IMG/VR virus record: IMGVR_UViG_2667527592_000002 | Direction: 5' to 3' (one strand) | DNA: 64,000 nucleotides | Source of the DNA: a virus | Lineage: Duplodnaviria; Heunggongvirae; Uroviricota; Caudoviricetes | Part shown: positions 1 through 64,000 of the stretch, in pieces | Position numbering within the stretch: position 1 is the first letter of the stretch | Layout of the letters: every line of letters begins with the position of its first letter | Notes under the pieces: generated by a model | What the model was told of the DNA's origin: nothing | Seen by the model: only the letters and a program-made list of their open reading frames with translations | Databases searched by the model: none | Translations under genes and position numbers: made by a program

Positions 1-280
1 AAGGGTAGCCATTGTTGTATGCCTCATACAGCTGAATCCCGGATGTCCCCTGCGCATTCGACGCCAGAGCAGTTACTCGACCGCGTGATACCAGAGTATT
101 GATATTAATGTCAGCCGAACCATCGAACCTGACGCCATTAATGTTTCTGGCTGTTTTCAATTTCGTCGCGGTATCGGCGTTCCCTGTCAGCGCCCCGGTG
201 ATCCCGCCGTTGAAAGTCTGGCGCGCACTCCATGTGTTAGCCGTGCTCAACAGGGGGATCTTTTCACCGCTGGTACCGAG
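1..280 (-). CDS. tail-fibre variable C-terminal segment, partial (runs off window), no own start codon
   Basis: minus-strand translation reads ...LSTANTWSARQTFNGGITGALTGNADTATKLKTARNINGVRFDGSADINI..., typical Mu/P1 S-type tail-fibre repeats; frame stays open through crossover site. Confidence 0.6.
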
Positions 281-306
281 TTCTCTTAAACCAAGGTTTA
301 GGATTG
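281..306. other. invertase crossover site (hix/gix/cix-like)
   Basis: TTCTCTTAAACCAAGGTTTAGGATTG: two half-sites around central AA, same pattern as hixL TTCTTGAAAACCAAGGTTTTTGATAA (recalled); overlaps invertase stop codon. Confidence 0.6.
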
Positions 307-858
307 AAATGATGACGCCGGAAACTTCTTATAAAGAGTGGAAACAGCCACATCATAGATGATTGCAACCTGCTTACGGGGGATGCCCTTCTCCAGCAAT
401 CGCCGCATTTGCTGCCATGTTTCTTCCTGGTATTTAGGCCGACGCCCACCTATTCGACCTTCTGCGCGAGCTGCATCAAGTCCAGCGCGTGTACGTTCAA
501 CAATAAGTTCACGTTCCATTTCTGCCAGCGCCCCCATTACGTGAAAGAAAAAGCGCCCCATTGGTGTACTGGTATCGATGGAGTCAGTGAGACTCCGGAA
601 GTTAATGCCTCTGTCACGCAGCTCTTCCACCAGCACAACTAAGTGACGCATGCTGCGCCCAAGACGATCTAACTTCCATACGACCAGGGTGTCGCCTCTG
701 GAAAGCATACGGAGAACCTTTTTTAACCCTGGGCGTTCAGCCTTTTTGCCGCTCGCCTTATCCTCAAAAATTAGCTCACATCCTGCGCTTTCAAGGGCGT
801 TTCGTTGTAAAGCGGTGTTTTGGTCATTAGTTGATACGCGAATGTATCCAATAAGCAT
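298..858 (-). CDS. serine DNA invertase (Hin/Gin/Cin/Pin family)
   Basis: MLIGYIRVSTNDQNTALQRNAL... N-terminal catalytic Ser motif, C-terminal HTH ...STLYKKFPAS; 186 aa. Confidence 0.9.
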   Translation of the reverse strand: MLIGYIRVSTNDQNTALQRNALESAGCELIFEDKASGKKAERPGLKKVLRMLSRGDTLVVWKLDRLGRSMRHLVVLVEELRDRGINFRSLTDSIDTSTPMGRFFFHVMGALAEMERELIVERTRAGLDAARAEGRIGGRRPKYQEETWQQMRRLLEKGIPRKQVAIIYDVAVSTLYKKFPASSFQS

Positions 859-963
859 ATGTCCCCCCTTGTATGTTAAGGGGGGAGATTTTAGAAGATG
901 TCCTGTAAGGAAATAACAAACTGACTAAGTTAGTGGCGCATTAGATGTTATTTCTGGAGGGGT

Positions 964-1290
964 ATGTTTGCAGATTATGAAAATCTGGCTGTAGTAGTCA
1001 TAACATCCCTACTAAGTGGAACCGGCGTATTCCTTCTCGGAGTTAGAGACGGGCGCATTTCTGCGTCCCTGCTCAATCTTGCGAGTGAATTGTTTACTGC
1101 GGTAACAGCCGGGCTTGCGGGGTATGGGGTGGCGGTTAGCCAAGAATGGCCTGAAGGTATCATTTTCTGCGTTGTTCTGATTGCCAGTAACAACGGTAGT
1201 GAAATTTTACAGGGCTTGAAGTCCAGAGCTAGTAACGTCTTGAATCTCTTAAGCGTAATAGCGAATGGGGGAAAAGGTGGAGAGAAATAA
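964..1290 (+). CDS. putative holin (LydA-like by position and size)
   Basis: 108 aa, about three hydrophobic helices, RBS GGAGGGG before ATG; first gene of operon next to invertase. Confidence 0.45.
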   Translation: MFADYENLAVVVITSLLSGTGVFLLGVRDGRISASLLNLASELFTAVTAGLAGYGVAVSQEWPEGIIFCVVLIASNNGSEILQGLKSRASNVLNLLSVIANGGKGGEK

Positions 1291-1736
1291 TGGGTAACTT
1301 TGGAAATTATTTCATTTTTATCATGGCATTTGTTGCCATCATTGACCGTTTCATTTTTCGTCGCAAGAGTGTTGAGATTTTGAGTATTGGTGACGCTGTA
1401 GTGAAAGAATCCGCTATAGCATTTCCTGTTTCGCTACGTGTTAAGCGAAGCTGGGTCAGCAATGCTCAAATCGAATATTGGTTGCAAGACCTGAAAAATC
1501 CATCTGTGGTTATTTCAGGGAAAACGCGACCAGTTGACGCCTCAAAACGCGGTGAGAGAGAAGAGTATTTGCTCATCGATACGAAATATCTTGAGCCAAC
1601 GAAGTGGGATCTGAAAGTCACATTGACTAACGGTAACTGTCGACTGAATCCGCTTTATCGCATTTTCCCTATCAATGACTGCATAGAGCGCCAGTTTACG
1701 ATCGAAAAGCGTGAAGGAGACTGGGATGTCAAATAA
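1290..1736 (+). CDS. hypothetical protein (LydB/antiholin position)
   Basis: 148 aa ORF, start overlaps upstream stop; no recognisable motif. Confidence 0.3.
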   Translation: MGNFGNYFIFIMAFVAIIDRFIFRRKSVEILSIGDAVVKESAIAFPVSLRVKRSWVSNAQIEYWLQDLKNPSVVISGKTRPVDASKRGEREEYLLIDTKYLEPTKWDLKVTLTNGNCRLNPLYRIFPINDCIERQFTIEKREGDWDVK

Positions 1737-2346
1737 GAATAATTATGTTCTTCTTAATTATGCTGAATTAAACGAAAAGGGGCTGGCAAAACTCGTCAAA
1801 GAAATCAGCAAAGGTGGTTACAAGATAGCGAGGGTGATCCCTGCAAGTAATGGCAGGAAGAAAGATGGGATCATGACGCGCACGTTTACCCTTATTGGTA
1901 TTGATGAACAGACAATGGAAGTTCAGGTTAACGATACCGGCGATATATCTGGGATCAAACTGAATGGTAAAACAGTACCGTTCAAGCCAGTAAAAACAAT
2001 GTCGGCTTTGGGGCAATCTCTTGCGGCTTTATTTAATCGCGGAGCAACTTCTTTCCAGAAGTCATTAGCTCGAAAACTTGCTCGTGCAGCAAAAAATATT
2101 GATGACGGAAATAAGAAGCGGCAGGGAGTTAAATCTAACGCTCAGAAATTAGCTGAAGCGAAAGAATCACGTGATGCACTCCGTGAAGATATCGCTAATG
2201 CTAACGACAAACTGTCTAAACTCCAGAGCAAGTCAGACAAAGTAATGCAAGATACGGGTAACGTTAAAGCTGCCTTGTCTCAGGAAGTAGCTAAGACACG
2301 TGCTCTTAAAGAAGAAATCGCGCGCCTGGAGGATGAGCATGATTAA
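1726..2346 (+). CDS. hypothetical coiled-coil protein (Hdf position)
   Basis: ORF track 1711..2346; ATG at 1726 preceded by AAGGAG; C-terminal heptad-rich region. Confidence 0.3.
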   Translation: MSNKNNYVLLNYAELNEKGLAKLVKEISKGGYKIARVIPASNGRKKDGIMTRTFTLIGIDEQTMEVQVNDTGDISGIKLNGKTVPFKPVKTMSALGQSLAALFNRGATSFQKSLARKLARAAKNIDDGNKKRQGVKSNAQKLAEAKESRDALREDIANANDKLSKLQSKSDKVMQDTGNVKAALSQEVAKTRALKEEIARLEDEHD

Positions 2347-4264
2347 CAATCCTTTACGAATTAATATTCAGTCTACTTTTGCTGATACGATCCCCGGCTA
2401 TATGCCAAGTCGCTGGTCTTCAGAAGAATTAAGCGAAGATGACCTGATTTTTGAGGCGGCGACCTTAGAAGATATTGAGCTTGCCTATATGGGCAATGAA
2501 ATTCTGGTTGTGTCTGACGAAGCTATGTTTGAGTCCATAACTACAACCAGAATTCGGTTAGCTCAAACAATGCGAGCTTTCGTCCGTGCGCTGAATCGTG
2601 GCCTGAATGGTACGAATATTATGGCAGGGACTGATGAAGCTGGGACCGATGAAAATGGACGTAATTGTATTGGTGGTGCGATTATCGGTCGTGTACGTCG
2701 GGTAGCTAATATCCCTGTTTTGACCGCGCAGATACCGCTTACTGACGGGCAGAGTACAAGCATAATTTTCCACTCTCCAACAGCTGACGGGGCAAAAATA
2801 AAGAGTAACGACGAGCTTGTTGCATTTCAGTTTTTACTTAATAAGCGTAACGTAACTCACGTTGTCGCCCCGATTGGTGGGAGAGATGTTTCTTTAAGCC
2901 AGGTATGCCAGGCGCTATCTAATTTGATTGAGCGTAACAGCGAAAAATTTAAGAAAGCAAAAGAGCGCCAGGACAAAATGAAGGCAGATATTGAGAGTTA
3001 TCTCAATGAAGCAGATAAACTGGCAGAAGAACGGTCAATAATGATTGATCAGGTGGAAGTTGCGCAACGTGGGCTGACTGAAAAGCGTGCTGCTCTTACG
3101 GAGATGCAAAAAAAACTTGATGCCCAGAAAGCCATCAACGAGGAATTACAAGCAAAACGCGATAAATTGTTGTCTGCTAAAGGTGAAAAAACGAAAGAAC
3201 GAGCGTTTAGTGACCAGCTGCGACATGTAAAACATAATCTTGCCATTGACGGAAAAACAGTGCTGGATAATGGCGCTGAAGTTAATTATGTCACGTCCGG
3301 CAGTGATAATTTCGTTACGATAGTAGCACCTGAAGGTAAATTCAGTATTGATGCCAGTGCTGTCAAAGGAGGCAGTTTGGCAGATGCTGCAACCAAATTA
3401 CTTAAAGCCTACCGAGAGCATAACGCAGATAAATATAAAGTTGATGTGTTACCAGGCCAGCTGGAAGACTCCGAACTACCACAGACAGACCCCGAAACGA
3501 ACCCAGTATTACAACCAGAGAGCCAAGATGTAGGTAAATACCACTATGCACTTCAATCTCGCCCGGCTGGTGTTGGTGCTGTTCCGGATGGAAATAAAGC
3601 CGTGCTTGATCGTCCTGACCAGGCTGATCAGTATTACGAATATGCTCGTCACGGTATCATTACGTATGACCGTAAACTGACAGATGAAGAAGTCAGCCAG
3701 TACGAGTTGCTTTATCTTCCTGATGAAGATGAGCTGAAAGATTTTGCAGGCCAATTGGTTGCGTCCAGCATGTCGAAACATATTGATGGCTATGTGGACC
3801 TGTTTGGCAGTGACCTGAAAACATTCAAGGCGCAAGTGAAAATTCTTTTCCGCAAAGCGTTTCCAAACGTGGCGTATCCACTTAGTGATGGGGAGAACCT
3901 TTTCATTATGGACGTGAATAACGCCCTTCAAAATCATTCAAGCGAAGTAAAAACAGAGCATGTGGTTGAGCCAGAATCACAACCACAACCAGCACCAGAA
4001 CAGGAGTCGGAGCCAGAAGAAGCGGGTGAATCAGCAAGTGAAGCTGATCAGGAAGCAGATAAAGCGCTGGAGTACCTGAAATCCGTGCCGGAGCAGTTTA
4101 CATCCCGCGATCTGACGGTCATCAGTGCTGAACTTGATCATGTGCAGGAAGCAGCGAACGCTCTAATCAGTGCAGGTCGATACGACGAGAACGAAGCCAC
4201 TGTGGGTGCAGCAGTTGACTACCTGATCAATATTCTGGCTGAAATTCAGCAGGGAGGTGTTTAA
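2333..4264 (+). CDS. DarA-like large protein (positional and size analogy only)
   Basis: about 640 aa, central coiled coil, acidic C-terminal region; sits in lyd-dar-like operon; start 2333 or 2339 uncertain. Confidence 0.35.
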   Translation: MSMINNPLRINIQSTFADTIPGYMPSRWSSEELSEDDLIFEAATLEDIELAYMGNEILVVSDEAMFESITTTRIRLAQTMRAFVRALNRGLNGTNIMAGTDEAGTDENGRNCIGGAIIGRVRRVANIPVLTAQIPLTDGQSTSIIFHSPTADGAKIKSNDELVAFQFLLNKRNVTHVVAPIGGRDVSLSQVCQALSNLIERNSEKFKKAKERQDKMKADIESYLNEADKLAEERSIMIDQVEVAQRGLTEKRAALTEMQKKLDAQKAINEELQAKRDKLLSAKGEKTKERAFSDQLRHVKHNLAIDGKTVLDNGAEVNYVTSGSDNFVTIVAPEGKFSIDASAVKGGSLADAATKLLKAYREHNADKYKVDVLPGQLEDSELPQTDPETNPVLQPESQDVGKYHYALQSRPAGVGAVPDGNKAVLDRPDQADQYYEYARHGIITYDRKLTDEEVSQYELLYLPDEDELKDFAGQLVASSMSKHIDGYVDLFGSDLKTFKAQVKILFRKAFPNVAYPLSDGENLFIMDVNNALQNHSSEVKTEHVVEPESQPQPAPEQESEPEEAGESASEADQEADKALEYLKSVPEQFTSRDLTVISAELDHVQEAANALISAGRYDENEATVGAAVDYLINILAEIQQGGV

Positions 4265-4632
4265 TGACCATCTCTGTTTTAGACCGCCTGAAATTAGGTA
4301 AAGAGCTATCAGATCTAATGCAGGCGCAGAAAACTGCGCCAGTATTGCAACGCGTCACCATTGGTAAGCAGATTGTTGATGTGATGCTGAAATTGGGCCT
4401 GGGGACTGCCGTGCAACCGGCAGCGGAACCGCAACAACAGGCTGATCCTGTTGTAGATGAAGTCCCTAAGATAGTGACTGACTTCCTGGGCGGTGTGTTC
4501 ACAAAGTCCACACAAATGGAATTTATTGATGCGCTGCGTGGGATCTCAAACTATGTTGGCGAGTTCCTTACGTTGGAGCAGGCTAAAGAGCAGACCATAA
4601 GCTGGGTGAAAGCTAACGGTTATGCCGGGTAA
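4264..4632 (+). CDS. hypothetical protein (DdrA position)
   Basis: 122 aa, ATGA start/stop overlap with upstream gene. Confidence 0.3.
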   Translation: MTISVLDRLKLGKELSDLMQAQKTAPVLQRVTIGKQIVDVMLKLGLGTAVQPAAEPQQQADPVVDEVPKIVTDFLGGVFTKSTQMEFIDALRGISNYVGEFLTLEQAKEQTISWVKANGYAG

Positions 4633-4714
4633 TCAAAAGGGGCTGAAATGCCCCTTTCACTTATCTGTTCTCACATAAATCACACACTTTTTACACTCAC
4701 AGCTTTCTCTATAG

Positions 4715-6112
4715 TTGGAGTGTATTTTGAACAAATCAGTTACTTCTGCGCTTTCCGAGGCCGCAGATATTAACAGCGTCATTGCTCTGGTTTCTTCATT
4801 AGAGAGGAAAGAAACACGCCTGGGGCGAAGTAGCTACGTAGTCACCAGCAAAGGTGCAGAGGTAAAGACGGCTTTTAAGGTCGTTGATGCCAGCAGTCTG
4901 ATCATTTCGAACAACCTTGACGGTACGATTAACCCGGCCTTCCCGGAAGAACTCCAACCACGAGATCGTACCCGGCTATCCAGCAAACTCCAGGTTAACC
5001 GTATTGCCTCCAATTTACGCCCGGCACAATTAACGGATTCCGGTATGAGCAGCCACGGAGCGCCTATAGTTGGTCCGGACAACGTTGTTGAATCCGGCAA
5101 CGGAAGGAGTATGGGTATCTGGCGTGCCTATGAGCAAGGACAGGCGGATGAGTATCGCCAGTACCTGATCGACCATGCGAAAGAGTTTGGTCTGAATCCT
5201 GACGAAATTTCGCAAATGTCTATGCCCGTACTGGTGCGAGAAAGACTCACAGATGTAGACCGCGCTCAATTTGCCCGCGATTCAAACATTAGTGATCTGC
5301 AAGAGATGGCAGCAAGTGAAAAAGCGTATGCGGATGCGCAATTTCTCACTGAGAGTGTCATGGCGCTATTTAATCCTTCAGATGATGGAAATCTGCTGGC
5401 GCGGTCCAATGATGCGTTTATTCGTGCGTTTTTGCGCGAAATTGGCGATACAGCGACGGCAGGCTTGCTTACTGCCGATGGGCGTCCCACGAAACAGCTT
5501 ATCGATCGCATCCAGAATGCAATTTTTGCCAAAGCGTACAAGGATGAAAGGCTTGTTAGGCTGGTGTCGGAAGAGCCAGATCCGGAAATGCGTAATATCC
5601 TGACCGCATTAAATACGGCAGCCAGCGATTTTGCGCAAATGCAGTCGCTGTCTGGCGACGCTCACCATGACGCAGTAACAGGCTTAGTGGACGGTATAGA
5701 GCAGGTTAATGGCCTGGATACACAGGCGATAGCAGCACTCCAAGAAGCAATTAATCTTGTACGTGAAGCCAAAGACAACGGTCAGGCCGTTGAAGAAGTG
5801 ATCGCCCAAAGGGGGTTATTCGGCGACAGTACACCGGAAGCTGAGGCATTGGCGTTATTCATCGTAGCAAATAATCGCAGTGCGAAGCGTATGGGGGCAG
5901 CATTCAAAAAAATGGCGCAAAAAATCAACGACGAGCTGACTCATAAACAACAGGCATTGGGCGATATGTTCGGCGGTGGCGATGTTGATCTGCGTCGTAT
6001 TTTGTCTGCTGTATCTGATGAAATTGAGGGTGAATTTGGCGAAGGGAAAGGTCTGAACTTTGCTATGTTTGAAAATTCTACAGATCTAAATAATTGCCGT
6101 ACGGAAAACTAA
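4715..6112 (+). CDS. ParB/Srx-like N-terminal domain protein (DdrB position)
   Basis: motifs ...EELQPRDR... and ...VESGNGRSMGIWRA... resemble ParB box I/II (QPR and GxxRxxA); alternative start likely. Confidence 0.4.
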   Translation: MECILNKSVTSALSEAADINSVIALVSSLERKETRLGRSSYVVTSKGAEVKTAFKVVDASSLIISNNLDGTINPAFPEELQPRDRTRLSSKLQVNRIASNLRPAQLTDSGMSSHGAPIVGPDNVVESGNGRSMGIWRAYEQGQADEYRQYLIDHAKEFGLNPDEISQMSMPVLVRERLTDVDRAQFARDSNISDLQEMAASEKAYADAQFLTESVMALFNPSDDGNLLARSNDAFIRAFLREIGDTATAGLLTADGRPTKQLIDRIQNAIFAKAYKDERLVRLVSEEPDPEMRNILTALNTAASDFAQMQSLSGDAHHDAVTGLVDGIEQVNGLDTQAIAALQEAINLVREAKDNGQAVEEVIAQRGLFGDSTPEAEALALFIVANNRSAKRMGAAFKKMAQKINDELTHKQQALGDMFGGGDVDLRRILSAVSDEIEGEFGEGKGLNFAMFENSTDLNNCRTEN

Positions 6113-6176
6113 ACCAACCGCTGAAATCACATACTGATTATGCTGCCGCAAAACTGGAAACAATTTGCGGTGATTC

Positions 6177-7859
6177 ATGGCAACGAAAGACAAAAACAAA
6201 GGCTTTCTGTCAGCATTGAAGAAAGCCTTCAACGGTGGTGATGTTACGCCCGCCGATCCGGTCGTTTTTACGAGCGGGCATAGTGTCGTTGCTCGTTCCG
6301 GCCTGTCTGCTTTACGTCCAGGTATACTGGGGAGCAACAGCGATGGCATGACGAGTGCAGCAGATTCAATTTCTTTATCCGCTGAACTGCCCGGCGAGCG
6401 CCTGCAAAAGTACAACATCCTGGAAACGATGGCTAAAAGCCCGACTATCTCGACGGCTTTAAATATTCACATTGCACATGCGCTTGCGCCTTCAAAAAAA
6501 ACCGGACAAGCATTCATCCTTTCGCCAAAGGATGGTTCCGATGCTGAGGCAGTAAGTAGATGTGAAGAGTTAACTGCTGATTTGGGGGCGATGATTAATG
6601 ACGGACTTCCTTCATGGGCCATGATTATGGCGATCTTTGGGGTGTCTTATGTCCGCCCTTATGCTGAACAGGGCAGGGGGATAACAGGCATTGAGTCCAG
6701 TTATTACACTCTGCCACACTTCGTCCAGGAGTTTTATCGTGGTAGCCAGCTGGTAGGTTTCAGTGGTGATTACATCCTGGATACGCATAGTTTGCGCAGA
6801 GTAATAACCGAACCGTGGAATCTGGTTTCCATGAAAAATCCCTATTGGACGCCGCAGCATAAAGTTATTCCGGTCAGCTACGGCACAAAAGGGTACTCAC
6901 TGTTAAGTGAGCAGGCTGATAAGCCGTTAATGGAGACGCAGAATTACGGAACTTCATTCCTTGAATACAGCTATGAACCTTACCTGAATTTATGTGCTGC
7001 GCTCGCCGCGCTGAAATCAACGCGAAATAATGCAGCCAAAATTGACCGCCTGATTGCTCTTACGACGAACACACTGGACCCGGTTAATGCGGCGAACTAT
7101 ACGCGTGGCGTCAGCCAGGCATTGAAGCGCCATAGTGACCTGGTGGCGCAAAGGTCGATTAATGCCAACGCTATTCCGACGGTGCTTAACCACCTGATAC
7201 CTGTTATGGGAGACGGGAAGAACGGTATCACTATTGATACGCAATCCATACCCGCAGATATCAGTGGTATCGAAGACGTTATGTTTCACCTCCGGCAGCT
7301 TGCTGCAAGCCTAGGCATTGACGCAACAATGCTTGGCTGGGCTGATCAGATGAGTGGTGGACTTGGGGAAGGCGGTTGGCAGCAAACAGCTATCCAGGCC
7401 GCATTACGTGCGAACTGGATCAGACAGGCCGCGCAGCGAACTATTTATCGGCTTCATGATATTCACCTCGCTTATAAATACGGGAAGGTTTACACCGAAA
7501 AAAACCGTCCTTATGACGTGCAATTCAACTCAATGAACACTGCTATCCAGGAAGAGGAAAACCGGGAACTGGATGCACGCGCCAACTTTGTTGCTGTCAT
7601 CTCCCAAATTATGGACCAGATCCAGAACAACCCGAAACTGGCTGGTAGTGACGCGTTTATGCGTTATCTGTTCACCGAGCAGTTGCACATCGACGATGAC
7701 ACTCTCAACACCATGATCAAAGAGTTTAAGGCGAATGAATCAGAGCAAAACAACGAGCATGGTATGTACGAATCCGCGCCGTTGTCGTCCGGTGACGATC
7801 CGGAAAACTGGACGCCAGAACAGTTAATAAACTTTGCAAAATTTGTGATGAGCAATTAA
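6177..7859 (+). CDS. putative portal / virion morphogenesis protein
   Basis: 560 aa, size and neighbourhood only; no diagnostic motif. Confidence 0.3.
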   Translation: MATKDKNKGFLSALKKAFNGGDVTPADPVVFTSGHSVVARSGLSALRPGILGSNSDGMTSAADSISLSAELPGERLQKYNILETMAKSPTISTALNIHIAHALAPSKKTGQAFILSPKDGSDAEAVSRCEELTADLGAMINDGLPSWAMIMAIFGVSYVRPYAEQGRGITGIESSYYTLPHFVQEFYRGSQLVGFSGDYILDTHSLRRVITEPWNLVSMKNPYWTPQHKVIPVSYGTKGYSLLSEQADKPLMETQNYGTSFLEYSYEPYLNLCAALAALKSTRNNAAKIDRLIALTTNTLDPVNAANYTRGVSQALKRHSDLVAQRSINANAIPTVLNHLIPVMGDGKNGITIDTQSIPADISGIEDVMFHLRQLAASLGIDATMLGWADQMSGGLGEGGWQQTAIQAALRANWIRQAAQRTIYRLHDIHLAYKYGKVYTEKNRPYDVQFNSMNTAIQEEENRELDARANFVAVISQIMDQIQNNPKLAGSDAFMRYLFTEQLHIDDDTLNTMIKEFKANESEQNNEHGMYESAPLSSGDDPENWTPEQLINFAKFVMSN

Positions 7860-7872
7860 CCGGAGGGAAATA

Positions 7873-8871
7873 ATGCAATCACTGAATACTGTTACGGATC
7901 GCTTCTCCCTGGTAGAGAAAATCCGCAAACACACACCGCAGAACAACCGAAATTACGTCATTCAGTCGGTACGAGACACATTCAACTCGCCAGAAACAAA
8001 AGAGCGTATCGCGCTGGGGGAGATGTATGGTTATTACGGTCATGGTCGCCGGGCGATGCACTATAACAAAACGAAAAGCCTGAACTTGCCGGAAGTCTCT
8101 GTTGTGATGGTAGATGGGAAGCCTGTTGTATTGGAGAATGTGCCGTCAAACAGGACTATCGACATTTCGATTGACGACAACGGCATTGTTACGCATACGC
8201 AGGAAATACTGGATACAGACACCGGGCGTATTGTTCAGGGCATGATTAATTCTGGTGCTGGTGGTTGGTCGTGGGCTACATCTGGTCCAGATTCATCGGT
8301 ATCCCTGGTAAAGTCTTTCCACGGCTTTGATTACGTAACTGTGCCTAACTATATCAGCCTCGACAAGAAAAGCCTGATGCTTGAATCAGCAGAAGAGCGC
8401 GATGCGGCTATTCATGCAGCACTTATCGAACAAGGTTTTACCGATAACGCTGCTACGGATCTGGTTCACCACTTTTCAGCAATGAAAAATCAGCAAGCCA
8501 TGCTCGAATCTGCACATCGTGAAGCCCTGGAATCAGAATTGATGCTCCTTGAAGTGGAAAACATACAGCTTCGAGATAAGCTGCGCGCTCAAACAGCGAT
8601 GATGGAAAGCCAGGGGGAAAATGCAAAGCAATGCCGCCGGATTTTGCGTGACGCTATCCAGGAAATGCCTGTTTTTATCAGCGCAGAACAGCGCCGGGCG
8701 CTCTGCCGTATGCAGTCTGAAGATGATGCCCGCATAGTGGCTGCGATGCTTGAATCTCTTGGGGCAAATGCTACTTATGGCTTACCGGTATCAGGCAAGA
8801 AAGAACCAGAGTTATCACCGAAGGAGAACAAAAACACCACCCCGTTACTCTTCGTTTCTAGAAGGGGGTAA
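7873..8871 (+). CDS. hypothetical protein (head protease/scaffold position)
   Basis: 332 aa, C-terminal coiled coil; position after portal-like gene. Confidence 0.25.
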   Translation: MQSLNTVTDRFSLVEKIRKHTPQNNRNYVIQSVRDTFNSPETKERIALGEMYGYYGHGRRAMHYNKTKSLNLPEVSVVMVDGKPVVLENVPSNRTIDISIDDNGIVTHTQEILDTDTGRIVQGMINSGAGGWSWATSGPDSSVSLVKSFHGFDYVTVPNYISLDKKSLMLESAEERDAAIHAALIEQGFTDNAATDLVHHFSAMKNQQAMLESAHREALESELMLLEVENIQLRDKLRAQTAMMESQGENAKQCRRILRDAIQEMPVFISAEQRRALCRMQSEDDARIVAAMLESLGANATYGLPVSGKKEPELSPKENKNTTPLLFVSRRG

Positions 8872-8889
8872 CCGCCTTGTTAAGTTAAA

Positions 8890-8899
8890 TTTCTAACAT
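8890..8899 (-). promoter_or_regulatory. TGTTAGAAAA-type recurrent motif (candidate operator)
   Basis: tttctaacat on + strand, followed by palindrome gtgtatttatatacac (8901..8916). Confidence 0.4.
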
Positions 8900-8984
8900 A
8901 GTGTATTTATATACACTGTTGATCCTGGTGGATGGGATCGAGTAGGATCGCGGTCACTGCTCCGGTAGCGACTGCCAAAAAAGC

Positions 8985-9009
8985 AAAAGCCGCTGAGAAG
9001 CGGCTTTTT
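8985..9009 (+). terminator. rho-independent terminator
   Basis: aaaagccgct-gaga-agcggctttt followed by T-run. Confidence 0.6.
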
Positions 9010-9071
9010 GGGTGTATAAATCCACTGCCATAGATTTATACGGTAGATAGATTTTTTCACGGAACTATCTG

Positions 9072-10034
9072 GTGAGTATTTTAAATTCAGTTTCAGTAAC
9101 TTTCAACACTTCTGAGTATAAAAACAACACTGAATACCACAAAAAAATCAAAGGTCATCAGTTGAGTTTTTTTGCTCGTCATAGCGGTCTTCTTTCCCCT
9201 TCACATAGCGCCATTATTGCCGAGTTCGCCAACCTGGCAGGGTCTACCGATGAATACATGATCCGTCGCTCATATGCTGATATGTCCGAGATTACAGGAC
9301 GCAGCATTTCTACTGTGCGCCGGGCATTTGCTGAAGCGACGAAGTGCGGAATGCTTGTTAAGCAACATCAGGTAGCGAATAACAATGCCCAGGTGTGTAA
9401 CGTATATCGGTTTACGACACAATTTCTCCACTTCATTCATGTAGCAATGGAGATAGGGGGTAAGCAGGGCATCAAATTTGCCAACGCCACAAAGCTGGTT
9501 AAGCAATTGATTTCAAAGGTACGTTATTTTTTTGAAACTGGGAACCCCCTGTTCAAATTGAACAAGTCCCCCCATGTTCAAAATGAACAGCCAATAGAAA
9601 ATAAGAGTCACTCTATAGCCAAAAGAAGAGAAAGATCATGCGCGGTTCAGCCAAAGGCTTCACTAGCAAATAGTTCTCAAGCGGATAATGGGTGGCTGGA
9701 TAAAAAACCAGTAATCAGGGAAGAACATACCAACCACTGCCTGGCGGCGGCAAAAGCGAGAGCTGCAAAGCGTCGTTCAGACGAGGGGCACGCAAAACGG
9801 CAGGCTCTGTATCGTACCGCTGAAAAGCTGGCAAAAAAATTTGCATGGATACGTAGTGCCGCTACCGCAGTGAATAAGCCTAAACAATCCAGCGCCCTGG
9901 ATTTCTCAATGGATTATTCTGGCTCCCAGGGGTGTGCAACCATTGGTGAAGCCTTTGACCTGATGAAACAGCGTGGCTATCGGTCTGAATTTGACCGTGA
10001 GGATTGGTCAATCCCTGCGGGATTTAGGGGATGA
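9072..10034 (+). CDS. HTH DNA-binding protein, possible lytic replication initiator (RepL-like; speculative)
   Basis: 320 aa; ...MSEITGRSISTVRRAFAEATKCGMLVK... HTH; two internal palindromes TGTTCAAATTGAACA / TGTTCAAAATGAACA at 9550..9589. Confidence 0.3.
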   Translation: MSILNSVSVTFNTSEYKNNTEYHKKIKGHQLSFFARHSGLLSPSHSAIIAEFANLAGSTDEYMIRRSYADMSEITGRSISTVRRAFAEATKCGMLVKQHQVANNNAQVCNVYRFTTQFLHFIHVAMEIGGKQGIKFANATKLVKQLISKVRYFFETGNPLFKLNKSPHVQNEQPIENKSHSIAKRRERSCAVQPKASLANSSQADNGWLDKKPVIREEHTNHCLAAAKARAAKRRSDEGHAKRQALYRTAEKLAKKFAWIRSAATAVNKPKQSSALDFSMDYSGSQGCATIGEAFDLMKQRGYRSEFDREDWSIPAGFRG

Positions 10035-10086
10035 CCTGTGTGTCTACAAAACATCCCAATGATCGGAAAATGCTCGCTCGATAATT

Positions 10087-10098
10087 TGTGTTAGAAAA
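10087..10098 (+). promoter_or_regulatory. TGTTAGAAAA-type recurrent motif
   Basis: tgtgttagaaaa; second partial copy tgtttctaaat about 10 nt downstream. Confidence 0.4.
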
Positions 10099-10447
10099 TT
10101 AATTTGCTGTTTCTAAATCGGAATGTATGATCTGCATCATCGACTGAAGTCATCCATTGCTGAAATTTTTAGTTGATCTTCCATGTTTTCAGGCTTATAT
10201 TCATGCCGTCGTAGCAAATTCTGCGACCGGGTTTGACAGCCTGAATACTTACGCGGACAACCGCACATTTCCGATATTGCGGTATTTTTGTGTCCGTAAA
10301 ACCACGTTACGCCCGAATTATGGTGGGGCGTGATGGGGAGGCTTCGGCCTGCTGGTTTCGTAAGTGCCAGTCTGTCAACCCTGTCACGTCCTGCCACCTG
10401 TTTGACAGCGGGTCGCAGGTTGTTTATCAACTTACGAGGCCGTAACT

Positions 10448-10672
10448 ATGGTTAATGCCAATCCTTGCTCACGTCCAGAATTCATCTGGCGTTTCCACTC
10501 CCTGCAAAAACACTGCGATCACTTCGCAATTGCCGCAACCGAAAAAGAAGCCCGTTCTCTGATCCCTGATCAGTATGGTGTTCTTACTGGTCGTTTCTCT
10601 ACTTCCCCACAACCAAACACTAATCCCTGGTATCGCAATATTACCAATCCCGGAATTGCGGAGGCACACTGA
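10448..10672 (+). CDS. Icd-like small protein (cell-division inhibitor family; copy 1)
   Basis: 74 aa, ...EFIWRFHSLQKH...AIAATEKEAR...; paralogue at 50569..50784; precedes Ant-like gene with ATGA overlap. Confidence 0.45.
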   Translation: MVNANPCSRPEFIWRFHSLQKHCDHFAIAATEKEARSLIPDQYGVLTGRFSTSPQPNTNPWYRNITNPGIAEAH

Positions 10673-11379
10673 TGGAAATCTGCATTCTTGAAAAGCCATC
10701 AATGACCAGCATTGAGATCGCGGAGCTGGTGGGAAGTCGCCCGGATAACGTTAAACGCACTATTGAACGCTTGAGTAAATCAGGTGTTATTCCACTTCCT
10801 CCAATGGAGGTTTCCGAAAATATCAATAACTTAGGATTTAAAGTTAAAAATTCACACTACGTCTTCGAAGGCGAGCAAGGCAAGCGTGACAGTATCATTG
10901 TCGTTGCGCAGCTTTCTCCCGAATTCACCGCCCGGCTGGTGGACCGCTGGCGCGAACTGGAAGAACAAGTACGCCAGCCGTTGACCGAAATAGAGATGAT
11001 CGCCGCAATGGCTGCAAATGCAGTTCAGCAGCAAAAGCGGCTTCATGTTGTTGAGTCAAAGGTTAGCCAGGTGGTAGAAACCGTCGAGCAAATCAAGAAG
11101 GGCAACATGCCGGAAGGTTACATTGGCTACCGCCAGCTGGCGGCGAAATGCGGCCTGACCGAAGCCAAATGCCGCAACCTTGTCAACGCTTACCGGATTC
11201 CCACCGATACGCATGAGTTTTTAACTCCAGAGGGGGTATTGTCGCGTCGTTCCATCGTCGCCTTATCTCCCTTCATGAATGCTTTTAACCGGATGATGTC
11301 GGAGGCTGAACACCGAGGAAAACGTTGGTATCACCCAAAAATGGGGCAATTCCAGGTGATCGGTTGGGGAGGTGAGTGA
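10672..11379 (+). CDS. Rha/Ant-family antirepressor (copy 1)
   Basis: N-terminal MTSIEIAELVGSRPDNVKRTIERL (phage Rha-type motif); paralogue of 50784..51725. Confidence 0.7.
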   Translation: MEICILEKPSMTSIEIAELVGSRPDNVKRTIERLSKSGVIPLPPMEVSENINNLGFKVKNSHYVFEGEQGKRDSIIVVAQLSPEFTARLVDRWRELEEQVRQPLTEIEMIAAMAANAVQQQKRLHVVESKVSQVVETVEQIKKGNMPEGYIGYRQLAAKCGLTEAKCRNLVNAYRIPTDTHEFLTPEGVLSRRSIVALSPFMNAFNRMMSEAEHRGKRWYHPKMGQFQVIGWGGE

Positions 11380-11576
11380 TGGACATCATGCAGGCGGTAA
11401 AAAAAATCAGGGAAGGACAGGCTGAAGTGTGCCGCCGTAAAGCATGGAGTGTTGGTGTATGGGCCTGGCCTGATAATTACTCTACTACCGGATGGTTTTG
11501 TATTAATGGACTCCAGATCCGGGAAGTTGATTTATCGACGGCTGATATAGTCGGTAATGATTGGATGGTGACTTGA
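11376..11576 (+). CDS. small DUF2829 (Tad2-type)-like protein
   Basis: 66 aa, ...KKIREGQAEVCRRKAW...DLSTADIVGNDWMVT; matches C-terminal extension of Ant copy 2. Confidence 0.4.
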   Translation: MMDIMQAVKKIREGQAEVCRRKAWSVGVWAWPDNYSTTGWFCINGLQIREVDLSTADIVGNDWMVT

Positions 11577-11584
11577 AGCGTGAT

Positions 11585-11609
11585 GCCCCGGCCTGGCCGG
11601 GGCTTTTTT
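11585..11609. terminator. bidirectional hairpin terminator
   Basis: gccccggcctggccggggc + TTTTTT between convergent genes. Confidence 0.6.
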
Positions 11610-12094
11610 CATGCCTCATTAGTTGAGGTTGCTGCGTCTCCGACTGGTAACAGCGCGGTATTGCGTGGTTCGCCAGCAGGCCAGCGATAGCCAGACACTC
11701 TTGATGTTGGGAATGCGCGAATATTAACCGCATCCCCCTGGTTCCCACCCAAGACAAGCAGATCGCCATTGGCGCGGCGTCCGACAACGAAGCCTACGTG
11801 CCCACCGCCTACGCGGGTAAATACAACGATACATCCGTATGCCGGTGTATCTAATTTCTCGCCCCAATCCAGATAGGATTTTGCCGACTCAAATCTTGTT
11901 GAGCGGATGCCTACACGTTCCAGCATTGCACCGACAAATGCTGCGCACCACGGCGTTTCATCGTCTTTAATTCCGCCGCGCTTGATGTCGCGCCAGAACT
12001 GAACGATTTCAGGGTTGTGTTTAGCGCCTTTTATTTCAGTCAGGCCAATGTGCTTACGGGCTTCAATTAGCCAGCGAGGTTCAATGTTTGCCAT
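11609..12094 (-). CDS. CHAP / NlpC-P60-like cell-wall peptidase
   Basis: ...TPWCAAFVGAML... Cys nucleophile context and ...GGGHVGFVVG... His motif; 161 aa. Confidence 0.55.
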   Translation of the reverse strand: MANIEPRWLIEARKHIGLTEIKGAKHNPEIVQFWRDIKRGGIKDDETPWCAAFVGAMLERVGIRSTRFESAKSYLDWGEKLDTPAYGCIVVFTRVGGGHVGFVVGRRANGDLLVLGGNQGDAVNIRAFPTSRVSGYRWPAGEPRNTALLPVGDAATSTNEA

Positions 12095-12244
12095 ATTTTT
12101 CTCCCGGTCATGGGTTAATAAGTAGGCAAACTATGGGGAGTATGTGATTTTGACGGTAGTATCGTCCCCCTGAAAATAACATTCTCCATACCCTCTCAAC
12201 CGTACCGCATAGCGGAATTTTTACGGTTTAGAGGGGGAAATCCT

Positions 12245-15200
12245 TTGGACAAACTACTTCATTCAATCAGTGAAGCCTCCAGCTTAGGCGAACTGATTGA
12301 AATTGTTAGTCGGTTGCATAAATTACGTGCTGTTGCGACCTTTGGCGTCAGGAAAGCCGATGGCGTCAGTATTCAGAAAACACGCCGGGCAGCAAACAAC
12401 GCCGCAGTAAATCTTCTTAATTCCCTTCCGCCCGGCTTCGATGGGGCGAAATTAACTGACGAACAACGTCAGATTCTTGCCGGGTATACCGGTGAAGGTG
12501 GCCTGACAGATGGTGAGGGCAGCCAATACGAATACTACACGCCACAGTTTATGGCTGAAGGTATATGGGATCTGTTTGCTGACTACGGTATTGATGGTGG
12601 GCACGTACTGGAACCATCAGCGGGCACAGGTATTTTCCAGGAGACAAAACGGCAGGGCATGATAATGACCAGCGCCGAACTGTCTCCGATTTCCGGTCGA
12701 ATAAACCAGCTTTTGCACCCGGAAGACGATGTGAATATCGGGGCGTTTGAGGCGCTGGCGGCGAAAGACGCAATGTATGACCACGCTGTTGGTAACGTAC
12801 CGTTTGGTGAAGGGCGTTCCGGCGTTGCCGGGCTTGATCCGGCATATGCAAACGAGAAGAACGTTGGCAATTACTTTGTGTTGCGCACGATCGACAAGGT
12901 TAAGCCTGGTGGACTAATTGTATTGGTGGTGCCGAATGGCATGACCGATGGTACGAAATACAAAAAATTGCGCGATAAAGTCAGCCGTAAAGCGGAATTT
13001 TTGGGCGCACATCGTATGCCTTCTGGTACGTTCAGCGAATCCGGTACAGATACCGTGGTGGACGTATGGGTATTGCGTAAACACCCGGAAACCTTCCTGG
13101 AGATGATCCCCGACACGGATGATGCAACGCTCAAATCGGCAAACGTCCTTTGGGATACCTTCCTCAAAGGGAAATGGTTTACAACCGAAGGGAAGCGATT
13201 TGTTTACGGCGACATGGAACGCACCAGCTTCCGCAATACCCTGGTGGTGAAAAAGGATGGTCGTGTATCCAATGAGTCGATGAAAACCGCGCTATCTCGT
13301 CGCTTTGATAGTCGCATCAATTGGGATTTGCTCGGCGTAACTACTCAGGCATGGCAGGGCGCGAAAGTGGGCGATAAACGCCTTGTAGGCGGTATCTGGC
13401 ATGAGTTTGATGGCCTGAAATGGGTTAAGGACACGACAACCAAATCCTCCGCGCTTGATGTAAGTCGATATGGTGTTTCGACGTTTGGCGATCTGCAGAT
13501 CGCGTTCCAGTCAACAAACGGGATTCTGGCTTTGTCATGGGACCAGATATCGGCGATCGCGTCCGACTATCCATCGGTTGTCAGTGATGAAGTGGCAGCA
13601 ATGATTCGCTTTGCTGGCAAGCAGCGAGAAAAAGACAGGGAGCGCGTTATGCGCGGTGCGCTGATAGGTCAGTTGATCAACAAGGCACTTGATTTGCGTA
13701 ACCTGGGTGTGAACGTTGATGACAAACTGGCAGATGCATCCCGCCTGGCGGCAGCAGAAGTTGCGAAGTATGGACCACCGCACGCGATTAAGCTGAATGG
13801 GCTTGCTGAAGCTGGCGCTAAAAACTGGATGACGTTCACTGGCAATGTGAAACAGGATGGTTCCACTTCTGACCTTCTGGCAGGGCGACTTGATGTAACG
13901 GATGGTGCTGCCGGTATTGACTTTACCCGTCCTGAACAAGTGATAGCACATCTTTTCAGTGATGTAGCCCTTAATCCTATAACGCTGGGAGACTTTCGTG
14001 AGGCGTTTGCTGGTGAACTGCCAGAGGACGACGACGCGGCCCTTGAATTCCTGGCGAAATTTGATGATATCGCTATTGATGGGTATGGCTGCCTGCTGCC
14101 GATGGACCGCGCCACCAGCGGCGATATTGCAACCAAAACAGCATTGCTGGTGGGCTGGCGTGATGCGTCAATAGGTGAGCAGAAAGCGAACTTTGAGCGT
14201 CAGTTGGCGAAAATCGAAGAGAAACGCATTTTCACGCCACTAAATAAAGTCACCGTTAATCTGAACGCCCGCTGGCTGGATCGCCGCTTGATAAAAGAGT
14301 TCCTGGCAGAGCAGGGCTATGACGAGTTTAAGTACACTGAACCTGATCTGAAGGTCGTCGATGGCATTCTGGTATCTCCGGACGATTACGAAGGTAAGGA
14401 CGGGGTATTTACCGGCTATCAGCTACGAACCGTAAACGGCAAAAACGGGAATGAGTTCAAGAAGGCCAACAATAAAGACGGCTTCCTGAACCAGTTAGAA
14501 AACTACCTGAACGGCGTCAAACCGCGCGGGCAGAACGCTAACGAGTACCTGGATAAGATTGCTCAACTTGAAGTTAGCTTTAACGACTGGTTACGCACTC
14601 ACCCGCAGGCTGATCAGATAGCCCGTGACTATAACGACGCATTCAATGGTTTCATTCCGTTCACGCATTCTGACGCACCGCTTGGCCTGGAAGGGCTTAG
14701 TGGAAAGCGCATTCCTCTTACTTATCAGAATGAAGAAGTTCGGCGCTTGTCAGAAGATGGGCGCGGCATCATGGGATTTGGTACCGGGCTGGGTAAAACC
14801 ACGACCGCGCTTGCGCTTGAGGCGTATAACTTCGAAACAGGTCGCACTAAACGCACGTGTATTGTTGTTCCGAAGGCGGTTTATCAGAACTGGTATCACG
14901 AGGCACAGAGTTTCTACAGTGCTGATGCCTTCGCCAATATGATGTTTATCGGTTTGGATGAAGTTCGTGATGACAGCGGAAATATTCTGACCGCGCCGGT
15001 GCTTGATGAAAATGGCGAACCACGCCTCGACAGTAACGGGCAGCCTCTTACCAGAAATGTTGTGAAAGAGTCCGCCAGCGCCGTTATCGTTCAGCGCATG
15101 AACATGATCCCGTCGTCAAATTGGCGAACGGTCATCATGACAAAAGAACAATTCGCGTCTATCCCGCTACGAGAAAAAACCATCGAGGAGAACTCACAGC

Positions 15201-18200
15201 AAGCTGTCTTTAATGCTGTGGAAATGGGGCGTCTTGACCTGGCGTCCGGTAAACACCGTGATGCGCAGAAGAAGAACAAGATTAAGGATCAGGCCGCGAA
15301 TACCGGTACAACGAAGAAGCAGAATATCCCGTACTTTGAGGATATGAACTTCGATAGCGTGATTGCCGACGAGGGGCATAACTACCGCAACTCCTTTAAT
15401 GCCGGGCGTGAAGCGGGACAACTGGCATATTTGCCTAATCCGGCAGTATCCAAGATGGCCCGCGACATGGCTGTAAAAGCTGCGTACATGATGAAACGCA
15501 ACAACGGGCGTGGTGTAGTCATGCTGACGGCAACTCCGCTGGTGAACAGTCCGATTGATGCCTTCAACATGCTGTCTACTGTCATTCCGCAGGAAGAGTG
15601 GATGCGCATGGGCATCATTACGCCTGATGATTTCGTTCGTGTGTTTGGCAAAACAGCCACAGTTCAGGTCCAGAAAATTTCCGGGGAAGTGGAAGAGAAG
15701 CAGGGGCTGGTGGGCTTCCAGAACCTTGACGGCCTGCGTGGTATTTTCCATCGTTGGACCACTCTGAAGACTGCTGCAGATGTCGGAGCGACGGTTAAAA
15801 TTCCCGACATCATTGAGAACACCTTGCAGATCCCGATGACAGGGGAGCAGGAGACTGCTTATGAAGAGCTTCGTAAGCGTGCTCAGGAGTTAAGTCGCAA
15901 TGATGAGCTGACAGTCGATGAAAACGGGCATATCACTAACGACAAACCAGATGATTTCATCTTCTCCATCATCCGTGACATGGACAAGGTTGCTATAGAC
16001 CCGGATCTGTATGCCAGTGCGATTACATTCCAGTTCCCCGTTGAGCTTGCAGACCAGGTAAAAGCTATTGCTGATGCCTTGCCAAAAGTAGCTGGCGGTA
16101 AAGTGGCAGATGATGTTGATGAGGCCGAGGAAGACGGCGCTGGCGGGCTGGTCAGTACGCGTACCAGCAAGGTAGTGAAGACCGCTTTTAGTGAACATCC
16201 GACGCATGTTGAAATACGTGCCAGCATTGAACTGGAAGCTGAAATACTGAAGGCCATTGCGGCTGCCGGTATTGATATGCAGCAGGTATCGCACCCCATC
16301 CCGCCGAAGTATGCCGCGCTGATCGAAAATCTTCGTGAAGGTCTGAAGAACGGTAAGCAGATCGTCTTTATTGATGAAAAAGCCCAGCACCAGAAGCTGC
16401 GCCGTATTATCGCCAGTGCACTGCAAATGCCGGAGCAGGAGATTGGCATTATCAATGCGACGACAGTTAGCCAGGCTGGCGGCATCAAGCTGAAGAAGGT
16501 GAATAAGCCGACCGAACCTACTCCAAACAAAAACGGTGAATACAAAGAAGGGGCATGGGAAACCTACTACAGCAAACTTGCACAATATGAGGATTATCTC
16601 TCAGCTAAAAATGATGCTGGCCTTGAGGGCATGGAAGGTATTGCCGCCGACTATAACGAAGGTCGCACGCGCATCATAATCTGTAACAAGAAGGCTGAAG
16701 TAGGTATTAACCTGCACATCGGGACAACCGATATCCATCACCTGACACTACCCTGGACACCAGCCAGTATCGACCAACGAAATGGGCGCGGTGCGCGCGT
16801 AGGTTCACCGCAAGAAAAGGTCAATGTTCACTACTATTGTGGCAAAGGCACATTCGATGACTTCCGTCTGGATACGCTGAAACGTAAGAAAGACTGGATC
16901 AAGATGGTGATGACATCCGACATGTCAGAGATCGCCAATGGTGATGCAGATGATGCTGATGAACGCGCCATTATGCTGGCGGCAAACCCGGAAGAACGCC
17001 GCGCAATCATGGCTCGCCAGGCGCAAGAGCGTGAAGAACGTCTGAAACTGAAAGCACAGCGCGAGGCCAACAATGCTCTCGATATCTACCTGAAAGCGGC
17101 AAACGCCGCCGGAAAAGATATCGGCATGATGGAGACAGAACTGAAAAGCGCGATGGAACAGATAGAGTATTACCAGCGCAATCTTGACGACCTGATAAAA
17201 GCGGGTACGAACAGGAATGGGCAAAAATACGCGCTTGAGCAGTTGAGTAGCTACAGAAAACGTGCGCGGGTGCTGCGGTTTGCGATCACCATGGCAAAAG
17301 ACGCGGATACCATAATGAAACGCTCTCGTGGTGATGTGGAGCGCGCTATTAAGTCTGGTGTGCTGGATATCAGTATCGATGTTATTCAGAACCCACAGGA
17401 ATATATGCGCACTGACAAGAATATCCTGTTGCATAAAGGTAGTTATTACCGTGCAGTCATTGATGATCGCGAAACAACAGCGATTGTCCGGGTGGAAAAA
17501 ATTGACGGTGAAAAAGCACAATACATCTGCCGTATCGCCTGGCTGGATAGAGCAAGTCGTTACGCTCGATCACCGGGGTCAATCGTTACATTGCCGTTTG
17601 ACTCTGTGATTGAAGCGGTAACTTTTGAAGAGGGGGTTGCTGAATCACGCGCAACGGCTGCGCGTGGTGTTCAGTGCCACCAGCTATCAACAATACTTAC
17701 TCGCGATCAGTTCTATGATGCTATTCGCAATGGGGTAATGAATGTTATTGCTGGTAAACCTGGTAATGCATGGGGCGGTGGATCAGCTATTAAATACTGG
17801 GCCTATCGCACAGATGATGGGCAGATCGCGCTGTCATCGACCTATGATGGCGTGATAGGCCAACAAATCGGGCGAGCATCGGATATAGCACCTGAACGAT
17901 GGATATATCCTGATGGCAACGACGAGGCGCTGAAGCGTGAAGTGGCAAAAATACAAGCCAGTGATAACCCGCTGAATATCGTGGACGGAGAGGGATTCCT
18001 CCAGGCATTGTATGGGTATGATTACATCCAGGGAATGCAGGCATGGGGCGCACAAGCGACGATGGATGATGTTGCCCAGGAGTTCGAAAACTGGATGGCT
18101 GGGCGTGGTCTGTCAGGTCGTTCGCTTAATAAAGTCACTTCTGAAGATATTCTTAGCTTGTTCCGTAAACCGTCCGGAGAAGGTCTGGAATCATTCTGGA

Positions 18201-19081
18201 GGACCGTGCTGGCATACCGTTTATTCCAGGGCAGGATGAAAGCCTTTAGCAATATCGATGATATTGAACGGATGTTTAATCAGGTCAAGATCGCGAAAAT
18301 TAAGGCGAAGATCGAAAAAACACGTTCTGCGCTGGTGGCCTGGCGCGATGCATTGTTTGAGCAATATAAATCACTCAGTGATGCAGATGGATGGGCGGCG
18401 CTGGAACAGTTGGCGAATAATGGGGTAGATGGAGCGAAACTCGCCATTGTCCAGGCTGATAACCCCCTGGAATCACCGGCAGCACAGTGGATTAAGGTGG
18501 GGGCTGTCATCAATGCATTTGATGAAAAACACATTAGTAAGGACGATTTTGCTGATGCTGTTTCTGTTAATCGCCTGGTAGAAATGGCTACCCGCCGCGC
18601 CCGTGAGTTGAAAGATGGCGACTATGTGAATGAGTTGCCGGATACGCTCAAATCGGCAACGTGGCAGGACTATGTATCGCTGAAAAACGGCGGGGCCACT
18701 GAATCAGAAATCGCGGAAAGGCTTGAGCAGGCTGAAAGCAAAAGAGAAGAGCAGGCGGCAGTGGCTGAAGCCAGAGCTGATGAAGCGGCAAATGATGACT
18801 ATATCATTGTGGTTAATGATAAGCCGATTCGCGCTAAGGCGCGTGTTCGCGGGCGCTGGTGGAGCGTCAGCGAGGACGTTGGCGCGGTTTATCTCATTGC
18901 CGACCAACCAGGTTCCTCGACAATAAGGAACGCCAAAGACGCGATTAAGAAGATTGGCGGGCGTTTCTGGAATTTTGAAGTGAATCCGGTCGCGGATGTG
19001 GACTTTGACCGTCCGGCGTGGATGGTATCTACGCGTTACTCGGTAGATGAACTGCGTAAAATAATCGCCGATGCGGCCTAA
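12245..19081 (+). CDS. darB: DarB-like giant antirestriction protein: N6-adenine methyltransferase + DExH/SNF2-type helicase
   Basis: 2278 aa; MTase motif I VLEPSAGTGIF and motif IV-like GNVPFG; helicase motifs GFGTGLGKTTTAL, VIADEGHNYRN, LTATPLVNS, IDQRNGRGARVG; TTG start. Confidence 0.8.
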   Translation: MDKLLHSISEASSLGELIEIVSRLHKLRAVATFGVRKADGVSIQKTRRAANNAAVNLLNSLPPGFDGAKLTDEQRQILAGYTGEGGLTDGEGSQYEYYTPQFMAEGIWDLFADYGIDGGHVLEPSAGTGIFQETKRQGMIMTSAELSPISGRINQLLHPEDDVNIGAFEALAAKDAMYDHAVGNVPFGEGRSGVAGLDPAYANEKNVGNYFVLRTIDKVKPGGLIVLVVPNGMTDGTKYKKLRDKVSRKAEFLGAHRMPSGTFSESGTDTVVDVWVLRKHPETFLEMIPDTDDATLKSANVLWDTFLKGKWFTTEGKRFVYGDMERTSFRNTLVVKKDGRVSNESMKTALSRRFDSRINWDLLGVTTQAWQGAKVGDKRLVGGIWHEFDGLKWVKDTTTKSSALDVSRYGVSTFGDLQIAFQSTNGILALSWDQISAIASDYPSVVSDEVAAMIRFAGKQREKDRERVMRGALIGQLINKALDLRNLGVNVDDKLADASRLAAAEVAKYGPPHAIKLNGLAEAGAKNWMTFTGNVKQDGSTSDLLAGRLDVTDGAAGIDFTRPEQVIAHLFSDVALNPITLGDFREAFAGELPEDDDAALEFLAKFDDIAIDGYGCLLPMDRATSGDIATKTALLVGWRDASIGEQKANFERQLAKIEEKRIFTPLNKVTVNLNARWLDRRLIKEFLAEQGYDEFKYTEPDLKVVDGILVSPDDYEGKDGVFTGYQLRTVNGKNGNEFKKANNKDGFLNQLENYLNGVKPRGQNANEYLDKIAQLEVSFNDWLRTHPQADQIARDYNDAFNGFIPFTHSDAPLGLEGLSGKRIPLTYQNEEVRRLSEDGRGIMGFGTGLGKTTTALALEAYNFETGRTKRTCIVVPKAVYQNWYHEAQSFYSADAFANMMFIGLDEVRDDSGNILTAPVLDENGEPRLDSNGQPLTRNVVKESASAVIVQRMNMIPSSNWRTVIMTKEQFASIPLREKTIEENSQQAVFNAVEMGRLDLASGKHRDAQKKNKIKDQAANTGTTKKQNIPYFEDMNFDSVIADEGHNYRNSFNAGREAGQLAYLPNPAVSKMARDMAVKAAYMMKRNNGRGVVMLTATPLVNSPIDAFNMLSTVIPQEEWMRMGIITPDDFVRVFGKTATVQVQKISGEVEEKQGLVGFQNLDGLRGIFHRWTTLKTAADVGATVKIPDIIENTLQIPMTGEQETAYEELRKRAQELSRNDELTVDENGHITNDKPDDFIFSIIRDMDKVAIDPDLYASAITFQFPVELADQVKAIADALPKVAGGKVADDVDEAEEDGAGGLVSTRTSKVVKTAFSEHPTHVEIRASIELEAEILKAIAAAGIDMQQVSHPIPPKYAALIENLREGLKNGKQIVFIDEKAQHQKLRRIIASALQMPEQEIGIINATTVSQAGGIKLKKVNKPTEPTPNKNGEYKEGAWETYYSKLAQYEDYLSAKNDAGLEGMEGIAADYNEGRTRIIICNKKAEVGINLHIGTTDIHHLTLPWTPASIDQRNGRGARVGSPQEKVNVHYYCGKGTFDDFRLDTLKRKKDWIKMVMTSDMSEIANGDADDADERAIMLAANPEERRAIMARQAQEREERLKLKAQREANNALDIYLKAANAAGKDIGMMETELKSAMEQIEYYQRNLDDLIKAGTNRNGQKYALEQLSSYRKRARVLRFAITMAKDADTIMKRSRGDVERAIKSGVLDISIDVIQNPQEYMRTDKNILLHKGSYYRAVIDDRETTAIVRVEKIDGEKAQYICRIAWLDRASRYARSPGSIVTLPFDSVIEAVTFEEGVAESRATAARGVQCHQLSTILTRDQFYDAIRNGVMNVIAGKPGNAWGGGSAIKYWAYRTDDGQIALSSTYDGVIGQQIGRASDIAPERWIYPDGNDEALKREVAKIQASDNPLNIVDGEGFLQALYGYDYIQGMQAWGAQATMDDVAQEFENWMAGRGLSGRSLNKVTSEDILSLFRKPSGEGLESFWRTVLAYRLFQGRMKAFSNIDDIERMFNQVKIAKIKAKIEKTRSALVAWRDALFEQYKSLSDADGWAALEQLANNGVDGAKLAIVQADNPLESPAAQWIKVGAVINAFDEKHISKDDFADAVSVNRLVEMATRRARELKDGDYVNELPDTLKSATWQDYVSLKNGGATESEIAERLEQAESKREEQAAVAEARADEAANDDYIIVVNDKPIRAKARVRGRWWSVSEDVGAVYLIADQPGSSTIRNAKDAIKKIGGRFWNFEVNPVADVDFDRPAWMVSTRYSVDELRKIIADAA

Positions 19082-19117
19082 CAGATAAGGAGCGGCCCCA
19101 ACCGGGGCCGAATTTGA

Positions 19118-19552
19118 ATGACGACATTAATTGACACTGTAAAACCGACGGAATCCTACCTTGAGGACATTTTGCCGCAGGCGCTCAATGGCAGGAGTGA
19201 AGAGGCGTTTCTGGATGCATATCTGAATGGCATGGTGGAAAGGCTGAAACGAGATCCACAGCTTTATCACCTTTATGGGCCGTGGTGGCCTGCGCTTAAA
19301 ACGTTATTGCTGGAGCGCGGCGACATATCATTTGGACAAGTTGTAGATAGTGATGTGGCAGAGATCTACAAAATGAGTCGCCCGGCGCTTACGGTTTTGG
19401 CTGGGCATCTGTATTCGAGCGATCGCCTGGAAAATGACGCGGTATACAATCCCGTTCATGCTCTGGAAGTCGCACCTTATGCTGATGATACAGAGCCATA
19501 CGTGTACACAAGTTACGACGAGTCTATAGAGAAATATCGAATCATGGGGTAG
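19118..19552 (+). CDS. hypothetical protein
   Basis: 144 aa ORF directly after DarB-like gene. Confidence 0.3.
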   Translation: MTTLIDTVKPTESYLEDILPQALNGRSEEAFLDAYLNGMVERLKRDPQLYHLYGPWWPALKTLLLERGDISFGQVVDSDVAEIYKMSRPALTVLAGHLYSSDRLENDAVYNPVHALEVAPYADDTEPYVYTSYDESIEKYRIMG

Positions 19553-19554
19553 CC

Positions 19555-19815
19555 ATGCGAAAGAATCGTAGGTTTACGGTCGAAGACCTAAAGGAATATT
19601 CCATATCGAAGGGGTATGTCCTTGAGTTCCACCGATACAAGAAGGTTTTTACGCTGCGAAAAGCAGAAAACCCCGCGAACTGGAGCTGGGTATACTTTCC
19701 TCACACCGATGATAAGTTGGTAGAACTTGTTGATGATTTAACCTATGAAGGTTGGTTGATCGCAATCGACAAGACAATCAGAGAATTATCCGAACAGGAT
19801 AAAATAACCCTTTAA
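19555..19815 (+). CDS. hypothetical protein
   Basis: 86 aa ORF, tight spacing. Confidence 0.3.
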   Translation: MRKNRRFTVEDLKEYSISKGYVLEFHRYKKVFTLRKAENPANWSWVYFPHTDDKLVELVDDLTYEGWLIAIDKTIRELSEQDKITL

Positions 19816-19951
19816 AAATAATAGGTTGGGTAAATGCCATGCGATTTACCCTCCTTGTTGATTAAGGTCACTCTTTACTCTAAAAGCAAATCCGACCTGT
19901 TGCATATAGACCATCCTTGAGTAGTATCTCTCTTGTTTTACAAATCTAACG

Positions 19952-20446
19952 TTGTTGTTATTATTTCGCATATTTACTATCAATAGGTATGTTAGAAAAA
20001 TATCGCGAAAGAGAAGGCGTCGCAGTGAATATTCTGAAACATCCCCACATGCCGCAGCTCTTAGAGAACTGGAGAAAAACCCAGATCTAATCAAAAGGAA
20101 CCATGAGCATTACGAGCAGGTTCGCGTCCTGGACTGGTTGTATCGCAATATGCGTTATGTGTATGAGCATACTCACGCCACTCCAAACGGTGGCCTGCGA
20201 GGCATAAGGACGGCAATAAAAATGGTGGCAGAGGGCCAAAAGAAGGGATATCCCGATCTTTCTATAGACCTTGCTTGTGGGGGATACCACGGAATGCGCA
20301 TTGAGATGAAACATGGGAGAAATCGCCTGACTCCCGAACAACTCGTCTGGATGACCCGCCTCACTGAAGCCGGTTACTACTGCTTTGAGGCGCGCAGTGC
20401 CGCTGAAGCCATAAAAGCTATCACGGAGTATGTTTGTCTTGATTAA
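19952..20446 (+). CDS. VRR-NUC domain nuclease (start uncertain)
   Basis: ...KKGYPDLSIDLACGGYHGMRIEMKHGRNRLTPEQLVWMTRLTEAGYYCF...; PD-(D/E)xK-type motif. Confidence 0.6.
   Translation: MLLLFRIFTINRYVRKISRKRRRRSEYSETSPHAAALRELEKNPDLIKRNHEHYEQVRVLDWLYRNMRYVYEHTHATPNGGLRGIRTAIKMVAEGQKKGYPDLSIDLACGGYHGMRIEMKHGRNRLTPEQLVWMTRLTEAGYYCFEARSAAEAIKAITEYVCLD
19988..20000 (+). promoter_or_regulatory. TGTTAGAAAA-type recurrent motif
   Basis: tatgttagaaaaa. Confidence 0.4.
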
Positions 20447-20460
20447 ACGGAGAAATCGTT

Positions 20461-20661
20461 TTGCGTTTACTTAACGTGGCAGAACTTATCCCTGCAGGAA
20501 CTAATGCTATCGCTCGTCGTCGCTCATGGCAGCAGGCTCTATGTATTGAGATCTCGAAACGTATCAATGGAAGTTTTGAAGCTCGCAATATTGTTACTGG
20601 CGATAAGGTTCACATAACCCCGGAAAGTGCAAGCGCTGATGATTGGGAGTTTGTACATTGA
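20461..20661 (+). CDS. hypothetical protein
   Basis: 66 aa ORF. Confidence 0.25.
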   Translation: MRLLNVAELIPAGTNAIARRRSWQQALCIEISKRINGSFEARNIVTGDKVHITPESASADDWEFVH

Positions 20662-20957
20662 GCAAAAAATATTATGTGAGTCTGGCGTTCGCTGACGATG
20701 CGGGGAGGACGCGGAGTATCACGTTGAGCACACCGGTTAAGGCTGTGACAGCGCCGTTAATCCGTGAAGCTCTCAGAGAGCTGGAATTGGGTGAAAACTC
20801 GGCACTGTTGTCGGTTAGTTGGTTAGGGAAAATGTCAGAGAAACAATACGTGGATGGAGTTACCCCAATAACAGTAATGAGGCTACTTTCATTGCTGCAA
20901 TGGGCCATCGTACCTGTATTTATCGCGTATCTTATTTATCAGGCTGCAACACAGTAA
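20643..20957 (+). CDS. hypothetical protein with C-terminal transmembrane helix
   Basis: 104 aa, C-terminal LLSLLQWAIVPVFIAYLIY; followed by terminator. Confidence 0.3.
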   Translation: MGVCTLSKKYYVSLAFADDAGRTRSITLSTPVKAVTAPLIREALRELELGENSALLSVSWLGKMSEKQYVDGVTPITVMRLLSLLQWAIVPVFIAYLIYQAATQ

Positions 20958-20965
20958 TTGCATAA

Positions 20966-20992
20966 AAACCCGCCAATTAGCGGGTTTTTTGT
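20966..20992 (+). terminator. rho-independent terminator
   Basis: cccgccaattagcggg + TTTTTT. Confidence 0.65.
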
Positions 20993-21030
20993 TTATTGCA
21001 TCTTCCGATACCGTCATCAAACTAATAAAA

Positions 21031-21043
21031 TATGTTAGAAAAC
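21031..21043 (+). promoter_or_regulatory. TGTTAGAAAA-type recurrent motif
   Basis: tatgttagaaaac about 30 nt upstream of 21071 start. Confidence 0.4.
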
Positions 21044-21070
21044 TAATTTAACAAAGTAACGGGAACAGCA

Positions 21071-22279
21071 ATGAGTCAACACACTGATACTTCTAATCTG
21101 GAAATTATCTCGACAGCAATTGAAACGCTGCGCACACAAATCGCTCTTATACAGAAACGGAATCCGGGTGATGACCTGTCAAAGCGACTGCACGAGAGTG
21201 TCATTGCCACTACAGATAACCTGGTGGCGGAAATCAACAAGCTGCTTGATGATGGGGCAGTTGATTACAATAAGCTGGTGGATCAGTTTGAGGAATACCA
21301 ACAAGCTGTTAATGATGGCTTGATCCGTTTTTCACAAGTCACAGGCGTATCAGCGACAGTTGAAAGCCTGGGTGATGCAGTTAATCAATTTGCCGCGAAT
21401 ATGCGTAATGAGATCGGCAATCTGGAAGCACGTCTTGAACAGGCAAATACACTGCGTAAATCTGCCGAAGCCGATTTGAACCGTTACAAAAAAGACTATC
21501 CGCCCAGCCTGACAAAGCGTCTGGATGTTGCGGAGAAGGATAACCGCGCGCTGAAAAGAGAGCGCCGGGAACTAAAAGAGCGTTTAACCAAGCTCAATCA
21601 GCAATGCATTGATTATCAAGGCGAAGGCGTCACACTGCGTAAAAAGTTAGCTACAGCGCAGAGCATTATCGAAACATTAAAGCGAGAGTGCTCACAGCTT
21701 GGTCACGATCTGAACCGTGCTTGTGGCATGGGACAAAGACCAGAGACATTTCCACTTATGTATGATGGAAGGGATGCCATTGCCTACATCCATGAGTATC
21801 CGCACGGCCTGGTTGCGGAAACTGGGCAGCGTGGCGAAGCACTGCTGACGGCTAATTACCATCAACAAATCAGAACCAATCGCCTGTTAACGATGGATGT
21901 GATCCCATCGGTATGGGGAACGCCGCTTTACTATCGCCTGCCGGGTTTCGAAAAGGACTGGAATACCGACATAGACGAATGTCTCGCAGATAAAATTATG
22001 GCGTACCTGGAGACGGATTTTCCGCGCTTATATCGCCGGATTATGGACTCTAAGGATGCGCCAATCGATGAATTAAAAATGCGTCCGGAGACGCTGGAGG
22101 CAATCAAGCAGACGGAGTTTGATACTGTATTCAGTGTGGCCTGCATTCCAAGCTGTTTCCATGAAAGCATCCCGTTCATGCAAGGAGATCGTCGTCAGGA
22201 AATCATTGACGCTTGCCGGGTATGGGCGAACGAATGGGATAAGAAGAATGGGGGTGTAGAAGATCTTTATGGGAAATAA
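21071..22279 (+). CDS. hypothetical protein, N-terminal coiled coil
   Basis: 402 aa ORF with RBS; no recognisable catalytic motif. Confidence 0.4.
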   Translation: MSQHTDTSNLEIISTAIETLRTQIALIQKRNPGDDLSKRLHESVIATTDNLVAEINKLLDDGAVDYNKLVDQFEEYQQAVNDGLIRFSQVTGVSATVESLGDAVNQFAANMRNEIGNLEARLEQANTLRKSAEADLNRYKKDYPPSLTKRLDVAEKDNRALKRERRELKERLTKLNQQCIDYQGEGVTLRKKLATAQSIIETLKRECSQLGHDLNRACGMGQRPETFPLMYDGRDAIAYIHEYPHGLVAETGQRGEALLTANYHQQIRTNRLLTMDVIPSVWGTPLYYRLPGFEKDWNTDIDECLADKIMAYLETDFPRLYRRIMDSKDAPIDELKMRPETLEAIKQTEFDTVFSVACIPSCFHESIPFMQGDRRQEIIDACRVWANEWDKKNGGVEDLYGK

Positions 22280-22290
22280 TGTGTTAGAAA
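22280..22290 (+). promoter_or_regulatory. TGTTAGAAAA-type recurrent motif
   Basis: tgtgttagaaa. Confidence 0.4.
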
Positions 22291-22436
22291 TCTAAAATCA
22301 CAATTCGAATGTATTGATTGTGGAGATAACTTAACATAGAATTTTCCTTGCTGGTGGGCGGTACCCACGTTTCGCTTGCTGGGCTTGATAGTCACTTATT
22401 GGTTATTGTTCGCCAACCAGCATTTAACAAATTAAA

Positions 22437-22448
22437 GTGTTAGAAAAG
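22437..22448 (+). promoter_or_regulatory. TGTTAGAAAA-type recurrent motif
   Basis: gtgttagaaaag. Confidence 0.4.
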
Positions 22449-23032
22449 TATGGTAATGCAAGAGCACGCTTTGGCACCGTGCAGGCCAAAGTTCAGCAGG
22501 TTTAGTGCGGAAAGTGGTTTCAGAGAGAGCACTTTGCGGAGTAAACGACAATACATGTTGAGCCACGGAAGGTCTTTTTAAGGTGTTCATTGATGATGGT
22601 CCGGCAGAGAGTAACGGTACATGCTGCATCTAATCATCAATGCACATCTTCAACATTAAGGAGGCATAGGGATTTTTGTGGCGGTTACCTTTTGCCCTGA
22701 GTCTCCTTAATGTTGCGGTAATGCACCTATGCGGATGTGGCCTTGCATTGTGTCTTGAAAGAATGGGGTAAGGCCGGGGATATCCCCAGGGGGAGGCACC
22801 CCCGCTGCAACGAACAGCCACAGACGGCAGTCGAGTGATGGAAACGTGTAAAGACTTTAAACCTCGTTACGGCTGGCGTGGCAAACGCGACAACCGAGAC
22901 AGAGCGGTGACGGGCGGAGAGAGTGCCGCATCAAGAAAGAAGCCGACTTGTGATCCCTTTCTGCGGGCATTTGAAAGTGAATCCAGCTCAGGCAGTCGGC
23001 TTCTTTCTTGTGTGAGATGTAGCGTATTTGCC

Positions 23033-23056
23033 CATCTTCGGGTGGGCTTTTTTAGG
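23033..23056 (+). terminator. hairpin with UUCG tetraloop plus T-run
   Basis: gcccatc-ttcg-ggtgggc + tttttt in ORF-free region upstream of tRNAs. Confidence 0.5.
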
Positions 23057-23513
23057 GTTTTCGTCATGGTTAGCGACTTTGCGGCGGTTTAGAAACCGAC
23101 CATTAAAGTAAATGCAAACGATGATCTGATGATGGTAGCGGCCTAAGAAGCCTGACGCCACGGGGTATGAGTCGTCCCCCGTCAAAAAATCGACCGCAGA
23201 GTGTCCCCGTCTGTGTATTAGGGAACGGGGAGGCATAACAGGCAAGGGCGCTGGTGTGATTAACCAGATGAATGAGAAGGGTCAGGTCTTTCTGGTCAGC
23301 GCCCTTACCTGTTACGTCCCTCCCGCGTAACAGCCATTGCTTGATGGTATATGGGAAAGTTTGTTGGTTACGGGTATATCCCGTCATGCTGAAGGCGCTA
23401 ATCACGCTGGAAGCCAGGGTTATGCATCCCCTGTTACTGAATTGCAGCCAGGGCGCGGTGCGCCGAAAAGCATACGGAGGTGGAAGCCCTCGCCGGAGAC
23501 GTACCCGGCAAGT

Positions 23514-23589
23514 GATGGTGTAGCTCAGCGGTTAGAGCGGTTGACTGTTAATCAACGGGTCGATGGTTCAAATCCATCCACCATCGCCA
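23514..23589 (+). tRNA. tRNA-Asn (anticodon GTT)
   Basis: 76 nt cloverleaf folded by hand; acceptor GATGGTG/CACCATC, T-loop TTCAAAT, anticodon loop CTGTTAA, encoded CCA. Confidence 0.9.
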
Positions 23590-23591
23590 AT

Positions 23592-23667
23592 GCCGGTTTA
23601 GCTCAGTTGGTAGAGCGCCTGCCTTGTAAGCAGGATGTCAGCGGTTCGAGTCCGTTAACCGGCACCA
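23592..23667 (+). tRNA. tRNA-Thr (anticodon TGT)
   Basis: 76 nt; acceptor GCCGGTT/AACCGGC, D-arm GCTCAGTTGGTAGAGC, anticodon loop CTTGTAA, CCA. Confidence 0.9.
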
Positions 23668-23677
23668 GCACAACAGG

Positions 23678-23757
23678 TAAGGGTATTTTGCGACGTCGGA
23701 GATCGCCGAGCTTGGCAGAGGGTTCGAATCCCTACGAAGTACCCTTACCGTTGTGAT
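23678..23757 (+). ncRNA. tRNA-like degenerate hairpin module (unit A)
   Basis: GGTAAGGGTA...GGTTCGAATCCC...TACCCTTACC: acceptor-like stem and T-loop-like element but no canonical cloverleaf and no CCA. Confidence 0.3.
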
Positions 23758-23889
23758 GAATGCGCAGGCTGATGCGCGAAAGACATTGCAGCTATTGCGG
23801 AAAAGAGCTGTCCGGCGGGGCAATTAAACGCCCGTGAGAGTCTGAAATAACCGCAAGCCGGAGATCAGCACCGGTCATCACAACACAAC

Positions 23890-23950
23890 AGGTAAGGGCA
23901 TTCTCCCTTATGGGGCTTGGCTTAAATGCATCGAGTGCTCTTACCGTTGT
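23890..23950 (+). ncRNA. hairpin module (unit B) sharing leader and trailer with unit A
   Basis: GGTAAGGGC...GCTCTTACC stem of about 9 bp; flanked by ggagatcagcacc leader and cgttgtgatgaa trailer. Confidence 0.25.
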
Positions 23951-24337
23951 GATGAAGTGCAGCTCTTTGAAGCAACCAGAAGATAAGCATCTGGCTTCAC
24001 AACATAAACCGCAGGAACGACCAATAAACGGTAGTCCGTATGGAGAACACCCCGTTGAGGAAGAGGCCTGGCCGGAACCGTAACCGGCACTACAACGTTG
24101 AGAACACTGGCGTAACGGGGTCATATCCCAATCTACGAATAAATGTTGCGTTGCAGCGTGACAACCAGTGTTCTCAACATTGTGGTGAATGCGTGTTGCT
24201 GGCGCGCAAGTCCGCCCTATGGCAACGAGGCGGCGTAGTAAATATCGATGCCTCAGTCATCAAGCGCACTGACCGGCCTTATGGGCTATGAAAAAAAGAG
24301 GCGCAGTCGGAGATCAGCACCGACCACCACAATCAAT

Positions 24338-24424
24338 GGAGAGTAGGGAGCATGGTGCTCAAGCGGTCTTGAAAACCGTCCCATTGCGCAAGCGATGATG
24401 GTTCGATTCCATTACTCTCCGCCA
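24338..24424 (+). tRNA. tRNA-Ser-like (anticodon TGA), long variable arm, atypical D-arm
   Basis: acceptor GGAGAGT/ACTCTCC, anticodon arm GCGGTCTTGAAAACCGT, T-loop TTCGATT, CCA; D-arm non-canonical. Confidence 0.6.
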
Positions 24425-24584
24425 TCGCAACGTTAAGAGTATTTGGCTAATTAAGCGAATGCCGGAAGCAGAACCGGATCACCAAATGCGTACAGGCGTC
24501 ATCGCCGCCCAGCCAGCCAAGTGCTCTTACCATTGCGGTGAATGCGGCTAAGCGCACGCGGAACAGTTAAAACAATCCTCCTTA

Positions 24585-24908
24585 GTGGTTAAGTCAAACA
24601 TCCCGGCGTTAATTGTTAACTGGTTAACGTCACCTGGAGGCACCAGGCACCGCAATCTAATAAAGTTTCAAGCAATGGGGTTTTTGTTGTCAGACTTCAG
24701 ATATAGATGGTTGTGGAAGGAGAGCCTGTACATAGTGCAGTTATTTCTTCCGCTATTTGTCTGCTTTGTCATGCTTCCTGAGCTGAAATACGCAATTTCA
24801 GACACTTTAAGCACTATCGTTACTTTTGTGTTTTATCTTTACTTTGATTACTTATTGAGCACTAAAATCAATGAATTATCCGAGGAAATGCAAGGTGGCT
24901 GTAAGTGA
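24585..24908 (+). CDS. small hydrophobic protein (start uncertain)
   Basis: ORF between tRNAs with two predicted TM helices. Confidence 0.25.
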   Translation: MVKSNIPALIVNWLTSPGGTRHRNLIKFQAMGFLLSDFRYRWLWKESLYIVQLFLPLFVCFVMLPELKYAISDTLSTIVTFVFYLYFDYLLSTKINELSEEMQGGCK

Positions 24909-24909
24909 T

Positions 24910-25038
24910 GGATTTTTGGGCGTTTGCCGATAAGAACCCTGGTTGGACATTTTTATTTTTGCTGGTGGTTGCATATGGGGTCGAGCAAGCGGCTAAAGCC
25001 TTACGCGGTTCTGGCAAAAAGCGTAAGCGGAATTAACA
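24910..25038 (+). CDS. small membrane protein (42 aa; below ORF-track cutoff)
   Basis: MDFWAFADKNPGWTFLFLLVVAYGVEQAAKALRGSGKKRKRN; one TM helix, basic tail. Confidence 0.25.
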
Positions 25039-25045
25039 GTAATCT

Positions 25046-25121
25046 GGCCCTTTAGCTCAGTGGTTAGAGCAGGCGACTCATAATCGCACGGTCACCGGTT
25101 CAAATCCGGTAGGGGCCACCA
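25046..25121 (+). tRNA. tRNA-Ile2-like (anticodon CAT, lysidine type) or tRNA-Met
   Basis: 76 nt; near-identical arms to E. coli ileX as recalled: GGCCCTTTAGCTCAGTGGTTAGAGCAGGCGACTCATAATCGC... Confidence 0.9.
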
Positions 25122-25575
25122 TATTTGGTTGTAACACGGCGTATGGCACATGCGTCGTTAGCGGTCTGGTGTAGCTGTTAGGTACCTTACTAACACTGCA
25201 TGGGCACATCAGGTAGCCGGAATGTGCAAGTCACCGCTGGAGGGATAGCGGACTCAGGGACTCACCATCCTGGCGATTCGGTGTGACAGCCGGAATAGCA
25301 CGGCGCACAACAGGAAAAGGCGTTTAATTAACGCGAGCGCCGTTTCCGTTGTGGTAATTGCGGCTATGCGCTCGTGACGAAGCCATTTTCATTCACTACG
25401 TTCTGATAAGTGACGTCGCCGGGAGTGGCTAACCTGGCAGGTGGAGGCACCACCGCCACAACTCCTTTCAATTCATCATATAGCCGCTCAGGCTGTACCC
25501 CTTAATTAATACGAAGTTACGACATCACTACCGGTACTTCCGGGGGATAGTCGCGCGTGTAAAAAAGGAGACGTT

Positions 25576-26151
25576 ATGTTAATGGCGAACGATAACGCAT
25601 ATGCAGAAGAAGATCTCATTTTGAGTGACTTCATAGGGAAGCGGGAACGCTGGACCCAAAAGCGAGAGGAACTTTACGCCTCATTAGTTCGCAAAGGCGT
25701 CAATATCGAAACCGCACAAAGCGGCGATATGACAGTGGTAAGCGTTGGATTGCACGGTGTAAGCGTGTCAGCAATCAATCATGAGCCATACGTTGCGTTA
25801 TCCGAGTCAATGGTAAGGTTAGTTAAGTTCCTGAAGTACACAGAAGCGAATAATGTAATCATTGGCAAAAAGAATATCCCTTTTTCCTCGGCTTTTTACT
25901 GGATGATGAAAGGGCTTGATGCCCGGCGGACATCATGGCCTAAAGGGAGCTATATATCGATGTTCCGTGGCAGCATTGGCAGCAAAGAAAAGCTCTTCGA
26001 ATTCTTGCCGGAAGAGGCATTCGATATTGTGGAAGGGTGCGATGTGATGGTGATGCCTCGCCTGGTAATGATGAATGGGGATTTACAGGCGCAGACAGAC
26101 TGGTTTGCAACTGGTGTGGATATTATCGCGACTGACTGGGAGGCTTTCTGA
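25576..26151 (+). CDS. hypothetical protein with DUF2829-like C-terminal region
   Basis: ...AFYWMMKGLDARRTSWPKGSYISM...QTDWFATGVDIIATDWEAF. Confidence 0.35.
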   Translation: MLMANDNAYAEEDLILSDFIGKRERWTQKREELYASLVRKGVNIETAQSGDMTVVSVGLHGVSVSAINHEPYVALSESMVRLVKFLKYTEANNVIIGKKNIPFSSAFYWMMKGLDARRTSWPKGSYISMFRGSIGSKEKLFEFLPEEAFDIVEGCDVMVMPRLVMMNGDLQAQTDWFATGVDIIATDWEAF

Positions 26152-26543
26152 TGTACGGGACTACCAAATTAAGCACTCAACAGGCCACCAATATGGAGTG
26201 GTCTATCGCTAACTGTAAGATTGTGTCATGCAATGCCACGCGTACTGATGTGGGCCATAAAAGCACTATAACAGGCTATCTAGTAATGACCACCAGGGGG
26301 ATGAGGGTTAGATTTCGCTGGAAAGCAGAGCAAGTAACGCCATTCAGAGAGCCATCAATGCCGCTGCAGGTTGAGCAGGATTATCTATGTTTACCAGAAA
26401 TAGATGGAGGAATGCTGGTGGAGTCTGATGGTAGTAAGGCTGATTTTGAAGCCAATTTGAAGCTGGCACAGGCCGTAATCAATAGTTATCGCGGAAAGTG
26501 GATCGCAAAAGTGAAACATGTTGTTCGTTTGTCTCGCTGGTAG
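26151..26543 (+). CDS. hypothetical protein
   Basis: 130 aa ORF, ATGA overlap with upstream gene. Confidence 0.3.
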   Translation: MYGTTKLSTQQATNMEWSIANCKIVSCNATRTDVGHKSTITGYLVMTTRGMRVRFRWKAEQVTPFREPSMPLQVEQDYLCLPEIDGGMLVESDGSKADFEANLKLAQAVINSYRGKWIAKVKHVVRLSRW

Positions 26544-26651
26544 CGTTAGGTATTTAATATTAGTTTTCTAATATAATCATCTTTTTACCAGTCTATACAG
26601 TTTTAACATTCTCATTATCATCCCCTCGGTCATTTCCTGCCCGGGGGATTA

Positions 26652-27044
26652 ATGGAACAAATCAGCAGCGCAGAAATTGCGGATATCATGATCAGGGCTG
26701 ACTGCTATCTGACAGTCACTGAAATTACCACTCTCGCCAAAGAAAAATACCCTCATCTCCATGTTTCACGAGTAAGTGTAACTAACATCATTCGTCATTT
26801 TGTTCGTTCAAGCAGGGCAATCTGTGAGCTGGATGATCGTGTGTATCCACGAAAATACTGGCTACATGGTCTGAACGGATATCAGTTCAAGGTGCGCGGG
26901 CGCACGCCTGAATACGGTAGCTTACTGGTTAAAAACTGTAGCAGGAAATCAGTCGAACAGGCGCGAAAAGAGCAACGAGAGCTGGTGGACATGGCGAATA
27001 AGCTGTGGAATGCCGCCGTTAAAAAGCGTGGTGTTGCTTTATGA
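26652..27044 (+). CDS. hypothetical protein (late-activator position upstream of terminase genes)
   Basis: 130 aa; position only. Confidence 0.3.
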   Translation: MEQISSAEIADIMIRADCYLTVTEITTLAKEKYPHLHVSRVSVTNIIRHFVRSSRAICELDDRVYPRKYWLHGLNGYQFKVRGRTPEYGSLLVKNCSRKSVEQARKEQRELVDMANKLWNAAVKKRGVAL

Positions 27045-28405
27045 GTCTGGTTAATTGGGAGGAGCACCGCGCCCGCTTTATAGCGTTGCGTGAAGAAAAA
27101 GGGATCACTGTAAAGGAATACTGTGAGGAGCATGGCCTTAGCTTCAATACAGCCAGAAAGCATCTCAATATGAAAAAAAATGAGGTGCGGTCGCAGGTAA
27201 AGACAACAAAAAAAAGCACCAAATCACCTGAAAAAAAACGGGCGGGAAGAGCAACAAAAAAGCTGGAAGAGGGTGCAGAAAAAACAAAATTTACAGAAAT
27301 TGACAATTCGCAGGGTGCAGGTTCTTTCCGAAGTATGCCAAGAAAGAAAACTTCGGATCATGAAAGTAATTCCAATAATAACAATGAGATAAAAGAATCT
27401 GTCAGGAGATCATTGCGCGAAAAAATGGCGAAAATGATCCCCGAAGAAGATAAAAGCGCCCCAAAAATTGAGGGATCTTCAGCAATGATCCCTGGCGGTG
27501 CTGTGCAACGTGCCACATTGCCCACTACGAATGTGGCTCGCGACATGATGAAGAACGGCGCAGAAGAACACCTGCGGTTAGCAATTCAAATGGCGCAAGA
27601 GCGCGCACTTCAGTATCAAAGCATTGTTGATCAGGAGGCCGAACGTCTACAGGCGGAAATAGACGCCTTGGGCGATAAAGAGCCAGAAGGAATGCACCCT
27701 GGGCAGCGCCTTCTCGGTCTAATCAGTGACGCGGCCTACTACATGAATGATTTTATCAGTAGGTTGGCAGCTATATATCAGTCCGAACAAAAGCTGCGAC
27801 AGGGGGATGAAAAGCTTCGTCAGAGCGCTCGCCAGCAAGCATTCAAAGAGGCTGAGGCCAGAGAAAAACTCGAATTAGCACGCCTACAGGCCGAACAGCG
27901 TGGCAAAGAGATTGAATATCGCATTGGCGCTGACGCACGCGCTGCCAGAGTTATCGCCGCCGCTATACGTATGCGTGAGCGCGAGGAACTGGATGATATC
28001 GGTGTTGCTGAATACATCGAGCGCCAGGGGGTCAGCGTCCCGGCTATCCTCGCGGCGCGCGCGGCGAAAGCTATCACTCTTCTCGAACCACCTGTTTCTG
28101 ACGTCAATGATGTTGATGATGAACAGCTGGACAAAGAGGCAAGGGAGTTTGCAACGCTTCAGGCTAACCATCCGCAATGGCTGGCAGAGCGCCGGGCGGA
28201 TGTGGCAACCATTGTTGAAGAATTGGGGTGCGGAGATTACGACCGCAATGGCGAGCGTAAAGCTGGAGAATTCGAGGCCAGCGACGAAGAGCTGGATATT
28301 GACCCTTCGGCAACGGCTGAAATTTACGGTGATTATGATGCATCTGATGCAGGGTATGACGCCGGAGATGATGATATCGCGATAGAACCGCCGGAGGATG
28401 ATTAA
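27041..28405 (+). CDS. terminase small subunit-like (PacA-like)
   Basis: 454 aa, N-terminal HTH-like region, basic linker, acidic C-terminus; directly upstream of large terminase. Confidence 0.45.
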   Translation: MSLVNWEEHRARFIALREEKGITVKEYCEEHGLSFNTARKHLNMKKNEVRSQVKTTKKSTKSPEKKRAGRATKKLEEGAEKTKFTEIDNSQGAGSFRSMPRKKTSDHESNSNNNNEIKESVRRSLREKMAKMIPEEDKSAPKIEGSSAMIPGGAVQRATLPTTNVARDMMKNGAEEHLRLAIQMAQERALQYQSIVDQEAERLQAEIDALGDKEPEGMHPGQRLLGLISDAAYYMNDFISRLAAIYQSEQKLRQGDEKLRQSARQQAFKEAEAREKLELARLQAEQRGKEIEYRIGADARAARVIAAAIRMREREELDDIGVAEYIERQGVSVPAILAARAAKAITLLEPPVSDVNDVDDEQLDKEAREFATLQANHPQWLAERRADVATIVEELGCGDYDRNGERKAGEFEASDEELDIDPSATAEIYGDYDASDAGYDAGDDDIAIEPPEDD

Positions 28406-29913
28406 TGGCTGGCGGGCGCAAGATTAAATGCGTCACCAGCGATCCACGCTGGCGCGATATGGTAATCAAATACCGCTACAACTTTACCCAGGCTGTTGTC
28501 GATATTTTTGGGATGTTCCCCTCCCACCAGCAGCAGCAGATCATTCAGTCAGTGCAGGAAACGGGGAGTAGGACGACCGTCACGTCCGGACACGGAACGG
28601 GGAAGTCGTCCCTTACCGCGATGTTGCTGTTGATTTTTATGATCCTGTTCCCCGATGCCCGTGTCATCATTGTTGCTAACAAGATAGGCCAGGTAAAAAC
28701 AGGCGTATTCAAATACGTTAAACAGTATTGGGCGAATGCAGTTAAGCGTCATGGGTGGTTGCAGACCTATTTTGTCCTCTCTGACACCATGTTTTATGAG
28801 CGCTCCCGTAAGGGGATTTGGGAAGTTCTCTGCAAAGGTTATCGACTCGGCAACGAAGAAGCGCTGGCGGGGGAACACGCGGCACATTTGCTTCTAATTC
28901 TGGACGAAGCATCTGGTATATCTGATAAGGCGATCGGCGTAATGACCGGTGCTCTTACTGAAGAAGATAACCGGATGTTGATGCTATCCCAGCCAACAAG
29001 GCCAAGTGGTTATTTCTACGATTCGCACCATTCTCAAGCAAAAACCCCAGACAACCCGAAAGGGATCTGGACAGCAATTGTTCTTAACTCGGAAGAATCA
29101 CCGTTCGTCACACCACAATTCATCAAGCAGAAGCTTCTGGAATATGGCGGGCGCGATTCTATTGAGTACATGGTCAAGGTGCTTGGTCAGTTCCCACGAG
29201 AAATTAACGGCTATTTGCTTGGTCGTGATGAATGCGATCGCGCTGCTCGCCGCAAGGTGTTGTTGGAGAAAAACTGGGGATGGGTGGCAACGGCTGACGT
29301 TGGTAATGGGCGAGATAAGTCGGTCCTCAACATCTGCAAAGTATCTGGTCACAGGGATAAGCGGCGCGTTGTTAACTTTAAGGTAATGGAGATGCCTGGC
29401 ACTATGGACCCATTGGCCTTTGCTGACTTCATATATAACGAATGTACGCCGGAAAAATACCCGAATATAACAATCGCGGTTGATGCTGATGGTTTTGGTT
29501 CTGATACGTGTGCGCAGTTGGTGCGTCGTGGTGCGAACCCGGTACGTATTCGGTGGGGAAAACCCATGTTTGCGAACAAAGACAGGGAGCGATTTGTTAA
29601 TCAGCGTGCCTACGCAAATATTATGGCGCGTGATGCCATAAAGTCAGGGCGTATGCGGATAGACAGTGACCCTAAAACGGCAGAGCAAGCGTCAAAAATC
29701 CCCTTTTTACTGAATGAAGAAGGGAAAATGGCGATGATGCGCAAAGAGCACATGCGGCAAAAGCTAAACATCAAATCGCCTGACCGATGGGATACCTACT
29801 GCTTCACTATGCTGGTGGACTATGTGCCTGCTAATGAAGATATTGGTGCCGAAATGGCAACTTTCCGAGATCAGGTTCTGGCGGATATCGAAATGCCGGA
29901 TCTGGATATATAA
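28405..29913 (+). CDS. terminase large subunit (PacB-like ATPase)
   Basis: Walker A TSGHGTGKSS, Walker B LLLILDEASG; 502 aa. Confidence 0.75.
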   Translation: MAGGRKIKCVTSDPRWRDMVIKYRYNFTQAVVDIFGMFPSHQQQQIIQSVQETGSRTTVTSGHGTGKSSLTAMLLLIFMILFPDARVIIVANKIGQVKTGVFKYVKQYWANAVKRHGWLQTYFVLSDTMFYERSRKGIWEVLCKGYRLGNEEALAGEHAAHLLLILDEASGISDKAIGVMTGALTEEDNRMLMLSQPTRPSGYFYDSHHSQAKTPDNPKGIWTAIVLNSEESPFVTPQFIKQKLLEYGGRDSIEYMVKVLGQFPREINGYLLGRDECDRAARRKVLLEKNWGWVATADVGNGRDKSVLNICKVSGHRDKRRVVNFKVMEMPGTMDPLAFADFIYNECTPEKYPNITIAVDADGFGSDTCAQLVRRGANPVRIRWGKPMFANKDRERFVNQRAYANIMARDAIKSGRMRIDSDPKTAEQASKIPFLLNEEGKMAMMRKEHMRQKLNIKSPDRWDTYCFTMLVDYVPANEDIGAEMATFRDQVLADIEMPDLDI

Positions 29914-29940
29914 AGCCCCGCGATGCGGGGCCGGTTGTGA

Positions 29941-30978
29941 TTACCAGAGCTTCGCGGCGTACTGCGTTTGGGGGAATGTGTATCCGTAACGTTCTTCGAT
30001 TGCTTTGCCGTATTTTTTACGAGCTTCATTCAGTTTAATGCCGGTCAGGTCGTCTCCAGAGGCCATCATTACCTCTAACAATTCCAGATCCATTTTATCC
30101 AGCCTTGCCATTGCTTCACGTGATGTACGTATCTTACGCTCAATGATATGGCGAATAGCCGGATCGGCATCCTCCAGCATCTTAGCGGATTTCTGCTTAA
30201 GGCTTTCATTGCGAATATCGATGTTCCTTAAGATGTACGACTTCGCAACGTAGCTTGGCTGGTGTTTTTCCAGGTCACGAACACGATATAAGTTAAAATC
30301 GCCGAGAAGGCTGCAAGGTACCGATTCGACGCCAGAATAAATTGTAATGCTCCGGCGTTCACCAACATTATTGACAACGGGGATCGTTGTCTTCGGTAGT
30401 CTTGCGAAAACCAATGCGCCATGTGCGCCAACTCTAAAGCGAGAAAGGGCATTGCTGCCTTCGATGTTTGTTGTCAGCACAACATCTGTATATGCCTCTT
30501 TACGCGCCCGGTAGATCTCGCCTTCAGGCTCAGCTTCAAAGAAGCGCTGTTCTTCTTCAAGAGCGCCTACGATTTGAGAAAAAACCCTATTTTTCAGGCT
30601 TTTCTTTATGATTTTGTCGTATTTTTTGAGCAATTGTTCACGTGTAAATGTACGTGTTGTTGTAGCGCTTTGCACAACAACATGCGTGCTTTGATTGGTG
30701 TCCTCAATGATGAATGGGATCGGAGAATATACAGACTCAACAATGTTCGACGCTTTGCCGTCGGCATCGCGGCACATGTCAACGAAGGCTTTCCATTCAG
30801 CAAGACATTTTTCAGCTTCTTCTAATATGTTTTGGTCATGCGTTAATGCAACATGGCGGAATTCCTCGCCAGCATAACTGGTATCATGGAAAACAGAGTT
30901 TGCGACCACCAGCTCTTTCCACCGTTCAGCGGTTTGCAGGAACCGTTTGTACTCTTTCTCGATCGACTTCTTACTCAT
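29941..30978 (-). CDS. hypothetical protein (occupies P1 c1-repressor position; unverified)
   Basis: 345 aa ORF with bidirectional hairpin after stop; motif site 19 nt upstream of start. Confidence 0.4.
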   Translation of the reverse strand: MSKKSIEKEYKRFLQTAERWKELVVANSVFHDTSYAGEEFRHVALTHDQNILEEAEKCLAEWKAFVDMCRDADGKASNIVESVYSPIPFIIEDTNQSTHVVVQSATTTRTFTREQLLKKYDKIIKKSLKNRVFSQIVGALEEEQRFFEAEPEGEIYRARKEAYTDVVLTTNIEGSNALSRFRVGAHGALVFARLPKTTIPVVNNVGERRSITIYSGVESVPCSLLGDFNLYRVRDLEKHQPSYVAKSYILRNIDIRNESLKQKSAKMLEDADPAIRHIIERKIRTSREAMARLDKMDLELLEVMMASGDDLTGIKLNEARKKYGKAIEERYGYTFPQTQYAAKLW

Positions 30979-30996
30979 TATTCCTACTCGATTTAG

Positions 30997-31007
30997 TTTT
31001 CTAACAT
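30997..31007 (-). promoter_or_regulatory. TGTTAGAAAA-type recurrent motif
   Basis: ttttctaacat on + strand. Confidence 0.4.
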
Positions 31008-31187
31008 AAAATTACTATGACAAATTTATGTCGAATAACAGAGTGAGTAAAGGATCGAACTGTGATTTTTTGTCATCAATTTTAGAAAACCAACCGTAGA
31101 AACCACACTTCGCAAATTAAAGACCATGAAGGCAACGTGTTACTGGTCATCATCAATCTATGATGGATTTAAAAAAATCGGCATTTT

Positions 31188-31221
31188 ATAACTTTAAATA
31201 ATTGGCATTATTTAAAGTTAG
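31188..31221. other. lox-like recombination site (13-8-13)
   Basis: ATAACTTTAAATA-ATTGGCAT-TATTTAAAGTTAG; arms inverted 12/13; first 7 nt identical to loxP arm ATAACTT; about 150 bp upstream of cre. Confidence 0.75.
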
Positions 31222-31372
31222 GCTATAATCATGTGTAGATGAACAGTGTTGACATCACTGAAAATACGTGCCTCGAATCAAAGGCTTGTATTTTGAAAAT
31301 TAACTTATAGCTACCCTGTCATTTTTATATTTTTCGCGTAGCGTCATCTGTATATAGAGGTGTAATAGTTTC

Positions 31373-32401
31373 ATGGGTGAATTAATTATCTCTGGCAGTT
31401 CCGGTGGTTTTCTGCGCAACATTGGCAAAGAGTACCAGGAAGCCGCAGAAAACTTTATGCGGTTCATGAATGACCAGGGGGCTTATGCGCCGAATACTCT
31501 GCGCGACCTCCGGTTGGTGTTTCATTCCTGGGCGCGCTGGTGTCACGCTCGCCAGCTTGCCTGGTTTCCGATCTCACCAGAAATGGCCCGCGAGTATTTT
31601 CTTCAGCTGCATGATGCCGATCTGGCTTCGACCACCATTGATAAGCACTACGCCATGCTGAACATGCTGCTTTCGCATTGTGGCCTTCCGCCACTTTCGG
31701 ATGATAAAAGTGTTTCTCTGGCTATGCGGCGCATCCGGCGCGAAGCAGCAACTGAAAAAGGCGAACGAACAGGCCAGGCTATACCGCTGCGGTGGGACGA
31801 TCTGAAACTGCTCGACGTCCTGTTGTCCAGGTCAGAACGGCTGGTGGACCTGCGCAACCGGGCTTTTCTCTTTGTTGCATACAATACGCTGATGCGTATG
31901 TCGGAAATCTCGCGTATTCGTGTAGGAGATCTGGACCAGACAGGTGACACTGTCACGCTACATATTTCACACACGAAGACAATAACGACCGCCGCCGGGC
32001 TTGATAAGGTGCTTTCCCGTCGCACTACCGCTGTGCTGAATGACTGGCTGGATGTTTCCGGGCTTCGCGAACATCCTGACGCAGTGCTGTTCCCGCCGAT
32101 ACACCGTAGCAATAAGGCCAGGATCACGACAACGCCCCTTACTGCACCTGCAATGGAGAAAATATTCAGCGACGCCTGGGTGTTGCTGAATAAAAGAGAT
32201 GCTACGCCAAACAAAGGAAGATACCGGACGTGGACCGGGCATAGTGCACGCGTCGGGGCCGCTATTGATATGGCTGAAAAGCAGGTGTCTATGGTGGAGA
32301 TCATGCAGGAAGGAACCTGGAAGAAACCGGAAACACTTATGCGGTATCTTCGCCGTGGCGGCGTGTCTGTGGGGGCTAATAGCCGCCTGATGGATTCGTA
32401 A
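31373..32401 (+). CDS. cre: Cre-like tyrosine recombinase
   Basis: colinear with P1 Cre as recalled: ...SLAMRRIRRE..., ...AYNTLMRMSEISRIRV..., ...GHSARVGAAIDMA..., ...EIMQEGTWKKPETLMRYLR (catalytic R-H-R-W-Y positions conserved). Confidence 0.92.
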   Translation: MGELIISGSSGGFLRNIGKEYQEAAENFMRFMNDQGAYAPNTLRDLRLVFHSWARWCHARQLAWFPISPEMAREYFLQLHDADLASTTIDKHYAMLNMLLSHCGLPPLSDDKSVSLAMRRIRREAATEKGERTGQAIPLRWDDLKLLDVLLSRSERLVDLRNRAFLFVAYNTLMRMSEISRIRVGDLDQTGDTVTLHISHTKTITTAAGLDKVLSRRTTAVLNDWLDVSGLREHPDAVLFPPIHRSNKARITTTPLTAPAMEKIFSDAWVLLNKRDATPNKGRYRTWTGHSARVGAAIDMAEKQVSMVEIMQEGTWKKPETLMRYLRRGGVSVGANSRLMDS

Positions 32402-32407
32402 ATTAAA

Positions 32408-32418
32408 TTTCTAACACA
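32408..32418 (-). promoter_or_regulatory. TGTTAGAAAA-type recurrent motif
   Basis: tttctaacaca. Confidence 0.4.
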
Positions 32419-32474
32419 TCTTTTTAGATTAACGCCTTTGCTGTAAAGTACCCTCGCCTATTTAGGAGGGTGCT

Positions 32475-32819
32475 TTGCAGAGTCAAATCACGGAATCAAG
32501 ACGCTTCAAGGTGGATGGTTACACCGTAACCTTCGCCGCTGGTGTTAAGAACAGTCATGCTGTCGTTGTGTTCGGCATCATGACCGGGCTTGAGGCCGTC
32601 CCTGTGTTTACCCTCGAAAAAAACTGGCGAAATCTGGAGGAAGCAGAAAGCTACGTCCGGAAAGTAACCATCATTGCCGCCGAAAAACTCCTGGCCCACT
32701 ATCAGGAAAATTATCGCACTATGGTCGAGAAGATTAATCTCGCTTTCACTCGCCCCACTACCGGCTTTATTGCACCGGATACTAATGCAGGTCGATATCC
32801 TGCAAGGGGGCGTCGGTGA
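32475..32819 (+). CDS. hypothetical protein
   Basis: 114 aa ORF after cre. Confidence 0.3.
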   Translation: MQSQITESRRFKVDGYTVTFAAGVKNSHAVVVFGIMTGLEAVPVFTLEKNWRNLEEAESYVRKVTIIAAEKLLAHYQENYRTMVEKINLAFTRPTTGFIAPDTNAGRYPARGRR

Positions 32820-33292
32820 AAACTTATTACCCATCTCTGAATTGTTACCCGTCTTCCTATCCAGAATTATCCGGGAAGCTGTTAGCTCTATTAGCTAAAG
32901 CACCTACGGAATGGTTTAAGCCAGTCGTTATCAATCCACACTTCCTGGATTACGGATCTGTTCGCACTCGTAACGAACTCAAAAACCTACTGGCGCATGG
33001 ATTCATTCGACACCGTGCCGGGAAAGGCTATCAGTTAGCGATTGCGCCAGAAGAGGCCATGCGGCTATTCGCATATCGTGACAGCCAGACAAAAGCTCGG
33101 GTAATAGCTCAAATACTTCATAACGGCAGCACCTATGCCCGCCAGTTTGGCGGCGACACGTCGCAGTTCTTGCGGGCGGTGCGATCGCTGGAGGAGCAAG
33201 GAGTTATTGAAAGTTCCTGTCTTCCTGTTCCTACCGTTCCACATATCAAACGTCGGGTTTACACCTTCACGCAGAGAGCTAAAAAACAATGA
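32816..33292 (+). CDS. hypothetical protein
   Basis: 158 aa ORF, overlapping stop/start. Confidence 0.3.
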   Translation: MKTYYPSLNCYPSSYPELSGKLLALLAKAPTEWFKPVVINPHFLDYGSVRTRNELKNLLAHGFIRHRAGKGYQLAIAPEEAMRLFAYRDSQTKARVIAQILHNGSTYARQFGGDTSQFLRAVRSLEEQGVIESSCLPVPTVPHIKRRVYTFTQRAKKQ

Positions 33293-33783
33293 TTTACGTA
33301 AAAGTGAAACGCCTACATCCGGCAGCAAAACTTCCAGCTTATGCCACCTCCGGATCGGCGGCGATGGATTTTGAGGCTGTTGAAATAACACCATGCGTCG
33401 ATAGCAATGGTGAAATTTCCTCAAGCTGGTGGGTGCATACCGGACTGGCTATGGAGATCCCGCCCGGCTGGTGTCTGAAACTCTATCCGCGATCCGGATT
33501 GGGCTGCAAAAAACATACTCGCCTGGCTAACTGCGTAGGAATTATCGACTCCGATTATCGCGGTGAAATCATGGCAAAACTGATTACTGATCCCGGCGGG
33601 GAAGGCGTTTGTCTCAAGCCTGGAATGGCTGTCATGCAAGGCATTTTTGAGCGTGTTGAACAAGTCTCACTAGTCGAGGTTGAGGAACTCAACGAAACGG
33701 AACGTGGTGCTGGTGGCTTTGGTAGCACATCGGAAGGCCACTTTGAAATTAAGCGTTCACCGCTTCAGTACGAAAAGTTATAA
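33289..33783 (+). CDS. dut: dUTPase
   Basis: motifs ...GIIDSDYRGE... and C-terminal ...RGAGGFGSTS... Confidence 0.85.
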   Translation: MIYVKVKRLHPAAKLPAYATSGSAAMDFEAVEITPCVDSNGEISSSWWVHTGLAMEIPPGWCLKLYPRSGLGCKKHTRLANCVGIIDSDYRGEIMAKLITDPGGEGVCLKPGMAVMQGIFERVEQVSLVEVEELNETERGAGGFGSTSEGHFEIKRSPLQYEKL

Positions 33784-33797
33784 GCAGAGAAAAGACT

Positions 33798-34475
33798 ATG
33801 AATAACATGACAACGAAAGAGCTTTTGACGGCACTTCCAAAATACAAAAGCCATAAAACAGTTCGTGCCTCAAAAATCAAAGATATCGAAATTATCGCCC
33901 TAATGGATGTGGTCCTTCTTTGCAACATCGAAGTCGTTGAGCCAGAAGGGGTAAAAGTCCATGTTGATAAAATGTTTTTGCAAAAACACCGACCAGAAAT
34001 TGGCGGATATCTGGTCGCTTATGAGGACGGATCTCTGTCCTATTCACCAGAAAAAACATTTGAAGAAGGCTTTAGTCGGACTAACGACTTCTTCGAAAAT
34101 GGGGCATTGCTCAGCATTGAAGGTCACAATGGGGTGACATTCATTACAGCCAGGGACGTAACTATTTCTGCTGGCGGTATCGCTACTCTACAAGAAGAAA
34201 TCGACCTTGAAGCAGCCGACTTTTCTGACGCGCTGATGTGGCTGAAGGATGGCAAGAAAGTTGCTCGACGCGGGTGGAACGGCGAAAACCAATTCTGCTG
34301 GCTGGTTCCTGAAGGACAGTACCCGGCACGAATGGAAGCCATTAAGGGATATTTCCCCGGCGACCTCGTTCCGTATGGTGCTTATTTCGCCTTAAAAAAT
34401 GCACAAGGTGTAGTTGTTCCGTGGGTTCCTTCTGTAGGCGACTTACTGGCATGTGACTGGTTTGTAGTGGAGTAA
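33798..34475 (+). CDS. two-domain protein with C-terminal DUF2829 (Tad2-type)-like domain
   Basis: ...DALMWLKDGKKVARRGWNGENQFCWLVPEG...VVPWVPSVGDLLACDWFVVE. Confidence 0.5.
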   Translation: MNNMTTKELLTALPKYKSHKTVRASKIKDIEIIALMDVVLLCNIEVVEPEGVKVHVDKMFLQKHRPEIGGYLVAYEDGSLSYSPEKTFEEGFSRTNDFFENGALLSIEGHNGVTFITARDVTISAGGIATLQEEIDLEAADFSDALMWLKDGKKVARRGWNGENQFCWLVPEGQYPARMEAIKGYFPGDLVPYGAYFALKNAQGVVVPWVPSVGDLLACDWFVVE

Positions 34476-34481
34476 TTTGAC

Positions 34482-35288
34482 ATGGAAAGCACCAAAACAA
34501 TTCAATACCGCTTGCGTAATGGCCTGCTGGTGGCTGTTAACGCCGACATGTCACTGCCGTTTGACACGATTGAACGCACTATCATGACGTATCTCGGCTT
34601 TAATGAAGAACTGAATGAAGAGCATGGCGTAGCTATATGGAGTGATGCAGACAGCGGCGTTCGTCGTTACATCACCGCCAGGGGCAAAGACTACTCTCTG
34701 GAAGAACTGTTTGCCCTTGCGCAGTCTTTCGAATGTGTAGCATTAGACCTGTTTAATGATCCTGCTATAGCGCAACGACTTATACGCGAGCTTGGGCTAT
34801 CCGTTACACCAATTATCTTTAAAAATGGCAGCCTGACTGGCACATGGCGCGTAGAACGCATCTCAAACTACCTTCCATATAACCGACAGTTAAATGGAGT
34901 AATCTCCGGCGTTAATCAGCCCGTAGCGTGTGAAAATGTAAATCTGGTTGTCGCTGTTTTGGCAACCGCATGTCGTGTTATCGGTTTGGCTAAACAGGCA
35001 TTTATTCATTTCCCAAATGGTGCAGAAGGTAGCGCAGAGATTATCGCGTGTGATTTCGAATTTACCTGGATGCTACGCGAATATCTGGACCAAACAGTGT
35101 TCCGCGCCGAAGAACTGGATATGTATATCACGTCAACGATTCCTGATGATGTGCGTGCTGAAGCAATCGCCACAGCAAGGGCCAAATGCCGTGCGGCGAT
35201 TGCAGAACAGGCCAAAGAAGAACAGTCCGATGAAGTCGCGGCAGATGTGGAGGCAGAGGTAGCGGAGGATGCTGATGCTGACGCCTAA
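34482..35288 (+). CDS. hypothetical protein with acidic C-terminal tail
   Basis: 268 aa; C-terminus ...EEQSDEVAADVEAEVAEDADADA. Confidence 0.35.
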   Translation: MESTKTIQYRLRNGLLVAVNADMSLPFDTIERTIMTYLGFNEELNEEHGVAIWSDADSGVRRYITARGKDYSLEELFALAQSFECVALDLFNDPAIAQRLIRELGLSVTPIIFKNGSLTGTWRVERISNYLPYNRQLNGVISGVNQPVACENVNLVVAVLATACRVIGLAKQAFIHFPNGAEGSAEIIACDFEFTWMLREYLDQTVFRAEELDMYITSTIPDDVRAEAIATARAKCRAAIAEQAKEEQSDEVAADVEAEVAEDADADA

Positions 35289-36375
35289 AAACATCACCGA
35301 ATTACCAGAGTGGAGAGAGCTGGTAAGCAAATATAGCCATGACTGGGCATTAGCAGCAGAAGAGTTGATGGGTGTTAAGTTAACCCACCAGCAAAAGCTA
35401 ATTGTTGAGGCGATTCAACAAAAAGGTTCAGCAGTCAGCGTCACCACTCCTGAAGGGATAGGCCAAAAGACGGTTATCGCTATAATTAGTATTCTTTATA
35501 CAATCCTGATGCCTGAGTCTAAAACGGTTATTGTTTCCCCAAAGTTCTATAATTGTCGCAGGCAAGTTATCCAATACATAAGTACGTATTGGGATAGAGT
35601 CAGTAACAGAATCCCATTGCTGGGAGAATATTTTAAAGTCGATGGAAACGGCATCAATCATCGTTACCGGGAATATTGGGGCTGCGAAATTAAGCCATAT
35701 CACCGAAATTATGAGGAAGGTTTCGGTGGATATTATGCTGAACATCTTTTAATCATTGTTACGGAGGCGGCTCTTGCTGGCGATCGGCTATTCAGCATGT
35801 TAAGAGCATCGTTAGTAAGTGACGATTCACGTATACTTTTAATGTCCGCTCCTTCAGAGGAGGAGCATGGACACTTTTACGATTCCCATCATGGTCGTGC
35901 TAAATCAGAAGAAAATCCATGTGGTATTTATACAGCCATCAAGCTGAACGCAGAAGATACCCCCATTATTTCTCAAGGTTATCTTGATAACATTGCAGAA
36001 ATATATGGTGGTAAAAACAGCGATTACTACCGTCGTATGGTTCTTGGTGAGTTTCCTGGTATTAGGGGGGCTGTTCTTGAATCAGATATGCCGAAGACAA
36101 TGCGCTTTTCGATGCCTGATGGTAGTGAATGGATAATGCCATTACGAGTGATAGCCCGGCATCATGCACAGCACCACGCCAAAAAACATGGCGTTACAAC
36201 ATTGGAGTGGTTGAAATCGCACACCATTCCACTCTTCACTGCAGATCACAATGCTATCGTTGAGTGGGCAAAAACAATTCCGTGGGAGAATGTTGCTGAA
36301 TACGCCCACATGCTAAAACCGCCGAAAGACAGGCAAGAAATTAGCTGGCTGACAGCAGAAAAAATCATTGAGTGA
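35269..36375 (+). CDS. terminase-large-subunit-like ATPase-domain paralogue, degenerate Walker motifs
   Basis: shares ...HFYDSHHG.AK...NP.GI.TAI.LN.E..P...QG.L...AEIYGG... with PacB-like 28405..29913; Walker A TPEGIGQKT, Walker B LLIIVTEAA (DE replaced by TE). Confidence 0.5.
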   Translation: MLMLTPKNITELPEWRELVSKYSHDWALAAEELMGVKLTHQQKLIVEAIQQKGSAVSVTTPEGIGQKTVIAIISILYTILMPESKTVIVSPKFYNCRRQVIQYISTYWDRVSNRIPLLGEYFKVDGNGINHRYREYWGCEIKPYHRNYEEGFGGYYAEHLLIIVTEAALAGDRLFSMLRASLVSDDSRILLMSAPSEEEHGHFYDSHHGRAKSEENPCGIYTAIKLNAEDTPIISQGYLDNIAEIYGGKNSDYYRRMVLGEFPGIRGAVLESDMPKTMRFSMPDGSEWIMPLRVIARHHAQHHAKKHGVTTLEWLKSHTIPLFTADHNAIVEWAKTIPWENVAEYAHMLKPPKDRQEISWLTAEKIIE

Positions 36376-36381
36376 TAGTAG

Positions 36382-36412
36382 GAAGCCCGCCTGGTTGAGC
36401 GGGCTTCTTTTC
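36382..36412. terminator. bidirectional hairpin terminator
   Basis: gaagcccgc-ctggttga-gcgggcttc + ttttc between convergent genes. Confidence 0.55.
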
Positions 36413-36791
36413 AAATATTGGAACCATATAGTTCACGTAGTTTTTCCGCTACTGAAGATACGGGGATTTCACCAGTTGCAGCCCCCACCGCAAGTTCCAC
36501 CAGCACGGGAGAATCATATACCTGTATACCGTTACGGCGTAGAAATAGCAGCGCACTGTTTAGCGCGGTACGCTTATTGGCATCATTGAATATATGCCCT
36601 CTCGCAGTAGCCACCAGGTAGGTTGCGGAGACTTCGAAAAGGTCGGTGATCTCTTCGTAGGCAACTCTGGCCTGAACTCTCCCGATAATGGCCTCTGCCC
36701 TACCCGGATCTGACATTCCCGGCAGGCCGCCGTAGCGGCTTATATTCGCATCATGAAGCGCAATAAGTTCTTCCGGTGATATATGCCTCAT
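36411..36791 (-). CDS. doc: Doc toxin (Fic-fold kinase)
   Basis: [40 protein letters not shown]... near-identical to P1 Doc as recalled. Confidence 0.95.
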
Positions 36792-37018
36792 TATCGGTTA
36801 ACCAGTTCCTTGTTGGTGGAGTCCAGGGTGTCAAACAGGGATGCAAATTCAGCATCCAGCGCCGCCTTTTTGTAGGCTTCGAAAGTAGCCTTGCTGACAA
36901 TTACTGCTGGTTCACGGCCTCTGCGGGTGATTTCAACCTCTTCCCCGGCTTCAACATTGTTGAGCAATTCAGAAAGGTTGCCGCGCGCGGTACGGAAGTT
37001 AATGGACTGCATAAACAC
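36791..37018 (-). CDS. phd: Phd antitoxin
   Basis: ...[49 protein letters not shown]...; likely true start at ATG 37012; stop overlaps doc start. Confidence 0.95.
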
Positions 37019-37084
37019 CTCGTGTACTCGTTATGTGTACACAATCATAAACTTCACAGGCATAAAGCACCAGCACTTTGCAGC

Positions 37085-37474
37085 TTAAATGACCGGACAA
37101 TCATCAAACTCCCCACTTCGGGCATCATTGATGACATGAGTGATCACACCAAAAACAGCATTACTACCCGTGTAACCATCGTCATCTACTGGTAACGCCT
37201 CTTTCTTCCCGGTGCTTAAATCCTCCAGGTGCTGGCGCGGATACTTTCGGTATCTCTTTATGCGATATTCACCCTCCATAGCGCACACAAGCAGCGAACC
37301 ATCAACTGGAGTAAGCGAAGAATCAACCACCAGCAAAGCACCCTGCAATATTCCCTCACGGTGATGGCTGTCTGCCGCCCGCATGAAGTATGTCGCTGAT
37401 GGATGCCTGATTAGTTGCTGATCAAGAGAAATTCTGCTTTCAACATAGTCCGCCGCAGGAGAAGGGAAGCCCAT
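37085..37474 (-). CDS. humD: HumD (UmuD'-like SOS mutagenesis subunit homologue)
   Basis: MGFPSPAADYVESRISLDQQLIRHPSATYFMRA... colinear with UmuD from GFPSPAADY onward. Confidence 0.85.
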   Translation of the reverse strand: MGFPSPAADYVESRISLDQQLIRHPSATYFMRAADSHHREGILQGALLVVDSSLTPVDGSLLVCAMEGEYRIKRYRKYPRQHLEDLSTGKKEALPVDDDGYTGSNAVFGVITHVINDARSGEFDDCPVI

Positions 37475-37561
37475 AGCGTTTTCACCTCAATAATACTGTT
37501 CATTTATACAGTATACATTAAAGAGACACCTTTGGTGCAAACGCGTTATCGCCGGTCATCA

Positions 37562-37846
37562 TTAACTCCTACATTCAGGGCAAGAGTTCCCTTCCGCAAA
37601 ATAGGGGAAACTGCTATCAAGCTCATCACACCATCTGCGATGGTCGTAGCACCAAAACGCCTCCCACGGTGCACGGAAATACTTCATCCACCAGGACACT
37701 CGATCAGGTATATCTGCTGGTGGCAGCTCTTCTGGCAATAATTTGCCTGATAATTCCCTTTCCGCCCGCGCCAGCATTCCTTTTAGACTCGCATTCTCTT
37801 TTTCAAGAATCTCTATGCGCGCCTGTAACTCAGCTTTCGTTGGCAT
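37562..37846 (-). CDS. hypothetical protein (start trimmed to MPTKAELQ...)
   Basis: ORF track 37562..37918 overlaps upstream gene; internal Met resolves overlap; coiled-coil. Confidence 0.3.
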   Translation of the reverse strand: MPTKAELQARIEILEKENASLKGMLARAERELSGKLLPEELPPADIPDRVSWWMKYFRAPWEAFWCYDHRRWCDELDSSFPYFAEGNSCPECRS

Positions 37847-38597
37847 GGTCCGCCTCATGTTTATCAGCCACCAGCGGCAATAAAGCCTTCGCCATTTCAT
37901 GAACCAACATGGCATCAATGACGCCTAGCGTATGGCCCGGCTTAATCTTTAATGCGGCCTCAAGATAGCCTCTTTCCAGAGTGGTTTTTACGCTTTTCCT
38001 GGGCGCTTGTTGGGAACTATCCGGAAAATCCGGATGGTTCCCAGCCTCATAAGCTACCCGCAACCAGTGCATGAATGTTTCCGCAGACACACAACCGCAG
38101 TCCACATCGATTTTCCCGCGTTGCTGTTCCAGCCATTGCTCAAAATCTAACTTGTAAGCCTTACTTTCAGACTTAACTTTCTGAGACGCTATGCGAGCTG
38201 CTTCATACTGTTCACGAGTGACAACCGATGTAAACGCACTGCGATCAAGGTCACTGATATCGCAAATAATGCCATCAATGGAATAATTCTTTGATGATTG
38301 GTAATTTTTATGGCGCGTACCAAAAAGAACCGTAGCGCGACTACTACCTGGCATCGTAATGGATAGATGGCAAAAATCTTTTCCATCAGGCCATCCACGC
38401 CCCTTAGATAATTCCTTCACTAACAAGTCAATCAGTGTCATAGCTTTACCATCCTTGCAAGGCGCTAAAGCTATTTTGGCAAGCTCCAATACTTCATCTG
38501 CTGTGTATCCAGCACCGTGACCATACATTTCGATACGGGAAATAATATCTGAAATACGCTCTTTAGTGATTCTTGTCATAGTTTTATTTCCTTGCAT
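37830..38597 (-). CDS. hypothetical protein
   Basis: 255 aa ORF. Confidence 0.35.
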   Translation of the reverse strand: MQGNKTMTRITKERISDIISRIEMYGHGAGYTADEVLELAKIALAPCKDGKAMTLIDLLVKELSKGRGWPDGKDFCHLSITMPGSSRATVLFGTRHKNYQSSKNYSIDGIICDISDLDRSAFTSVVTREQYEAARIASQKVKSESKAYKLDFEQWLEQQRGKIDVDCGCVSAETFMHWLRVAYEAGNHPDFPDSSQQAPRKSVKTTLERGYLEAALKIKPGHTLGVIDAMLVHEMAKALLPLVADKHEADHANES

Positions 38598-38785
38598 GGT
38601 TCGCCTTTACGGCAAACAGCTACACGGTCATTTCTTACATTAACCACAGTCACCGTTCCGTCATCGCATTGAATAACGATGAAAGAGTGTTCATTCTCTT
38701 TTGTGCAATGTTGCTGTTCCCCTGCTGTAACAGTGAGGGGAATTAATAAAATAATAATTACTGCGAATTTACTAAATGTTGCCAT
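38576..38785 (-). CDS. small secreted protein / putative lipoprotein
   Basis: N-terminal signal-like MATFSKFAVIIILLIPLTVTAG, four Cys. Confidence 0.3.
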   Translation of the reverse strand: MATFSKFAVIIILLIPLTVTAGEQQHCTKENEHSFIVIQCDDGTVTVVNVRNDRVAVCRKGEPCKEIKL

Positions 38786-38809
38786 AGCAATCTTTCTTTC
38801 TGTTTTTCA

Positions 38810-39103
38810 TTATGGTTGAATCCAGTTATCTTCAATAGCAATGCTCAATCTTTGTAACCATTCTGCTAATTTCAGCATTGCTTCTCTTTCGCTTAAACCA
38901 CGAGGAAAATCATCAAGCGATATTGTTGGCTTGAAGTTTCCCAAATTATCCATTTCAACGGTCAGATTTTGCTCCAGCACGGTATTCCTTACGCGGCTAT
39001 TGTGCCGAAGCAAATATACTGAACGTGATTTATTGGTTTTGTGGTCGAACGTATATTCGGTAAGTATCATCTGGCTTCCGCCATGATTATTACCGCGCCA
39101 CAT
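38810..39103 (-). CDS. hypothetical protein
   Basis: 97 aa ORF. Confidence 0.3.
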   Translation of the reverse strand: MWRGNNHGGSQMILTEYTFDHKTNKSRSVYLLRHNSRVRNTVLEQNLTVEMDNLGNFKPTISLDDFPRGLSEREAMLKLAEWLQRLSIAIEDNWIQP

Positions 39104-39410
39104 AATTACTCCGTGTTAATTTTACCTTTATCGCGAACACCTTTACCGGTTTATCGCCGAAGTGCGGGTGTGTGATTATCTTGATTTCATAGCCGTCATA
39201 CGGAACATCAATTCTGCGGCTGGAATCGTCGCGCTTCGGATATCCCTTTGTGATAATCAGGCGGTCATACTTACGGTTAACGAGGCGCTTATTCCAGTAG
39301 TCATTACACAGGCGATACTCTTCCGTTTTCTCCCCGCGAATCATGGCATCGAAGTATTCACCTTTAACGGCAAGTTGCAGGTTAGCCATTACCTCACCTC
39401 CAGTCTCCAT
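39090..39410 (-). CDS. hypothetical protein
   Basis: 106 aa ORF. Confidence 0.3.
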   Translation of the reverse strand: METGGEVMANLQLAVKGEYFDAMIRGEKTEEYRLCNDYWNKRLVNRKYDRLIITKGYPKRDDSSRRIDVPYDGYEIKIITHPHFGDKPVKVFAIKVKLTRSNYVAR

Positions 39411-39649
39411 ACCGCCTGACCAATCCGGCTGGCATGGGTATCTTTGGATACTGTTCCGTCTTTAGCCAGCTCCATAAGAATTTTGCGCAAATCTGCCGAA
39501 CGCCATTCTTCATCAGGAAATTCCTTCTCCATTGCCAACCGCAGATTCCAGGTTGCCATCCTGAATGGATATTCCCCGCCGAGAGCTTTATCTTGCAGGG
39601 CAGCCCGGGAACGCATCACCTGCAAAACCTTCTCTTTTACATCCATCAT
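39389..39649 (-). CDS. hypothetical protein
   Basis: 86 aa ORF. Confidence 0.3.
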   Translation of the reverse strand: MMDVKEKVLQVMRSRAALQDKALGGEYPFRMATWNLRLAMEKEFPDEEWRSADLRKILMELAKDGTVSKDTHASRIGQAVWRLEVR

Positions 39650-40659
39650 TTCGCCTCCTGCGGCGGTTCTGGTAGCGGCATCCAGTGAGTTACTTTCGAT
39701 GCCGGTTCTTCCCCATCGTCAGTAACTGCCCACCATTTGTTTCTCGACCAATCGTAATACCCTTCGAAGGTATTGCACTCAGTCCAGCCGTAAGACTTAC
39801 CCCAACACCAAACATACTGTTTATCGTTCGGCATTCGCTCACTACAGCTTATCCAACTATCCGGAATGACCGGAGAGTTGCCAGTCAGTCTACGCAAAAT
39901 AGCCTTAACAGCCTCAATACGGTCATCATCGCAACTTTCCAGCGTATCTATGCGATCGAGCATGATGATGGCGTTATCAATATCAGGATTGCCGGTCCAC
40001 TCATTACCGCGATTGGATTCGGCAGTCTGGTTGCCGCGTACTGGTTGATTCTCGGCTTTACCCTGTCTGTCGTTGCTGCATGAATGCCCTTCCAGCCAGG
40101 CCAATGCTTGTCGCATGAAATACGCAATATGTTTGCCGTGGTAATCGTCTTCATTGATGTGAAAAGCGATACTGCGGATGTATTCAATTGCGTTTTCAAT
40201 GGCCTCCGGCGTTATCGGCGCTGACATATTTTGATTTTGGAGTGCCAAGACGCGGCTGGCATCCTCAACACCTTTAACGGCATCTGCGCAGTAGTTATAG
40301 CGATTGCATTCCACTAACTTTTGCTTTAGGTTTTCAATTGCTTGCGCGACATCAGCCTGTATTACCGGCGCTGGCGGTGCGGTATAAAACTTCGTCCCCA
40401 ACGGCAACAACTTCATCGCTTTTTCTCCCTTAATGATGCGATAAGTTGATTTCCCGCCAAGGTCTACCGTTCCATCCATAACAAGGCCATATCGCTTCTC
40501 TGAAACTTCACCAATAGGCTCTGCTTCCAGCGATGCCAGTGCGATACGAAACACATTGGCAAGCAGGCTGTCTGAAGATTGGTTATCGTGCGCCGGGTCG
40601 CTCAGGAAACCAGTGATGAATGATTTAATCTCCGCGTTTTCTCTGGTAATAGTGATCAT
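39646..40659 (-). CDS. hypothetical protein with DUF551-like C-terminus
   Basis: C-terminal ...DKQYVWCWG...VTHWMPLPEPP. Confidence 0.4.
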   Translation of the reverse strand: MITITRENAEIKSFITGFLSDPAHDNQSSDSLLANVFRIALASLEAEPIGEVSEKRYGLVMDGTVDLGGKSTYRIIKGEKAMKLLPLGTKFYTAPPAPVIQADVAQAIENLKQKLVECNRYNYCADAVKGVEDASRVLALQNQNMSAPITPEAIENAIEYIRSIAFHINEDDYHGKHIAYFMRQALAWLEGHSCSNDRQGKAENQPVRGNQTAESNRGNEWTGNPDIDNAIIMLDRIDTLESCDDDRIEAVKAILRRLTGNSPVIPDSWISCSERMPNDKQYVWCWGKSYGWTECNTFEGYYDWSRNKWWAVTDDGEEPASKVTHWMPLPEPPQEAK

Positions 40660-40865
40660 TTGTTAATCCTTAAAACTTTATGCCCTGGCGCAAAAGCACG
40701 TGTTTTGTCTTTGCTTATTCGCCACCCGTCTTTACGGGCCTCTTTTGCACAACCAGACCATGACGTACCGATATACTCACCGAAGTCTGGCACTGGATAT
40801 ACACCTTCCGTACACTGGCGGCAGTCACAATAGAGATGCATGGTGTAACTTGCGGCAATAGCCAT
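40656..40865 (-). CDS. hypothetical Cys-rich small protein
   Basis: 69 aa; CDCRQC...C pattern. Confidence 0.3.
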   Translation of the reverse strand: MAIAASYTMHLYCDCRQCTEGVYPVPDFGEYIGTSWSGCAKEARKDGWRISKDKTRAFAPGHKVLRINK

Positions 40866-40866
40866 A

Positions 40867-41058
40867 TCAGTCTCCTTTAGTGCGCAGGTGGTTTTTCCAG
40901 CGGTTTTGCGCCGCGCTGCGCTTATCTTTTACTCCCTCTCTGGCAATTCCAGAATATAAGTACAACACCACACGGCGATTGCTAACTCTCAACCACTGGC
41001 TGGGATAGCAACGTCTGTATACACGGGAAATAAGCATCTTTGCTTTACGGTTTTTCAT
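40867..41058 (-). CDS. small basic protein (paralogue 1)
   Basis: MKNRKAKMLISRVYRR...; 63 aa. Confidence 0.3.
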   Translation of the reverse strand: MKNRKAKMLISRVYRRCYPSQWLRVSNRRVVLYLYSGIAREGVKDKRSAAQNRWKNHLRTKGD

Positions 41059-41231
41059 CTTACTGCGTACCCTTTCTTCCGCCTGTTCTGTGACGCGCTA
41101 GGCTTACGCTTTGCGGCAAAAGCCACCTGACCAAATGGATGGAGTACCGCTATCTTATGGTTGCTGATAACCAGCTCCACCACACGCACAGGTCGCTGTA
41201 AAAAAAGTCGTTTTGCTTTACGGTTTTTCAT
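41055..41231 (-). CDS. small basic protein (paralogue 2; 58 aa, below ORF-track cutoff)
   Basis: hand translation MKNRKAKRLFLQRPVRVVELV...; same start context tgctttacggtttttcat; ATGA overlap with paralogue 1. Confidence 0.25.
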   Translation of the reverse strand: MKNRKAKRLFLQRPVRVVELVISNHKIAVLHPFGQVAFAAKRKPSASQNRRKKGYAVR

Positions 41232-41403
41232 CGTTTTGCTCTCCTGCGTTTCTTTGCTGCTCGTCGTGCCGCCGCAATACCTGTATGGCGGCGCTTTGGT
41301 GCCGGGATGATGTTGTCAGCCATCAGGACATGCGGCTTTGTAATTAGCGCAGAAGCCCAAAAACGAGTCGGATACGGTAACAAGCCGATACATGCCACAC
41401 GCA

Positions 41404-41883
41404 TTACTCACCTTCTTTGATGCGAATGCCTGCGGCGCGTGGCACATTAACTTCCACGATGCGCACTGTTGGTTTGTACATCTCAATCGCTGTCAGCCAG
41501 TCAGCGCCGGTCATACGCTTTTCTGCATCGCCATTAGTCCACTTAACCGGTACACCAATAGCCTTCATCGCAATTTCTATTTCCCCGGCAATGGCGCTTT
41601 TCCCGCAACCAGTAAAACCAGATACAACGACAAGAACTTCGCCTTTTGCTGGTTTTATTTCCCGCGCCTCCACCTCTGCAATTCGGCACATAGCATCGAT
41701 ATTTGTGTCTTCCTGGCGTTTAACTTCATCCAATAATGCCAACGCGATATCTGGCGAAAAGTGCTTCATAAAATCGTTAAGCGCATTAATTCGCTGATCG
41801 AAAGGCATTACAGGCGCTTCACCAGCAATTTTTGTTTTTTCAGCAATTTCACGAAGCTTTTGATAGTCAATTTTGTTTGTCAT
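41404..41883 (-). CDS. P-loop protein
   Basis: ...VVVSGFTGCGKSAIAGE... Walker A-like. Confidence 0.35.
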   Translation of the reverse strand: MTNKIDYQKLREIAEKTKIAGEAPVMPFDQRINALNDFMKHFSPDIALALLDEVKRQEDTNIDAMCRIAEVEAREIKPAKGEVLVVVSGFTGCGKSAIAGEIEIAMKAIGVPVKWTNGDAEKRMTGADWLTAIEMYKPTVRIVEVNVPRAAGIRIKEGE

Positions 41884-42758
41884 GCCACTACCTCTTCGAA
41901 TTTCAACTCCAATTGGTCACCCCAGATTTCACATGATTCGGAACACGAACCAGTATCAAACCGCTTGGCCTGCACCATCGCCTGATACAAATTTCTGTAG
42001 TCGCTGTCGGCATACATTCTGGCAATCCCGTCAAGCGTCAGGTGACCACGGTACATAACGTCTTTACCTGTTCTGCGATGACCATCCCTGACGTGTTTGC
42101 CTGTAACCAGTTCATTAAAAACCCGCATCAGACCTGGTTCGTCTTTACATGCAAGCCCCAGCTTTTGCGTTGACTTTTTGATGCAAAAAACACAGTTCCC
42201 GAGGTGCTCCGGGATTTGCAAATCAAAAGGTTGTTTTCGCCACCACCGGATAACATCCGACTTATCAAAATCTGACAGCTCGGCAAGATACCGGACGCCC
42301 GGTTTCGGTTTCAGCCTACGGGGTTCGTCCGCACGAATACCCAGCCATGTGATGTAATTCCCTCGCCCAAAATGGTCATCGCAATATTTCGTGAAAGGGG
42401 TGAGTTTTAGCCTGTCAGTACAGAACGCGCCGCCGATGTATGGCGTACCGTACTTTTTAACCATGTCCATAAACGGTTTAAGCACCGGCATTCGCGTCTG
42501 AATATCCTTTGGTTCCCATTCCGTATAACCATTTGGCTGCCCAAGTTCTGGATTTATATCGACCTGCAACACCGTTAGCGGTACATTCCAGAACTTCACA
42601 ACCTCACGAATAAAGCGATACGTCAGAGGATGTTCACAGCCGGTATCCATAAAAATGAAATGGACGCTAGCGCCAGCTTTTCGCTGTGCTTCCATCAGAT
42701 GAACGAGATAAGCCGATGTTCGTCCACCTGAAAAGCTGACGACTTGATGCATACTCAC
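41880..42758 (-). CDS. pap: PAPS-reductase-like / PP-loop ATP pyrophosphatase family (Pap-like)
   Basis: N-terminal VVSFSGGRTSAYL PP-loop motif; 292 aa; near phd-doc as in P1. Confidence 0.75.
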   Translation of the reverse strand: MSMHQVVSFSGGRTSAYLVHLMEAQRKAGASVHFIFMDTGCEHPLTYRFIREVVKFWNVPLTVLQVDINPELGQPNGYTEWEPKDIQTRMPVLKPFMDMVKKYGTPYIGGAFCTDRLKLTPFTKYCDDHFGRGNYITWLGIRADEPRRLKPKPGVRYLAELSDFDKSDVIRWWRKQPFDLQIPEHLGNCVFCIKKSTQKLGLACKDEPGLMRVFNELVTGKHVRDGHRRTGKDVMYRGHLTLDGIARMYADSDYRNLYQAMVQAKRFDTGSCSESCEIWGDQLELKFEEVVA

Positions 42759-42761
42759 GGT

Positions 42762-43454
42762 TTATTCCTGAACGCGCTTAAACTCGATTACCCATACCCA
42801 CGGGTTAGATAGCCAGTTATCCTGCCCGTAAATACTGCGCCAGATATCACCAAAACCAACGCGATAAACAGCTTCCGGCGGCGTAATTTTGTACATCGCC
42901 GGAGATGCGCCTTCTGCTTTAGCATCTGCCTCGCTCATATCACGCAGCCGTTCCACACGCACGTCGGTAATTTCCAGCAAAATGCGCGATGCCCAGCGCG
43001 GCATGTGAATTGATGGACGCCACCCGCCATCAAATTTTTCATTCACAGTGTGAGGTTTCCAGTCGGCATCATCGGGTATCGACCACAAGCCGTAATCACC
43101 CGGCTTTTGCTCACAACTGGCCCGATAAATCCTTGCTGCGTTCTTCTCATCGCCACGACAAAGGTTGTCGTTCCAGTCCACACTGCAACCATCCTCATTG
43201 CCTAATATCGCCCACGCCTCACGGACCCATATGCGATCACCAACGTTACCGAACGGGCATAAACCATGTTCAGGTGCATCCATAACGTGGGTATAGACAC
43301 CATTGCGTTTCTTGGTCGGTTTACGGATAACCAGGCAGTTATCGGCCCTGACATTTTTTACAGGTCGGCGAGTCTGCGTCTTCCTTCCTTCGAGGATGGC
43401 CCTGACCATCTCATCGTTAAAAATCATCCCGCGTTCTTTCATTTTTTGATCCAC
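42762..43454 (-). CDS. hypothetical protein (ASCH-like N-terminus?)
   Basis: ...MIFNDEMVRAILEGRKTQTRR... Confidence 0.35.
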   Translation of the reverse strand: MDQKMKERGMIFNDEMVRAILEGRKTQTRRPVKNVRADNCLVIRKPTKKRNGVYTHVMDAPEHGLCPFGNVGDRIWVREAWAILGNEDGCSVDWNDNLCRGDEKNAARIYRASCEQKPGDYGLWSIPDDADWKPHTVNEKFDGGWRPSIHMPRWASRILLEITDVRVERLRDMSEADAKAEGASPAMYKITPPEAVYRVGFGDIWRSIYGQDNWLSNPWVWVIEFKRVQE

Positions 43455-43458
43455 CTCA

Positions 43459-44454
43459 TCAGTTATTGAACGTGATCACTCCGCGCTCGATGGCGAAGTC
43501 GAAAAGCTGGTTAGCTGCTACGTAAAGGCGTATGCCATGTGCTTTTTCCCATGCCCGGACATCGTTTTCTGCGCTTCTGGCGCAGTCATCGCAAAGAGGA
43601 ACAGCCCAGCGGTCGTGTTCGTTTAACGAGCGGGCGCGGTACATGAATGGGTGATTAACCTTGCCGCCGCAGCCTACACACGGGCGAGACACCACAAACC
43701 GGAGATAAGCCGGGCTTTTTCCGAGTAAGGTTTTTGGACGGCGCATATATAGGAGGCCAGAATCTTCATCGACGGACAGATTGACGATCTGCTCTGCGGA
43801 AATATCCACCAGCTCGCGGGTACTATGCTCCCAGGTAATATCCGACTCTTTCAGAGTGCCGGTAGGGATTTCAGTTTTTGGCTGACAAAATGCAATGCGA
43901 CCAGCTTCATCAGGCAGTTCGTCTTTAAGATTCCGGCGAATGGCCCAAAAGGTGAGTTCAACCATGCTCAGATCGCGATCTGGCGGAAGTTTTAACTCGC
44001 TGGCAGCCCAGTTCATAATCCAGTTGGCGCGATTCAGTGACAGTTGGTCTTCCAGCTTGCCGTATCCCTTCATCATGTATTCCGCATCATGCTTCCAGCA
44101 CAGGCGAACGGCAGAACCGTTATAGAAATGGGTGGTTAACTGGTGGCTGCAATCGCGCTTATCATGCGCCTGGCAATCGTGAATGTTGGTGCTAACCCAG
44201 TGAACGAGAGAATCCTCACCACCTAACGCGTTAAATACGCGCTCACTTTGAAAAAAGGGTGCCAGTGACTGGTTGGTAACCAGTGAATAATTCAGGTCAA
44301 CGACACCATCAGGGGTGTTTTCAGCCTGTTCACGCGGCAATGGGGATATAAGAAAACGACGTCCTGCGCCGATGTAATTGCTGGTGGGCTTATCTACAGG
44401 AAAGACAGCCACACCAGTTTCATTTACGACATATGGGGTGATTATTGCACTCAT
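43459..44454 (-). CDS. hypothetical protein with C-terminal Cys-rich motif
   Basis: ...RPCVGCGGKVNHPFMY...AVPLCDDCARS... Confidence 0.35.
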   Translation of the reverse strand: MSAIITPYVVNETGVAVFPVDKPTSNYIGAGRRFLISPLPREQAENTPDGVVDLNYSLVTNQSLAPFFQSERVFNALGGEDSLVHWVSTNIHDCQAHDKRDCSHQLTTHFYNGSAVRLCWKHDAEYMMKGYGKLEDQLSLNRANWIMNWAASELKLPPDRDLSMVELTFWAIRRNLKDELPDEAGRIAFCQPKTEIPTGTLKESDITWEHSTRELVDISAEQIVNLSVDEDSGLLYMRRPKTLLGKSPAYLRFVVSRPCVGCGGKVNHPFMYRARSLNEHDRWAVPLCDDCARSAENDVRAWEKAHGIRLYVAANQLFDFAIERGVITFNN

Positions 44455-44494
44455 AATGCATACCGACTCTGTTTTGTTCCGAGTGGTAAAATAA

Positions 44495-44507
44495 TATGTT
44501 AGAAAAC
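44495..44507 (+). promoter_or_regulatory. TGTTAGAAAA-type recurrent motif
   Basis: tatgttagaaaac, with degenerate inverted copy tgttctaacgca at 44517..44528. Confidence 0.4.
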
Positions 44508-44551
44508 TAAAATCAATGTTCTAACGCATTTTGAGTGCGTAAATGATTTGA

Positions 44552-45232
44552 TCAGACTTTAAGCTGCCCTCCCTTCACATGCATTAGCGTCAGATTTCCG
44601 CAAAAAACCGCGCCCGTGTCTATGTAGTGCTGATTCCAGTATGCTTTTGGTCTTCGTACCGGTGTGTGCCCAAAGATAAAGCGATCTGCGCCTGTGATTT
44701 CTCCACCAATGCCATCTATCGAATCACCGACGCGACTGCGCGACCAGACAACATCAAAAAGCGACACATCCTTACCGAACTGGTACTCTCCACCTGGATA
44801 GTCGGCATGGGCTATAACGATAGTTTCATGCCCGGTGTTCAACTCAATGATATAGGGCAGACGTCTTACCAGCTCCACCAGCGCCCTGGCTAATATTTCC
44901 CGATCAGCGTCCAGCATGAAGAACCATTGACCACCATTCATTAGCCAGTTATTCACGTTGCCTGCGGGACTTAACGCATCGATCATTAATCGCTCGTGGT
45001 TTCCCATAACCGACCGAAACCAGGGCATCTGCAATAGCTCCAGGCATTCAACATTTTCGGTGCCGCGATCGATAAGGTCGCCAACCGATATCAGTAAATC
45101 CTGCGCCGGGTCAAAATCCACACGATGGAGTTCGGACATCAGTCTGGTGTAGCAACCATGCAGATCACCAACAACCCATATGTTTCTGTAGCCAGAACCA
45201 TCAATACGGCTATATAAATTCACTTCATGCAT
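44552..45232 (-). CDS. ppp: Ser/Thr protein phosphatase (lambda PPase family; Ppp-like)
   Basis: ...[13 protein letters not shown]..., ...[11 protein letters not shown]..., ...GNHE...; ORF track start 45274, likely true start at internal Met. Confidence 0.85.
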
Positions 45233-45240
45233 AGCCTGGA

Positions 45241-45552
45241 TCATGCGGCAACCTTCTCCCGCAGCCAGATACAAACTGGACCATCTTCAGTGTCATGGAT
45301 AGAGCCAACAAACCAGCCTTCACCCTCTGGTCGCTCCGGTTCCCAGGCGGCAATATCGGGTCCATCTGCGTCCAGATCAAAATCATCTTCATCCATACTG
45401 CGAATAGTCCACTGAAGATTATTTTCCTTCATCCAGGCGTCAAATTCCTCAGTGGAAATATATTCACGACCTGCGCAAAACTTCTCATACTCCGGATGTG
45501 TCCAGCAGCCATATTCATCACGTTCTACCGGCATTTTTTTAATGATGCTCAC
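45241..45552 (-). CDS. hypothetical protein
   Basis: 103 aa ORF. Confidence 0.3.
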
Positions 45553-45773
45553 TCTTCATCCTCCAAGTCGGCAACGGCCTCCATCACATCAGAACCGCGA
45601 ATAACCTCAAAAGCACGGCAGGCCATTTCAAACACCTGTTGTTCTTGCGGATGCGGTGACTCCCAATACTTAAAACCAGGTCGATGCTCGTAACCCATCA
45701 TGGAATAAAAATCGCCAGCAAGTTCAATCGCGGCATCAACAAGTTCGCGATTTGTCATCGTCTGTTCTGTCAT
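45549..45773 (-). CDS. hypothetical protein
   Basis: 74 aa ORF. Confidence 0.3.
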   Translation of the reverse strand: MTEQTMTNRELVDAAIELAGDFYSMMGYEHRPGFKYWESPHPQEQQVFEMACRAFEVIRGSDVMEAVADLEDEE

Positions 45774-46045
45774 TTGGTTTTCTCCTGTCTGAACATCACT
45801 ATCATCAGGTCGCCTTTTGTCGCTATCCTGGCTGTTGTGCCTGGTTCAATGCGGCTAAGTTCAAATGCGTCATAGAACGCTTCTAATGCCTTCTGGCGTA
45901 GTTCCTGTTTGCGCCGTTTTTTCCACTCTTTTAGGAAAATGGAACCCAGCCATCGCCAGGTACGGGACATGATGTAAAGCCAACCGAAAAGTGCCAGACC
46001 GGTATTTAGGGCCGTATCGATTGTTATCGTGGTGTCGATATTCAC
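45770..46045 (-). CDS. hypothetical membrane protein
   Basis: 91 aa; hydrophobic N-terminal half. Confidence 0.3.
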   Translation of the reverse strand: MNIDTTITIDTALNTGLALFGWLYIMSRTWRWLGSIFLKEWKKRRKQELRQKALEAFYDAFELSRIEPGTTARIATKGDLMIVMFRQEKTK

Positions 46046-46290
46046 TGTGGTGGCTCCTGCTTTTCTGCCTTCAATACCATGCGCGAACCATCATCCAGCT
46101 CCCAATTAATTTCACCGCCTTCAGCCATGACTAGATGCCAAACGAGTTGTGCGGCCTCGTTGGTTACATCACGACCGCGATCATTGCCGACACGACGTTT
46201 TGTTCCATCCCCTAAGTCACGCATTTTTGCCAACACGATGGTTTTTGATAGCGGTGAAAAACCAAGCTGTAGTCGTGCGGTATTACTCAC
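46042..46290 (-). CDS. hypothetical protein
   Basis: 82 aa ORF. Confidence 0.3.
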   Translation of the reverse strand: MSNTARLQLGFSPLSKTIVLAKMRDLGDGTKRRVGNDRGRDVTNEAAQLVWHLVMAEGGEINWELDDGSRMVLKAEKQEPPQ

Positions 46291-47084
46291 TGTTTACCTC
46301 CTTTTCGAAGCTGTTCGGCGATATCTTCGAGAACGCCATCAGAGAATGAGCGGTCAAAATCGCCTTCCCGCGCATTAGCCATAAACTCAGTAGAGGTAAG
46401 AATCATCCGGGCAATATCCGCGGCGTTCTTCGCAGTATCATCAATAAAACCAGCTTCCCAAGCAGCCAGCATCCTGTTCGCCACAAAGTAAGCGCCCTCC
46501 TTGCGTGCTTCAGTCTTCACTTCATCCAGGAAAGTGTCGGTCGCAGGAGTGGTTTTTTGTGGTGATAGGGCGATACGAATTGTTTCAAGAGCTGGATCTA
46601 TTTCCACTGTTGGCACCTTGATAAAACCAAGCTGCACGCCATTCATAATGAACGTGCGGCGATCCTCACATATCGCCTTCAGTCTCGCATTCTCCGCAGC
46701 CAGCGCCGCGCGATTACCCTCCAGCTCTGCAATGCGCTGTTTTGCGGCATCAAGTTCAATCGATAATTTTTCCAACTGCTCTTTATGCTTCTTGTATTCC
46801 TGATATGCGTGCCAAGACTGACCTTTGCGCACACTATCAGTAATATCAGTAATCTGTTCTGGTGTTAGCGTGGTCAGTGGCTGTGCTGGGAAAATCAGCA
46901 CTTTCCCGGAATCCCAATCAAAACCAGCGTGAATTGACTGAACCTCAACTGAGGGTGTTGAACCAATGCTGCCAGGCGAATGAACAACGATCGTTACATC
47001 CATATCGCGACGATGGCTGTGGTTATTGGACAAAATACGATTCACCAACTCAGAAAATTTGGAGAATTTCATGCGGAGCCTCAA
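46287..47084 (-). CDS. coiled-coil protein, paralogue of 47488..47991
   Basis: shared C-terminal block ...FL.E...EAR.EG......R.LAA...GFI......R..DV.RMIL...E..AN... Confidence 0.35.
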   Translation of the reverse strand: MRLRMKFSKFSELVNRILSNNHSHRRDMDVTIVVHSPGSIGSTPSVEVQSIHAGFDWDSGKVLIFPAQPLTTLTPEQITDITDSVRKGQSWHAYQEYKKHKEQLEKLSIELDAAKQRIAELEGNRAALAAENARLKAICEDRRTFIMNGVQLGFIKVPTVEIDPALETIRIALSPQKTTPATDTFLDEVKTEARKEGAYFVANRMLAAWEAGFIDDTAKNAADIARMILTSTEFMANAREGDFDRSFSDGVLEDIAEQLRKGGKQ

Positions 47085-47491
47085 TATGCAAAATAGACAG
47101 TTGCCACACCGTTATAGTGATCAAACGATACGGCGTTTACTTCATAGCTGGCAGGAAGCTTCGAGCCGAGAACGTATCCGGGCCACGTTTTCCATGGAAT
47201 TTCTCTACTCTCACTATCCCCATATACCGTACATCCAAGCGAACCTACAGCCTCGTCAGAACGTTTGCCGCATGTTATGAAACCTATATTTTTCTTGCTG
47301 GCCTTAATGGCGATTGGGTGAACACTGGCTGATGCATTGGCAGCACGCTGTGACTGTTGGTTTGCGATATTCGCAGAGTTCGCAGCAGCTACAGCAGCCG
47401 TGGTCGCGGCGGTAGATGCCACAATAACTGCTGAAGCCTGCGCCTGTTGGGTAATGGTCAGCAATGCCGCCACAAAAATCATCTTCTTCAC
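47081..47491 (-). CDS. secreted protein with signal peptide
   Basis: MKKMIFVAALLTITQQAQA signal-like N-terminus. Confidence 0.35.
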   Translation of the reverse strand: MKKMIFVAALLTITQQAQASAVIVASTAATTAAVAAANSANIANQQSQRAANASASVHPIAIKASKKNIGFITCGKRSDEAVGSLGCTVYGDSESREIPWKTWPGYVLGSKLPASYEVNAVSFDHYNGVATVYFAY

Positions 47492-47991
47492 TTGTCAGCT
47501 CCTTTGCGAATCTGTTCCGCCCATTCTTCAAGGGATTTCTCCGCATATTCACCGGACAGGCCATCAATCGGGTGCGATTCATTAGCCAACTCTTCTTTCG
47601 CTGACAGAATCATGCGCGTAACGTCGAAAACTTCACGTAAAGACTTATTGATAAATCCGTGGTTGAAAGCAGCAGCAAGACGGCTTGCGGTATAGTTAAT
47701 CCCCTCGTTGCGAGCCTCCGCACGAATTTCAGCCAGGAAAGCATCGGTGACTGGCATATTTCCTGTTGCCTTCATGGCCTCCAAAATAACCAGAACGCCA
47801 TCTCTCCCTACCACCTCGCAGATAACCTCGGTGTTGTCGCCAACAACATCGCAGAATGCCTGAACTGCTTTACGAGCAAGTGCATTCTCCGCCGCTAGCG
47901 CAGCACACGCTTTCTCAAGTCGGGAAATTTCCGTTACATACTCAGCGTTACGCTCTGCCAGTTGCGCGGGCGTTAAACCTTCAGACTTCAT
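47488..47991 (-). CDS. coiled-coil protein, paralogue of 46287..47084
   Basis: 167 aa; shared C-terminal domain. Confidence 0.35.
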   Translation of the reverse strand: MKSEGLTPAQLAERNAEYVTEISRLEKACAALAAENALARKAVQAFCDVVGDNTEVICEVVGRDGVLVILEAMKATGNMPVTDAFLAEIRAEARNEGINYTASRLAAAFNHGFINKSLREVFDVTRMILSAKEELANESHPIDGLSGEYAEKSLEEWAEQIRKGADK

Positions 47992-48298
47992 ACACTCTCC
48001 TTTCGAAATAAACGTACTGATTAATCATGCCCAGGGGCATTTCGAGTTTTTCCGCGATCTCACGGCGGGGAACGCCACACTGATGAAGCTGCCGCGCCAG
48101 CTCTATATCGCTCTGCCGGTATTTGGCTGACTGGTGAAAGTCACCTTTCAGAATCATGCTGATCCCAAGCTCTCGCGCTTTAGTCCTGACGGCATCACCG
48201 GTACGACCGATCAGCTTCCCAATACTCTCGACCGTCATAGTTCCGGCGCACTGGCGGAGTATCATGACTTCTGCCCTTCCCCATCCCCGCCAGCTCAC
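47981..48298 (-). CDS. putative DNA-binding protein
   Basis: 105 aa; HTH-like ...TVESIGKLIGRTGDAVRTKAREL... Confidence 0.3.
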   Translation of the reverse strand: MSWRGWGRAEVMILRQCAGTMTVESIGKLIGRTGDAVRTKARELGISMILKGDFHQSAKYRQSDIELARQLHQCGVPRREIAEKLEMPLGMINQYVYFERRVYEV

Positions 48299-48933
48299 GC
48301 AGAACTCCTTCTAACCAAAAGAACGCCATCTTCAGAAACAACGTTGCAGGACTTCAGGTAATTCATTGCCTCTTTCGGTAATGGATTCTTTGGATCGGCG
48401 TTTGCCAGGGATTTCGATAACCTCATGATAAATTTGATCATTACCTTCTGGCGGAGCTTGTGCTCATGAGATAAAGAAAGGTAATAGGAAATGGTATGGG
48501 CTAAACGCTCACGAAGCTGTTCTGTGCCGTGATATACAGCAGCGATATCACGCAGTGCATTGACCAGTTCCCGGTAAATATGTGGAGCAACCTGGCATTC
48601 AATGTTGGTTGGTGACTCATAAATTACAGTCAGCCCCAGCTTTTCAGCCAGCGCGTGCTCTGCACGAGCACCAACCGATTCTTCCCATCGATTGAGCAAA
48701 TAGATCGCATCAGCAGAACGCACCATTGCCAGGCAAATATCCATGTATTCACTCTGGCAAAGGCCACCAGGTAACACCGCTGGATTCAGAACGATATGCC
48801 CTTCAGCCATCAGCTCGCTCGCTTTCGCATTAAACGCCGCACGGTTGTAATCTGGATAACCAGTCATCGGCCCCGCGATGTAAATTTTCAAAACACGTTT
48901 CACCATCAAAATTTCCCCAAAATCGTGACGCAA
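48295..48933 (-). CDS. DUF4406 / nucleoside 2-deoxyribosyltransferase-like N-terminal domain protein
   Basis: ...KIYIAGPMTGYPDYNRAAFNAKASELMAEGHIVLNPA... Confidence 0.35.
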   Translation of the reverse strand: MRHDFGEILMVKRVLKIYIAGPMTGYPDYNRAAFNAKASELMAEGHIVLNPAVLPGGLCQSEYMDICLAMVRSADAIYLLNRWEESVGARAEHALAEKLGLTVIYESPTNIECQVAPHIYRELVNALRDIAAVYHGTEQLRERLAHTISYYLSLSHEHKLRQKVMIKFIMRLSKSLANADPKNPLPKEAMNYLKSCNVVSEDGVLLVRRSSA

Positions 48934-49098
48934 AACATAAGCACTGCGAAAAGCTCAATACCAAGCTCAAGTAGCGCCAACGCCCCGAAAAACAACACAT
49001 AGAACAGGCCAATCTCATTCACAGATGGCTGGTGGATCGCACTTAAAGCTATAAGCATCATGTCCTCCAAACAGTTATCAGGAATGATATTAATGTTT

Positions 49099-49110
49099 TG
49101 TGTTAGAAAA
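49099..49110 (+). promoter_or_regulatory. TGTTAGAAAA-type recurrent motif
   Basis: tgtgttagaaaa, about 70 nt upstream of 49179 start. Confidence 0.4.
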
Positions 49111-49178
49111 TCAATTTTGAATATCTAACTATTTTGATCAATCATAGAAAAATCGCTGAAAAGTAAGAGGCAGCCATC

Positions 49179-49757
49179 ATGCAGAAACAGAGCTATTGGG
49201 AGAAACAGAGACAAAAAGCCATGCAAAAATTGGCTGACCCGGCCTGGCGAGAGGAACAAAGGGCAAAGCGCCTTCAACAAGCTCAACGCCAGCAGCAGCG
49301 AGCGAGAGAAAAAGCCGCATCGCCTGAATATCGGCAAAAAAAAATTGAAAAAGCAAAGCAATATGACCAGCGGAGAAAAGAGAAAGCTGTATCCGCTCCG
49401 TCCAAAAAAACACGCACGTCACGCGGCCTGAAGGGCAGATCACTCACAGCCGATGAGCGCCGGATACAGACCGCTATCGGTACTCTCCCCTGCATTGCCT
49501 GCCATATTCACGGGCAACATAGCCCAGTAGTATCCCTGCACCATATCTTCGGGAGAACGGCAGAGAACGCGCATAAATATGTCCTCCCTTTGTGTAAATG
49601 GCACCACCAGTACGCAGCGCCAGCCGAGGTCCGAGAACAATATCCCTGGCTGGTCCCTGTTCATGCTGATGGAAAAATAGGCGGAAAAGCAGATTTCATA
49701 CGGCACAATGCCGATGAAATGGCGTTGTATCAGATGGCAATTGAATTGATAAATTAG
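49179..49757 (+). CDS. ref: HNH endonuclease with highly charged N-terminal region (Ref-like)
   Basis: N-terminal about 80 aa K/R/Q/E-rich; C-terminal ...LPCIACHIHG...HHIFGR...LPLCKWHH... HNH-type Cys/His pattern. Confidence 0.55.
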   Translation: MQKQSYWEKQRQKAMQKLADPAWREEQRAKRLQQAQRQQQRAREKAASPEYRQKKIEKAKQYDQRRKEKAVSAPSKKTRTSRGLKGRSLTADERRIQTAIGTLPCIACHIHGQHSPVVSLHHIFGRTAENAHKYVLPLCKWHHQYAAPAEVREQYPWLVPVHADGKIGGKADFIRHNADEMALYQMAIELIN

Positions 49758-49768
49758 TTTTCTAACAT
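49758..49768 (-). promoter_or_regulatory. TGTTAGAAAA-type recurrent motif
   Basis: ttttctaacat. Confidence 0.4.
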
Positions 49769-50087
49769 TTTAAGTTGAATTGAAAATTTCTCCGATGTAC
49801 ATTCACTACCGATTGGCACACCGGTCAACTTTTTGAGACAAACTATTTAGTTTTTCGTATTATTGCCGCCGCCATACCTATGGCGGTGCAATATAGGTGG
49901 CTGAAAAGCCCCCGTTGACTCACGGTGTTCCAGCCTTTATTGCGCCGCCACCAGACCGTGGAACAGTCGATGGCGGCTCCGAAAGCAAGGAGTCACTACA
50001 CTATGAACAACTACAGTCTTTTCCCATCACTCGTCGTCCACCACTCACGCGATAATCTGCATTCTTTACTCGCGCTGGGGGTGTCAA

Positions 50088-50255
50088 AATGACTGTTCGC
50101 TACCTCAACTTTCAAATCAAGAACATTACTGGCGGTTGCTATGACTGGTTTGTCACTCTCGGAAAAGAAGTGATCACCGGGAAGCTGGATGAAGTGAAAG
50201 CTAAAGCAATGGCCTACGCCTGCAAGCAAGCCCGGAAAAAATCCGCCAAAGCATA
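50088..50255 (+). CDS. small hypothetical protein (55 aa; below ORF-track cutoff)
   Basis: hand translation MTVRYLNFQIKNITGGCYDWFVTLGKEVITGKLDEVKAKAMAYACKQARKKSAKA; RBS present. Confidence 0.3.
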
Positions 50256-50353
50256 AAATACTGACTGTTGCGCCCTGGCATTATCGTGGGGTATATTTCT
50301 ACGGCACCTTAGAAAAACGGGTGCCGGGATTGGAACCCCGGATAATGCAAAAG

Positions 50354-50376
50354 GCGACACAGACGCCGAAAGCGTC
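50354..50376 (+). terminator. rho-independent terminator
   Basis: gacgccgaaagcgtc + ttttttt. Confidence 0.6.
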
Positions 50377-50568
50377 TTTTTTTGTGTCATGCCATCGCAC
50401 AGCCATACGTAGCGTTTAGCTCAGAGATCAATGGTAGTGCTGGCTGGGCTGCCGAAAGGCAGGCCGGTTCCCTTTTGCGCCGGTAGTTCCAACCCAGTCA
50501 GTGCTACCGCCATTGAGATTGGAACCTCACGCGGTAGCTCCTTAAATTAGCAAAAGGAGGCTGCCAAT

Positions 50569-50784
50569 ATGGCTACTATCCCTACCCCAACTCATTCTGA
50601 ATTTATCTGGCGTTTCTATTCCTGCCAAAAACACCTGTATATCTGCGTAATGGCTGCTACCGAAGCAGAAGCTCGTTCATACCTTCCTGAAGAACCCTGC
50701 ATTTTTGCCGCACGCTTCACTCTTGATGCGATGGAGATCCTCAATTACTGGAATCTGCCGATGAACTGCGTGGAGGTGCACTGA
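50569..50784 (+). CDS. Icd-like small protein (copy 2)
   Basis: ...EFIWRFYSCQKH...VMAATEAEAR...; paralogue of 10448..10672. Confidence 0.45.
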   Translation: MATIPTPTHSEFIWRFYSCQKHLYICVMAATEAEARSYLPEEPCIFAARFTLDAMEILNYWNLPMNCVEVH

Positions 50785-51725
50785 TGAATCTGCCCATCTC
50801 TCGCAAAGCGACAATGACCAGTATTGAGATCGCGAAACTGGTGGGAAGTCGTCACTCTGATGTTAAACGCAGCATCGAAAGACTTGTTGCTAAAGGTGTT
50901 ATCCAACATACGCCATTGGCTACAGTTGAGAATAATCAATCACTTAGCCCTAATAAATACACAAAAGCCTATGTCTTCGAAGGCGAACAAGGCAAACGAG
51001 ACAGTATCATTGTCGTCGCACAGCTCTCTCCGGAATTCACCGCCCGGCTGGTGGACCGCTGGCGCGAACTGGAGAATGCCAGGGGACCGTTAAAATCAAA
51101 AGCCGAAATCCTGGCTGAAATGGCGCAAATGCATCTTGAGCATGAACGCCGGATCAACGCCGTAAATGCCCAGGTAGCCGAGGTATCAGCACAAGTATCG
51201 ATGGTTGCTGAAACACTCGAGCAAATAAAGAAAGGCAATATTCCGGAAGGCTACATTGGCTACCGCCAGCTGGCGGCGAAATGCGGCCTGACTGAAGCCA
51301 AATGCCGAAACCTGGTCAACGCTTACCGGATTCCCACCGATACGCATGAGTTTTTAACTCCAGATGGTTTGCTTGCGCGACGCTCCATTGTGGCCCTGGC
51401 CCCCTTCCGGAAAGCCTTTAAGCAGGTGATGTCGGAGGCAGAACCACGCAATAAACGCTGGTATCATCCAAAGATGGGGATGTTTCAGGCAATCCACCAT
51501 CCTGTGCCTGAAAGCCCAAAGGATAATCTGTCACTACATACCGCCAGAGAGAAGATCAGGACTGGATACGCAACAGTGTGTCGTCGTTCTTCCTGGCCTG
51601 AAGGTGTATGGGTATGGCCCGAAGGTGGATCACGAAAGCACTGGCGCACCATCCGGGACGGAAAAATCCATGCTATTGATTTAGCTCCAAAGGATGTTAT
51701 TGCTATGGACTGGATTGTTAGTTAA
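50784..51725 (+). CDS. Rha/Ant-family antirepressor (copy 2) with DUF2829-like C-terminal extension
   Basis: MTSIEIAKLVGSRHSDVKRSIERL; C-terminal ...KIRTGYATVCRRSSWPEGVWVWP...IHAIDLAPKDVIAMDWIVS aligns with standalone 11376..11576. Confidence 0.7.
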   Translation: MNLPISRKATMTSIEIAKLVGSRHSDVKRSIERLVAKGVIQHTPLATVENNQSLSPNKYTKAYVFEGEQGKRDSIIVVAQLSPEFTARLVDRWRELENARGPLKSKAEILAEMAQMHLEHERRINAVNAQVAEVSAQVSMVAETLEQIKKGNIPEGYIGYRQLAAKCGLTEAKCRNLVNAYRIPTDTHEFLTPDGLLARRSIVALAPFRKAFKQVMSEAEPRNKRWYHPKMGMFQAIHHPVPESPKDNLSLHTAREKIRTGYATVCRRSSWPEGVWVWPEGGSRKHWRTIRDGKIHAIDLAPKDVIAMDWIVS

Positions 51726-51784
51726 ATGCTGCATCCCCGGCGACTCCGGGGATTTAACTGCCAAATAATCGGATTATCCGCACG

Positions 51785-52096
51785 ATGAAAAAAATAGATT
51801 TCACTTATTCTGCCGCCACAATCCAGCGACGTTTCAGTCTCATAAGGGAAGTGGAACTATCAAAAAACTTGTATCAAATTCTACTGGATGAAGAGTTTTC
51901 ACTGATGGTTATAGCAGAAAAATTAGCTATGCCGAACGACCGGCACAAGGTCATAGCCAGCCTCGATCTGGTGACAAACAGATACTGGGAGAAAGAGGAA
52001 CTACATGAGGCGGGAGTAATTCGTGACCTGATGGAGAATTCCGTTCCCCGCCGCTATCGTGCAGGGAACGGCATCTCCGTGGTTAAAGGTGTTTAA
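51785..52096 (+). CDS. hypothetical protein
   Basis: 103 aa ORF. Confidence 0.3.
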   Translation: MKKIDFTYSAATIQRRFSLIREVELSKNLYQILLDEEFSLMVIAEKLAMPNDRHKVIASLDLVTNRYWEKEELHEAGVIRDLMENSVPRRYRAGNGISVVKGV

Positions 52097-52485
52097 AGCT
52101 CACCTGCGCGCTGTTTTTCAAGCACAGATTTAACATTTGGCGCTTTCCCTTTAAAAGAATGGAAAGTGCCACATTTTTCTGTTTTAACCTCGCGCAGAGC
52201 TTCGCCATCGGCGTTCTGCCATTGATGGGATAATGTCATATCACCGCGAGAAGGAACATCCAGCGAGTACAGCGTGTAAGTTCCCCCCATCTCCGCATAC
52301 TCCTGGAACACATAGCTCATTACGTCAGATTCAGTTTTTCGGTGTGCGTTATCAACCTTATTCCCATTCAGAAATATGGCATCTGGATAGATTTTTATAT
52401 CAAACCGACCGCACTTAACTTGTAAATTTCCGGCGCTCGCGATCAAAGGGAAAGACGCCAGTAAAGCAATAGCCAATCTTTTCAA
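52093..52485 (-). CDS. secreted / periplasmic protein
   Basis: signal-like MKRLAIALLASFPLIASA. Confidence 0.35.
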   Translation of the reverse strand: MKRLAIALLASFPLIASAGNLQVKCGRFDIKIYPDAIFLNGNKVDNAHRKTESDVMSYVFQEYAEMGGTYTLYSLDVPSRGDMTLSHQWQNADGEALREVKTEKCGTFHSFKGKAPNVKSVLEKQRAGEL

Positions 52486-52505
52486 TTCTGCCTCCGCTGC
52501 GTAAC

Positions 52506-53129
52506 TTATTGCCCGTATTTTTTACACCATTGCTCTGCCATTTGTTTGGCTAAAGGCCCGGCTACTGCACTGTATTCTGCTGTTTTACTTTGCACACATG
52601 AAGCAGATGGTTTTTTATTTCGCTGCTCGGTTAGTTTGCGCTCATAAGCCATCATGCTATCGAACCCGGCAATATCACTTTGGCGAAGCATTCCCTTTTT
52701 AACCAAAAATTGCTGCCCCTCTGGCACCAACGCAAGCATAAAAAGTGGTTGCAATAACTCACCTAATCCTTGCTGGCGATACACTTCGAATTGCTGCCAT
52801 CCCTGACTTAATCTGGAAAGAGTATCTTTGGTTGAATAACCTGTTTTTGTTATAGCTTTGTCCGTCAGATATGCTGTATATGCAAAAACGCAAAAGTCAG
52901 TTTTACCAATAAACTGAGTTCCAACAGGCCGTAATGGAATGCCCTCCCTCTTGCAAAAGTCCATAATTGCCGCTTGTGAATGATCCCCACCAGCGTTATT
53001 CATAACCTGCTGCCCTGCCCTGAATTGTGCAGGTAACGCAGTTGCATTGGCAGTATTAACAGATACGCATCCCAACATAGCCGCGAGCGCGGCCCCTAAA
53101 ACCCTTAACTTCACTACACCATCCTTCAT
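52506..53129 (-). CDS. secreted / periplasmic protein (possible superinfection-exclusion type; speculative)
   Basis: N-terminal signal-like region, 207 aa; position near immI-like module. Confidence 0.35.
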   Translation of the reverse strand: MKDGVVKLRVLGAALAAMLGCVSVNTANATALPAQFRAGQQVMNNAGGDHSQAAIMDFCKREGIPLRPVGTQFIGKTDFCVFAYTAYLTDKAITKTGYSTKDTLSRLSQGWQQFEVYRQQGLGELLQPLFMLALVPEGQQFLVKKGMLRQSDIAGFDSMMAYERKLTEQRNKKPSASCVQSKTAEYSAVAGPLAKQMAEQWCKKYGQ

Positions 53130-53345
53130 GTAAACAAAATGAAGTTTTATGTTATAAAAACAATTAACTACATCAACATGATTTAGGCCAAATTTCGGTC
53201 AAAAAATAAAATCCACAAAAAGTGGTTGACACTATTTTGGAAATCACAAACTACACATAATCCATCGCGCTAACGGCTCCCGTTGAAGGTTCTTTTGACG
53301 ATTAACTTTCAGCCGAAGCGCGGTAGGGAGTCATAACGCCAAAGC

Positions 53346-53370
53346 AGGCCGCCATGTGCGGCCTTTTTTT
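53346..53370 (+). terminator. hairpin + T-run (terminator or attenuator) just upstream of 53398 gene
   Basis: aggccgc-catgt-gcggcct + tttttt. Confidence 0.5.
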
Positions 53371-53397
53371 GTATCCGTCATCCGTGAAGGAAGGACA

Positions 53398-54051
53398 ATG
53401 GAAAAGATCGCAATATTCAGCCTGACCACCAGCAAGCCTCAAATGCTCACTGCAATACTGAAAGACGGTGCTCTCATTATTAACGAAGTAAAACCCCTTC
53501 CCGCGTCAGCATTGGAGCAAAAGCAAAAAATTCCTCCAGCTATAGCAGCCCTGCGGAAAAGCAAATTTAAGGTACTGGTAGACGAAATTACGCCAACGAT
53601 CTCCGCTGGCACCGGAGCAAGCCAGGTGACTCTCAAGACCCGTCATGCCGATGGCAGAGCAGCAATCATCGTCGGGATGGAAAGATACAGAGAGTTAAAA
53701 CTCCAGAAGCTATTATCCCTGCCGCAAAATAACAAAGGTGCTTTCGAAATCCCCGACTCTATCGTTGATACCGAATACAACGGTAACGGAGAAGAAGTCT
53801 ACAGGGTGAACTGGCAGGATATCAGGCCGGAGCATATTCTGATGATCCTGTGTTGCTACGCGACCGTATACCAAAACGTTGCCAGTGCAGATTACGTAGA
53901 GCAGATGACCGGGACAGTCGAGAAAGAGCAAAAAACAAGCATACTCGCTTCGTTCCTTTCCATTATTGGGCATGAAAAAGTTAAAGCAGGCACCTCCCAG
54001 CCAAAGTCACTGGCTGGGAAAGAAGTTGATGAAGATACCGTGATACTTTGA
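53398..54051 (+). CDS. hypothetical protein
   Basis: ATG at 53398 preceded by GAAGGAAGG; ORF track starts earlier inside the hairpin. Confidence 0.35.
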   Translation: MEKIAIFSLTTSKPQMLTAILKDGALIINEVKPLPASALEQKQKIPPAIAALRKSKFKVLVDEITPTISAGTGASQVTLKTRHADGRAAIIVGMERYRELKLQKLLSLPQNNKGAFEIPDSIVDTEYNGNGEEVYRVNWQDIRPEHILMILCCYATVYQNVASADYVEQMTGTVEKEQKTSILASFLSIIGHEKVKAGTSQPKSLAGKEVDEDTVIL

Positions 54052-54379
54052 TCACATTAGTAGCTTTGTTAACTCCCTCAATACCAGGTAGAAGAGTAAC
54101 AAAAATATTGACGCGAGTATTTGAGTGGTCAATGAAGCGTTCATAAACAGATCAATTAGCATTAATAATTCGAAGATAACATCCATGTCATTCACTCCGT
54201 TTAATTTTTAATCTAATGCCAGCAAAGGAAGCTGGCCCCCGCATAAAGATTAATGAAAGTCACTTGTCACCAGTGAGGGGATTTATGAACCACATCCCCC
54301 TGAACTGGTGGCCTGTCTGTTTCTCGCATTTCACACCCTGCATACAGTTTCCCCCAGGTTATGACTGAGAGGCTTTGTT

Positions 54380-54709
54380 ATGGGCTATAGCAGACTCGAC
54401 GATAGGTACATTGAAGACGATATTTTTCGTGCGCTGTTTCACCAGGAAATGATTAAGCGGGTATCGGAGTATCACTCTGATAATTTCCAGTACACGATAA
54501 AGATTGATGAAGTATATCGTTCAGACCTTGCAGCCTACAGGGCGTATGGCAATGCAGATTTGCGCTGGGTATTCCGGGTGCTGGTGGGCCATGAGTCAGA
54601 AATGGAAGAAATGCCCGCCGGGACCACGTTAACTCTTCCTGATGTGGCATGGCTGAGGAACAAGATCCGTGATTACGCGAGCGCGGAACCGGAGATAGAA
54701 AATGCCTGA
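54380..54709 (+). CDS. hypothetical protein
   Basis: 109 aa ORF. Confidence 0.3.
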   Translation: MGYSRLDDRYIEDDIFRALFHQEMIKRVSEYHSDNFQYTIKIDEVYRSDLAAYRAYGNADLRWVFRVLVGHESEMEEMPAGTTLTLPDVAWLRNKIRDYASAEPEIENA

Positions 54710-55895
54710 TTTCCTGAAAAACCAGGACGGGCGCTATATCACTGACGGCCTGTCCTCTAAGGACTTCACGCGTTTATTCGACCTTATCAGGAAAGAACAA
54801 ACCCGTAAGCGCCGACAAGCTCACCGGACGCTGACGCCAGGCAGACTTAGGAACAAATCCGCCGAAGATATTCTCAAGTTAGGGAAGAAAAAAGGCGGCA
54901 CGTTCTTCACGCGAGACGACCTGAAAGGTTTCGAAAAGCTACGGAGTAAAACGCGCGAAAAATATGACAGCAAGACGGCTGGCATCACATACGCCCAGCT
55001 GGTGGCATCCAGCCAGGCAATCGATATTAAGCGTGCAAATAACGCCGTGGATGACGGATCTGGTATCAAAAGAGCTACACCCGTATCTCTTCGCCACAAT
55101 GTGATTAATATCCGCGTAGAAGCATCGGATATATCCGTCCACCAGCACCATATCGTCCGGATACGCTTTGAAGAATGGGATCAGATGGTTGATGACATCG
55201 CAGAAGACGATAAATCAGCTCTCAAAATAACTAAATCACTGTGCGCCGGGCGAGTGTCTTTCGATTGTGACTGTGGTCGCCATCAATACTGGTATCGCTA
55301 CATCGCCACTGCGGGTAACTTTGCCCTGGCACCGCCAAAAGAATACGCCTATCCAAAAGTTCGCAACCCTAAGCTGCAAGGTGTCGCCTGTAAACACGTG
55401 ATTCACGCAATGACGCGGTTACAGTCCGCCAGTTGGCAAATGAGTATTGCTCGTGCGCTACAAAAGGCTGCAACGCAAATTGCATTTGGTGACGATCGCC
55501 GCCGTACAACCAAACACTTCTCAAAAGAAGACGAGAAGGAGTTTAATCGCAATCGTAGCAGTAAAACGAACGTTGAAGCCGCCAAACGCGAATGGAGGCT
55601 CTATCAGAAGCGCCAGGCAGCTTTAAGTACAAAACTGGCAAAGGACAACGGCAAGATCGACAAACTACGTGACCAATTGACCAAGGCCAGAAAGTTGTCA
55701 GACGCACAGAAAAAACGGGCGGCAGCAAAAGAAGCGGCCTTGCAACGTGAGAAACAGAAAAACAAGGAGCTTCAGCAACGCCTTGCCGATCAGTTCGCAC
55801 TGAAGAAGCAGGCGTTCATTGATGCGCTTGTCATGGCTGGAACACCACCAGCACAAGCTGAAAAAATGTTCATGGAGTATGTAAAAAAAGCATAA
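54702..55895 (+). CDS. hypothetical protein with SWIM-like zinc-finger motif and basic coiled-coil tail
   Basis: ...SFDCDCGRH...GVACKHVIHA... (CxC...CxH). Confidence 0.35.
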   Translation: MPDFLKNQDGRYITDGLSSKDFTRLFDLIRKEQTRKRRQAHRTLTPGRLRNKSAEDILKLGKKKGGTFFTRDDLKGFEKLRSKTREKYDSKTAGITYAQLVASSQAIDIKRANNAVDDGSGIKRATPVSLRHNVINIRVEASDISVHQHHIVRIRFEEWDQMVDDIAEDDKSALKITKSLCAGRVSFDCDCGRHQYWYRYIATAGNFALAPPKEYAYPKVRNPKLQGVACKHVIHAMTRLQSASWQMSIARALQKAATQIAFGDDRRRTTKHFSKEDEKEFNRNRSSKTNVEAAKREWRLYQKRQAALSTKLAKDNGKIDKLRDQLTKARKLSDAQKKRAAAKEAALQREKQKNKELQQRLADQFALKKQAFIDALVMAGTPPAQAEKMFMEYVKKA

Positions 55896-55928
55896 ACCAC
55901 ACATAGCCTAGCTGCCTAGGCTAGGCTT

Positions 55929-56657
55929 TCATCTTTTTGAAAAATCAATTTCCGTTTTATCAAATAAATTTGAAATATCAGCAACCAATTTATTAAAATC
56001 ATGATCGCCATTATAAAGCGAAGTCTTCTTTATTGCCATTACAAAATCATATAACTTTTCTGGGGAGTCAATACCAACCCCTCTACTTTTAAAAAGCTCA
56101 ATGATAACTCCAACATCATCATATAATAACTTTATTGCCGCTATAATCTCTTTTTGCTGCCTAAGAAATCTCTCAAGTTCATTTTTATTTTCATCCATAA
56201 TTCTTTTGTTGAATTGTGTATCATTAATACTTTTTATTATTTCAGTCTCTTTTATTTGCAACGCCTTTCTTTTATTTTGATCCATGTCGGCATCCAAATA
56301 CCTTATCTCTGTATATATTTTACTTGTTAGCTTTGATACGCAAAGAGTGACAATCGGAGCTGCAATTGATGCAATAATTCCAAAAATAAATGGCAAGCCA
56401 AAATGATAAAACCAAGGAGACAAAACGCCTTCATAAACTAGAGGAATCTTACCTCCAACAAATGTTACAGATAAAGTATATAGGATATCATCCTTTGACT
56501 TCATCAATATTAGTATATCTTTCCAATTAATAATTAAAAAAGAAATGAATATATATGCAAACACTTTATTAAAAAGCTTGTCTTTTATGGCATCTCCAAA
56601 AGATACTTTGATTAGATCATTTTCAGTCAATTTTTCTGTTGATGAATCTGTATTCAT
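55929..56657 (-). CDS. membrane protein encoded by strongly AT-rich DNA
   Basis: 242 aa; two predicted TM helices then K/E-rich helical domain; base composition visibly more AT-rich than flanks. Confidence 0.5.
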   Translation of the reverse strand: MNTDSSTEKLTENDLIKVSFGDAIKDKLFNKVFAYIFISFLIINWKDILILMKSKDDILYTLSVTFVGGKIPLVYEGVLSPWFYHFGLPFIFGIIASIAAPIVTLCVSKLTSKIYTEIRYLDADMDQNKRKALQIKETEIIKSINDTQFNKRIMDENKNELERFLRQQKEIIAAIKLLYDDVGVIIELFKSRGVGIDSPEKLYDFVMAIKKTSLYNGDHDFNKLVADISNLFDKTEIDFSKR

Positions 56658-56719
56658 ATAAACTACCGGGATTACTAATATCTATTTTATGAAAATAGCG
56701 GTCATCCAGACCGCCAAAC

Positions 56720-57079
56720 TCAAATACCAACCAAGCTTTCAAGAGGAATGCCAAACTGGGAATGTAAACGGCGAATCATAGGTAACGTCAAATTTCGTGT
56801 CCCATTTAGCACTTCGTAAACACGATTTGACTTACCAATCGCCGGTTCCAGATCCTTCACGGTCAGCCCTTGCTGTTCCATACGGAATTTAATGGCCTCA
56901 ATAGGTGATGGTGGCTCAATTGGGTAATGTTTTTTCTCGTACTCCTCAATGAGAAGACACATGACCTCAAAGAAATCACCTTCCGGGGTGTTCATTTCCG
57001 GTTCGTTATCGAACATCGGTTCGACCGCACGCAGTGCGGCCTCATAATCTTGTTCTGTACGGATAGGTTTAATGTTCAT
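56720..57079 (-). CDS. higA: HigA-family antitoxin (HTH)
   Basis: ...LTVKDLEPAIGKSNRVYEVLNGTRNLTLPMIRRLHSQFGIPLESL...; downstream of toxin (hig order). Confidence 0.75.
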   Translation of the reverse strand: MNIKPIRTEQDYEAALRAVEPMFDNEPEMNTPEGDFFEVMCLLIEEYEKKHYPIEPPSPIEAIKFRMEQQGLTVKDLEPAIGKSNRVYEVLNGTRNLTLPMIRRLHSQFGIPLESLVGI

Positions 57080-57082
57080 GAT

Positions 57083-57388
57083 TTACTCCAGTTCTATTGT
57101 ATCCGCGTCAATGGCATCGTATTCCTTGTGTGTTCCAATAAATTTAACGAACATCCATCCTCGCTGATAAGCAATTGCGACAATTAACCTGTAATCATTT
57201 CCCTTAATATTGAACACCACGCGCCTGTTTTTAAGGATGCTGGCTGTCCGGTACTGTTCTTTGATCTCAGCCGGATTTTTCCAGTCAGCCTTTGTTGCTT
57301 CATCAACCCATGCCTTTAATGGCTGTTCTGCATCGGGATTCTTCGCCCAGAAATCCCTTAGTGTCTTTACCGAAATTATTTTCATCAC
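57083..57388 (-). CDS. higB: HigB-family toxin (RelE/ParE superfamily)
   Basis: ...RRVVFNIKGNDYRLIVAIAYQRGWMFVKFIGTHKEYDAI... Confidence 0.75.
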   Translation of the reverse strand: MMKIISVKTLRDFWAKNPDAEQPLKAWVDEATKADWKNPAEIKEQYRTASILKNRRVVFNIKGNDYRLIVAIAYQRGWMFVKFIGTHKEYDAIDADTIELE

Positions 57389-57415
57389 AGATTCCTTCTT
57401 TCTGAAAGTATAGTA

Positions 57416-57460
57416 GTCCCAATATGGGACAATGTAAAGTACTTTAGTCCCATGCTGGGA
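57416..57460. promoter_or_regulatory. paired palindromes upstream of higB (candidate HigA operator)
   Basis: GTCCCAATATGGGAC (57416..57430) and TCCCATGCTGGGA (57448..57460). Confidence 0.4.
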
Positions 57461-57530
57461 TATGAATTGAAATCACAATCTCCAGACAATGCACCCTCGA
57501 TACCTGATAAATCGACCTTTGAGGATGCTT

Positions 57531-58322
57531 ATGGGCCGTTTTGACGAATGGTTTGCTGACGATGCAAACCTGGCAAGTAAGGAGTCAGAACATGACAGCA
57601 CGCAGAGAGAAACGCCAGCGGCGGTTGAAGCGGATGCAGGAAGCGCGCCGGAACATGGCAATGCCGGACCGGATTCATTCAGCATTCTGGAAGAGCAATC
57701 CACCGCCGAAGCTGATAGCCATGATAATTTTGCTGATAGCAACGGTGGCCTTACTCCGGACGCTGGCGAATCAAATATAGCCATACTTCCACCTTCCCTG
57801 GCTGGCAGAGAACCGACTCCACAGCTAAAAGCACGCTATAACGGGCATAAAGCCTTTAACGACCAAATCCGCGCAGACTGGATGCTGATTATTGAATCCA
57901 GCCCAGACGCGTTTCAGGCTCTCTTATATCGACCAGATGTTGGCACATATGGGGTAGTCAGCGACGAAACAGGAGAAGAGTCATTCACTGAACTGGATAA
58001 CAACCAACGCGAACTGACTTACCAGGAACCTGAAATCGTTTATGTGCTGGATAACCCGGACGGGCGTGACTCTTTCCATGCGATTGACGCAGACGGTGAG
58101 CAGGATGGCTTAACCGATGATGTTCTGATTCTGCGTATTGCAGCAAATAACGTCCCCGTCGGATCAATTCTTGAATGGAATGAAGAGATGGTAAACGGCG
58201 TAGCCCGCCGCTGGTTGTACGTGCACCGTATTTTTAGCTACGGCACACAGCATGTTGGTTCGCTTTACTACTGCATACCGGCCAGGAATTTTGATACGAC
58301 TCAAAACGGAGTGATCGAATGA
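57531..58322 (+). CDS. hypothetical protein, acidic N-terminal half
   Basis: ATG at 57531 with GAGGA RBS; ORF track starts earlier. Confidence 0.35.
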   Translation: MGRFDEWFADDANLASKESEHDSTQRETPAAVEADAGSAPEHGNAGPDSFSILEEQSTAEADSHDNFADSNGGLTPDAGESNIAILPPSLAGREPTPQLKARYNGHKAFNDQIRADWMLIIESSPDAFQALLYRPDVGTYGVVSDETGEESFTELDNNQRELTYQEPEIVYVLDNPDGRDSFHAIDADGEQDGLTDDVLILRIAANNVPVGSILEWNEEMVNGVARRWLYVHRIFSYGTQHVGSLYYCIPARNFDTTQNGVIE

Positions 58323-59086
58323 CTTCAAATAAAACCCTCCTGGCGCGAACAGGTGAATGGCAAACCTCACGCACAGGAAAATTCCAGACCACGGGCTTTG
58401 AAAGCGTGGATAACGCGTTTGCTACGCTAATCAGCAATATCTTTTCTGATATCTTACTGGTGGCCCCCGCGCCGGAAGAAAAACGCTTTGCGTCATTCCT
58501 GAATCGTCCACCAGCAGAGCGTGTCTATGTGGCCCGTTTCGACAATGCGATCGAGTTTCTTAAAGCAGTTCGTCGCGCAAATGCCGGGCAAGGGAGAAAA
58601 CCTGAAAACCAGAACATTAACCGGGATGCTCTCCCCCTGGTCAATATCTCACGCACTATGGATATCAATTATATCAACGATGATCAGCAGATTGACCGCA
58701 AAAAAGTAGCCAGTTTTTGCGAACCGGATACCGGAATGCCTTTAGCAGAACTGGAATACACCCAGGCCATTCTGACGTATGACGTTACGTTAATGGCAAC
58801 TGATAAAGCGACCATGAGTCTGATGTGTAATTCGCTGGGCGCACGGCTTCGCCTGATGACAGGTACACAATTTGAAGCAACCACTCACCTTGTTCGTGTC
58901 CCGGTCCCGCTGATTTGCTCGATACAGGATGCCAAAGAAGTCGGCTTTACGGATGTTTCAGCACCAATTGGAGAAGAGCGTATTTATGCCACACAAGCGC
59001 CGATAAGTGTGATTGCAGACGTGATCACAGCATGGGAGTTGGACGCAAAACGTATTATTACCGAAACCTCGATATCTATGGGGTGA
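58319..59086 (+). CDS. hypothetical protein (possible virion component)
   Basis: 255 aa, overlapping start; same operon as gpV-like gene. Confidence 0.3.
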   Translation: MTSNKTLLARTGEWQTSRTGKFQTTGFESVDNAFATLISNIFSDILLVAPAPEEKRFASFLNRPPAERVYVARFDNAIEFLKAVRRANAGQGRKPENQNINRDALPLVNISRTMDINYINDDQQIDRKKVASFCEPDTGMPLAELEYTQAILTYDVTLMATDKATMSLMCNSLGARLRLMTGTQFEATTHLVRVPVPLICSIQDAKEVGFTDVSAPIGEERIYATQAPISVIADVITAWELDAKRIITETSISMG

Positions 59087-59089
59087 TAA

Positions 59090-60070
59090 GTGGCCCAGGA
59101 GTTACAACAATATTTTCTACAGTCAGTGCTCATTAACGATAACAAAGTGCCACGAGACTGGATTTTTACCGCAGTATATGTAGAAAAAACCAGCCTCAAA
59201 GCCCCTTTGCTAAAACTGGAAATTCATGACGCTACCGGCACCGTAATTGATGACTGGAAAGCCAAATACGGTGCATCGCTGGTGGCTGAAATGGGCGATC
59301 CAAACGGTAATGCAGGCACTTTTAAAACAGATTTCTTTGTTACGTCTGCAATGCTGGCTGGTGATGTTGTTACCGTTATTGCTGTCAGTGAAGACGTGCG
59401 CAGGTTTAAGATCCCCTCCCCGCGCACAAATTTACATACCAACAAAACACCAGACGCTATATTCAAGGCATATTCCGGCAAGCTTAAAATTACCAGCAGC
59501 GTGCTAAAACGCGCAGTTACATATCATCTGAATGCTGGTGACAAACCGTCAAAAATGCTTTCGGAGATAGCGCGAGACAAAGGTGCATTGTGTTGGGTAT
59601 GTCGGGGGGAATTTAACTTTTACACCCTGGCTGATCTGATGAAGCAAACGCCATCATTTACCTACGAGGGGAATAACCCTAAAGCAGAATACACTTTGTC
59701 AAAAATGCGCCTACTCCAACAGGAACATGCGTCAACAGCAAAGAATCAATATCGTTTTGTTGGGTATTCCATGACCGATGGCTACGTCGAATATGGCGAT
59801 AGCTCACTCCCAGTGCGTTATATATCCGACTCTGATATGGAAACTCTTCGCAATATGCAGCTGTCTCTCGTCCCCAAAATGGATATAGAAGTCGCAGGCA
59901 ATCCTGATATAAAACCGGGGATGGTAATAGAGATTATCGTATACCGCTATGACCAGGAAAACCGCATTGATGAATCAATGCCCCGTAAGCTGATAGTAAA
60001 AAATGTTGCGCACTTTGAGGACCGCGTAGGCTACACAACACGAATGATATTGGGAGTGCCGAACAAATGA
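59090..60070 (+). CDS. hypothetical protein (possible baseplate component)
   Basis: 326 aa, immediately upstream of gpV-like gene. Confidence 0.3.
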   Translation: MAQELQQYFLQSVLINDNKVPRDWIFTAVYVEKTSLKAPLLKLEIHDATGTVIDDWKAKYGASLVAEMGDPNGNAGTFKTDFFVTSAMLAGDVVTVIAVSEDVRRFKIPSPRTNLHTNKTPDAIFKAYSGKLKITSSVLKRAVTYHLNAGDKPSKMLSEIARDKGALCWVCRGEFNFYTLADLMKQTPSFTYEGNNPKAEYTLSKMRLLQQEHASTAKNQYRFVGYSMTDGYVEYGDSSLPVRYISDSDMETLRNMQLSLVPKMDIEVAGNPDIKPGMVIEIIVYRYDQENRIDESMPRKLIVKNVAHFEDRVGYTTRMILGVPNK

Positions 60071-60720
60071 AGCGTAGAGCGCAAATTGTTGGAACTGTGC
60101 ACCCGGCAGGGCTTATGCGTGCTCAAGTCCGTGTTTTACCTGACTGGAATGGCGTTCCTGATGACGATCTCCCATGGGCAGAATACCTGTTACCCATAGG
60201 TAACGCGTTTGTACCTACAGTAAAAGGCGACCTAGTATGGGTAGAGTTTCCTTATCTGGATGTTAATGGTCGAATTGATACCAGACGCCCAATGATAGTT
60301 GGCGCGGCTCAGGATGCGCCAGGCGGAATTCCAAACGTTGCACCAGAAGCATCTGGCAAAGGCAACGGCTGGACGCCGCCGGAAGTAGATGGAGCACCTC
60401 CCCGCCCCCAAATCTCAGCAACGAAAGACTTCGTTATTCACCGCAACAATATTCTTGAAGTACGAACTGCTGGTGGCGGCTATGAAATTGCCAATACGGC
60501 AGCTGGCTCAAGGATTGGCATGAATGAGTCCGGGCAGATATATATCATTGGTCCGGCTGATGTAATCGTGAATGCAGGAGGGAGTGTTAACGTCAAATCA
60601 GCCAACAACATCAATGTTAATGGGGAAAATATAGCTGTCACCGCTAACGGGGACATAGCTTTCAAGGCAGGAGGAACCTTTCAGGCCACTGCTGGCAACT
60701 TCGATTTCAAGAAAGGATAG
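60067..60720 (+). CDS. baseplate spike/hub protein (P2 gpV-like)
   Basis: N-terminal OB-fold pattern ...GTVHPAGLMRAQVRVLPDWNGVPDDDLPWAEYLLPIGN...VKGDLVWVEF..., Gly-rich beta-helix-like C-terminus. Confidence 0.5.
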   Translation: MKRRAQIVGTVHPAGLMRAQVRVLPDWNGVPDDDLPWAEYLLPIGNAFVPTVKGDLVWVEFPYLDVNGRIDTRRPMIVGAAQDAPGGIPNVAPEASGKGNGWTPPEVDGAPPRPQISATKDFVIHRNNILEVRTAGGGYEIANTAAGSRIGMNESGQIYIIGPADVIVNAGGSVNVKSANNINVNGENIAVTANGDIAFKAGGTFQATAGNFDFKKG

Positions 60721-60730
60721 AAAACGCACC

Positions 60731-60773
60731 CATTTGTGTTAGATAATTAACATGCATTTTCTAACACAAATGG
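60731..60773. promoter_or_regulatory. perfect 12-bp inverted repeat pair containing the TGTTAGA motif (candidate operator)
   Basis: catttgtgttag...ctaacacaaatg separated by about 19 bp, immediately upstream of rdgC-like start. Confidence 0.5.
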
Positions 60774-60779
60774 TGAGAC

Positions 60780-61685
60780 ATGAGATCAGTCGCTTTCAAA
60801 AATATCTTCATCTATCGTCTTTCACGCGAAGTTAACTGGGATACCGCAGAAGTAAATGCTGCCCTTAGCAAGTTTGTGTTTACCCCATGCGGTTCTCAGG
60901 ATATTGCTAAAGCTGGTTGGACCCCCGTCCTTGGCGACAACCTCACCCATGAATACAAGGGTTTTCTTCTGATACAGCATAAACGAGAGGAAAAAATCCT
61001 ACCTTCTCAAGTGCTCAAAGAAGAGCTACAGAAAAAAATCCTGAAACTTGAAGAAGAACAAGACAGAAAGCTGAAGAAGACCGAAAAAGATTCGCTGAAG
61101 GATGAAGTGCTTCACTCTCTTCTTCCTCGTGCTTTCACGAGAAAATCAGTCGCTAAAATCCTGATAGACCGAAGCAATCATCTGGTTTTTGTCGAGGCGA
61201 GCAGTGCTAAAAAAGCAGAGGATCAGCTGGCTTTGTTACGGAAATCTCTTGGCAGCTTGCCCGTTGTCCCCTTCTCTCCGAAAGACCCATTAGAACTGAC
61301 CATCACTGGCTGGATTAAAAATGGCTTCCCGAACGGTTTCCGTGCCGGTGAGGAAGCGACCTTAAAAGCATTGCTTGATGATGGCGGCGCGGTCCGCTGC
61401 AAAAAAGTGGACCTGCTATCCGACGAGATCATGAGTCATATAGAAGCTGGTAAGGTTGCAACCACAGTTGCGGTTAACTGGCAAGACCGTGCATTTTTCA
61501 GACTGAATGACGATATGAGTATCAAGGCTTTGTCGTTCAGCGACGAATTGTACGACCAGAACGACGATATTGATCGAGAGGATGTTGCTCAACGATTTGA
61601 CGCTGACTTTATCCTGTTTACTGCTGAATTATCAGCGATGTTCACTTCGCTGGTGGAGGCCGTTGGTGGTGAAGCAGAACGTTAA
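60780..61685 (+). CDS. rdgC: RdgC-like recombination-associated protein
   Basis: ...[12 protein letters not shown]..., ...FTPCGSQD..., ...[21 protein letters not shown]..., ...[16 protein letters not shown]... colinear with E. coli RdgC as recalled. Confidence 0.85.
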
Positions 61686-61698
61686 CAATAGACCTCTT

Positions 61699-62349
61699 AT
61701 GGTGAGTCTTTGTGATTTCACGGGGAAAATGGTCGCCCCCTGGCTGGAGCATGGTATAGATGCTGTTATCGTCGATCCACAACACGCAAAGACCACAGAT
61801 GAGCTGATGCAATCAGGCGCAGTTCTGACACGTATCAGTGCGATTATCGATAGTGATGAAGTTTATGCTTTTCTCCGAAATAATTTACAACGTATTGTGT
61901 TTTTAGCTGGTTTTCCGCCGTGCACGGACCTTGCTGTTTCCGGTGCGCGCTGGTTTGCACATAAGGCTGACAAAGATCCGGTTTTCCAGTTCAAAGCGAT
62001 GCAAGTCGTCTGGCAGTGTTACGACATTGCAAAGATGATTGGTTGCCCGTACATGATTGAAAACCCGGTCAGCCAAATATCGACATTCTGGCGTAAACCT
62101 GATCACATCTTCCATCCTTACCACTTCACTGCATATTGCAAGGAAGACAATTACACCAAAAAAACATGCCTCTGGAGCGGGCAGGGCTTTGTCATGCCTG
62201 ATGCCCTAATGGACGAATCATTAGGCAAGCCAGATAACAGAATCCATACCGCGCCACCTGGGCCTGAAAGGGCTAATTTTCGAAGTGCTACTCCGAATGG
62301 ATTCGCAAAAGCAGTTTTCGAAGCAAATAAGGGGGTGCTCTATGAGTAA
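61699..62349 (+). CDS. short C5-cytosine methyltransferase-like protein (atypical motifs)
   Basis: ...LAGFPPCTDLAVSGARW... (PC motif IV-like) and ...MIENPVSQ... (ENV-like motif VI); only 216 aa; motif I degenerate. Confidence 0.4.
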   Translation: MVSLCDFTGKMVAPWLEHGIDAVIVDPQHAKTTDELMQSGAVLTRISAIIDSDEVYAFLRNNLQRIVFLAGFPPCTDLAVSGARWFAHKADKDPVFQFKAMQVVWQCYDIAKMIGCPYMIENPVSQISTFWRKPDHIFHPYHFTAYCKEDNYTKKTCLWSGQGFVMPDALMDESLGKPDNRIHTAPPGPERANFRSATPNGFAKAVFEANKGVLYE

Positions 62350-63247
62350 ATCTCTAGTAAGCACAGCCATAGAAAGACATGATTCGATGGCGGAAATTAG
62401 CTATATGCGCACCATTCGGACTCCGGATGAATACGAGCGTCCGATCTTCAAATGGGTAGGCGGTAAATTTTCAGAGTTGCCTATAGTGCTTGAGCATCTA
62501 CCACACGGTAAGCGGTTAATAGAACCATTCGTTGGTGGCGGTTCCGTATTTACGAATGCAGGATTTCGCCACAACCTGCTTAATGATATTAACGGTGACT
62601 TGATTAACTTCTATCAGACATTGCAGCGAGAAAGACATTCTCTAGTCACGCTGTCATATAGTTTTTTCCAAAATTACAACAACGCTGACGCTTACCTCGA
62701 AGTGCGTGAGGCATTTAACAGAGGAAAGTATGACCAACTACATCATGCTGCTGCCTTTTTGTACCTTAATCGGCACTGTTTTAATGGCGTAACACGGTAC
62801 AACCAAAATGGCGAGTTCAACGTAGGGTATGGTAAATACAAAGCGCCCTACTTCCCACATGCAGAGATGGAGGCATTTTTGGCTGATGACGTACTCAAAA
62901 ACACTTCCTTTGTATCAGGTGACTTTGCTGGCGTCATCGAGGCGGCTGGTGAAGGCGATGTGATTTTTTGCGATCCGCCGTATGAACCGCTGCCGGATAC
63001 AGAAGGGTTTACCAGTTATTCAGGAAATAGCTTCCGTTTCGACGAACAGAAACGGCTGGTATCTCTATTGGTGGAAGCCCACCAGCGCGGCGCTAAGGTA
63101 GTGATTACAAATAGTGGTGCTCCAAACATCCGTGAACTATATGAAGGAAACGGGTTTAAAGTACATCATATGGCAGCCAGACGGTCGGTTTCCTGCAAGG
63201 CGTCAACACGTGTAGTTGCTAACGATATAATTGCAATAATGAAGTAA
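62342..63247 (+). CDS. Dam-like N6-adenine DNA methyltransferase
   Basis: ...IFKWVGGKF..., ...EPFVGGGSV..., ...FCDPPYEP...; start overlaps upstream gene. Confidence 0.8.
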   Translation: MSKSLVSTAIERHDSMAEISYMRTIRTPDEYERPIFKWVGGKFSELPIVLEHLPHGKRLIEPFVGGGSVFTNAGFRHNLLNDINGDLINFYQTLQRERHSLVTLSYSFFQNYNNADAYLEVREAFNRGKYDQLHHAAAFLYLNRHCFNGVTRYNQNGEFNVGYGKYKAPYFPHAEMEAFLADDVLKNTSFVSGDFAGVIEAAGEGDVIFCDPPYEPLPDTEGFTSYSGNSFRFDEQKRLVSLLVEAHQRGAKVVITNSGAPNIRELYEGNGFKVHHMAARRSVSCKASTRVVANDIIAIMK

Positions 63248-63249
63248 AA

Positions 63250-63277
63250 AACGCCGCAGTAGCGGCGTTTACTTTTT
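63250..63277. terminator. bidirectional hairpin terminator between Dam-like gene and glnS
   Basis: aacgccgc-agta-gcggcgtt flanked by A-run and T-run. Confidence 0.6.
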
Positions 63278-63295
63278 CATGTGGCGAAATACCTA

Positions 63296-64000
63296 TTAAC
63301 CTAACTTCGCCCAGGTATCACGCAGCCCAACGGTGCGGTTAAATACCGGTTTTTCCGCCGTAGAATGGCGGCTGTCGAGGCAGAAATAACCTTCACGCTC
63401 AAACTGGAATGCTTTACCCGCTACCGCTTCTTTCAGCGACGGTTCAGCAAAGCCTTGTTTGATCACCAGCGATTCCGGGTTAATCACCGACAGGAAATCA
63501 TCCGCAGCACCTGGGTTCGGTACACTGAACAGACGGTCGTACAGGCGAATTTCAACCGGCAGCGCATGTGCCGCGCTCACCCAGTGAATAACGCCTTTCA
63601 CTTTACGACCATCTGCCGGATCTTTGCTTAAGGTGTCGGCGTCATAAGTACAGAAGATGGTGGTGATATTGCCTTCGGCATCTTTCTCCACGCGTTCAGC
63701 CTTAATGACGTAAGCATTACGCAGACGCACTTCTTTACCCAGCACCAGACGTTTGTACTGCTTGTTAGCTTCTTCGCGGAAATCGGCGCGGTCGATCCAA
63801 ATCTCACCGCTAAACGGCACCTGACGGCTACCCATTTCCGGTTTGTTTGGATGGTTCGGCATGGTGACCATTTCGCCTTCGCCCTGGTAGTTTTCGATAA
63901 CCAGTTTCACCGGATCGATAACCGCCATTGCGCGCGGGGCATTTTCGTTGAGATCTTCACGGATGCAGGATTCCAGCGACGCCATCTCAATGGTGTTGTC
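63296..64000 (-). CDS. glnS: glutaminyl-tRNA synthetase, C-terminal part (gene continues beyond window)
   Basis: ...[46 protein letters not shown]...[15 protein letters not shown] matches E. coli GlnS C-terminus as recalled. Confidence 0.9.

Follow-up and report, generated by a model that had tools for sequence, protein, structure and literature searches.

A catalytically degenerate paralogue of the PacB terminase ATPase domain, fused to an independent C-terminal module, in P1/D6-like plasmid-phages

No protein of tailed phages is more conserved than the large terminase, which is also a main target of bacterial pattern-recognition immunity, as represented by Avs1-3 and Upx. These receptors target the terminase ATPase domain, and Avs2 and Avs3 contact both its active site and the bound ATP (PMC13601566). 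A close described relative in kind of the gene reported here is vs.8 of phage T4, an ATPase-only paralogue of its terminase gp17 that activates EcAvs2 on co-expression (Evans et al. 2026, PMC13601566). Apart from vs.8, a literature search on terminase pseudo-ATPases, paralogues or decoys in phage-plasmids revealed nothing directly relevant. No terminase-mimic anti-defence protein was found in the literature either, the anti-Avs proteins found being a ligase and a DprA-like protein. SaPI Ppi and PICI Rpp are examples of satellite or phage proteins without enzymatic activity that bind the small terminase and thereby disturb packaging; they are not terminase-fold paralogues.

The window analysed here, a stretch of 64,000 nucleotides, is a P1/D6-like plasmid-phage of E. 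coli. Its real large terminase is a PacB-like protein of 502 aa (28405-29913, plus strand; gp110 in P1), with GTGKS and LDEAS intact and the nuclease half present. The PacA-like terminase partner of 454 aa (27041-28405, plus strand) has HTH matches, and near-identical plasmids carry it under the annotation 'DNA pacase A subunit'. A second terminase-like gene, here called X, occupies 35269-36375 on the plus strand as an intact ORF of 368 aa from the ATG at 35269. Like T4 vs.8, X is a phage-encoded, lineage-restricted second copy of a terminase ATPase domain that lacks the nuclease domain (PMC13601566). The conserved Walker A and B motifs of vs.8, which as described carries no added C-terminal domain, are in contrast degenerate in X, and an extra domain is fused to it. 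The two proteins also come from different lineages, vs.8 from that of gp17 and X from that of PacB; T4-like phages are not among the tblastn matches listed (40 of 58 records, E<=1e-5). From Ppi and Rpp it differs in being phage-borne and in varying independently of PacA and PacB.

The relationship of X to PacB is close enough to be seen at the level of the primary sequence. BLASTP aligns residues 7-273 of X with residues 8-275 of the PacB of the window, which represent the PacB ATPase domain, at 92/269 identities (34%, E=1e-52), and over the whole ATPase domain identities of 34-36% are found. The homology is therefore real and not a coincidence of motifs. X also matches phrog_2, 'terminase large subunit' (E=1.9e-10). 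Its AlphaFold (AF2) model has a pLDDT of 89.6, and the best Foldseek matches of that model are TerL ATPase domains, with P74-26 (4znj, E=1.8e-8) on top, followed by Sf6, T4, HK97 and D6E TerL (E=1e-8 to 1e-6). Sequence homology and the TerL-type ASCE ATPase fold thus coincide in residues ~1-264 (35269-36060, plus strand). The similarity across the ATPase domain that the initial annotation had pointed out is borne out by alignment and structure prediction, two of the checks it had proposed. X is a paralogue from the PacB lineage, the large terminase lineage of P1-like phages, in which the terminase ATPase fold has been kept.

What has not been kept are the catalytic residues. The Walker A motif reads GIGQKT (residues 63-68; 35455-35472, plus strand) at the place of GTGKSS in PacB, and the Walker B motif reads VTEAA (residues 164-168; 35758-35772, plus strand), within IIVTEAA, at the place of LDEAS within LILDEAS, just as had been noted before. 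This degeneracy is not peculiar to the allele of the window. Other members of the X family have GIGHKS, GIGRPQ, GVGTTT or GIGETS as Walker A, and the PacB-invariant Lys and Ser are kept in none of eight members. The Walker B Asp, likewise invariant in PacB, is retained in 0/9 members and the mostly lost Glu in three of the nine. X therefore has neither the catalytic Lys-Ser/Thr of a TerL Walker A nor the hhhhDE of a TerL Walker B. The residues flanking motif III are changed across the family as well, and of the 67 ATPase positions invariant in PacB it retains only 24 in full. The lineage-specific blocks which X and PacB have in common are the QQ motif, FYDSHH, NPxG..TAI.LN.E.SP and YGG, together with W15, Y22 and Q41/Q42.

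X has 134 aa fewer than PacB, in agreement with the earlier estimate of about 130 aa, and the nuclease half of PacB finds no aligned sequence in X by BLASTP. The C-terminal RNase-H-like nuclease domain is indeed absent, as had been suspected, but it was not simply deleted: its place is taken by a separate domain of ~100 aa with a predicted beta-hairpin and helices (residues ~262-368; 36052-36372, plus strand). The initial interpretation of a PacB ATPase paralogue with dead motifs and without nuclease therefore holds, and is to be extended by this replacement. We considered whether the C-terminus could be a shrunken nuclease remnant, as MAFFT had aligned some of its residues to the PacB nuclease. 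This was rejected because the domain belongs to a separate family of mostly free-standing proteins and has a different predicted fold. Since the catalytic residues are lost and the nuclease is replaced, X cannot hydrolyse ATP in a terminase-like manner, translocate DNA or cut pac, and must therefore act by binding.

A single-sequence phmmer search with the C-terminal domain revealed 188 representative homologues. They share a ~95-aa module, MPDGS.W.VP..IA..RA..YA ... T.PLF ... DWA.NNM.W.DV, which is also present in X, and an HMM built from the domain alignment finds X at E=2.7e-29. The domain is not covered by any Pfam family, and no solved fold matches it. Among the PHROGs it corresponds to positions 404-486 of phrog_17928 (E=7e-14), the C-terminal module of a family that includes CP2 ORF36 and is an uncharacterised cluster of 'unknown function'. 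In most cases the domain is a free-standing early phage protein of ~100 aa, encoded in the vicinity of genes for DnaB, RecA, Erf or SSB, and it is also present in phages whose terminases are unrelated. Cronobacter phage JK004 has it as a gene of its own at the position at which the sister element L005 carries the fusion, and in both elements X or the free domain directly follows the gene of a DnaB-type helicase (ban). In another context X or the domain is flanked by genes for MT-A70 and RecA, with PolB close by. Xanthomonas phage CP2 has it fused to a DUF1351/coiled-coil protein immediately ahead of the genes for Erf, exonuclease and SSB, and elsewhere it is fused to a Lar restriction-alleviation domain. 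A fusion with the terminase-fold domain in reverse order also exists. The pairing of these two domains has arisen or been maintained in three genomic contexts and with either domain coming first. The C-terminal domain, which the present work defines, is thus an independent module and not a nuclease remnant.

The gene arrangement around X is not that of a terminase gene. TerL genes stand beside pacA within the late packaging unit and are universal in the lineage, whereas X is optional and lies 5.4 kb from pacAB, outside the lpa-pacA-pacB late unit. A promoter-like site, TTGGCA-16-TATAAT (11/12), is located at 31202-31229 upstream of cre. As this is the only strong plus-strand promoter match before X, the genes cre-orf-orf-dut-Tad2-like-isaA-X likely form an operon with X as its last gene. 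Two genes upstream of X a protein with a Tad2-like (DUF2829) domain is encoded (33798-34475, plus strand; PF11195, E=1.6e-22). It is followed by an isaA-like gene (34482-35288, plus strand; phrog_2326), whose product of 268 aa has an acidic C-terminal tail and 48% identity to P1 IsaA (E=4e-90). The isaA-like stop overlaps the start of X, by which X is translationally coupled to isaA. A GGAGG Shine-Dalgarno sequence (35264-35268) abuts the first ATG of X and lies 6 nt ahead of a second ATG at 35275. This spacing, together with the 366-aa form annotated by RefSeq in near-identical plasmids, indicates that the start of X is probably ATG 35275 and the product 366 aa. Downstream, between the convergent X and doc, a stem-loop AAGCCCGC-CTGGTTGA-GCGGGCTT followed by a T-run (36383-36411; terminator-like match at 36389-36404) is the probable terminator. 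From the P1 annotation we infer an early, C1-controlled expression of X; a search for the P1-type C1 operator gave no matches in the window.

In the D6-like elements X is found among the plasmid-maintenance genes cre and phd/doc, and in P1 variants it follows ssb-isaA. We rejected the idea that IsaA is an obligate partner: D6 and elements of Klebsiella, Enterobacter and Raoultella have IsaA but no X, and where X follows ban, IsaA is missing. The isaA-X pair is also not a degenerate duplicate of pacA-pacB, as IsaA has no similarity to PacA, and P1 isaB is not an IS1-truncated remnant of X, to which it shows no similarity. Neither IsaA nor an X-family profile found a match among the sequences of the PDB.

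Full-length X is encoded by 163 of 740 P1-like plasmids (about 22%) and is missing from P1 and D6 themselves. Among seven compared alleles the ORF is intact at a conserved length of 364-368 aa, in some of them past synonymous saturation. The dN/dS values of these alleles are 0.14-0.49 overall and mostly 0.08-0.3 in the C-terminal domain. In a comparison with other genes dN/dS is several-fold higher for X (0.33-0.46) than for pacB (0-0.14), and also higher than for cre (0.05-0.14) and isaA (0.08-0.18). The Tad2-like gene evolves similarly, with 0.38-0.52 in five of six allele pairs; the sixth, a near-identical pair, has 0.02. A patch of residues ~93-122 (35545-35634, plus strand), modelled as helices 93-114 and 116-121, is unconstrained or hypervariable. 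Between the allele of the window and that of CP088573 it holds 28.8 nonsynonymous versus 6.2 synonymous differences in 30 codons, and its pN of 0.40 at a pS of 0.35 compares with a pN of 0.01 at a pS of 0.33 in the equivalent PacB patch. X alleles of only 65-82% identity are found between plasmids whose PacA and PacB are 99-100% identical, yet a plasmid with a PacA of 74% identity carries an X of 95% identity. The X alleles are therefore exchanged and diverge independently of the PacA and PacB alleles.

A packaging decoy, a regulator and an anti-defence mimic of terminase were the functions suggested for X in the initial annotation. Several readings can be proposed for a protein of this kind, one of them being that it has no role. 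A decaying partial duplicate of pacB would fit the loss of the catalytic motifs and a dN/dS above that of the neighbouring core genes. We regard this as highly improbable. The frame is undisturbed and of constant length even at saturated synonymous sites, dN/dS stays below 0.5 overall and well below that in most comparisons of the C-terminal domain, the structural model is confident and well packed, the gene has a Shine-Dalgarno sequence and is translationally coupled to isaA, and the two-domain architecture recurs in different contexts. X is thus a real, selectively maintained pseudoenzyme and not a pseudogene. It could instead be a regulator or poison subunit of the own pacase, with the N-terminal helices and the lid region of PacB preserved, binding PacA or co-assembling with PacB to damp or time pac cleavage and packaging; in one version the plasmid prophage would be protected in this way from a leaky pacase. 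The N-terminal helices shared with PacB (W15, Y22, Q41/Q42), the retained FYDSHH, NPxG and YGG blocks and the position among plasmid-maintenance genes of the D6-like elements are in line with such a role, which we nevertheless consider unlikely. The same pacase is used by P1, D6 and about 78% of the P1-like plasmids, all without X, the alleles of X are decoupled from those of PacA and PacB, and the gene stands outside the late unit. Such a regulator would also leave the C-terminal domain unexplained, which occurs in phages with unrelated terminases. Fast evolution, independence from the PacA and PacB alleles and an accessory context shift the balance from a dedicated regulator of the own pacase towards a conflict-type or adaptor role.

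As a replication or recombination adaptor, X would dock with its C-terminal domain on the DNA machinery of phage or host and use the dead terminase-fold domain as a platform for binding DNA or protein, for example to link concatemer formation to later packaging or to protect DNA ends. This is conceivable, if on the doubtful side. In its favour is the neighbourhood described above: directly after ban in L005 and JK004, after ssb-isaA in the P1 variants, between MT-A70 and RecA near PolB, and, in the CP2 fusion, directly ahead of Erf, exonuclease and SSB. By itself such a neighbourhood carries little weight, because early phage clusters mix genes of DNA metabolism and anti-defence. X is moreover dispensable and patchily distributed, its N-terminal domain evolves several-fold faster than the core genes and contains an unconstrained helix, and the C-terminal domain has neither a sequence nor a fold match to a known replisome-binding module. 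We tentatively favour another possibility, in which X is an inert mimic of the PacB ATPase, tethered to a partner-binding domain and acting in phage-host or phage-phage conflict. X would be made early, ahead of the late pacase, and would occupy a factor by which the terminase ATPase fold is recognised; packaging by the phage itself would not be tuned. Without the residues of the nucleotide site, the ATP-dependent contacts used by Avs2 and Avs3 would be lost as well. A conflict mimic is consistent with PacB homology and terminase fold combined with family-wide catalytic loss in an intact ORF, with the independence of the C-terminal module, and with an accessory, fast-evolving gene whose alleles are decoupled from those of the pacase. 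The Tad2-like gene in the same operon and the fusion of the C-terminal domain to a Lar domain elsewhere point in the same direction, as does the terminase ATPase domain being the target of Avs1-3 and Upx (PMC13601566). On the other hand, PADLOC, whose library consists of defence and not of anti-defence proteins, gave no match for X, and the binding of a mimic to an Avs sensor might activate the sensor instead of blocking it. The genes for DnaB, RecA, PolB, Erf, exonuclease and SSB adjoining the C-terminal domain fit a DNA-metabolism role equally well, and the raised dN/dS and the unconstrained helix may reflect relaxed constraint after the loss of catalysis instead of an arms race. The early C1-controlled expression, too, is taken from P1, while the window has no operator of the P1 type. 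The most specific form of a conflict role, in which X is an early, ATP-blind decoy that binds receptors of the Avs1-3/Upx type without oligomerisation or firing, so that late PacB goes undetected, appears improbable to us.

X matches phrog_5902 over its full length (E=1e-132), an uncharacterised sequence cluster of 'unknown function' and not a functional family, which also recovers real PacB because the ATPase domain is common to both. It is sometimes automatically annotated as 'terminase large subunit', for instance in MH422554. This label is misleading and could confuse the terminase-based phage typing of P1-like plasmids. For the unnamed ~100-aa domain, common in the early regions of phages, the fusion to a terminase-fold domain is the first functional link. 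With X it can be tested directly whether phages employ copies of their conserved proteins as mimics. A mimic of this type could serve to blind sensors, to hinder rival phages, or to link packaging proteins with DNA metabolism. If X acts as a decoy, it would be the first anti-defence protein that mimics a conserved viral PAMP, and the small domain fused to it would represent a new and widespread family of early phage effector domains.

The ORF at 35269-36375 (+) encodes a protein of 368 aa which is related to the PacB-like protein, the window's own large terminase, over the ATPase domain (92 of 269 identities, 34%, E=1e-52); P1 and P7 PacB reach 36%. The similarity claimed in the initial annotation is thereby borne out, as are the two degenerate motifs, GIGQKT at the Walker A position, where PacB has GTGKSS, and IIVTEAA at the Walker B position, where PacB has LILDEAS. 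The shortfall of about 130 aa described there amounts to 134 aa, and the proposed lack of a nuclease agrees with the alignment to the PacB-like protein, in which no part of the shorter protein aligns to the nuclease half. The structure prediction that it called for, based on an 84-sequence alignment, is confident (pLDDT 89.6, pTM 0.78). Its best PDB matches are the terminase ATPase domains of P74-26, Sf6, T4, HK97 and D6E, along with the PhiV-1 terminase in its Avs3-bound form.

Homologues of this pseudo-terminase are 364-366 aa long and 99, 88, 81, 65, 49 and 38% identical to it. The catalytic residues are missing in all homologues compared, where Walker A has been reduced to GIGHKS, GIGRPQ, GVGTTT or GIGETS and Walker B to VMDAA, IVDSA, VLNAS or VINSA. 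Only 24 of the 67 ATPase-domain positions that are at least 92% invariant across 36 PacB-family proteins are fully kept by the family. The family has lost the Ser/Thr/Lys/Ser of Walker A, the Asp and Glu of Walker B plus the Ser-Gly after them, and the Q, T and R around the S-x-P motif III. It retains the Q-motif, the glycines of the P-loop and the blocks FYDSHH, NPxG and YGG. The frame is intact in seven alleles compared, synonymously saturated pairs included, with an overall dN/dS of 0.14-0.49. The protein is a pseudoenzyme across its family rather than a pseudogene. It is labelled 'terminase large subunit' in MH422554 and hypothetical in RefSeq; as it lacks four of the five features that define a large terminase, it should not be annotated as one. 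Due to the missing ATPase residues, the missing nuclease and its position outside the packaging unit it cannot be a working terminase, and it is predicted to work through binding.

The window is a P1-like plasmid-prophage. Its nearest relative is coliphage D6, which matches 34400-37500 at 94.5% over 60% of the region length, and P1 and P7 match the phd-doc-humD genes at 96%. The PacA-like (27041-28405) and PacB-like (28405-29913) genes are followed by a C1-type repressor of the D6/P7-C1-like type (29941-30978, minus strand, 345 aa). A plus strand run then opens with a cre-like recombinase (31373-32401) and continues with two small ORFs, a dUTPase (33289-33783), a Tad2-like/DUF2829 protein (33798-34475, 225 aa), an isaA-like gene (34482-35288) and, as last gene, the pseudo-terminase, with which doc/phd (36411-37018) converge. 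The Tad2-like domain comprises residues 141-224 (E=1.6e-22) and is preceded by an extra N-terminal part of about 140 aa; the protein is a candidate anti-Thoeris sponge of this P1/D6-like phage-plasmid. The IsaA-like protein has a strongly acidic tail at residues 245-268 (EEQSDEVAADVEAEVAEDADADA); its family, confined to P1-like elements from Enterobacterales, matches nothing in Pfam or PDB. Elsewhere in the window a 2278-aa ORF (12245-19081, +) with N6 DNA methylase and SNF2/ResIII helicase domains resembles P1 DarB, a virion antirestriction protein. Three minus strand genes (41880-42758, 43459-44454 and 44552-45274) encode a PAPS-reductase domain, a DUF968 and a lambda-type metallophosphoesterase protein. 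The DUF968 protein, of the same family as the DUF968 gene of related plasmids labelled 'HNH endonuclease' in RefSeq, is possibly the counterpart of P1 pdcB.

A GGAGG (35264-35268) lies 6 nt 5' of the second ATG (35275), and near-identical plasmids in RefSeq carry the 366-aa form; therefore 35275 is probably the true start. From there the gene overlaps the isaA stop codon (35286-35288), which suggests translational coupling. Beyond its own stop codon lies a stem-loop with a T-run. The sole strong sigma-70-like plus strand match ahead of the gene lies upstream of cre (31202-31229), suggesting a seven-gene operon with the pseudo-terminase at its end. The P1 counterparts of the three contexts in which the gene occurs are C1-repressed early units: the P1 ban operon is under C1 control, and the P1 annotation places an Ossb operator ahead of ssb and says of another operator, Oc1e, that it 'may control' cre. 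No P1-type C1 operator (ATTGCTCTAATAAATTT, up to 3 mismatches) was found in the whole 64-kb window. To judge from this, the operator of this element must differ in sequence, and early expression can only be inferred by analogy.

The C-terminal part of about 100 aa is a domain in its own right, and a widespread one. A full HMMER search using residues 262-368 (E<=1e-3) revealed it in 188 representative proteins, most of them about 100 aa long and free of any other domain, with the consensus ...MPDGS.W.VP..IA..RA..YA...GGD...SL..DT.PLF..D..EI.DWA.NNM.W.DV.... It also forms the C-terminal module in DUF1351/coiled-coil proteins (phrog_17928); an example is ORF36 of Xanthomonas phage CP2, whose gene lies immediately upstream of those for Erf, exonuclease, endonuclease and SSB. 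A free gene for the domain lies between MT-A70 and RecA genes, with PolB genes close by; others occur in runs of small early ORFs, and fusions to either a Lar restriction-alleviation or an N4-gp49/Sf6-gp66 domain exist. The decisive case is the P1-like Cronobacter phage JK004, where the domain is free as gene_35 (98 aa, L008 31646-31942), two genes past the DnaB-type helicase (ban), among five small ORFs. At the same locus of a syntenic sister element, with flanking genes 69-88% identical, it is part of a fused pseudo-terminase (L005 6001-7098), residues 267-364 of which are 74.5% identical to gene_35. The protein is therefore a pacB-derived ATPase-fold domain fused to a pre-existing small early gene. 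A reverse-order fusion, C-terminal domain first, is found in GCA_024867085.4 (L012 6001-8384), cut off by a putative transposon insertion with a 548-aa minus-strand ORF, judged by eye a candidate Tn3-family transposase; a RecA-dependent-nuclease (Ref-like) gene lies nearby.

Comparison of relatives indicates an optional, mobile and fast-evolving gene. D6 has isaA-pdcA-doc at this position, without the pseudo-terminase, whereas the P1 variants MH422554 (L003 15219-17100) and MH445380 have it between ssb-isaA and hxr. The P1 reference (NC_005856, L004 21569-24132) has isaA-IS1-isaB at this site; isaB is unrelated, and the IS1 region of laboratory P1 may have displaced or replaced the gene. The site corresponds to RD-2, a region of difference among P1-like plasmids (PMC6906374), and P1 isaA is non-essential (PMC10695390). 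In Klebsiella, Enterobacter and Raoultella relatives the operon ends at isaA. As a Raoultella contig (L017 5997-10744) carries an arsenic-resistance cluster (ArsD, ArsA, ArsC) at this site directly after cre-dut-isaA, the operon end looks like a cargo insertion hotspot. Full-length matches occur in 163 PLSDB plasmids, versus 740 with a PacB-type match, and DNA-level matches in 90 of 117 plasmids with D6-type pacB.

Three plasmids with PacA/PacB 99-100% identical to those of the window (dS about 0.02) carry alleles only 82% and 65% identical (dS 0.22-0.80), while a plasmid with PacA only 74% identical has an allele 95% identical to one of these diverged ones. Between the window allele and the three diverged plasmid alleles dN/dS is 0.33-0.46. 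The corresponding values are 0-0.14 for pacB, 0.12-0.21 for pacA, 0.05-0.14 in the case of cre and c1, and 0.08-0.18 for isaA. The Tad2-like neighbour behaves like the pseudo-terminase, five of its six plasmid allele pairs lying at 0.38-0.52 and the near-identical sixth at 0.02. Divergence among E. coli alleles is mosaic, with a near-invariant C-terminal domain (dS about 0.1) and an ATPase-fold part with dS up to 1.5. In a helix patch at residues ~93-122 pN is 0.40 versus a pS of 0.35, while the homologous patch in real PacB has a pN of 0.01 at equal pS. The elevated dN/dS could also reflect relaxed constraint after the loss of catalysis, without an arms race.

Our leading reading, held tentatively, is that the protein would serve in conflict by mimicking the terminase ATPase fold in an inert form. 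That domain is precisely the part of terminases to which Avs1-3 and Upx respond. Avs2 and Avs3 touch the active site and its bound ATP, and a T4 paralogue of the domain, vs.8, triggers EcAvs2 (PMC13601566); loss of the nucleotide site would remove the contacts made by Avs2 and Avs3. This reading is also favoured by the patchy distribution and the exchange of alleles independent of the backbone, by an evolutionary rate like that of the Tad2-like neighbour and unlike core genes, by the presence of both genes in one operon, and by the small, free-standing C-terminal domain with its early-gene habit and Lar fusion. That DnaB, SSB, RecA and Erf genes neighbour the gene and its C-terminal domain would also fit a replication or recombination adaptor, which we consider only slightly less likely. 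Homology to PacB makes it plausible that the protein regulates or poisons the pacase of its own phage; however, the alleles are independent of those of PacA and PacB, most relatives with the same pacase lack the gene and the C-terminal domain occurs in phages with unrelated terminases, so that this role seems unlikely. A functionless remnant is very improbable.

No paper on the pseudo-terminase, the cassette it forms with isaA or its C-terminal domain was found in the literature. The nearest described counterpart is T4 vs.8, an ATPase-only terminase paralogue which triggers EcAvs2 (PMC13601566). Both are nuclease-less paralogues of a terminase ATPase domain; the protein described here, unlike vs.8, belongs to another lineage, has dead motifs and carries an extra domain. 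It is a clean, testable candidate for viral PAMP mimicry, and offers a handle on an unnamed but common phage domain.

Follow-up and report, generated by a model that had tools for sequence, protein, structure and literature searches.

The two abutting genes that span positions 41404 to 42758 of the window (the whole stretch of viral DNA that was analysed, 64,000 nt) are probably independent accessory early genes that adjoin in the mosaic operon of a P1/D6-like phage-plasmid, and not a dedicated two-gene system. One of them encodes an orthologue of lambda NinC, which we infer to be a conditional anti-Dnd/Ssp protein, and the other an Ea22-family protein with an interchangeable C-terminal module. 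What is found at the locus is itself ordinary.

Gene layout and host replicon

The initial annotation described a minus-strand ORF with the motif SFSGGRTS that overlaps, through ATGA, a second ORF with the motif GFTGCGKS. This observation was confirmed, including the coordinates and the overlap; both ORFs are present on the minus strand and encode products of 292 and 159 aa, respectively. The features of the locus are as follows.

42762..43454, minus strand: upstream PmgT-like gene, 230 aa (phrog_874, E=4.6e-90), ending 3 nt ahead of the ninC GTG
41880..42758, minus strand: gene assigned as the ninC orthologue, 292 aa when counted from the GTG at 42758; PP-loop protein placed in the PAPS-reductase/DndC/SspD superfamily
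42714..42737, minus strand: PP-loop motif SFSGGRTS, residues 8-15 of NinC, as read from the sequence
42183..42194, minus strand: CxxC motif C189-V-F-C192 in GNCVFCIKK; invariant alignment columns, also present in p0018 of Vibrio phage 44E38.1
41931..41945, minus strand: C-terminal Cys pair C272-x3-C276 in GSCSESCE; C276 invariant, C272 at least 90% conserved
41891..41894, minus strand: GAGG, a Shine-Dalgarno-like sequence for the Ea22-like gene, within the final ninC codons
41880..41883, minus strand: ATGA stop/start overlap of ninC and the Ea22-like gene, from the ORF coordinates and the sequence
41404..41883, minus strand: gene assigned to the modular Ead/Ea22 protein family, 159-aa ORF
41689..41874, minus strand: N-terminal Ead/Ea22-like helical region, residues 4-65 (PF13935; AF2 helices)
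41431..41655, minus strand: C-terminal mobile module of ~75 aa, residues 77-151, belonging to no Pfam family
41596..41619, minus strand: Walker-A-type motif GFTGCGKS, residues 89-96, as read from the sequence
41228..41404, minus strand: downstream small ORF, 58 aa, with a 1-nt TAATG overlap with the Ea22-like gene

In plasmid NZ_CP067430, which carries an identical ninC gene, the annotated product is 290 aa long (RefSeq-style, from the ATG at 42752), and the true start of ninC is probably this ATG rather than the GTG at 42758. The GAGG sequence lies 7 nt 5' of the ATG of the Ea22-like gene, in the minus-strand context ...GAAGAGGTAGTGGCATGAC.... Overlaps of 1 or 4 nt occur at 6 of the 10 junctions between the minus-strand ORFs from 45274 to 39389, and a 4-nt overlap (−4) is found 3' of ninC in 83 of 86 loci, regardless of the identity of the next gene. 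The ATGA overlap is not peculiar to the ninC/Ea22-like pair; it probably reflects the way in which genes are chained throughout the operon, together with a junction at the ninC 3' end that moves along with the gene. A promoter scan of 38.5-49.5 kb found no sigma-70-like site on the minus strand, so the operon promoter was not located, and a search of the 64-kb window with the P1 C1-operator consensus gave no match when up to 3 mismatches were allowed.

The region matches ~92-kb non-mobilizable plasmids of E. coli and Salmonella that carry phd/doc, humD, and ref, and its similarity to P1 is patchy. Dar genes, a C4 RNA, and tRNAs are present on the replicon. The PmgT-like gene shares 80% nucleotide identity with the gene at the pmgT position in P1 strain MH422554, and its product gave a sub-threshold match to ASCH. 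NinC and the Ea22-like protein are thus encoded on a P1/D6-like phage-plasmid, in an operon on the minus strand that is mosaic and densely packed. Pfam scans detected no dnd or ssp genes among the window ORFs of at least 280 aa, and a Dnd or Ssp system elsewhere in the window was rejected on this basis. DndA/D/E or SspA/B/C partners were likewise not found among the annotated neighbours in the identical plasmid or the large ORFs of the window, and no Dam domain is fused to NinC or adjoins it in the window.

The PP-loop gene

We assign the product of 41880..42758 as an orthologue of lambda NinC. It shares 80% amino acid identity with lambda NinC (residues 3-287) and 95% with the NinC of Stx phages, and it matches phrog_424 and phrog_33262 (E~1e-92) over residues 2-291. 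At the nucleotide level, the similarity to Stx phages (93%) is confined to the ninC ORF (window 41877-42749). The similarity to lambda NinC (ORF-290) extends over the full length, and the two proteins are alike in size (290-292 aa), in their motifs, and in the ATGA junction to the next gene. Their genomic settings are different: the lambda gene lies in the lambdoid nin region, in the order ninB-ninC-ninD and placed between ninB and ninF, whereas the window gene lies outside such a region, flanked by the PmgT-like and Ea22-like genes, a position that is not essential for membership of the protein family. The PP-loop residues S8, S10, G11, G12, R13, and S15 are invariant among 39 homologues (down to 51% identity), as are the family motifs SxSGGRxS, DTGxEH, GNCxFCxKK, and the C-terminal Cys, all of which are found in the window NinC. 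Cysteines C113, C126, C189, C192, C272, and C276 form a candidate site for a metal or an Fe-S centre, at which metal binding is predicted.

The comparison of this gene with P1 pap in the initial annotation turned out to be a confusion of names. The pap gene of P1 (P1_gp094) encodes a 168-aa protein with the annotation putative acid phosphatase. Apart from the resemblance of 'pap' to 'PAPS' and a broadly comparable gene order nearby (ppp ... pap, pmgT), the two have nothing in common: nothing in the window resembles P1 Pap (E>=1; the best tblastn hit has an E of 1.0), and a tblastn search of the complete P1 genome (strain MH422554) with the NinC-like protein returned no match. Given this absence of similarity in either direction, the identification of 41880..42758 as P1 pap was rejected. 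This corrects an annotation trap, in that pap in P1 denotes the acid phosphatase and not a PAPS reductase.

The description of the gene product as a PAPS-reductase-like PP-loop protein holds at the superfamily level. Pfam PF01507 matched NinC with 37.7 bits (cut-off 22.5; E=2.8e-9), over residues 6-72 only and against a profile of 175 positions. The PADLOC model of SspD matched with E=1.8e-13, over profile positions 2-121 of 277 only, and that of DndC with E~5e-4; the NCBIfam DndC model gave 17.8 bits against a cut-off of 290.4, and the full-length CysH, PAPS-, and APS-reductase models (TIGR02057, TIGR00434, and TIGR02055) gave 13-22 bits against cut-offs of 154-254. The matches to the SspD, DndC, and CysH models are limited to the N-terminal half or third of NinC and lie far below the full-length family cut-offs. 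The nearest solved structures are PAPS and APS reductases (6vpu, 2goy, and 1sur), and the PHROG label of the family is PAPS reductase, in the category of moron, auxiliary metabolic gene and host takeover. Taken together, the PF01507, PHROG, and SspD/DndC matches assign NinC to the PP-loop/PAPS-reductase/DndC/SspD superfamily.

Within this superfamily, NinC resembles DndC and SspD in its PP-loop N-terminal domain and in conserved cysteines that potentially hold a metal or Fe-S centre, but these proteins align to the N-terminal half of NinC only, and their partner proteins are absent near ninC. With the CysH PAPS/APS reductases it shares the PF01507 domain and the closest solved structures; however, the match falls in approximately the first 100 residues, and the C-terminal half and Cys pattern of NinC are unlike those of CysH. 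The SGGxxS form of the PP-loop is typical of ATP pyrophosphatases, and the CysH loop is degenerate; the C-terminal catalytic Cys of CysH resides in an ECGLH-type motif. The C-terminus of NinC reads GSCSESCEIW, with conserved Cys and no ECGLH motif, as judged by sequence.

The Ea22-like gene and its C-terminal module

We assign the product of the second gene to the modular Ead/Ea22 family. The 159-aa protein matched PF13935 with 28.0 bits (cut-off 27) over residues 4-65 and phrog_250 with E=2.9e-33, and its close homologues carry PF13935 and are named Ea22-like in their source records. At the DNA level the gene is a mosaic, its N-terminal part resembling the EaA/Ea22 genes of P22-like phages and its C-terminal part the Ea22-like genes of phiV10-type phages and D6. 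Ea22 is built from an N-terminal region, a coiled coil, and a variable C-terminal domain (CTD); the full-length protein forms tetramers, whereas the CTD forms dimers (PMC10834534). Sequence comparisons showed that CTDs are interchanged among Ea22-like proteins. The AF2 model of the full-length window protein (61-sequence alignment) has helices at residues 7-17, 28-41, and 44-74 with low confidence (pLDDT 61-80), and with a mean pLDDT of 67 and a pTM of 0.37 it was too poor for a fold search. Like lambda Ea22 and the Ead/Ea22-like proteins of the exo-xis region, the window protein has a PF13935 N-terminus and is predicted to combine an N-terminal part and a helical region with an interchangeable CTD. 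The solved CTD of lambda Ea22, in contrast, is unrelated to the window CTD, which gave no PDB sequence match even at E<=10, and it was absent from the results of the PDB searches with the module; the window gene resides in a phage-plasmid operon instead of the exo/xis region. In the window protein, the N-terminal region is predicted to be helical and to mediate oligomerisation, and the C-terminal module after it to be interchangeable.

The elements of the module follow the order strand, Walker A, helix, strand, [ND]GD-x-EK, helix, and VRIVE-x-N-x-P. The Walker-A motif (GxxxxGK[ST]) comes after a hydrophobic strand-like segment, EVLVVVSGFTGCGKS, and is followed by a helix. Residues G89, T91, G92, K95, and S96 are invariant in the module family, GxTGxGKS is kept in all but 2 of the 149 module representatives (58-98% identical to the query), and two further features are reminiscent of Walker-B elements, namely the conserved [ND]GD and a stretch of hydrophobic residues that ends in E. 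The Walker-A motif by itself proves nothing, since G....GK[ST] is found 5 times when the window is translated in six frames, which is at chance level. The module was found in 447 clusters at 50% identity. It is C-terminal in 132 of the 149 representatives and N-terminal in 12, occurs in proteins of 110-623 aa, and is fused to many unrelated N-terminal regions, including Lar- and Ea22-type phage early proteins. Because it is widespread, strongly conserved, without a Pfam family, and shuffled among phage early proteins, the module is a reasonable structural target.

The HMM search of the P-loop partner that the initial annotation had proposed did not reach the threshold of any P-loop family, with APS kinase among the best sub-threshold matches. 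PF01583 (APS kinase) gave 14.7 bits against a cut-off of 21.1 (Pfam E=0.031), and four NCBIfam APS-kinase models gave 12-17 bits (E=0.004-0.07; 9e-4 for one homologue) against cut-offs of 139-715. A profile search of the PDB with the module returned insignificant P-loop matches (E>=0.019). Almost all of the sub-threshold matches are P-loop proteins, designed minimal P-loop proteins among them. When the module was modelled alone with AF2, the best model reached a pLDDT of 84.8 and the other four 50-71; DSSP assigned no strands, and Foldseek searches with the module model found nothing in the PDB or BFVD. The module does not have the length of a full P-loop NTPase. P-loop NTPases of the kinase and SIMIBI types, such as the APS kinase CysC, dethiobiotin synthetase, and a GPN-loop GTPase, comprise at least 150-200 aa, whereas the module comprises ~75 aa, has no lid or substrate-binding region, scores below the family thresholds, and has no Foldseek match; its scores against the designed minimal P-loop proteins are sub-threshold as well, again with no Foldseek match.

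Linkage between the two genes

The two genes had been put forward as a coupled functional module, but their adjacency is not conserved. A module-bearing gene lies next to ninC in 4 of 86 NinC loci, NinC lies within 4 kb of the module in 3 of 80 module loci, and the module is present in 5 of 80 NinC loci; most of the sampled loci share >93% identity with the query, and these counts therefore cover linkage in distant lineages only thinly. Among plasmids, 64 carry NinC and 104 carry the module, and the joint arrangement is found in 11. The gene 3' of ninC in the 86 loci encodes a 67-aa protein (41 loci), a 115-aa protein (22), an Ea22-like protein (18, only 4 of which have a Walker A motif), or lambda NinD and others. 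Conversely, the gene 5' of module-bearing genes encodes a 208-aa protein in 30 loci and NinC in 2, and phage D6 has a module-bearing Ea22-like gene and no NinC. A conserved two-gene module was rejected because the adjacency is not kept across lineages, and the pairing, being incidental, carries no importance as a candidate two-gene system. The proposed tie of the Walker-A protein to the PAPS-reductase-like gene fell with it: at the level of gene linkage the two are essentially unrelated. The partner belongs to the Ea22 family and is not a kinase or ATPase partner, and its P-loop-like module travels among many unrelated proteins.

In one module locus (L052), a different PAPS-reductase-family gene lies directly upstream of the module-bearing gene. 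This neighbour and the sub-threshold APS-kinase matches of the module are weak hints of some association.

In known phosphorothioation systems, a PAPS-reductase-like enzyme is accompanied by an ATPase (PMC12707154). On the model of DndC-DndD, SspD-SspC, or APS kinase-PAPS reductase, the Walker-A protein might form a functional pair with NinC in which the P-loop protein supplies an ATPase or kinase activity for DNA modification or anti-defence. The ATGA overlap and the Shine-Dalgarno sequence located within ninC, the APS kinase among the best sub-threshold matches, and the second PAPS-reductase-family gene in L052 would fit such a pair. We nevertheless consider it improbable: unrelated genes 3' of ninC show the same ATGA overlap, the adjacency is rare by each of the counts given above, the module is joined to diverse, unrelated N-terminal regions and is also present in D6, which lacks NinC, its size is nowhere near that of DndD, SspC, or APS kinase and its scores miss every family threshold, and the Vibrio anti-Dnd cassette described below has no P-loop partner. 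If the two genes are independent accessory genes, as we favour, the module would bind a phosphate-bearing ligand or a host protein, displayed in multiple copies on the Ea22 scaffold, in a role unrelated to NinC. There is a serious, if not the leading, possibility that it does not bind nucleotides at all and is instead a small protein-binding or decoy module in which the motif is kept for structural reasons. Its small size, the missed P-loop family thresholds, the AF2 models (one of five confident, no DSSP strands), and the empty Foldseek searches of the PDB and BFVD are consistent with this, and other Ea22 CTDs have been proposed as ligands for host proteins (PMC10834534); the near-complete retention of GxTGxGKS together with the strand-like segment, the helix, and the Walker-B-like elements, and the prevalence of P-loop proteins, even designed minimal ones, among the sub-threshold matches argue against it. 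We give little credence to a more elaborate idea, namely that the module is a naturally occurring P-loop domain of minimal size that is autonomous and may originate from the N-terminal half of an APS-kinase/SIMIBI-type fold. On the Ea22 scaffold it would become active only once dimerised or tetramerised, would bind a nucleotide or sulfonucleotide, and might feed or sense the chemistry of a PAPS-reductase-family neighbour (here and in L052). If this is true, the designed primordial P-loop proteins would have a counterpart in nature, and phages a new type of effector module.

Possible functions of NinC

The protein p0018 of Vibrio phage 44E38.1 (P0363, 479 aa) combines a NinC module with Dam. 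It shares 55% identity with the window NinC over 283 aa and keeps SFSGGRTS, GNCVFCIKK, and GSCSESCE; it differs in its C-terminal PF05869 Dam domain, whereas the window NinC stands alone. The experiments included a second protein, p0019, which belongs to DUF6475 and has no P-loop and no homologue in the window. When p0018 and p0019 were moved into a sensitive phage, infection of a Dnd-carrying host was obtained (bioRxiv 10.1101/2021.05.05.442762), and the p0018/p0019 cassette has been cited as anti-Dnd (PMC13551039). Other NinC-type domains are repeatedly fused or adjacent to Dam methylases. Because the anti-Dnd result came from a two-gene cassette with a NinC-Dam fusion, it does not establish that the NinC module alone is sufficient. 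By analogy with this 55%-identical module, NinC is most likely a conditional anti-defence enzyme directed at DNA. The view that phage PAPS-reductase-like enzymes take part in DNA modification or anti-defence is supported as far as the superfamily link goes, through the Dam-fused homologue in the anti-Dnd cassette, but a joint pathway with the P-loop partner is not.

With such a role, NinC would adenylate a substrate with ATP and pass sulfur or another group via its Cys/metal centre to a nucleic acid, most likely DNA. It would act as a conditional factor against phosphorothioate-based immunity of the Dnd/Ssp type and be dispensable in hosts without such systems. Literature searches on NinC function found essentiality data and annotations only; lambda ninC is non-essential (PMC10695390).

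Two other activities have to be weighed against an anti-defence role. It is very hard to believe that NinC truly reduces PAPS or APS, as an auxiliary metabolic gene product boosting host sulfate assimilation during infection. The PF01507 score above the gathering threshold, the solved PAPS and APS reductases as best structural matches, and the PHROG annotation speak for a reductase; yet these matches are restricted to residues ~3-97 of NinC, the full-length reductase models fall short of their cut-offs (13-22 bits versus 154-254), the SGGxxS loop is kept, SCSESCE stands in place of ECGLH, and the fusions of NinC to DNA adenine methylases point to DNA. Modification of RNA, by tRNA thiolation or a lysidine-type reaction as in TtcA and TilS, which would tune translation instead of acting on DNA or defence, is unlikely, albeit somewhat easier to entertain. 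A PP-loop combined with CxxC motifs is also a hallmark of Fe-S-dependent tRNA thiolases, the replicon has its own tRNA genes, and NinC gave weak matches to TilS (E=0.003-0.04; 1ni5 at E=0.41). The SspD and PAPS-reductase domain matches are stronger than these, however, NinC is recurrently fused or adjacent to DNA methylases, and experiments tie it solely to Dnd, a defence that is based on DNA. For one of the last lambda genes to lack an assigned function, the 55%-identity link of the window protein to an experimentally supported anti-Dnd cassette is a side point of modest value.

The PP-loop gene is an orthologue of lambda ninC

The PP-loop gene, the Walker-A gene next to it and the neighboring genes are all encoded on the minus strand:

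40867-41404, minus: three chained small basic ORFs (63, 58 and 58 aa), directly downstream of the Ea22-like gene
41404..41883, minus: Ea22-like ORF, 159 aa; Walker-A motif GFTGCGKS, residues 89-96
41880..42758, minus: NinC ORF, 292 aa from a GTG start; PP-loop SFSGGRTS, residues 8-15
42762-43454, minus: PmgT-like gene, 230 aa, upstream of NinC; phrog_874, sub-threshold ASCH match
43459-44454, minus: DUF968/HNH protein (PdcB-like), upstream of NinC in the same operon
44552-45274, minus: lambda-type Ser/Thr phosphatase (Ppp/NinI-like), upstream of NinC in the same operon

Both ORFs were found as the initial annotation had described them, and public records already contain and annotate identical sequences of both. 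An identical plasmid has the NinC start placed at ATG 42752, giving 290 aa. The ATGA at 41880-41883 overlaps the NinC stop codon with the Ea22-like start codon, and a GAGG lies 7 nt 5' of this ATG. The same annotation had taken the PP-loop gene for P1 pap. P1 pap (83787..84293, 168 aa) carries the annotation 'putative P1 acid phosphatase', and PMC10695390 also lists it as an acid phosphatase. Its product resembled nothing in the window (best E 1.0), and a tblastn search of the complete P1 strain MH422554 with the window NinC gave no match; the pap identity was thus rejected. What the window protein matches is NinC: over the full length it shares 80% identity with the product of the lambda gene flanked by ninB and ninF, and its identity to Stx-phage NinC is 95%. 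The 93% nucleotide similarity to Stx phages starts and stops at the ORF boundaries (window 41877-42749) and therefore fits movement of ninC as a single-gene mosaic block. The PmgT-like gene shares 80% nucleotide identity with the pmgT-position gene of MH422554, and it probably misled the first reading toward Pap because the P1 order is pap, then pmgT. Given the DUF968/HNH and Ser/Thr phosphatase genes further upstream, the operon mixes P1-type genes with genes of the lambdoid nin-region type.

NinC, a proposed adenylating anti-defence enzyme

On NinC, Pfam PF01507 (PAPS_reduct) scored above threshold and was limited to residues 6-72, while phrog_424 and phrog_33262 of PHROGs took in the whole protein (E~1e-92). 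PADLOC models matched as well, with SspD at E=1.8e-13 on the N-terminal half and DndC and BrxP at ~1e-4. With the full-length NCBIfam models of CysH, PAPS/APS reductase, DndC and TilS, NinC scored far under the cut-offs. Among solved structures, PAPS and APS reductases come closest, and here too the match is confined to the first ~100 residues. Across 39 homologues with identities down to 51%, the PP-loop residues S8, S10, G11, G12, R13 and S15 are invariant, as are DTG-EH, C113, C126, C189, C192 and C276; C272 is nearly so. An intact SGGxxS loop is the mark of ATP pyrophosphatases, which adenylate their substrate, whereas the PP-loop is degenerate in true PAPS reductases. Because the loop of NinC is intact, we infer that NinC may be an adenylating enzyme with a Cys/metal center.

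In several homologues, the NinC module is fused to a phage Dam methylase (PF05869). One such fusion is p0018 of Vibrio phage 44E38.1 (P0363 in our set of homologous proteins; 479 aa), which is 55% identical to the window NinC over 283 aa and keeps every motif. When p0018 and p0019 were moved into a related phage, it infected a Dnd-carrying host, and the authors described an anti-Dnd system tied at least partly to the PAPS domain (Piel et al. preprint, 10.1101/2021.05.05.442762); the two genes were tested together, with the NinC module not separated. The published version is cited for the anti-Dnd point in a later paper (PMC13551039). No p0019 homologue was found in the window, and the window ORFs of at least 280 aa include no dnd or ssp genes. 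Lambda ninC is non-essential (PMC10695390). Otherwise, phages as different as lambda, Chi, a Drexlerviridae phage and several Vibrio phages each carry the NinC-family gene on its own, and they share no neighboring gene. The most probable role of NinC is that of a conditional anti-defence enzyme that is directed at DNA and acts with no dedicated partner from the phage, which provides a testable anti-Dnd/Ssp hypothesis.

The Ea22-like protein ends in a conserved Walker-A module

Pfam Ead_Ea22 matched residues 4-65 of the Ea22-like protein, barely over threshold, and its homologues are named Ea22-like by their sources. In published work, Ea22 proteins are built from an N-terminal segment followed by a coiled coil and a C-terminal domain that varies (PMC10834534). 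The gene is a DNA mosaic: its N-terminal-coding part resembles EaA/Ea22 genes of P22-like phages, and its C-terminal part resembles Ea22-like genes of phiV10-type phages and D6.

With residues 66-159 as query, an exhaustive HMMER search matched 447 clusters at 50% identity. The best 149 of these 447 share a conserved core of ~75 aa (residues 77-151 in the window protein), which is C-terminal in 132 and N-terminal in 12, in proteins of 110-623 aa. The N-terminal cases are proteins of 166-465 aa with many linker repeats of the AARQPV type. Fusion partners were Ead_Ea22 (15/77), Lar restriction-alleviation (2/77) and DUF4406 (1/77), the rest having no Pfam match; for the module itself, Pfam has no family. 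Its near-invariant pattern is GEVLVxVSG-x-TG-x-GKSA-x-AGEIEI ... W-x-[ND]GD-x-EK ... VRIVE-x-N-x-P, and GxTGxGKS is kept in all but two of the 149 representatives.

Sub-threshold matches to the module are almost all P-loop proteins (APS kinase, UvrA, ArsA, gluconate/shikimate kinases and designed minimal P-loop proteins), which supports a P-loop element. Several observations speak against a complete NTPase: the module is around half as large as the smallest domains of this kind and reaches no family threshold, its AF2 model is uneven and without strands, and Foldseek returned no match. We conclude that the module is a real, conserved, P-loop-like mini-module with a putative ligand-binding role, and its description adds an uncharacterized 75-aa Walker-A module.

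NinC and the Walker-A protein are not a unit

In IMG/VR, NinC lay within 4 kb of the module in 3 of 80 module loci, and the module was present in 5 of 80 NinC loci. The gene directly 3' of NinC (86 loci) encoded a 67-aa protein in 41, a 115-aa protein in 22, an Ea22-like protein in 18, and lambda NinD or others in the remainder; only four of the 18 Ea22-like genes carried the module. Whichever gene came next, 83 of the 86 downstream junctions were ATGA overlaps, and the ninC 3' boundary has the look of a site of repeated recombination that supplies a Shine-Dalgarno sequence and a start codon of its own. Module-bearing genes are usually preceded by a gene for a 208-aa protein (30 loci), and by NinC in two. 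Of the sequenced plasmids, 64 have the NinC gene and 104 the module-coding segment, with the joint arrangement in only 11; in phage D6, the Ea22-like gene with the module is present and NinC is absent. Within the window operon, 6 of 10 junctions are 1- or 4-nt overlaps. Taken together, these results indicate that the two proteins are not a unit and that their "coupling" is typical of the operon as a whole and of the ninC 3' end. The functional pairing proposed initially therefore falls, while the PAPS-reductase-like superfamily assignment and the general link of such phage enzymes to anti-defence stand, the latter through the p0018/p0019 cassette.

Two weak hints of a link to NinC were noted. 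The best sub-threshold module matches include APS kinase. In locus L052 (IMGVR_UViG_2724679059_000002, about 2605-3650), a different ORF of the PAPS-reductase family (335 aa, SMSGGKDS), with 26% identity to NinC, directly precedes a gene with the same module, ending 46 nt before it. Pending a controlled test, we treat both as coincidence, since genes of the PAPS-reductase-like type are frequent in such accessory regions and the module scores much the same with all P-loop families.

The replicon is a P1/D6-like phage-plasmid

E. coli and Salmonella plasmids of ~92 kb, mostly non-mobilizable, match the 8-kb neighborhood at 97-99% identity, and one has phd/doc, an S24 peptidase (HumD-like) and Ref among the flanking genes. 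The complete P1 genome showed patchy nucleotide similarity to the window (67-96%), which also codes for a Cre-like integrase, RdgC, a D12 Dam methylase and the following features:

2300-4264, plus: DarA, P1-like Dar anti-restriction set (whole set 2300-19081)
4715-6112, plus: DdrB-ParB protein, same set
12245-19081, plus: SNF2-domain protein, 2278 aa, at the DarB position, same set
10195-10401 and 50304-50514, plus: two separate C4 antisense RNA loci
23514-25121, plus: four tRNA genes (Asn-GTT, Thr-TGT, Ser-TGA, Met-CAT)

The replicon is a P1/D6-like phage-plasmid other than P1 itself. The P1 C1-operator consensus ATTGCTCTAATAAATTT had no match in the whole window at up to 3 mismatches, and no sigma-70-like promoter was found on the minus strand between 38.5 and 49.5 kb. 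Given the two separate C4 loci, the replicon may have two immI-type antirepressor control regions; c4-a1b1 target sites occur at one locus, and an isrK-like RNA lies 5' of the other. Two of the three small ORFs at 40867-41404 begin with MKNRKAK, and direct repeats spaced 173 nt apart suggest a local duplication.

Follow-up and report, generated by a model that had tools for sequence, protein, structure and literature searches.

The window, by which we mean the whole stretch of 64,000 nucleotides analysed here, derives from a D6-like phage-plasmid (plasmid-prophage) and carries an antisense trio of minus-strand genes, namely higB, higA and a gene for a 242-aa protein with two transmembrane (TM) segments, between homologues of P1 genes 25 and 7. 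The left flank (54702-55895, plus strand) encodes a tail protein that matches phrog_1722 (2e-197), corresponds to D6 orf74 and is 57.6% identical to P1 gp25. The right flank (57489-58322, plus strand) likewise encodes a tail protein (phrog_1906, 2.5e-113; D6 orf69), in which the phrog match begins at residue 14 and for which the annotation of relatives places the start at 57531. The gene series 26-25-7-24-6-5 is unbroken in P1 and in Cronobacter phage JK004, where only 3 nt separate genes 25 and 7, as against 1.6 kb of antisense genes in the window, which agrees with the original prediction that the trio interrupts a virion/baseplate operon. A hairpin (55904-55927) separates the 242-aa gene from the gene 25 homologue where the two converge; it is terminator-like mainly on the plus strand, where a T-run follows it (-15.0 kcal/mol, z = -2.8, against z = -1.8 on the minus strand). 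Comparison by eye with P1 LP26 gave no convincing match to a late promoter of the P1 type from which gene 7 could be transcribed anew, and Rfam contributed no RNA families within 55500-57800.

The first two genes of the trio form a recognizable toxin-antitoxin (TA) pair. The higB reading frame (57083-57388) extends to a GTG at 57388, and the ATG at 57385, which is the start in the annotation of relatives, yields a protein of 100 aa (57083-57385, minus strand). This protein matches the RelE-like Pfam family PF09907 (HigB_toxin) at 3.4e-34 (117 bits, cut-off 27), aligns over residues 1-93 with E. coli K-12 HigB (5IFG_A/5YCL_B, 1e-7) and is a predicted ribosome-dependent mRNA interferase. Separated from it by a gap of 3 nt, higA (56720-57079, minus strand) encodes 119 aa assigned by family as an antitoxin/repressor, with a toxin-binding part at the N-terminus and an XRE-type helix-turn-helix (HTH) domain at the C-terminus (HTH_3, residues 63-115, 24.2 bits, cut-off 23); residues 6-112 align with E. 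coli K-12 HigA (5IFG_B/5YCL_A, 2e-8). The GC content of both genes (higA 45%, higB 42%) is near the phage average. The pair shares with E. coli K-12 HigB/HigA (YgjN/YgjM; 5IFG, 5YCL) the PF09907 toxin, the antitoxin with a toxin-binding N-terminus and an HTH, the toxin-first order and palindromic sites over the promoter (here operator-like), but the sequences are distant (E about 1e-7) and HigA is shorter (119 versus 138 aa). Judged by these sequence features, higBA is a canonical type II TA operon of the E. coli K-12 type. It is also an ordinary one, already annotated in D6-like plasmids, with which it shares the setting of a low-copy plasmid prophage and an expected addiction role; in D6, higBA has been described as a post-segregational killing module and counted only as a plasmid maintenance system (PMC6799933).

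The upstream region of higB supports the original prediction of a toxin-first operon with operator-like palindromes. A distal palindrome, TCCCAgcaTGGGA (57448-57460), lies upstream of the -35 of a putative higB promoter, and a proximal one, GTCCCAtatTGGGAC (57416-57430), lies between its -35 and -10. Both contain the pattern TCCCANNNTGGGA (TCCCA-N3-TGGGA), which has exactly two matches in 64 kb (57417-57429 and 57448-57460, spaced by 31 bp) where 0.06 would be expected, a count reached in none of 100 shuffles. These palindromes are confined to loci with this type of higB and are missing from D6-type loci. The sigma-70-like promoter that they flank or overlap (57410-57438, minus strand; TTTACA-17 nt-TACTAT) matches the consensus at only 9 of 12 positions, and promoter-like matches in the region show no enrichment over shuffles. 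It was placed by its position relative to both palindromes and to an AAGGA ribosome-binding site, and its function as a promoter is putative. The operon ends in an intrinsic-terminator hairpin (56696-56716, minus strand; GGCGGTC-TGGAT-GACCGCT followed by ATTTTCAT) with a stable RNA fold (-16.6 kcal/mol, z = -4.8). Family knowledge suggests how this operon would act and be regulated. HigA, alone or with HigB, would be expected to bind both palindromes and repress the promoter; upon loss of the plasmid prophage or a stop in HigA synthesis, the labile antitoxin would decay and HigB would cleave ribosome-bound mRNA. Such addiction would stabilize the plasmid prophage, and some infections might also be aborted.

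Beyond the terminator lies an AT-rich mobile cassette (55891-56697, minus strand), delimited by blastn breakpoints (55890/56698), composition and alignment of its junctions. It is 29.7% GC and consists of a leader of ~40 nt, the 242-aa coding sequence (55929-56657, minus strand) and a 3' hairpin, and its upstream junction coincides precisely with the point where the stem of the higBA terminator ends on its 3' side. One cassette-free plasmid (L002) carries higBA at the same site, and there TTTGTTGT alone stands between the terminator stem and the end of gene 25, with 20 bp in place of the cassette. A two-TM gene downstream of higA on the same strand, far richer in AT than its surroundings and foreign in composition, had been proposed, and both parts of that description stand: hydrophobic segments occupy residues 32-52 and 82-108, and the coding sequence (29.1% GC, GC3 0.23, against a window mean of 47.8%; z = -5.55) is the lowest-GC 729-nt stretch within the window and the sole one below 36%. 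The cassette thus displays the marks of a moron, which are deviant composition, absence from close relatives and a position between late-operon genes. Its 40-nt leader contains a -10-like TAAAAT without a -35 and no convincing sigma-70 promoter, and no strong Shine-Dalgarno sequence precedes the reading frame in this allele; because of these features, and because the stable higBA terminator lies 40 nt upstream of the reading frame, expression of the cassette can only be presumed. The AT-rich DNA of the cassette is likely to be silenced by H-NS.

The junction between genes 25 and 7 is an accessory-gene (moron) and cargo-swapping hotspot of D6-like phage-plasmids, of which we found no description in the literature searched. 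Other D6-like plasmids carry at the same site, again in antisense orientation, AlpA alone, a 179-aa protein alone, HigBA alone (L002) or a RelE/HigA pair together with a member of the 242-aa family. A 275-aa third gene in a further locus (L005) was considered as unrelated cargo and rejected as such, as it is a homologue with 45% identity. In the commonest plasmid variant the membrane gene is intact, the accompanying TA pair is a different one (RelE/HigA), and all that is left of this higA is its first 189 bp, a remnant without the HTH domain; the variant accounts for ~43 of the 60 best PLSDB matches as judged by span and annotation, with one example and one Logan contig checked (L004, L009). 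D6 and a second locus (L023) keep an intact 119-aa HTH gene beside the membrane gene and have higB replaced, in D6 by a RelE/HigA pair. Neither PLSDB nor the complete E. coli genomes contained the arrangement seen in the window; D6 has swapped higB for RelE/HigA, and the window is therefore a recombinant.

Homologues outside this site occupy varied surroundings. One lies behind umuDC in Klebsiella, one stands alone in the orf30 region of a P2-like prophage, a recognized moron region (PMC6823313, PMC3091744), and one stands alone and antisense in the nin region of a lambdoid prophage. Another phage element carries a homologue after a TacA/TacT pair, and genomic islands carry homologues with a methylase and H-NS or with a WYL regulator and GmrSD. 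Recognizable defence genes were nearby in only one sampled context (L028), and a tblastn search of phage records with the remote member from the P2 context returned D6 only. Family members are AT-rich in every context. The family is thus spread over several kinds of temperate phage, and the temperate elements that carry it at moron sites are of at least four kinds.

The original prediction had treated the TA pair and the membrane protein as a single defence module, and this part of it does not hold, as the cassette was joined after the higBA terminator and each unit occurs separately. The closest precedent for such a module is PD-lambda-2, a three-gene HigB-like system whose third gene is required for defence and in which protein B is a HigA-like HTH protein fused to a C-terminal ImmA/IrrE peptidase and protein C is P4-antitoxin-like (PMC9519451, Vassallo et al. 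2022). A tripartite system of this kind, with HigB/HigA as sensor or switch and the membrane protein as effector or accessory, would account for the strong PADLOC scores of HigB against PD-Lambda-2_A (PDLC03979, 3.5e-42) and of HigA against PD-Lambda-2_B (7e-43), and for the shared HigB-like first gene, HigA-like HTH N-terminus and layout of three genes on one strand with short gaps. The HigA match, however, covers profile positions 1-119 of 402 only, the protein ending at 119 aa without the ImmA/IrrE peptidase domain, and the third protein is an unrelated membrane protein without a PD-Lambda-2_C match, encoded beyond a stable terminator at whose stem the junction lies, and independently mobile. 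HigBA also occurs alone at the same site, the membrane gene persists where the TA pair is a non-homologous RelE/HigA and higA is truncated, and the P2-like, lambdoid, Klebsiella and island homologues are found without HigBA. In D6-like elements a 242-aa-family gene is always beside a TA pair, and the homologue after TacA/TacT has a comparable position; this constant TA neighbour leaves some room for functional coupling. On balance we regard a tripartite system as improbable and describe the locus as two independent units that follow each other head to tail in antisense orientation.

A different pairing could be drawn from D6 and L023, where the intact HTH gene persists beside the membrane gene despite the replaced higB: the membrane protein would be a toxin, as small membrane proteins commonly are, the 119-aa HTH protein its repressor or antitoxin, and HigB an add-on. 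This arrangement is very hard to reconcile with the commonest variant, in which an intact membrane gene accompanies 189 bp of the HTH gene, with the absence of the HigA operator-like palindromes from D6-type loci, and with the remote homologues in the Klebsiella, P2-like and island contexts, which have no adjacent HTH gene; we consider it highly unlikely.

The 242-aa protein is a predicted inner-membrane protein of the uncharacterized phrog_8191 family, for which 84 representatives were collected at E<=1e-3. A two-TM core spanning residues 25-115 is conserved, with N44, W45, P89 and P101 invariant. The AlphaFold2 (AF2) model obtained with a 61-sequence alignment (pLDDT 88.1) has a continuous helix of 112 residues, in which TM2 runs on into a coiled-coil stalk, and, at the C-terminus, a small helical knob that is variable; an earlier model from 14 sequences was poor (pLDDT 64.6). 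The density of K+R across the 61 members (N flank 0.21, loop 0.10, C flank 0.18) suggests a topology with both ends in the cytoplasm (N-in/C-in). Taken together, the 84 representatives, the invariant residues, the pLDDT of 88 and omega values of 0.2-0.4 between old alleles establish that the gene is real and functional.

A profile search and structure prediction, which the original prediction had proposed for this protein, yielded a conserved two-TM/coiled-coil model but no match to a defence or exclusion family. Neither the protein nor its 14 close and 61 remote homologues gave a significant match in Pfam, PADLOC (2.0) or NCBIfam; PADLOC returned nothing for the protein at E <= 0.1, and the profile matches obtained were limited to coiled-coil noise (LmuB, JetC, SMC). 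Neither sequence nor fold linked it to known families of defence proteins, exclusion proteins, holins or channels. A two-TM pore-loop cation channel (KcsA/NaK/MthK) was considered and rejected, as the best Foldseek match had E = 1.3 with TM-scores <= 0.34 and the 61 members show no conservation of the loop.

Given a helical membrane protein encoded within the tail/baseplate clusters of two myovirus types, with Foldseek matches to pore-forming two-TM channel modules that are weak and non-significant, a role in the lytic cycle was weighed, be it in holin/antiholin-like timing of lysis, in assembly or in aiding injection. We give this little credence. The gene is antisense to the late operon, lies between tail genes rather than beside lysis genes and deviates strongly in composition; it is missing from P1, from JK004 and from several D6-like plasmids that are complete in other respects, and is thus not a virion or lysis gene conserved in all relatives. 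In addition, the P2 site is a recognized moron region and family members occur in non-phage islands. A holin or lysis protein in particular was rejected on its antisense site between tail genes and its absence from P1, JK004, L002, L021 and L022.

Between backbones that share 95-100% identity in the flanking tail proteins, alleles of the 242-aa protein share 37-56%, and this identity is unevenly distributed (57-72% in the TM core, 20-56% in the C-terminal half). Allele dS is 0.8-2.2, as against 0.02-0.1 in the flanks, and blastn places mosaic breakpoints inside the gene. These are old, highly divergent alleles that have been shuffled between nearly identical backbones. Positive selection received no significant support from dN/dS comparisons, as only 6-13 substitutions separate close pairs (omega 0.6-1.3) and distant pairs are saturated.

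A lysogenic-conversion or anti-defence factor would account equally well for the moron placement and the allelic diversity, acting on envelope physiology or stress tolerance or inhibiting a membrane-bound defence or conjugation function of the host, and a product of this kind would fit the lack of homology to defence families. Pfam matches to the entry-exclusion protein TraS in 6 of 14 members point in the same direction, but at E >= 0.03 they are non-significant and probably reflect composition, and TraS was rejected as an assignment. The predicted cytoplasmic location of the variable part argues against a surface or host-interaction role, and not against anti-defence. We consider this reading rather unlikely overall.

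We lean towards a hotspot that holds an addiction TA pair and, independently, a membrane protein expressed in the lysogen, for which we propose a function as a single-gene exclusion or abortive-infection factor. Such an anti-phage role is plausible from genomic context and evolutionary pattern, on which it rests because there is no similarity to known families. The cassette would have been acquired separately and placed just after the higBA terminator, and the protein would be made in the lysogen either by transcription that reads through that terminator or from a weak promoter belonging to the cassette. It may oligomerize through its coiled coil; the variable cytoplasmic part would recognize some component of a phage or rival element as it enters, upon which the conserved core would compromise the membrane or block DNA entry.

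Single-gene membrane exclusion and abortive-infection proteins include T4 Imm, P22 SieA/SieB, HK97 gp15 and lambda RexB, and the CBASS/Pycsar systems include two-TM effectors. The 242-aa protein resembles such exclusion and abortive-infection proteins in being a small helical inner-membrane protein of a prophage, encoded at an accessory locus and combining a conserved membrane part with a variable soluble part; it differs from them, and from the CBASS/Pycsar effectors, in its unusually long single-helix coiled-coil stalk, and no relationship to any of these proteins could be detected in sequence or fold. With the morons of other prophages (P2 orf30, Z/fun and tin/old regions) the cassette shares low GC, antisense orientation to late genes, flanking terminators and presence or content that varies among close relatives, and the P2 orf30 region is itself occupied by a member of the 242-aa family; the site between genes 25 and 7, by contrast, was not among the hotspots described in the papers searched, and, as to a promoter of the cassette's own, the leader shows only the -10-like TAAAAT without a -35.

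A bolder version, which we hold to be quite unlikely, would make the two-TM/coiled-coil family an unrecognized, widespread single-gene system against phages and other mobile genetic elements, with a membrane-disrupting conserved core and an exchangeable cytoplasmic sensor domain. In D6-like elements, the position of the gene directly after the higBA terminator would tie its dosage to the state of the TA pair: depletion of HigA during infection or stress would derepress the higBA promoter, and read-through would raise the level of the effector, the TA pair thereby triggering a separate effector.

The points of interest are the cargo-swapping hotspot between genes 25 and 7 and the recurrence there of cargo from a family of uncharacterized membrane proteins. 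In its foreign composition, its moron sites, its conserved membrane core and its old, highly divergent alleles on near-identical backbones, this family has several of the traits that typify genes of phage-phage conflict. It is missing from current defence databases, and it constitutes a cheap and well-defined candidate for experimental screening. If active, it would provide a new single-gene system together with natural sensor-domain swaps for studies of specificity. Parts of the module were present in 95 of 5,426 complete E. coli genomes, always on plasmids. D6-like phage-plasmids are common in both E. coli and Salmonella.

Escherichia phage D6, a P1-like plasmid prophage, is a close relative of the window (98.7% identity, with 93% of 54000-59500 covered). 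Three minus-strand ORFs, higB (57083-57385/57388), higA (56720-57079) and a gene for a 242-aa protein (55929-56657), separate plus-strand homologues of P1 tail genes 25 (54702-55895) and 7 (57489-58322). Genes 26-25-7-24-6-5 are contiguous in P1 and Cronobacter phage JK004, with 3 nt between 25 and 7, and the 1.6-kb antisense block is therefore a D6-lineage-specific insertion, in agreement with the original prediction that virion genes are interrupted here. At about residues 188-235 the gene 25 homologue carries a CxC...CxH motif (FDCDCGRHQYWY...GVACKHVIHA) resembling a SWIM-type zinc finger, for which Pfam gave no match at E <= 0.01.

The toxin-first higBA pair and its operator-like palindromes, both recognized earlier from the sequence, were substantiated. 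HigB matches Pfam HigB_toxin (3.4e-34), HigA matches HTH_3, and both proteins align lengthwise with the E. coli K-12 HigB/HigA crystal structures (5IFG/5YCL). higB precedes higA by a 3-nt gap, each gene has a separate Shine-Dalgarno sequence, and their GC contents are 42% and 45%, respectively. Two palindromes, TCCCAgcaTGGGA and GTCCCAtatTGGGAC, flank or overlap a sigma-70-like promoter (TTTACA, 17 nt, TACTAT) 5' of higB; TCCCA-N3-TGGGA occurs twice in the 64 kb, both times at this promoter (0.06 expected), and among the fetched loci is confined to those with this higB type. From knowledge of the family, HigBA would control its own expression and serve the plasmid prophage as an addiction module, a view also taken in PMC6799933. 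The pair is ordinary and has already been annotated in relatives.

PADLOC gave strong scores for HigB against PD-Lambda-2_A and HigA against PD-Lambda-2_B. The defining features of PD-lambda-2 (PMC9519451) are an ImmA/IrrE peptidase joined to a HigA-HTH and a third protein of P4-antitoxin-like type. The window HigA, however, matches B only as far as profile position 119 of 402, and PADLOC gave no match for the 242-aa third protein. Identity with PD-lambda-2 was rejected because both features are absent; the PADLOC matches reflect common HigBA ancestry.

The membrane-protein gene is indeed far more AT-rich than the phage DNA: its GC content is 29.1% (GC3 0.23), the window averages 47.8% (z = -5.55), and no other stretch of the window is as low or falls below 36%. 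Comparison with sister elements by blastn places the boundaries of the AT-rich cassette at 55890/56698. A sister plasmid with higBA (L002) has an empty site. Downstream of its higA stop, GGCGGTC-TGTAT-GACCGCC and TTTGTTGT together make up a complete intrinsic terminator; the end of gene 25 comes 20 bp further on. In the window the terminator stem is intact (-16.6 kcal/mol, z = -4.8) and AT-rich DNA starts exactly at its 3' base, so the cassette was inserted downstream of the higBA terminator, together with its own hairpin (55904-55927). The 40-nt leader of the 242-aa gene contains only a -10-like TAAAAT, with a stable terminator upstream.

D6 has both the cassette and the 119-aa HTH gene, but a RelE/HigA pair (112-aa HigA) with its own promoter replaces higB, the breakpoint being the higB/higA boundary. 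This arrangement would suit a rival reading in which the HTH protein and a membrane toxin form a pair; the commonest plasmid variant, in which RelE/HigA accompanies an intact family member (56-58% identical) while the 119-aa gene is cut down to its first 189 bp, speaks against it. That variant represents about 43 of the 60 best PLSDB matches by span and annotation, with one example and one Logan contig checked. Other plasmids carry an AlpA-like gene alone or a 179-aa gene alone at the same site. The window's exact gene combination was absent from all 72,556 PLSDB plasmids and all 5,426 complete E. coli genomes; parts of it occurred in 95 of the latter, plasmid-borne in every case. A tripartite system of higB, higA and the membrane gene would fit their adjacency, and the original prediction had treated them as one TA and membrane-effector module. 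Against this stand the joining of the cassette after the higBA terminator, higBA without the cassette in L002, and the cassette with RelE/HigA in D6. The higBA pair and the cassette are two independently assorting units; of the earlier interpretation, the real higBA, the AT-rich foreign gene and the insertion are retained.

The 119-aa HigA-type gene is orphaned in D6 (L001, 5721-6080), without its higB or operators, and cut to a 189-bp 5' remnant in the commonest variant (L004, 3199-3387) that corresponds to a separate PHROG, phrog_10398 (66 aa); these look like decay stages of a displaced antitoxin.

The membrane gene is a member of a real, uncharacterized, temperate-phage-associated family. 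Among 5.8 billion proteins, a word-indexed search returned 19 clusters, from E. coli or Klebsiella only. A profile search run exhaustively over 1.84 billion representatives returned 84 proteins at E <= 1e-3, 26 of which reached E <= 1e-10; their lengths range from 200 to 380 aa. Family members matched nothing in Pfam, PADLOC or NCBIfam above coiled-coil noise, and the sole annotation is phrog_8191 (function not assigned). Among 61 members the conserved block spans residues 25-115, with N44, W45, P89 and P101 invariant or nearly so, and the C-terminal half is highly variable. Hydrophobic segments at 32-52 and 82-108 bear out the two-TM description, so that all elements of the original observation hold. 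Structure prediction from the 61-sequence alignment (pLDDT 88.1) gave an N-terminal amphipathic helix, a kinked first TM (residues 31-53), a short loop helix, a continuous 112-residue helix comprising TM2 and a long stalk (81-192), and a small helical knob (199-234). Densities of K+R (N flank 0.21, loop 0.10, C flank 0.18) support an N-in/C-in topology, by which the variable stalk and knob would lie in the cytoplasm.

Alleles of the membrane protein in D6-like elements are 37-56% identical (TM core 57-72%, C-terminal half 20-56%), compared with 95-100% for flanking tail proteins; synonymous divergence is 0.8-2.2 versus 0.02-0.1 for flanking genes, with omega 0.2-0.4. The divergence and low omega indicate old, selectively maintained lineages moved by recombination into near-identical backbones. 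Breakpoints in blastn fall within the gene; in a locus with a 275-aa allele (L005), for example, the sole difference from the window is the central coiled-coil segment (56000-56290). Omega is about 0.6-1.3 in very close pairs, but these differ by only 6-13 substitutions and do not demonstrate positive selection.

Homologues occupy varied contexts. In a Klebsiella grimontii chromosomal element the gene lies behind umuD-umuC, convergent to a gene 25/26 pair; elsewhere it accompanies a different HigB/HTH pair in a D6-like element, follows TacA/TacT in another phage element, and is antisense both in the nin region of a lambdoid prophage and in the gpS-gpV gap of a P2-like prophage, the orf30 region, a classical P2 moron region (PMC6823313, PMC3091744). 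Solitary island homologues lie near a DNA methylase, DUF1173, DUF4942 and H-NS, or near an integrase, a WYL regulator and GmrSD. The gene is markedly more AT-rich than the DNA around it (29-36% GC versus 45-55%) in all contexts but one soil-metagenome island (42% versus 47%).

The mechanism proposed takes the cassette as an independent moron whose product, placed in the inner membrane and oligomerizing via the cytoplasmic coiled coil, would bring about exclusion or abortive infection as a single-gene system; its variable cytoplasmic part would recognize a component of the invader and the conserved 2-TM core carry out the response. While the structural and evolutionary statements on the family are well supported, this anti-phage function, drawn from context, falls somewhat short of probable. 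Rival readings are a lytic-cycle function, favoured by the location among tail genes but opposed by the antisense placement, and a non-defence conversion or anti-defence factor, with which the moron placement and the allelic diversity agree equally well. Nothing found so far shows an unusual mechanism, and the membrane gene merits experimental test.

Several neighbouring features were observed. The Klebsiella grimontii element (L006) encodes, within 6 kb, a protein with a Cap4-nuclease domain (191-1321), a CBASS-type effector domain, and a HicA/HicB pair (8498-9173). The orf30 region of the P2-like prophage (L014) holds two genes, the family member and one for a 247-aa protein (5833-6576, minus strand) without a PADLOC match, likened by size and position alone to the 741-bp ORF16 of phage R18C (PMC6823313). 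In the window, a very hydrophobic 47-aa ORF (54052-54195, minus strand; MNDMDVIFELLMLIDLF...), equivalent to D6 orf77 (annotated hypothetical), lies antisense between the mat-like gene and the gene 26 homologue and could encode a small membrane peptide. A second accessory hotspot directly upstream of the gene 26 homologue (window 54052-54380; sister plasmids L023, 689-1260, and L022, 1-272) has an extra RelE/ParE-HigA pair in L023 and a HigA gene in L022, neither being present in the window. A 207-aa protein (52506-53129, minus strand; phrog_12786, function not assigned) has an N-terminal signal-like hydrophobic segment; the annotation of the neighbouring gene in D6, orf79, notes similarity to simB, an accessory gene of P1 superimmunity. 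Four plus-strand tRNA genes (Asn-GTT, Thr-TGT, Ser-TGA, Met-CAT) cluster within 1.6 kb at 23514-25121, and four tRNAs have been reported for D6-like plasmids (PMC6799933).
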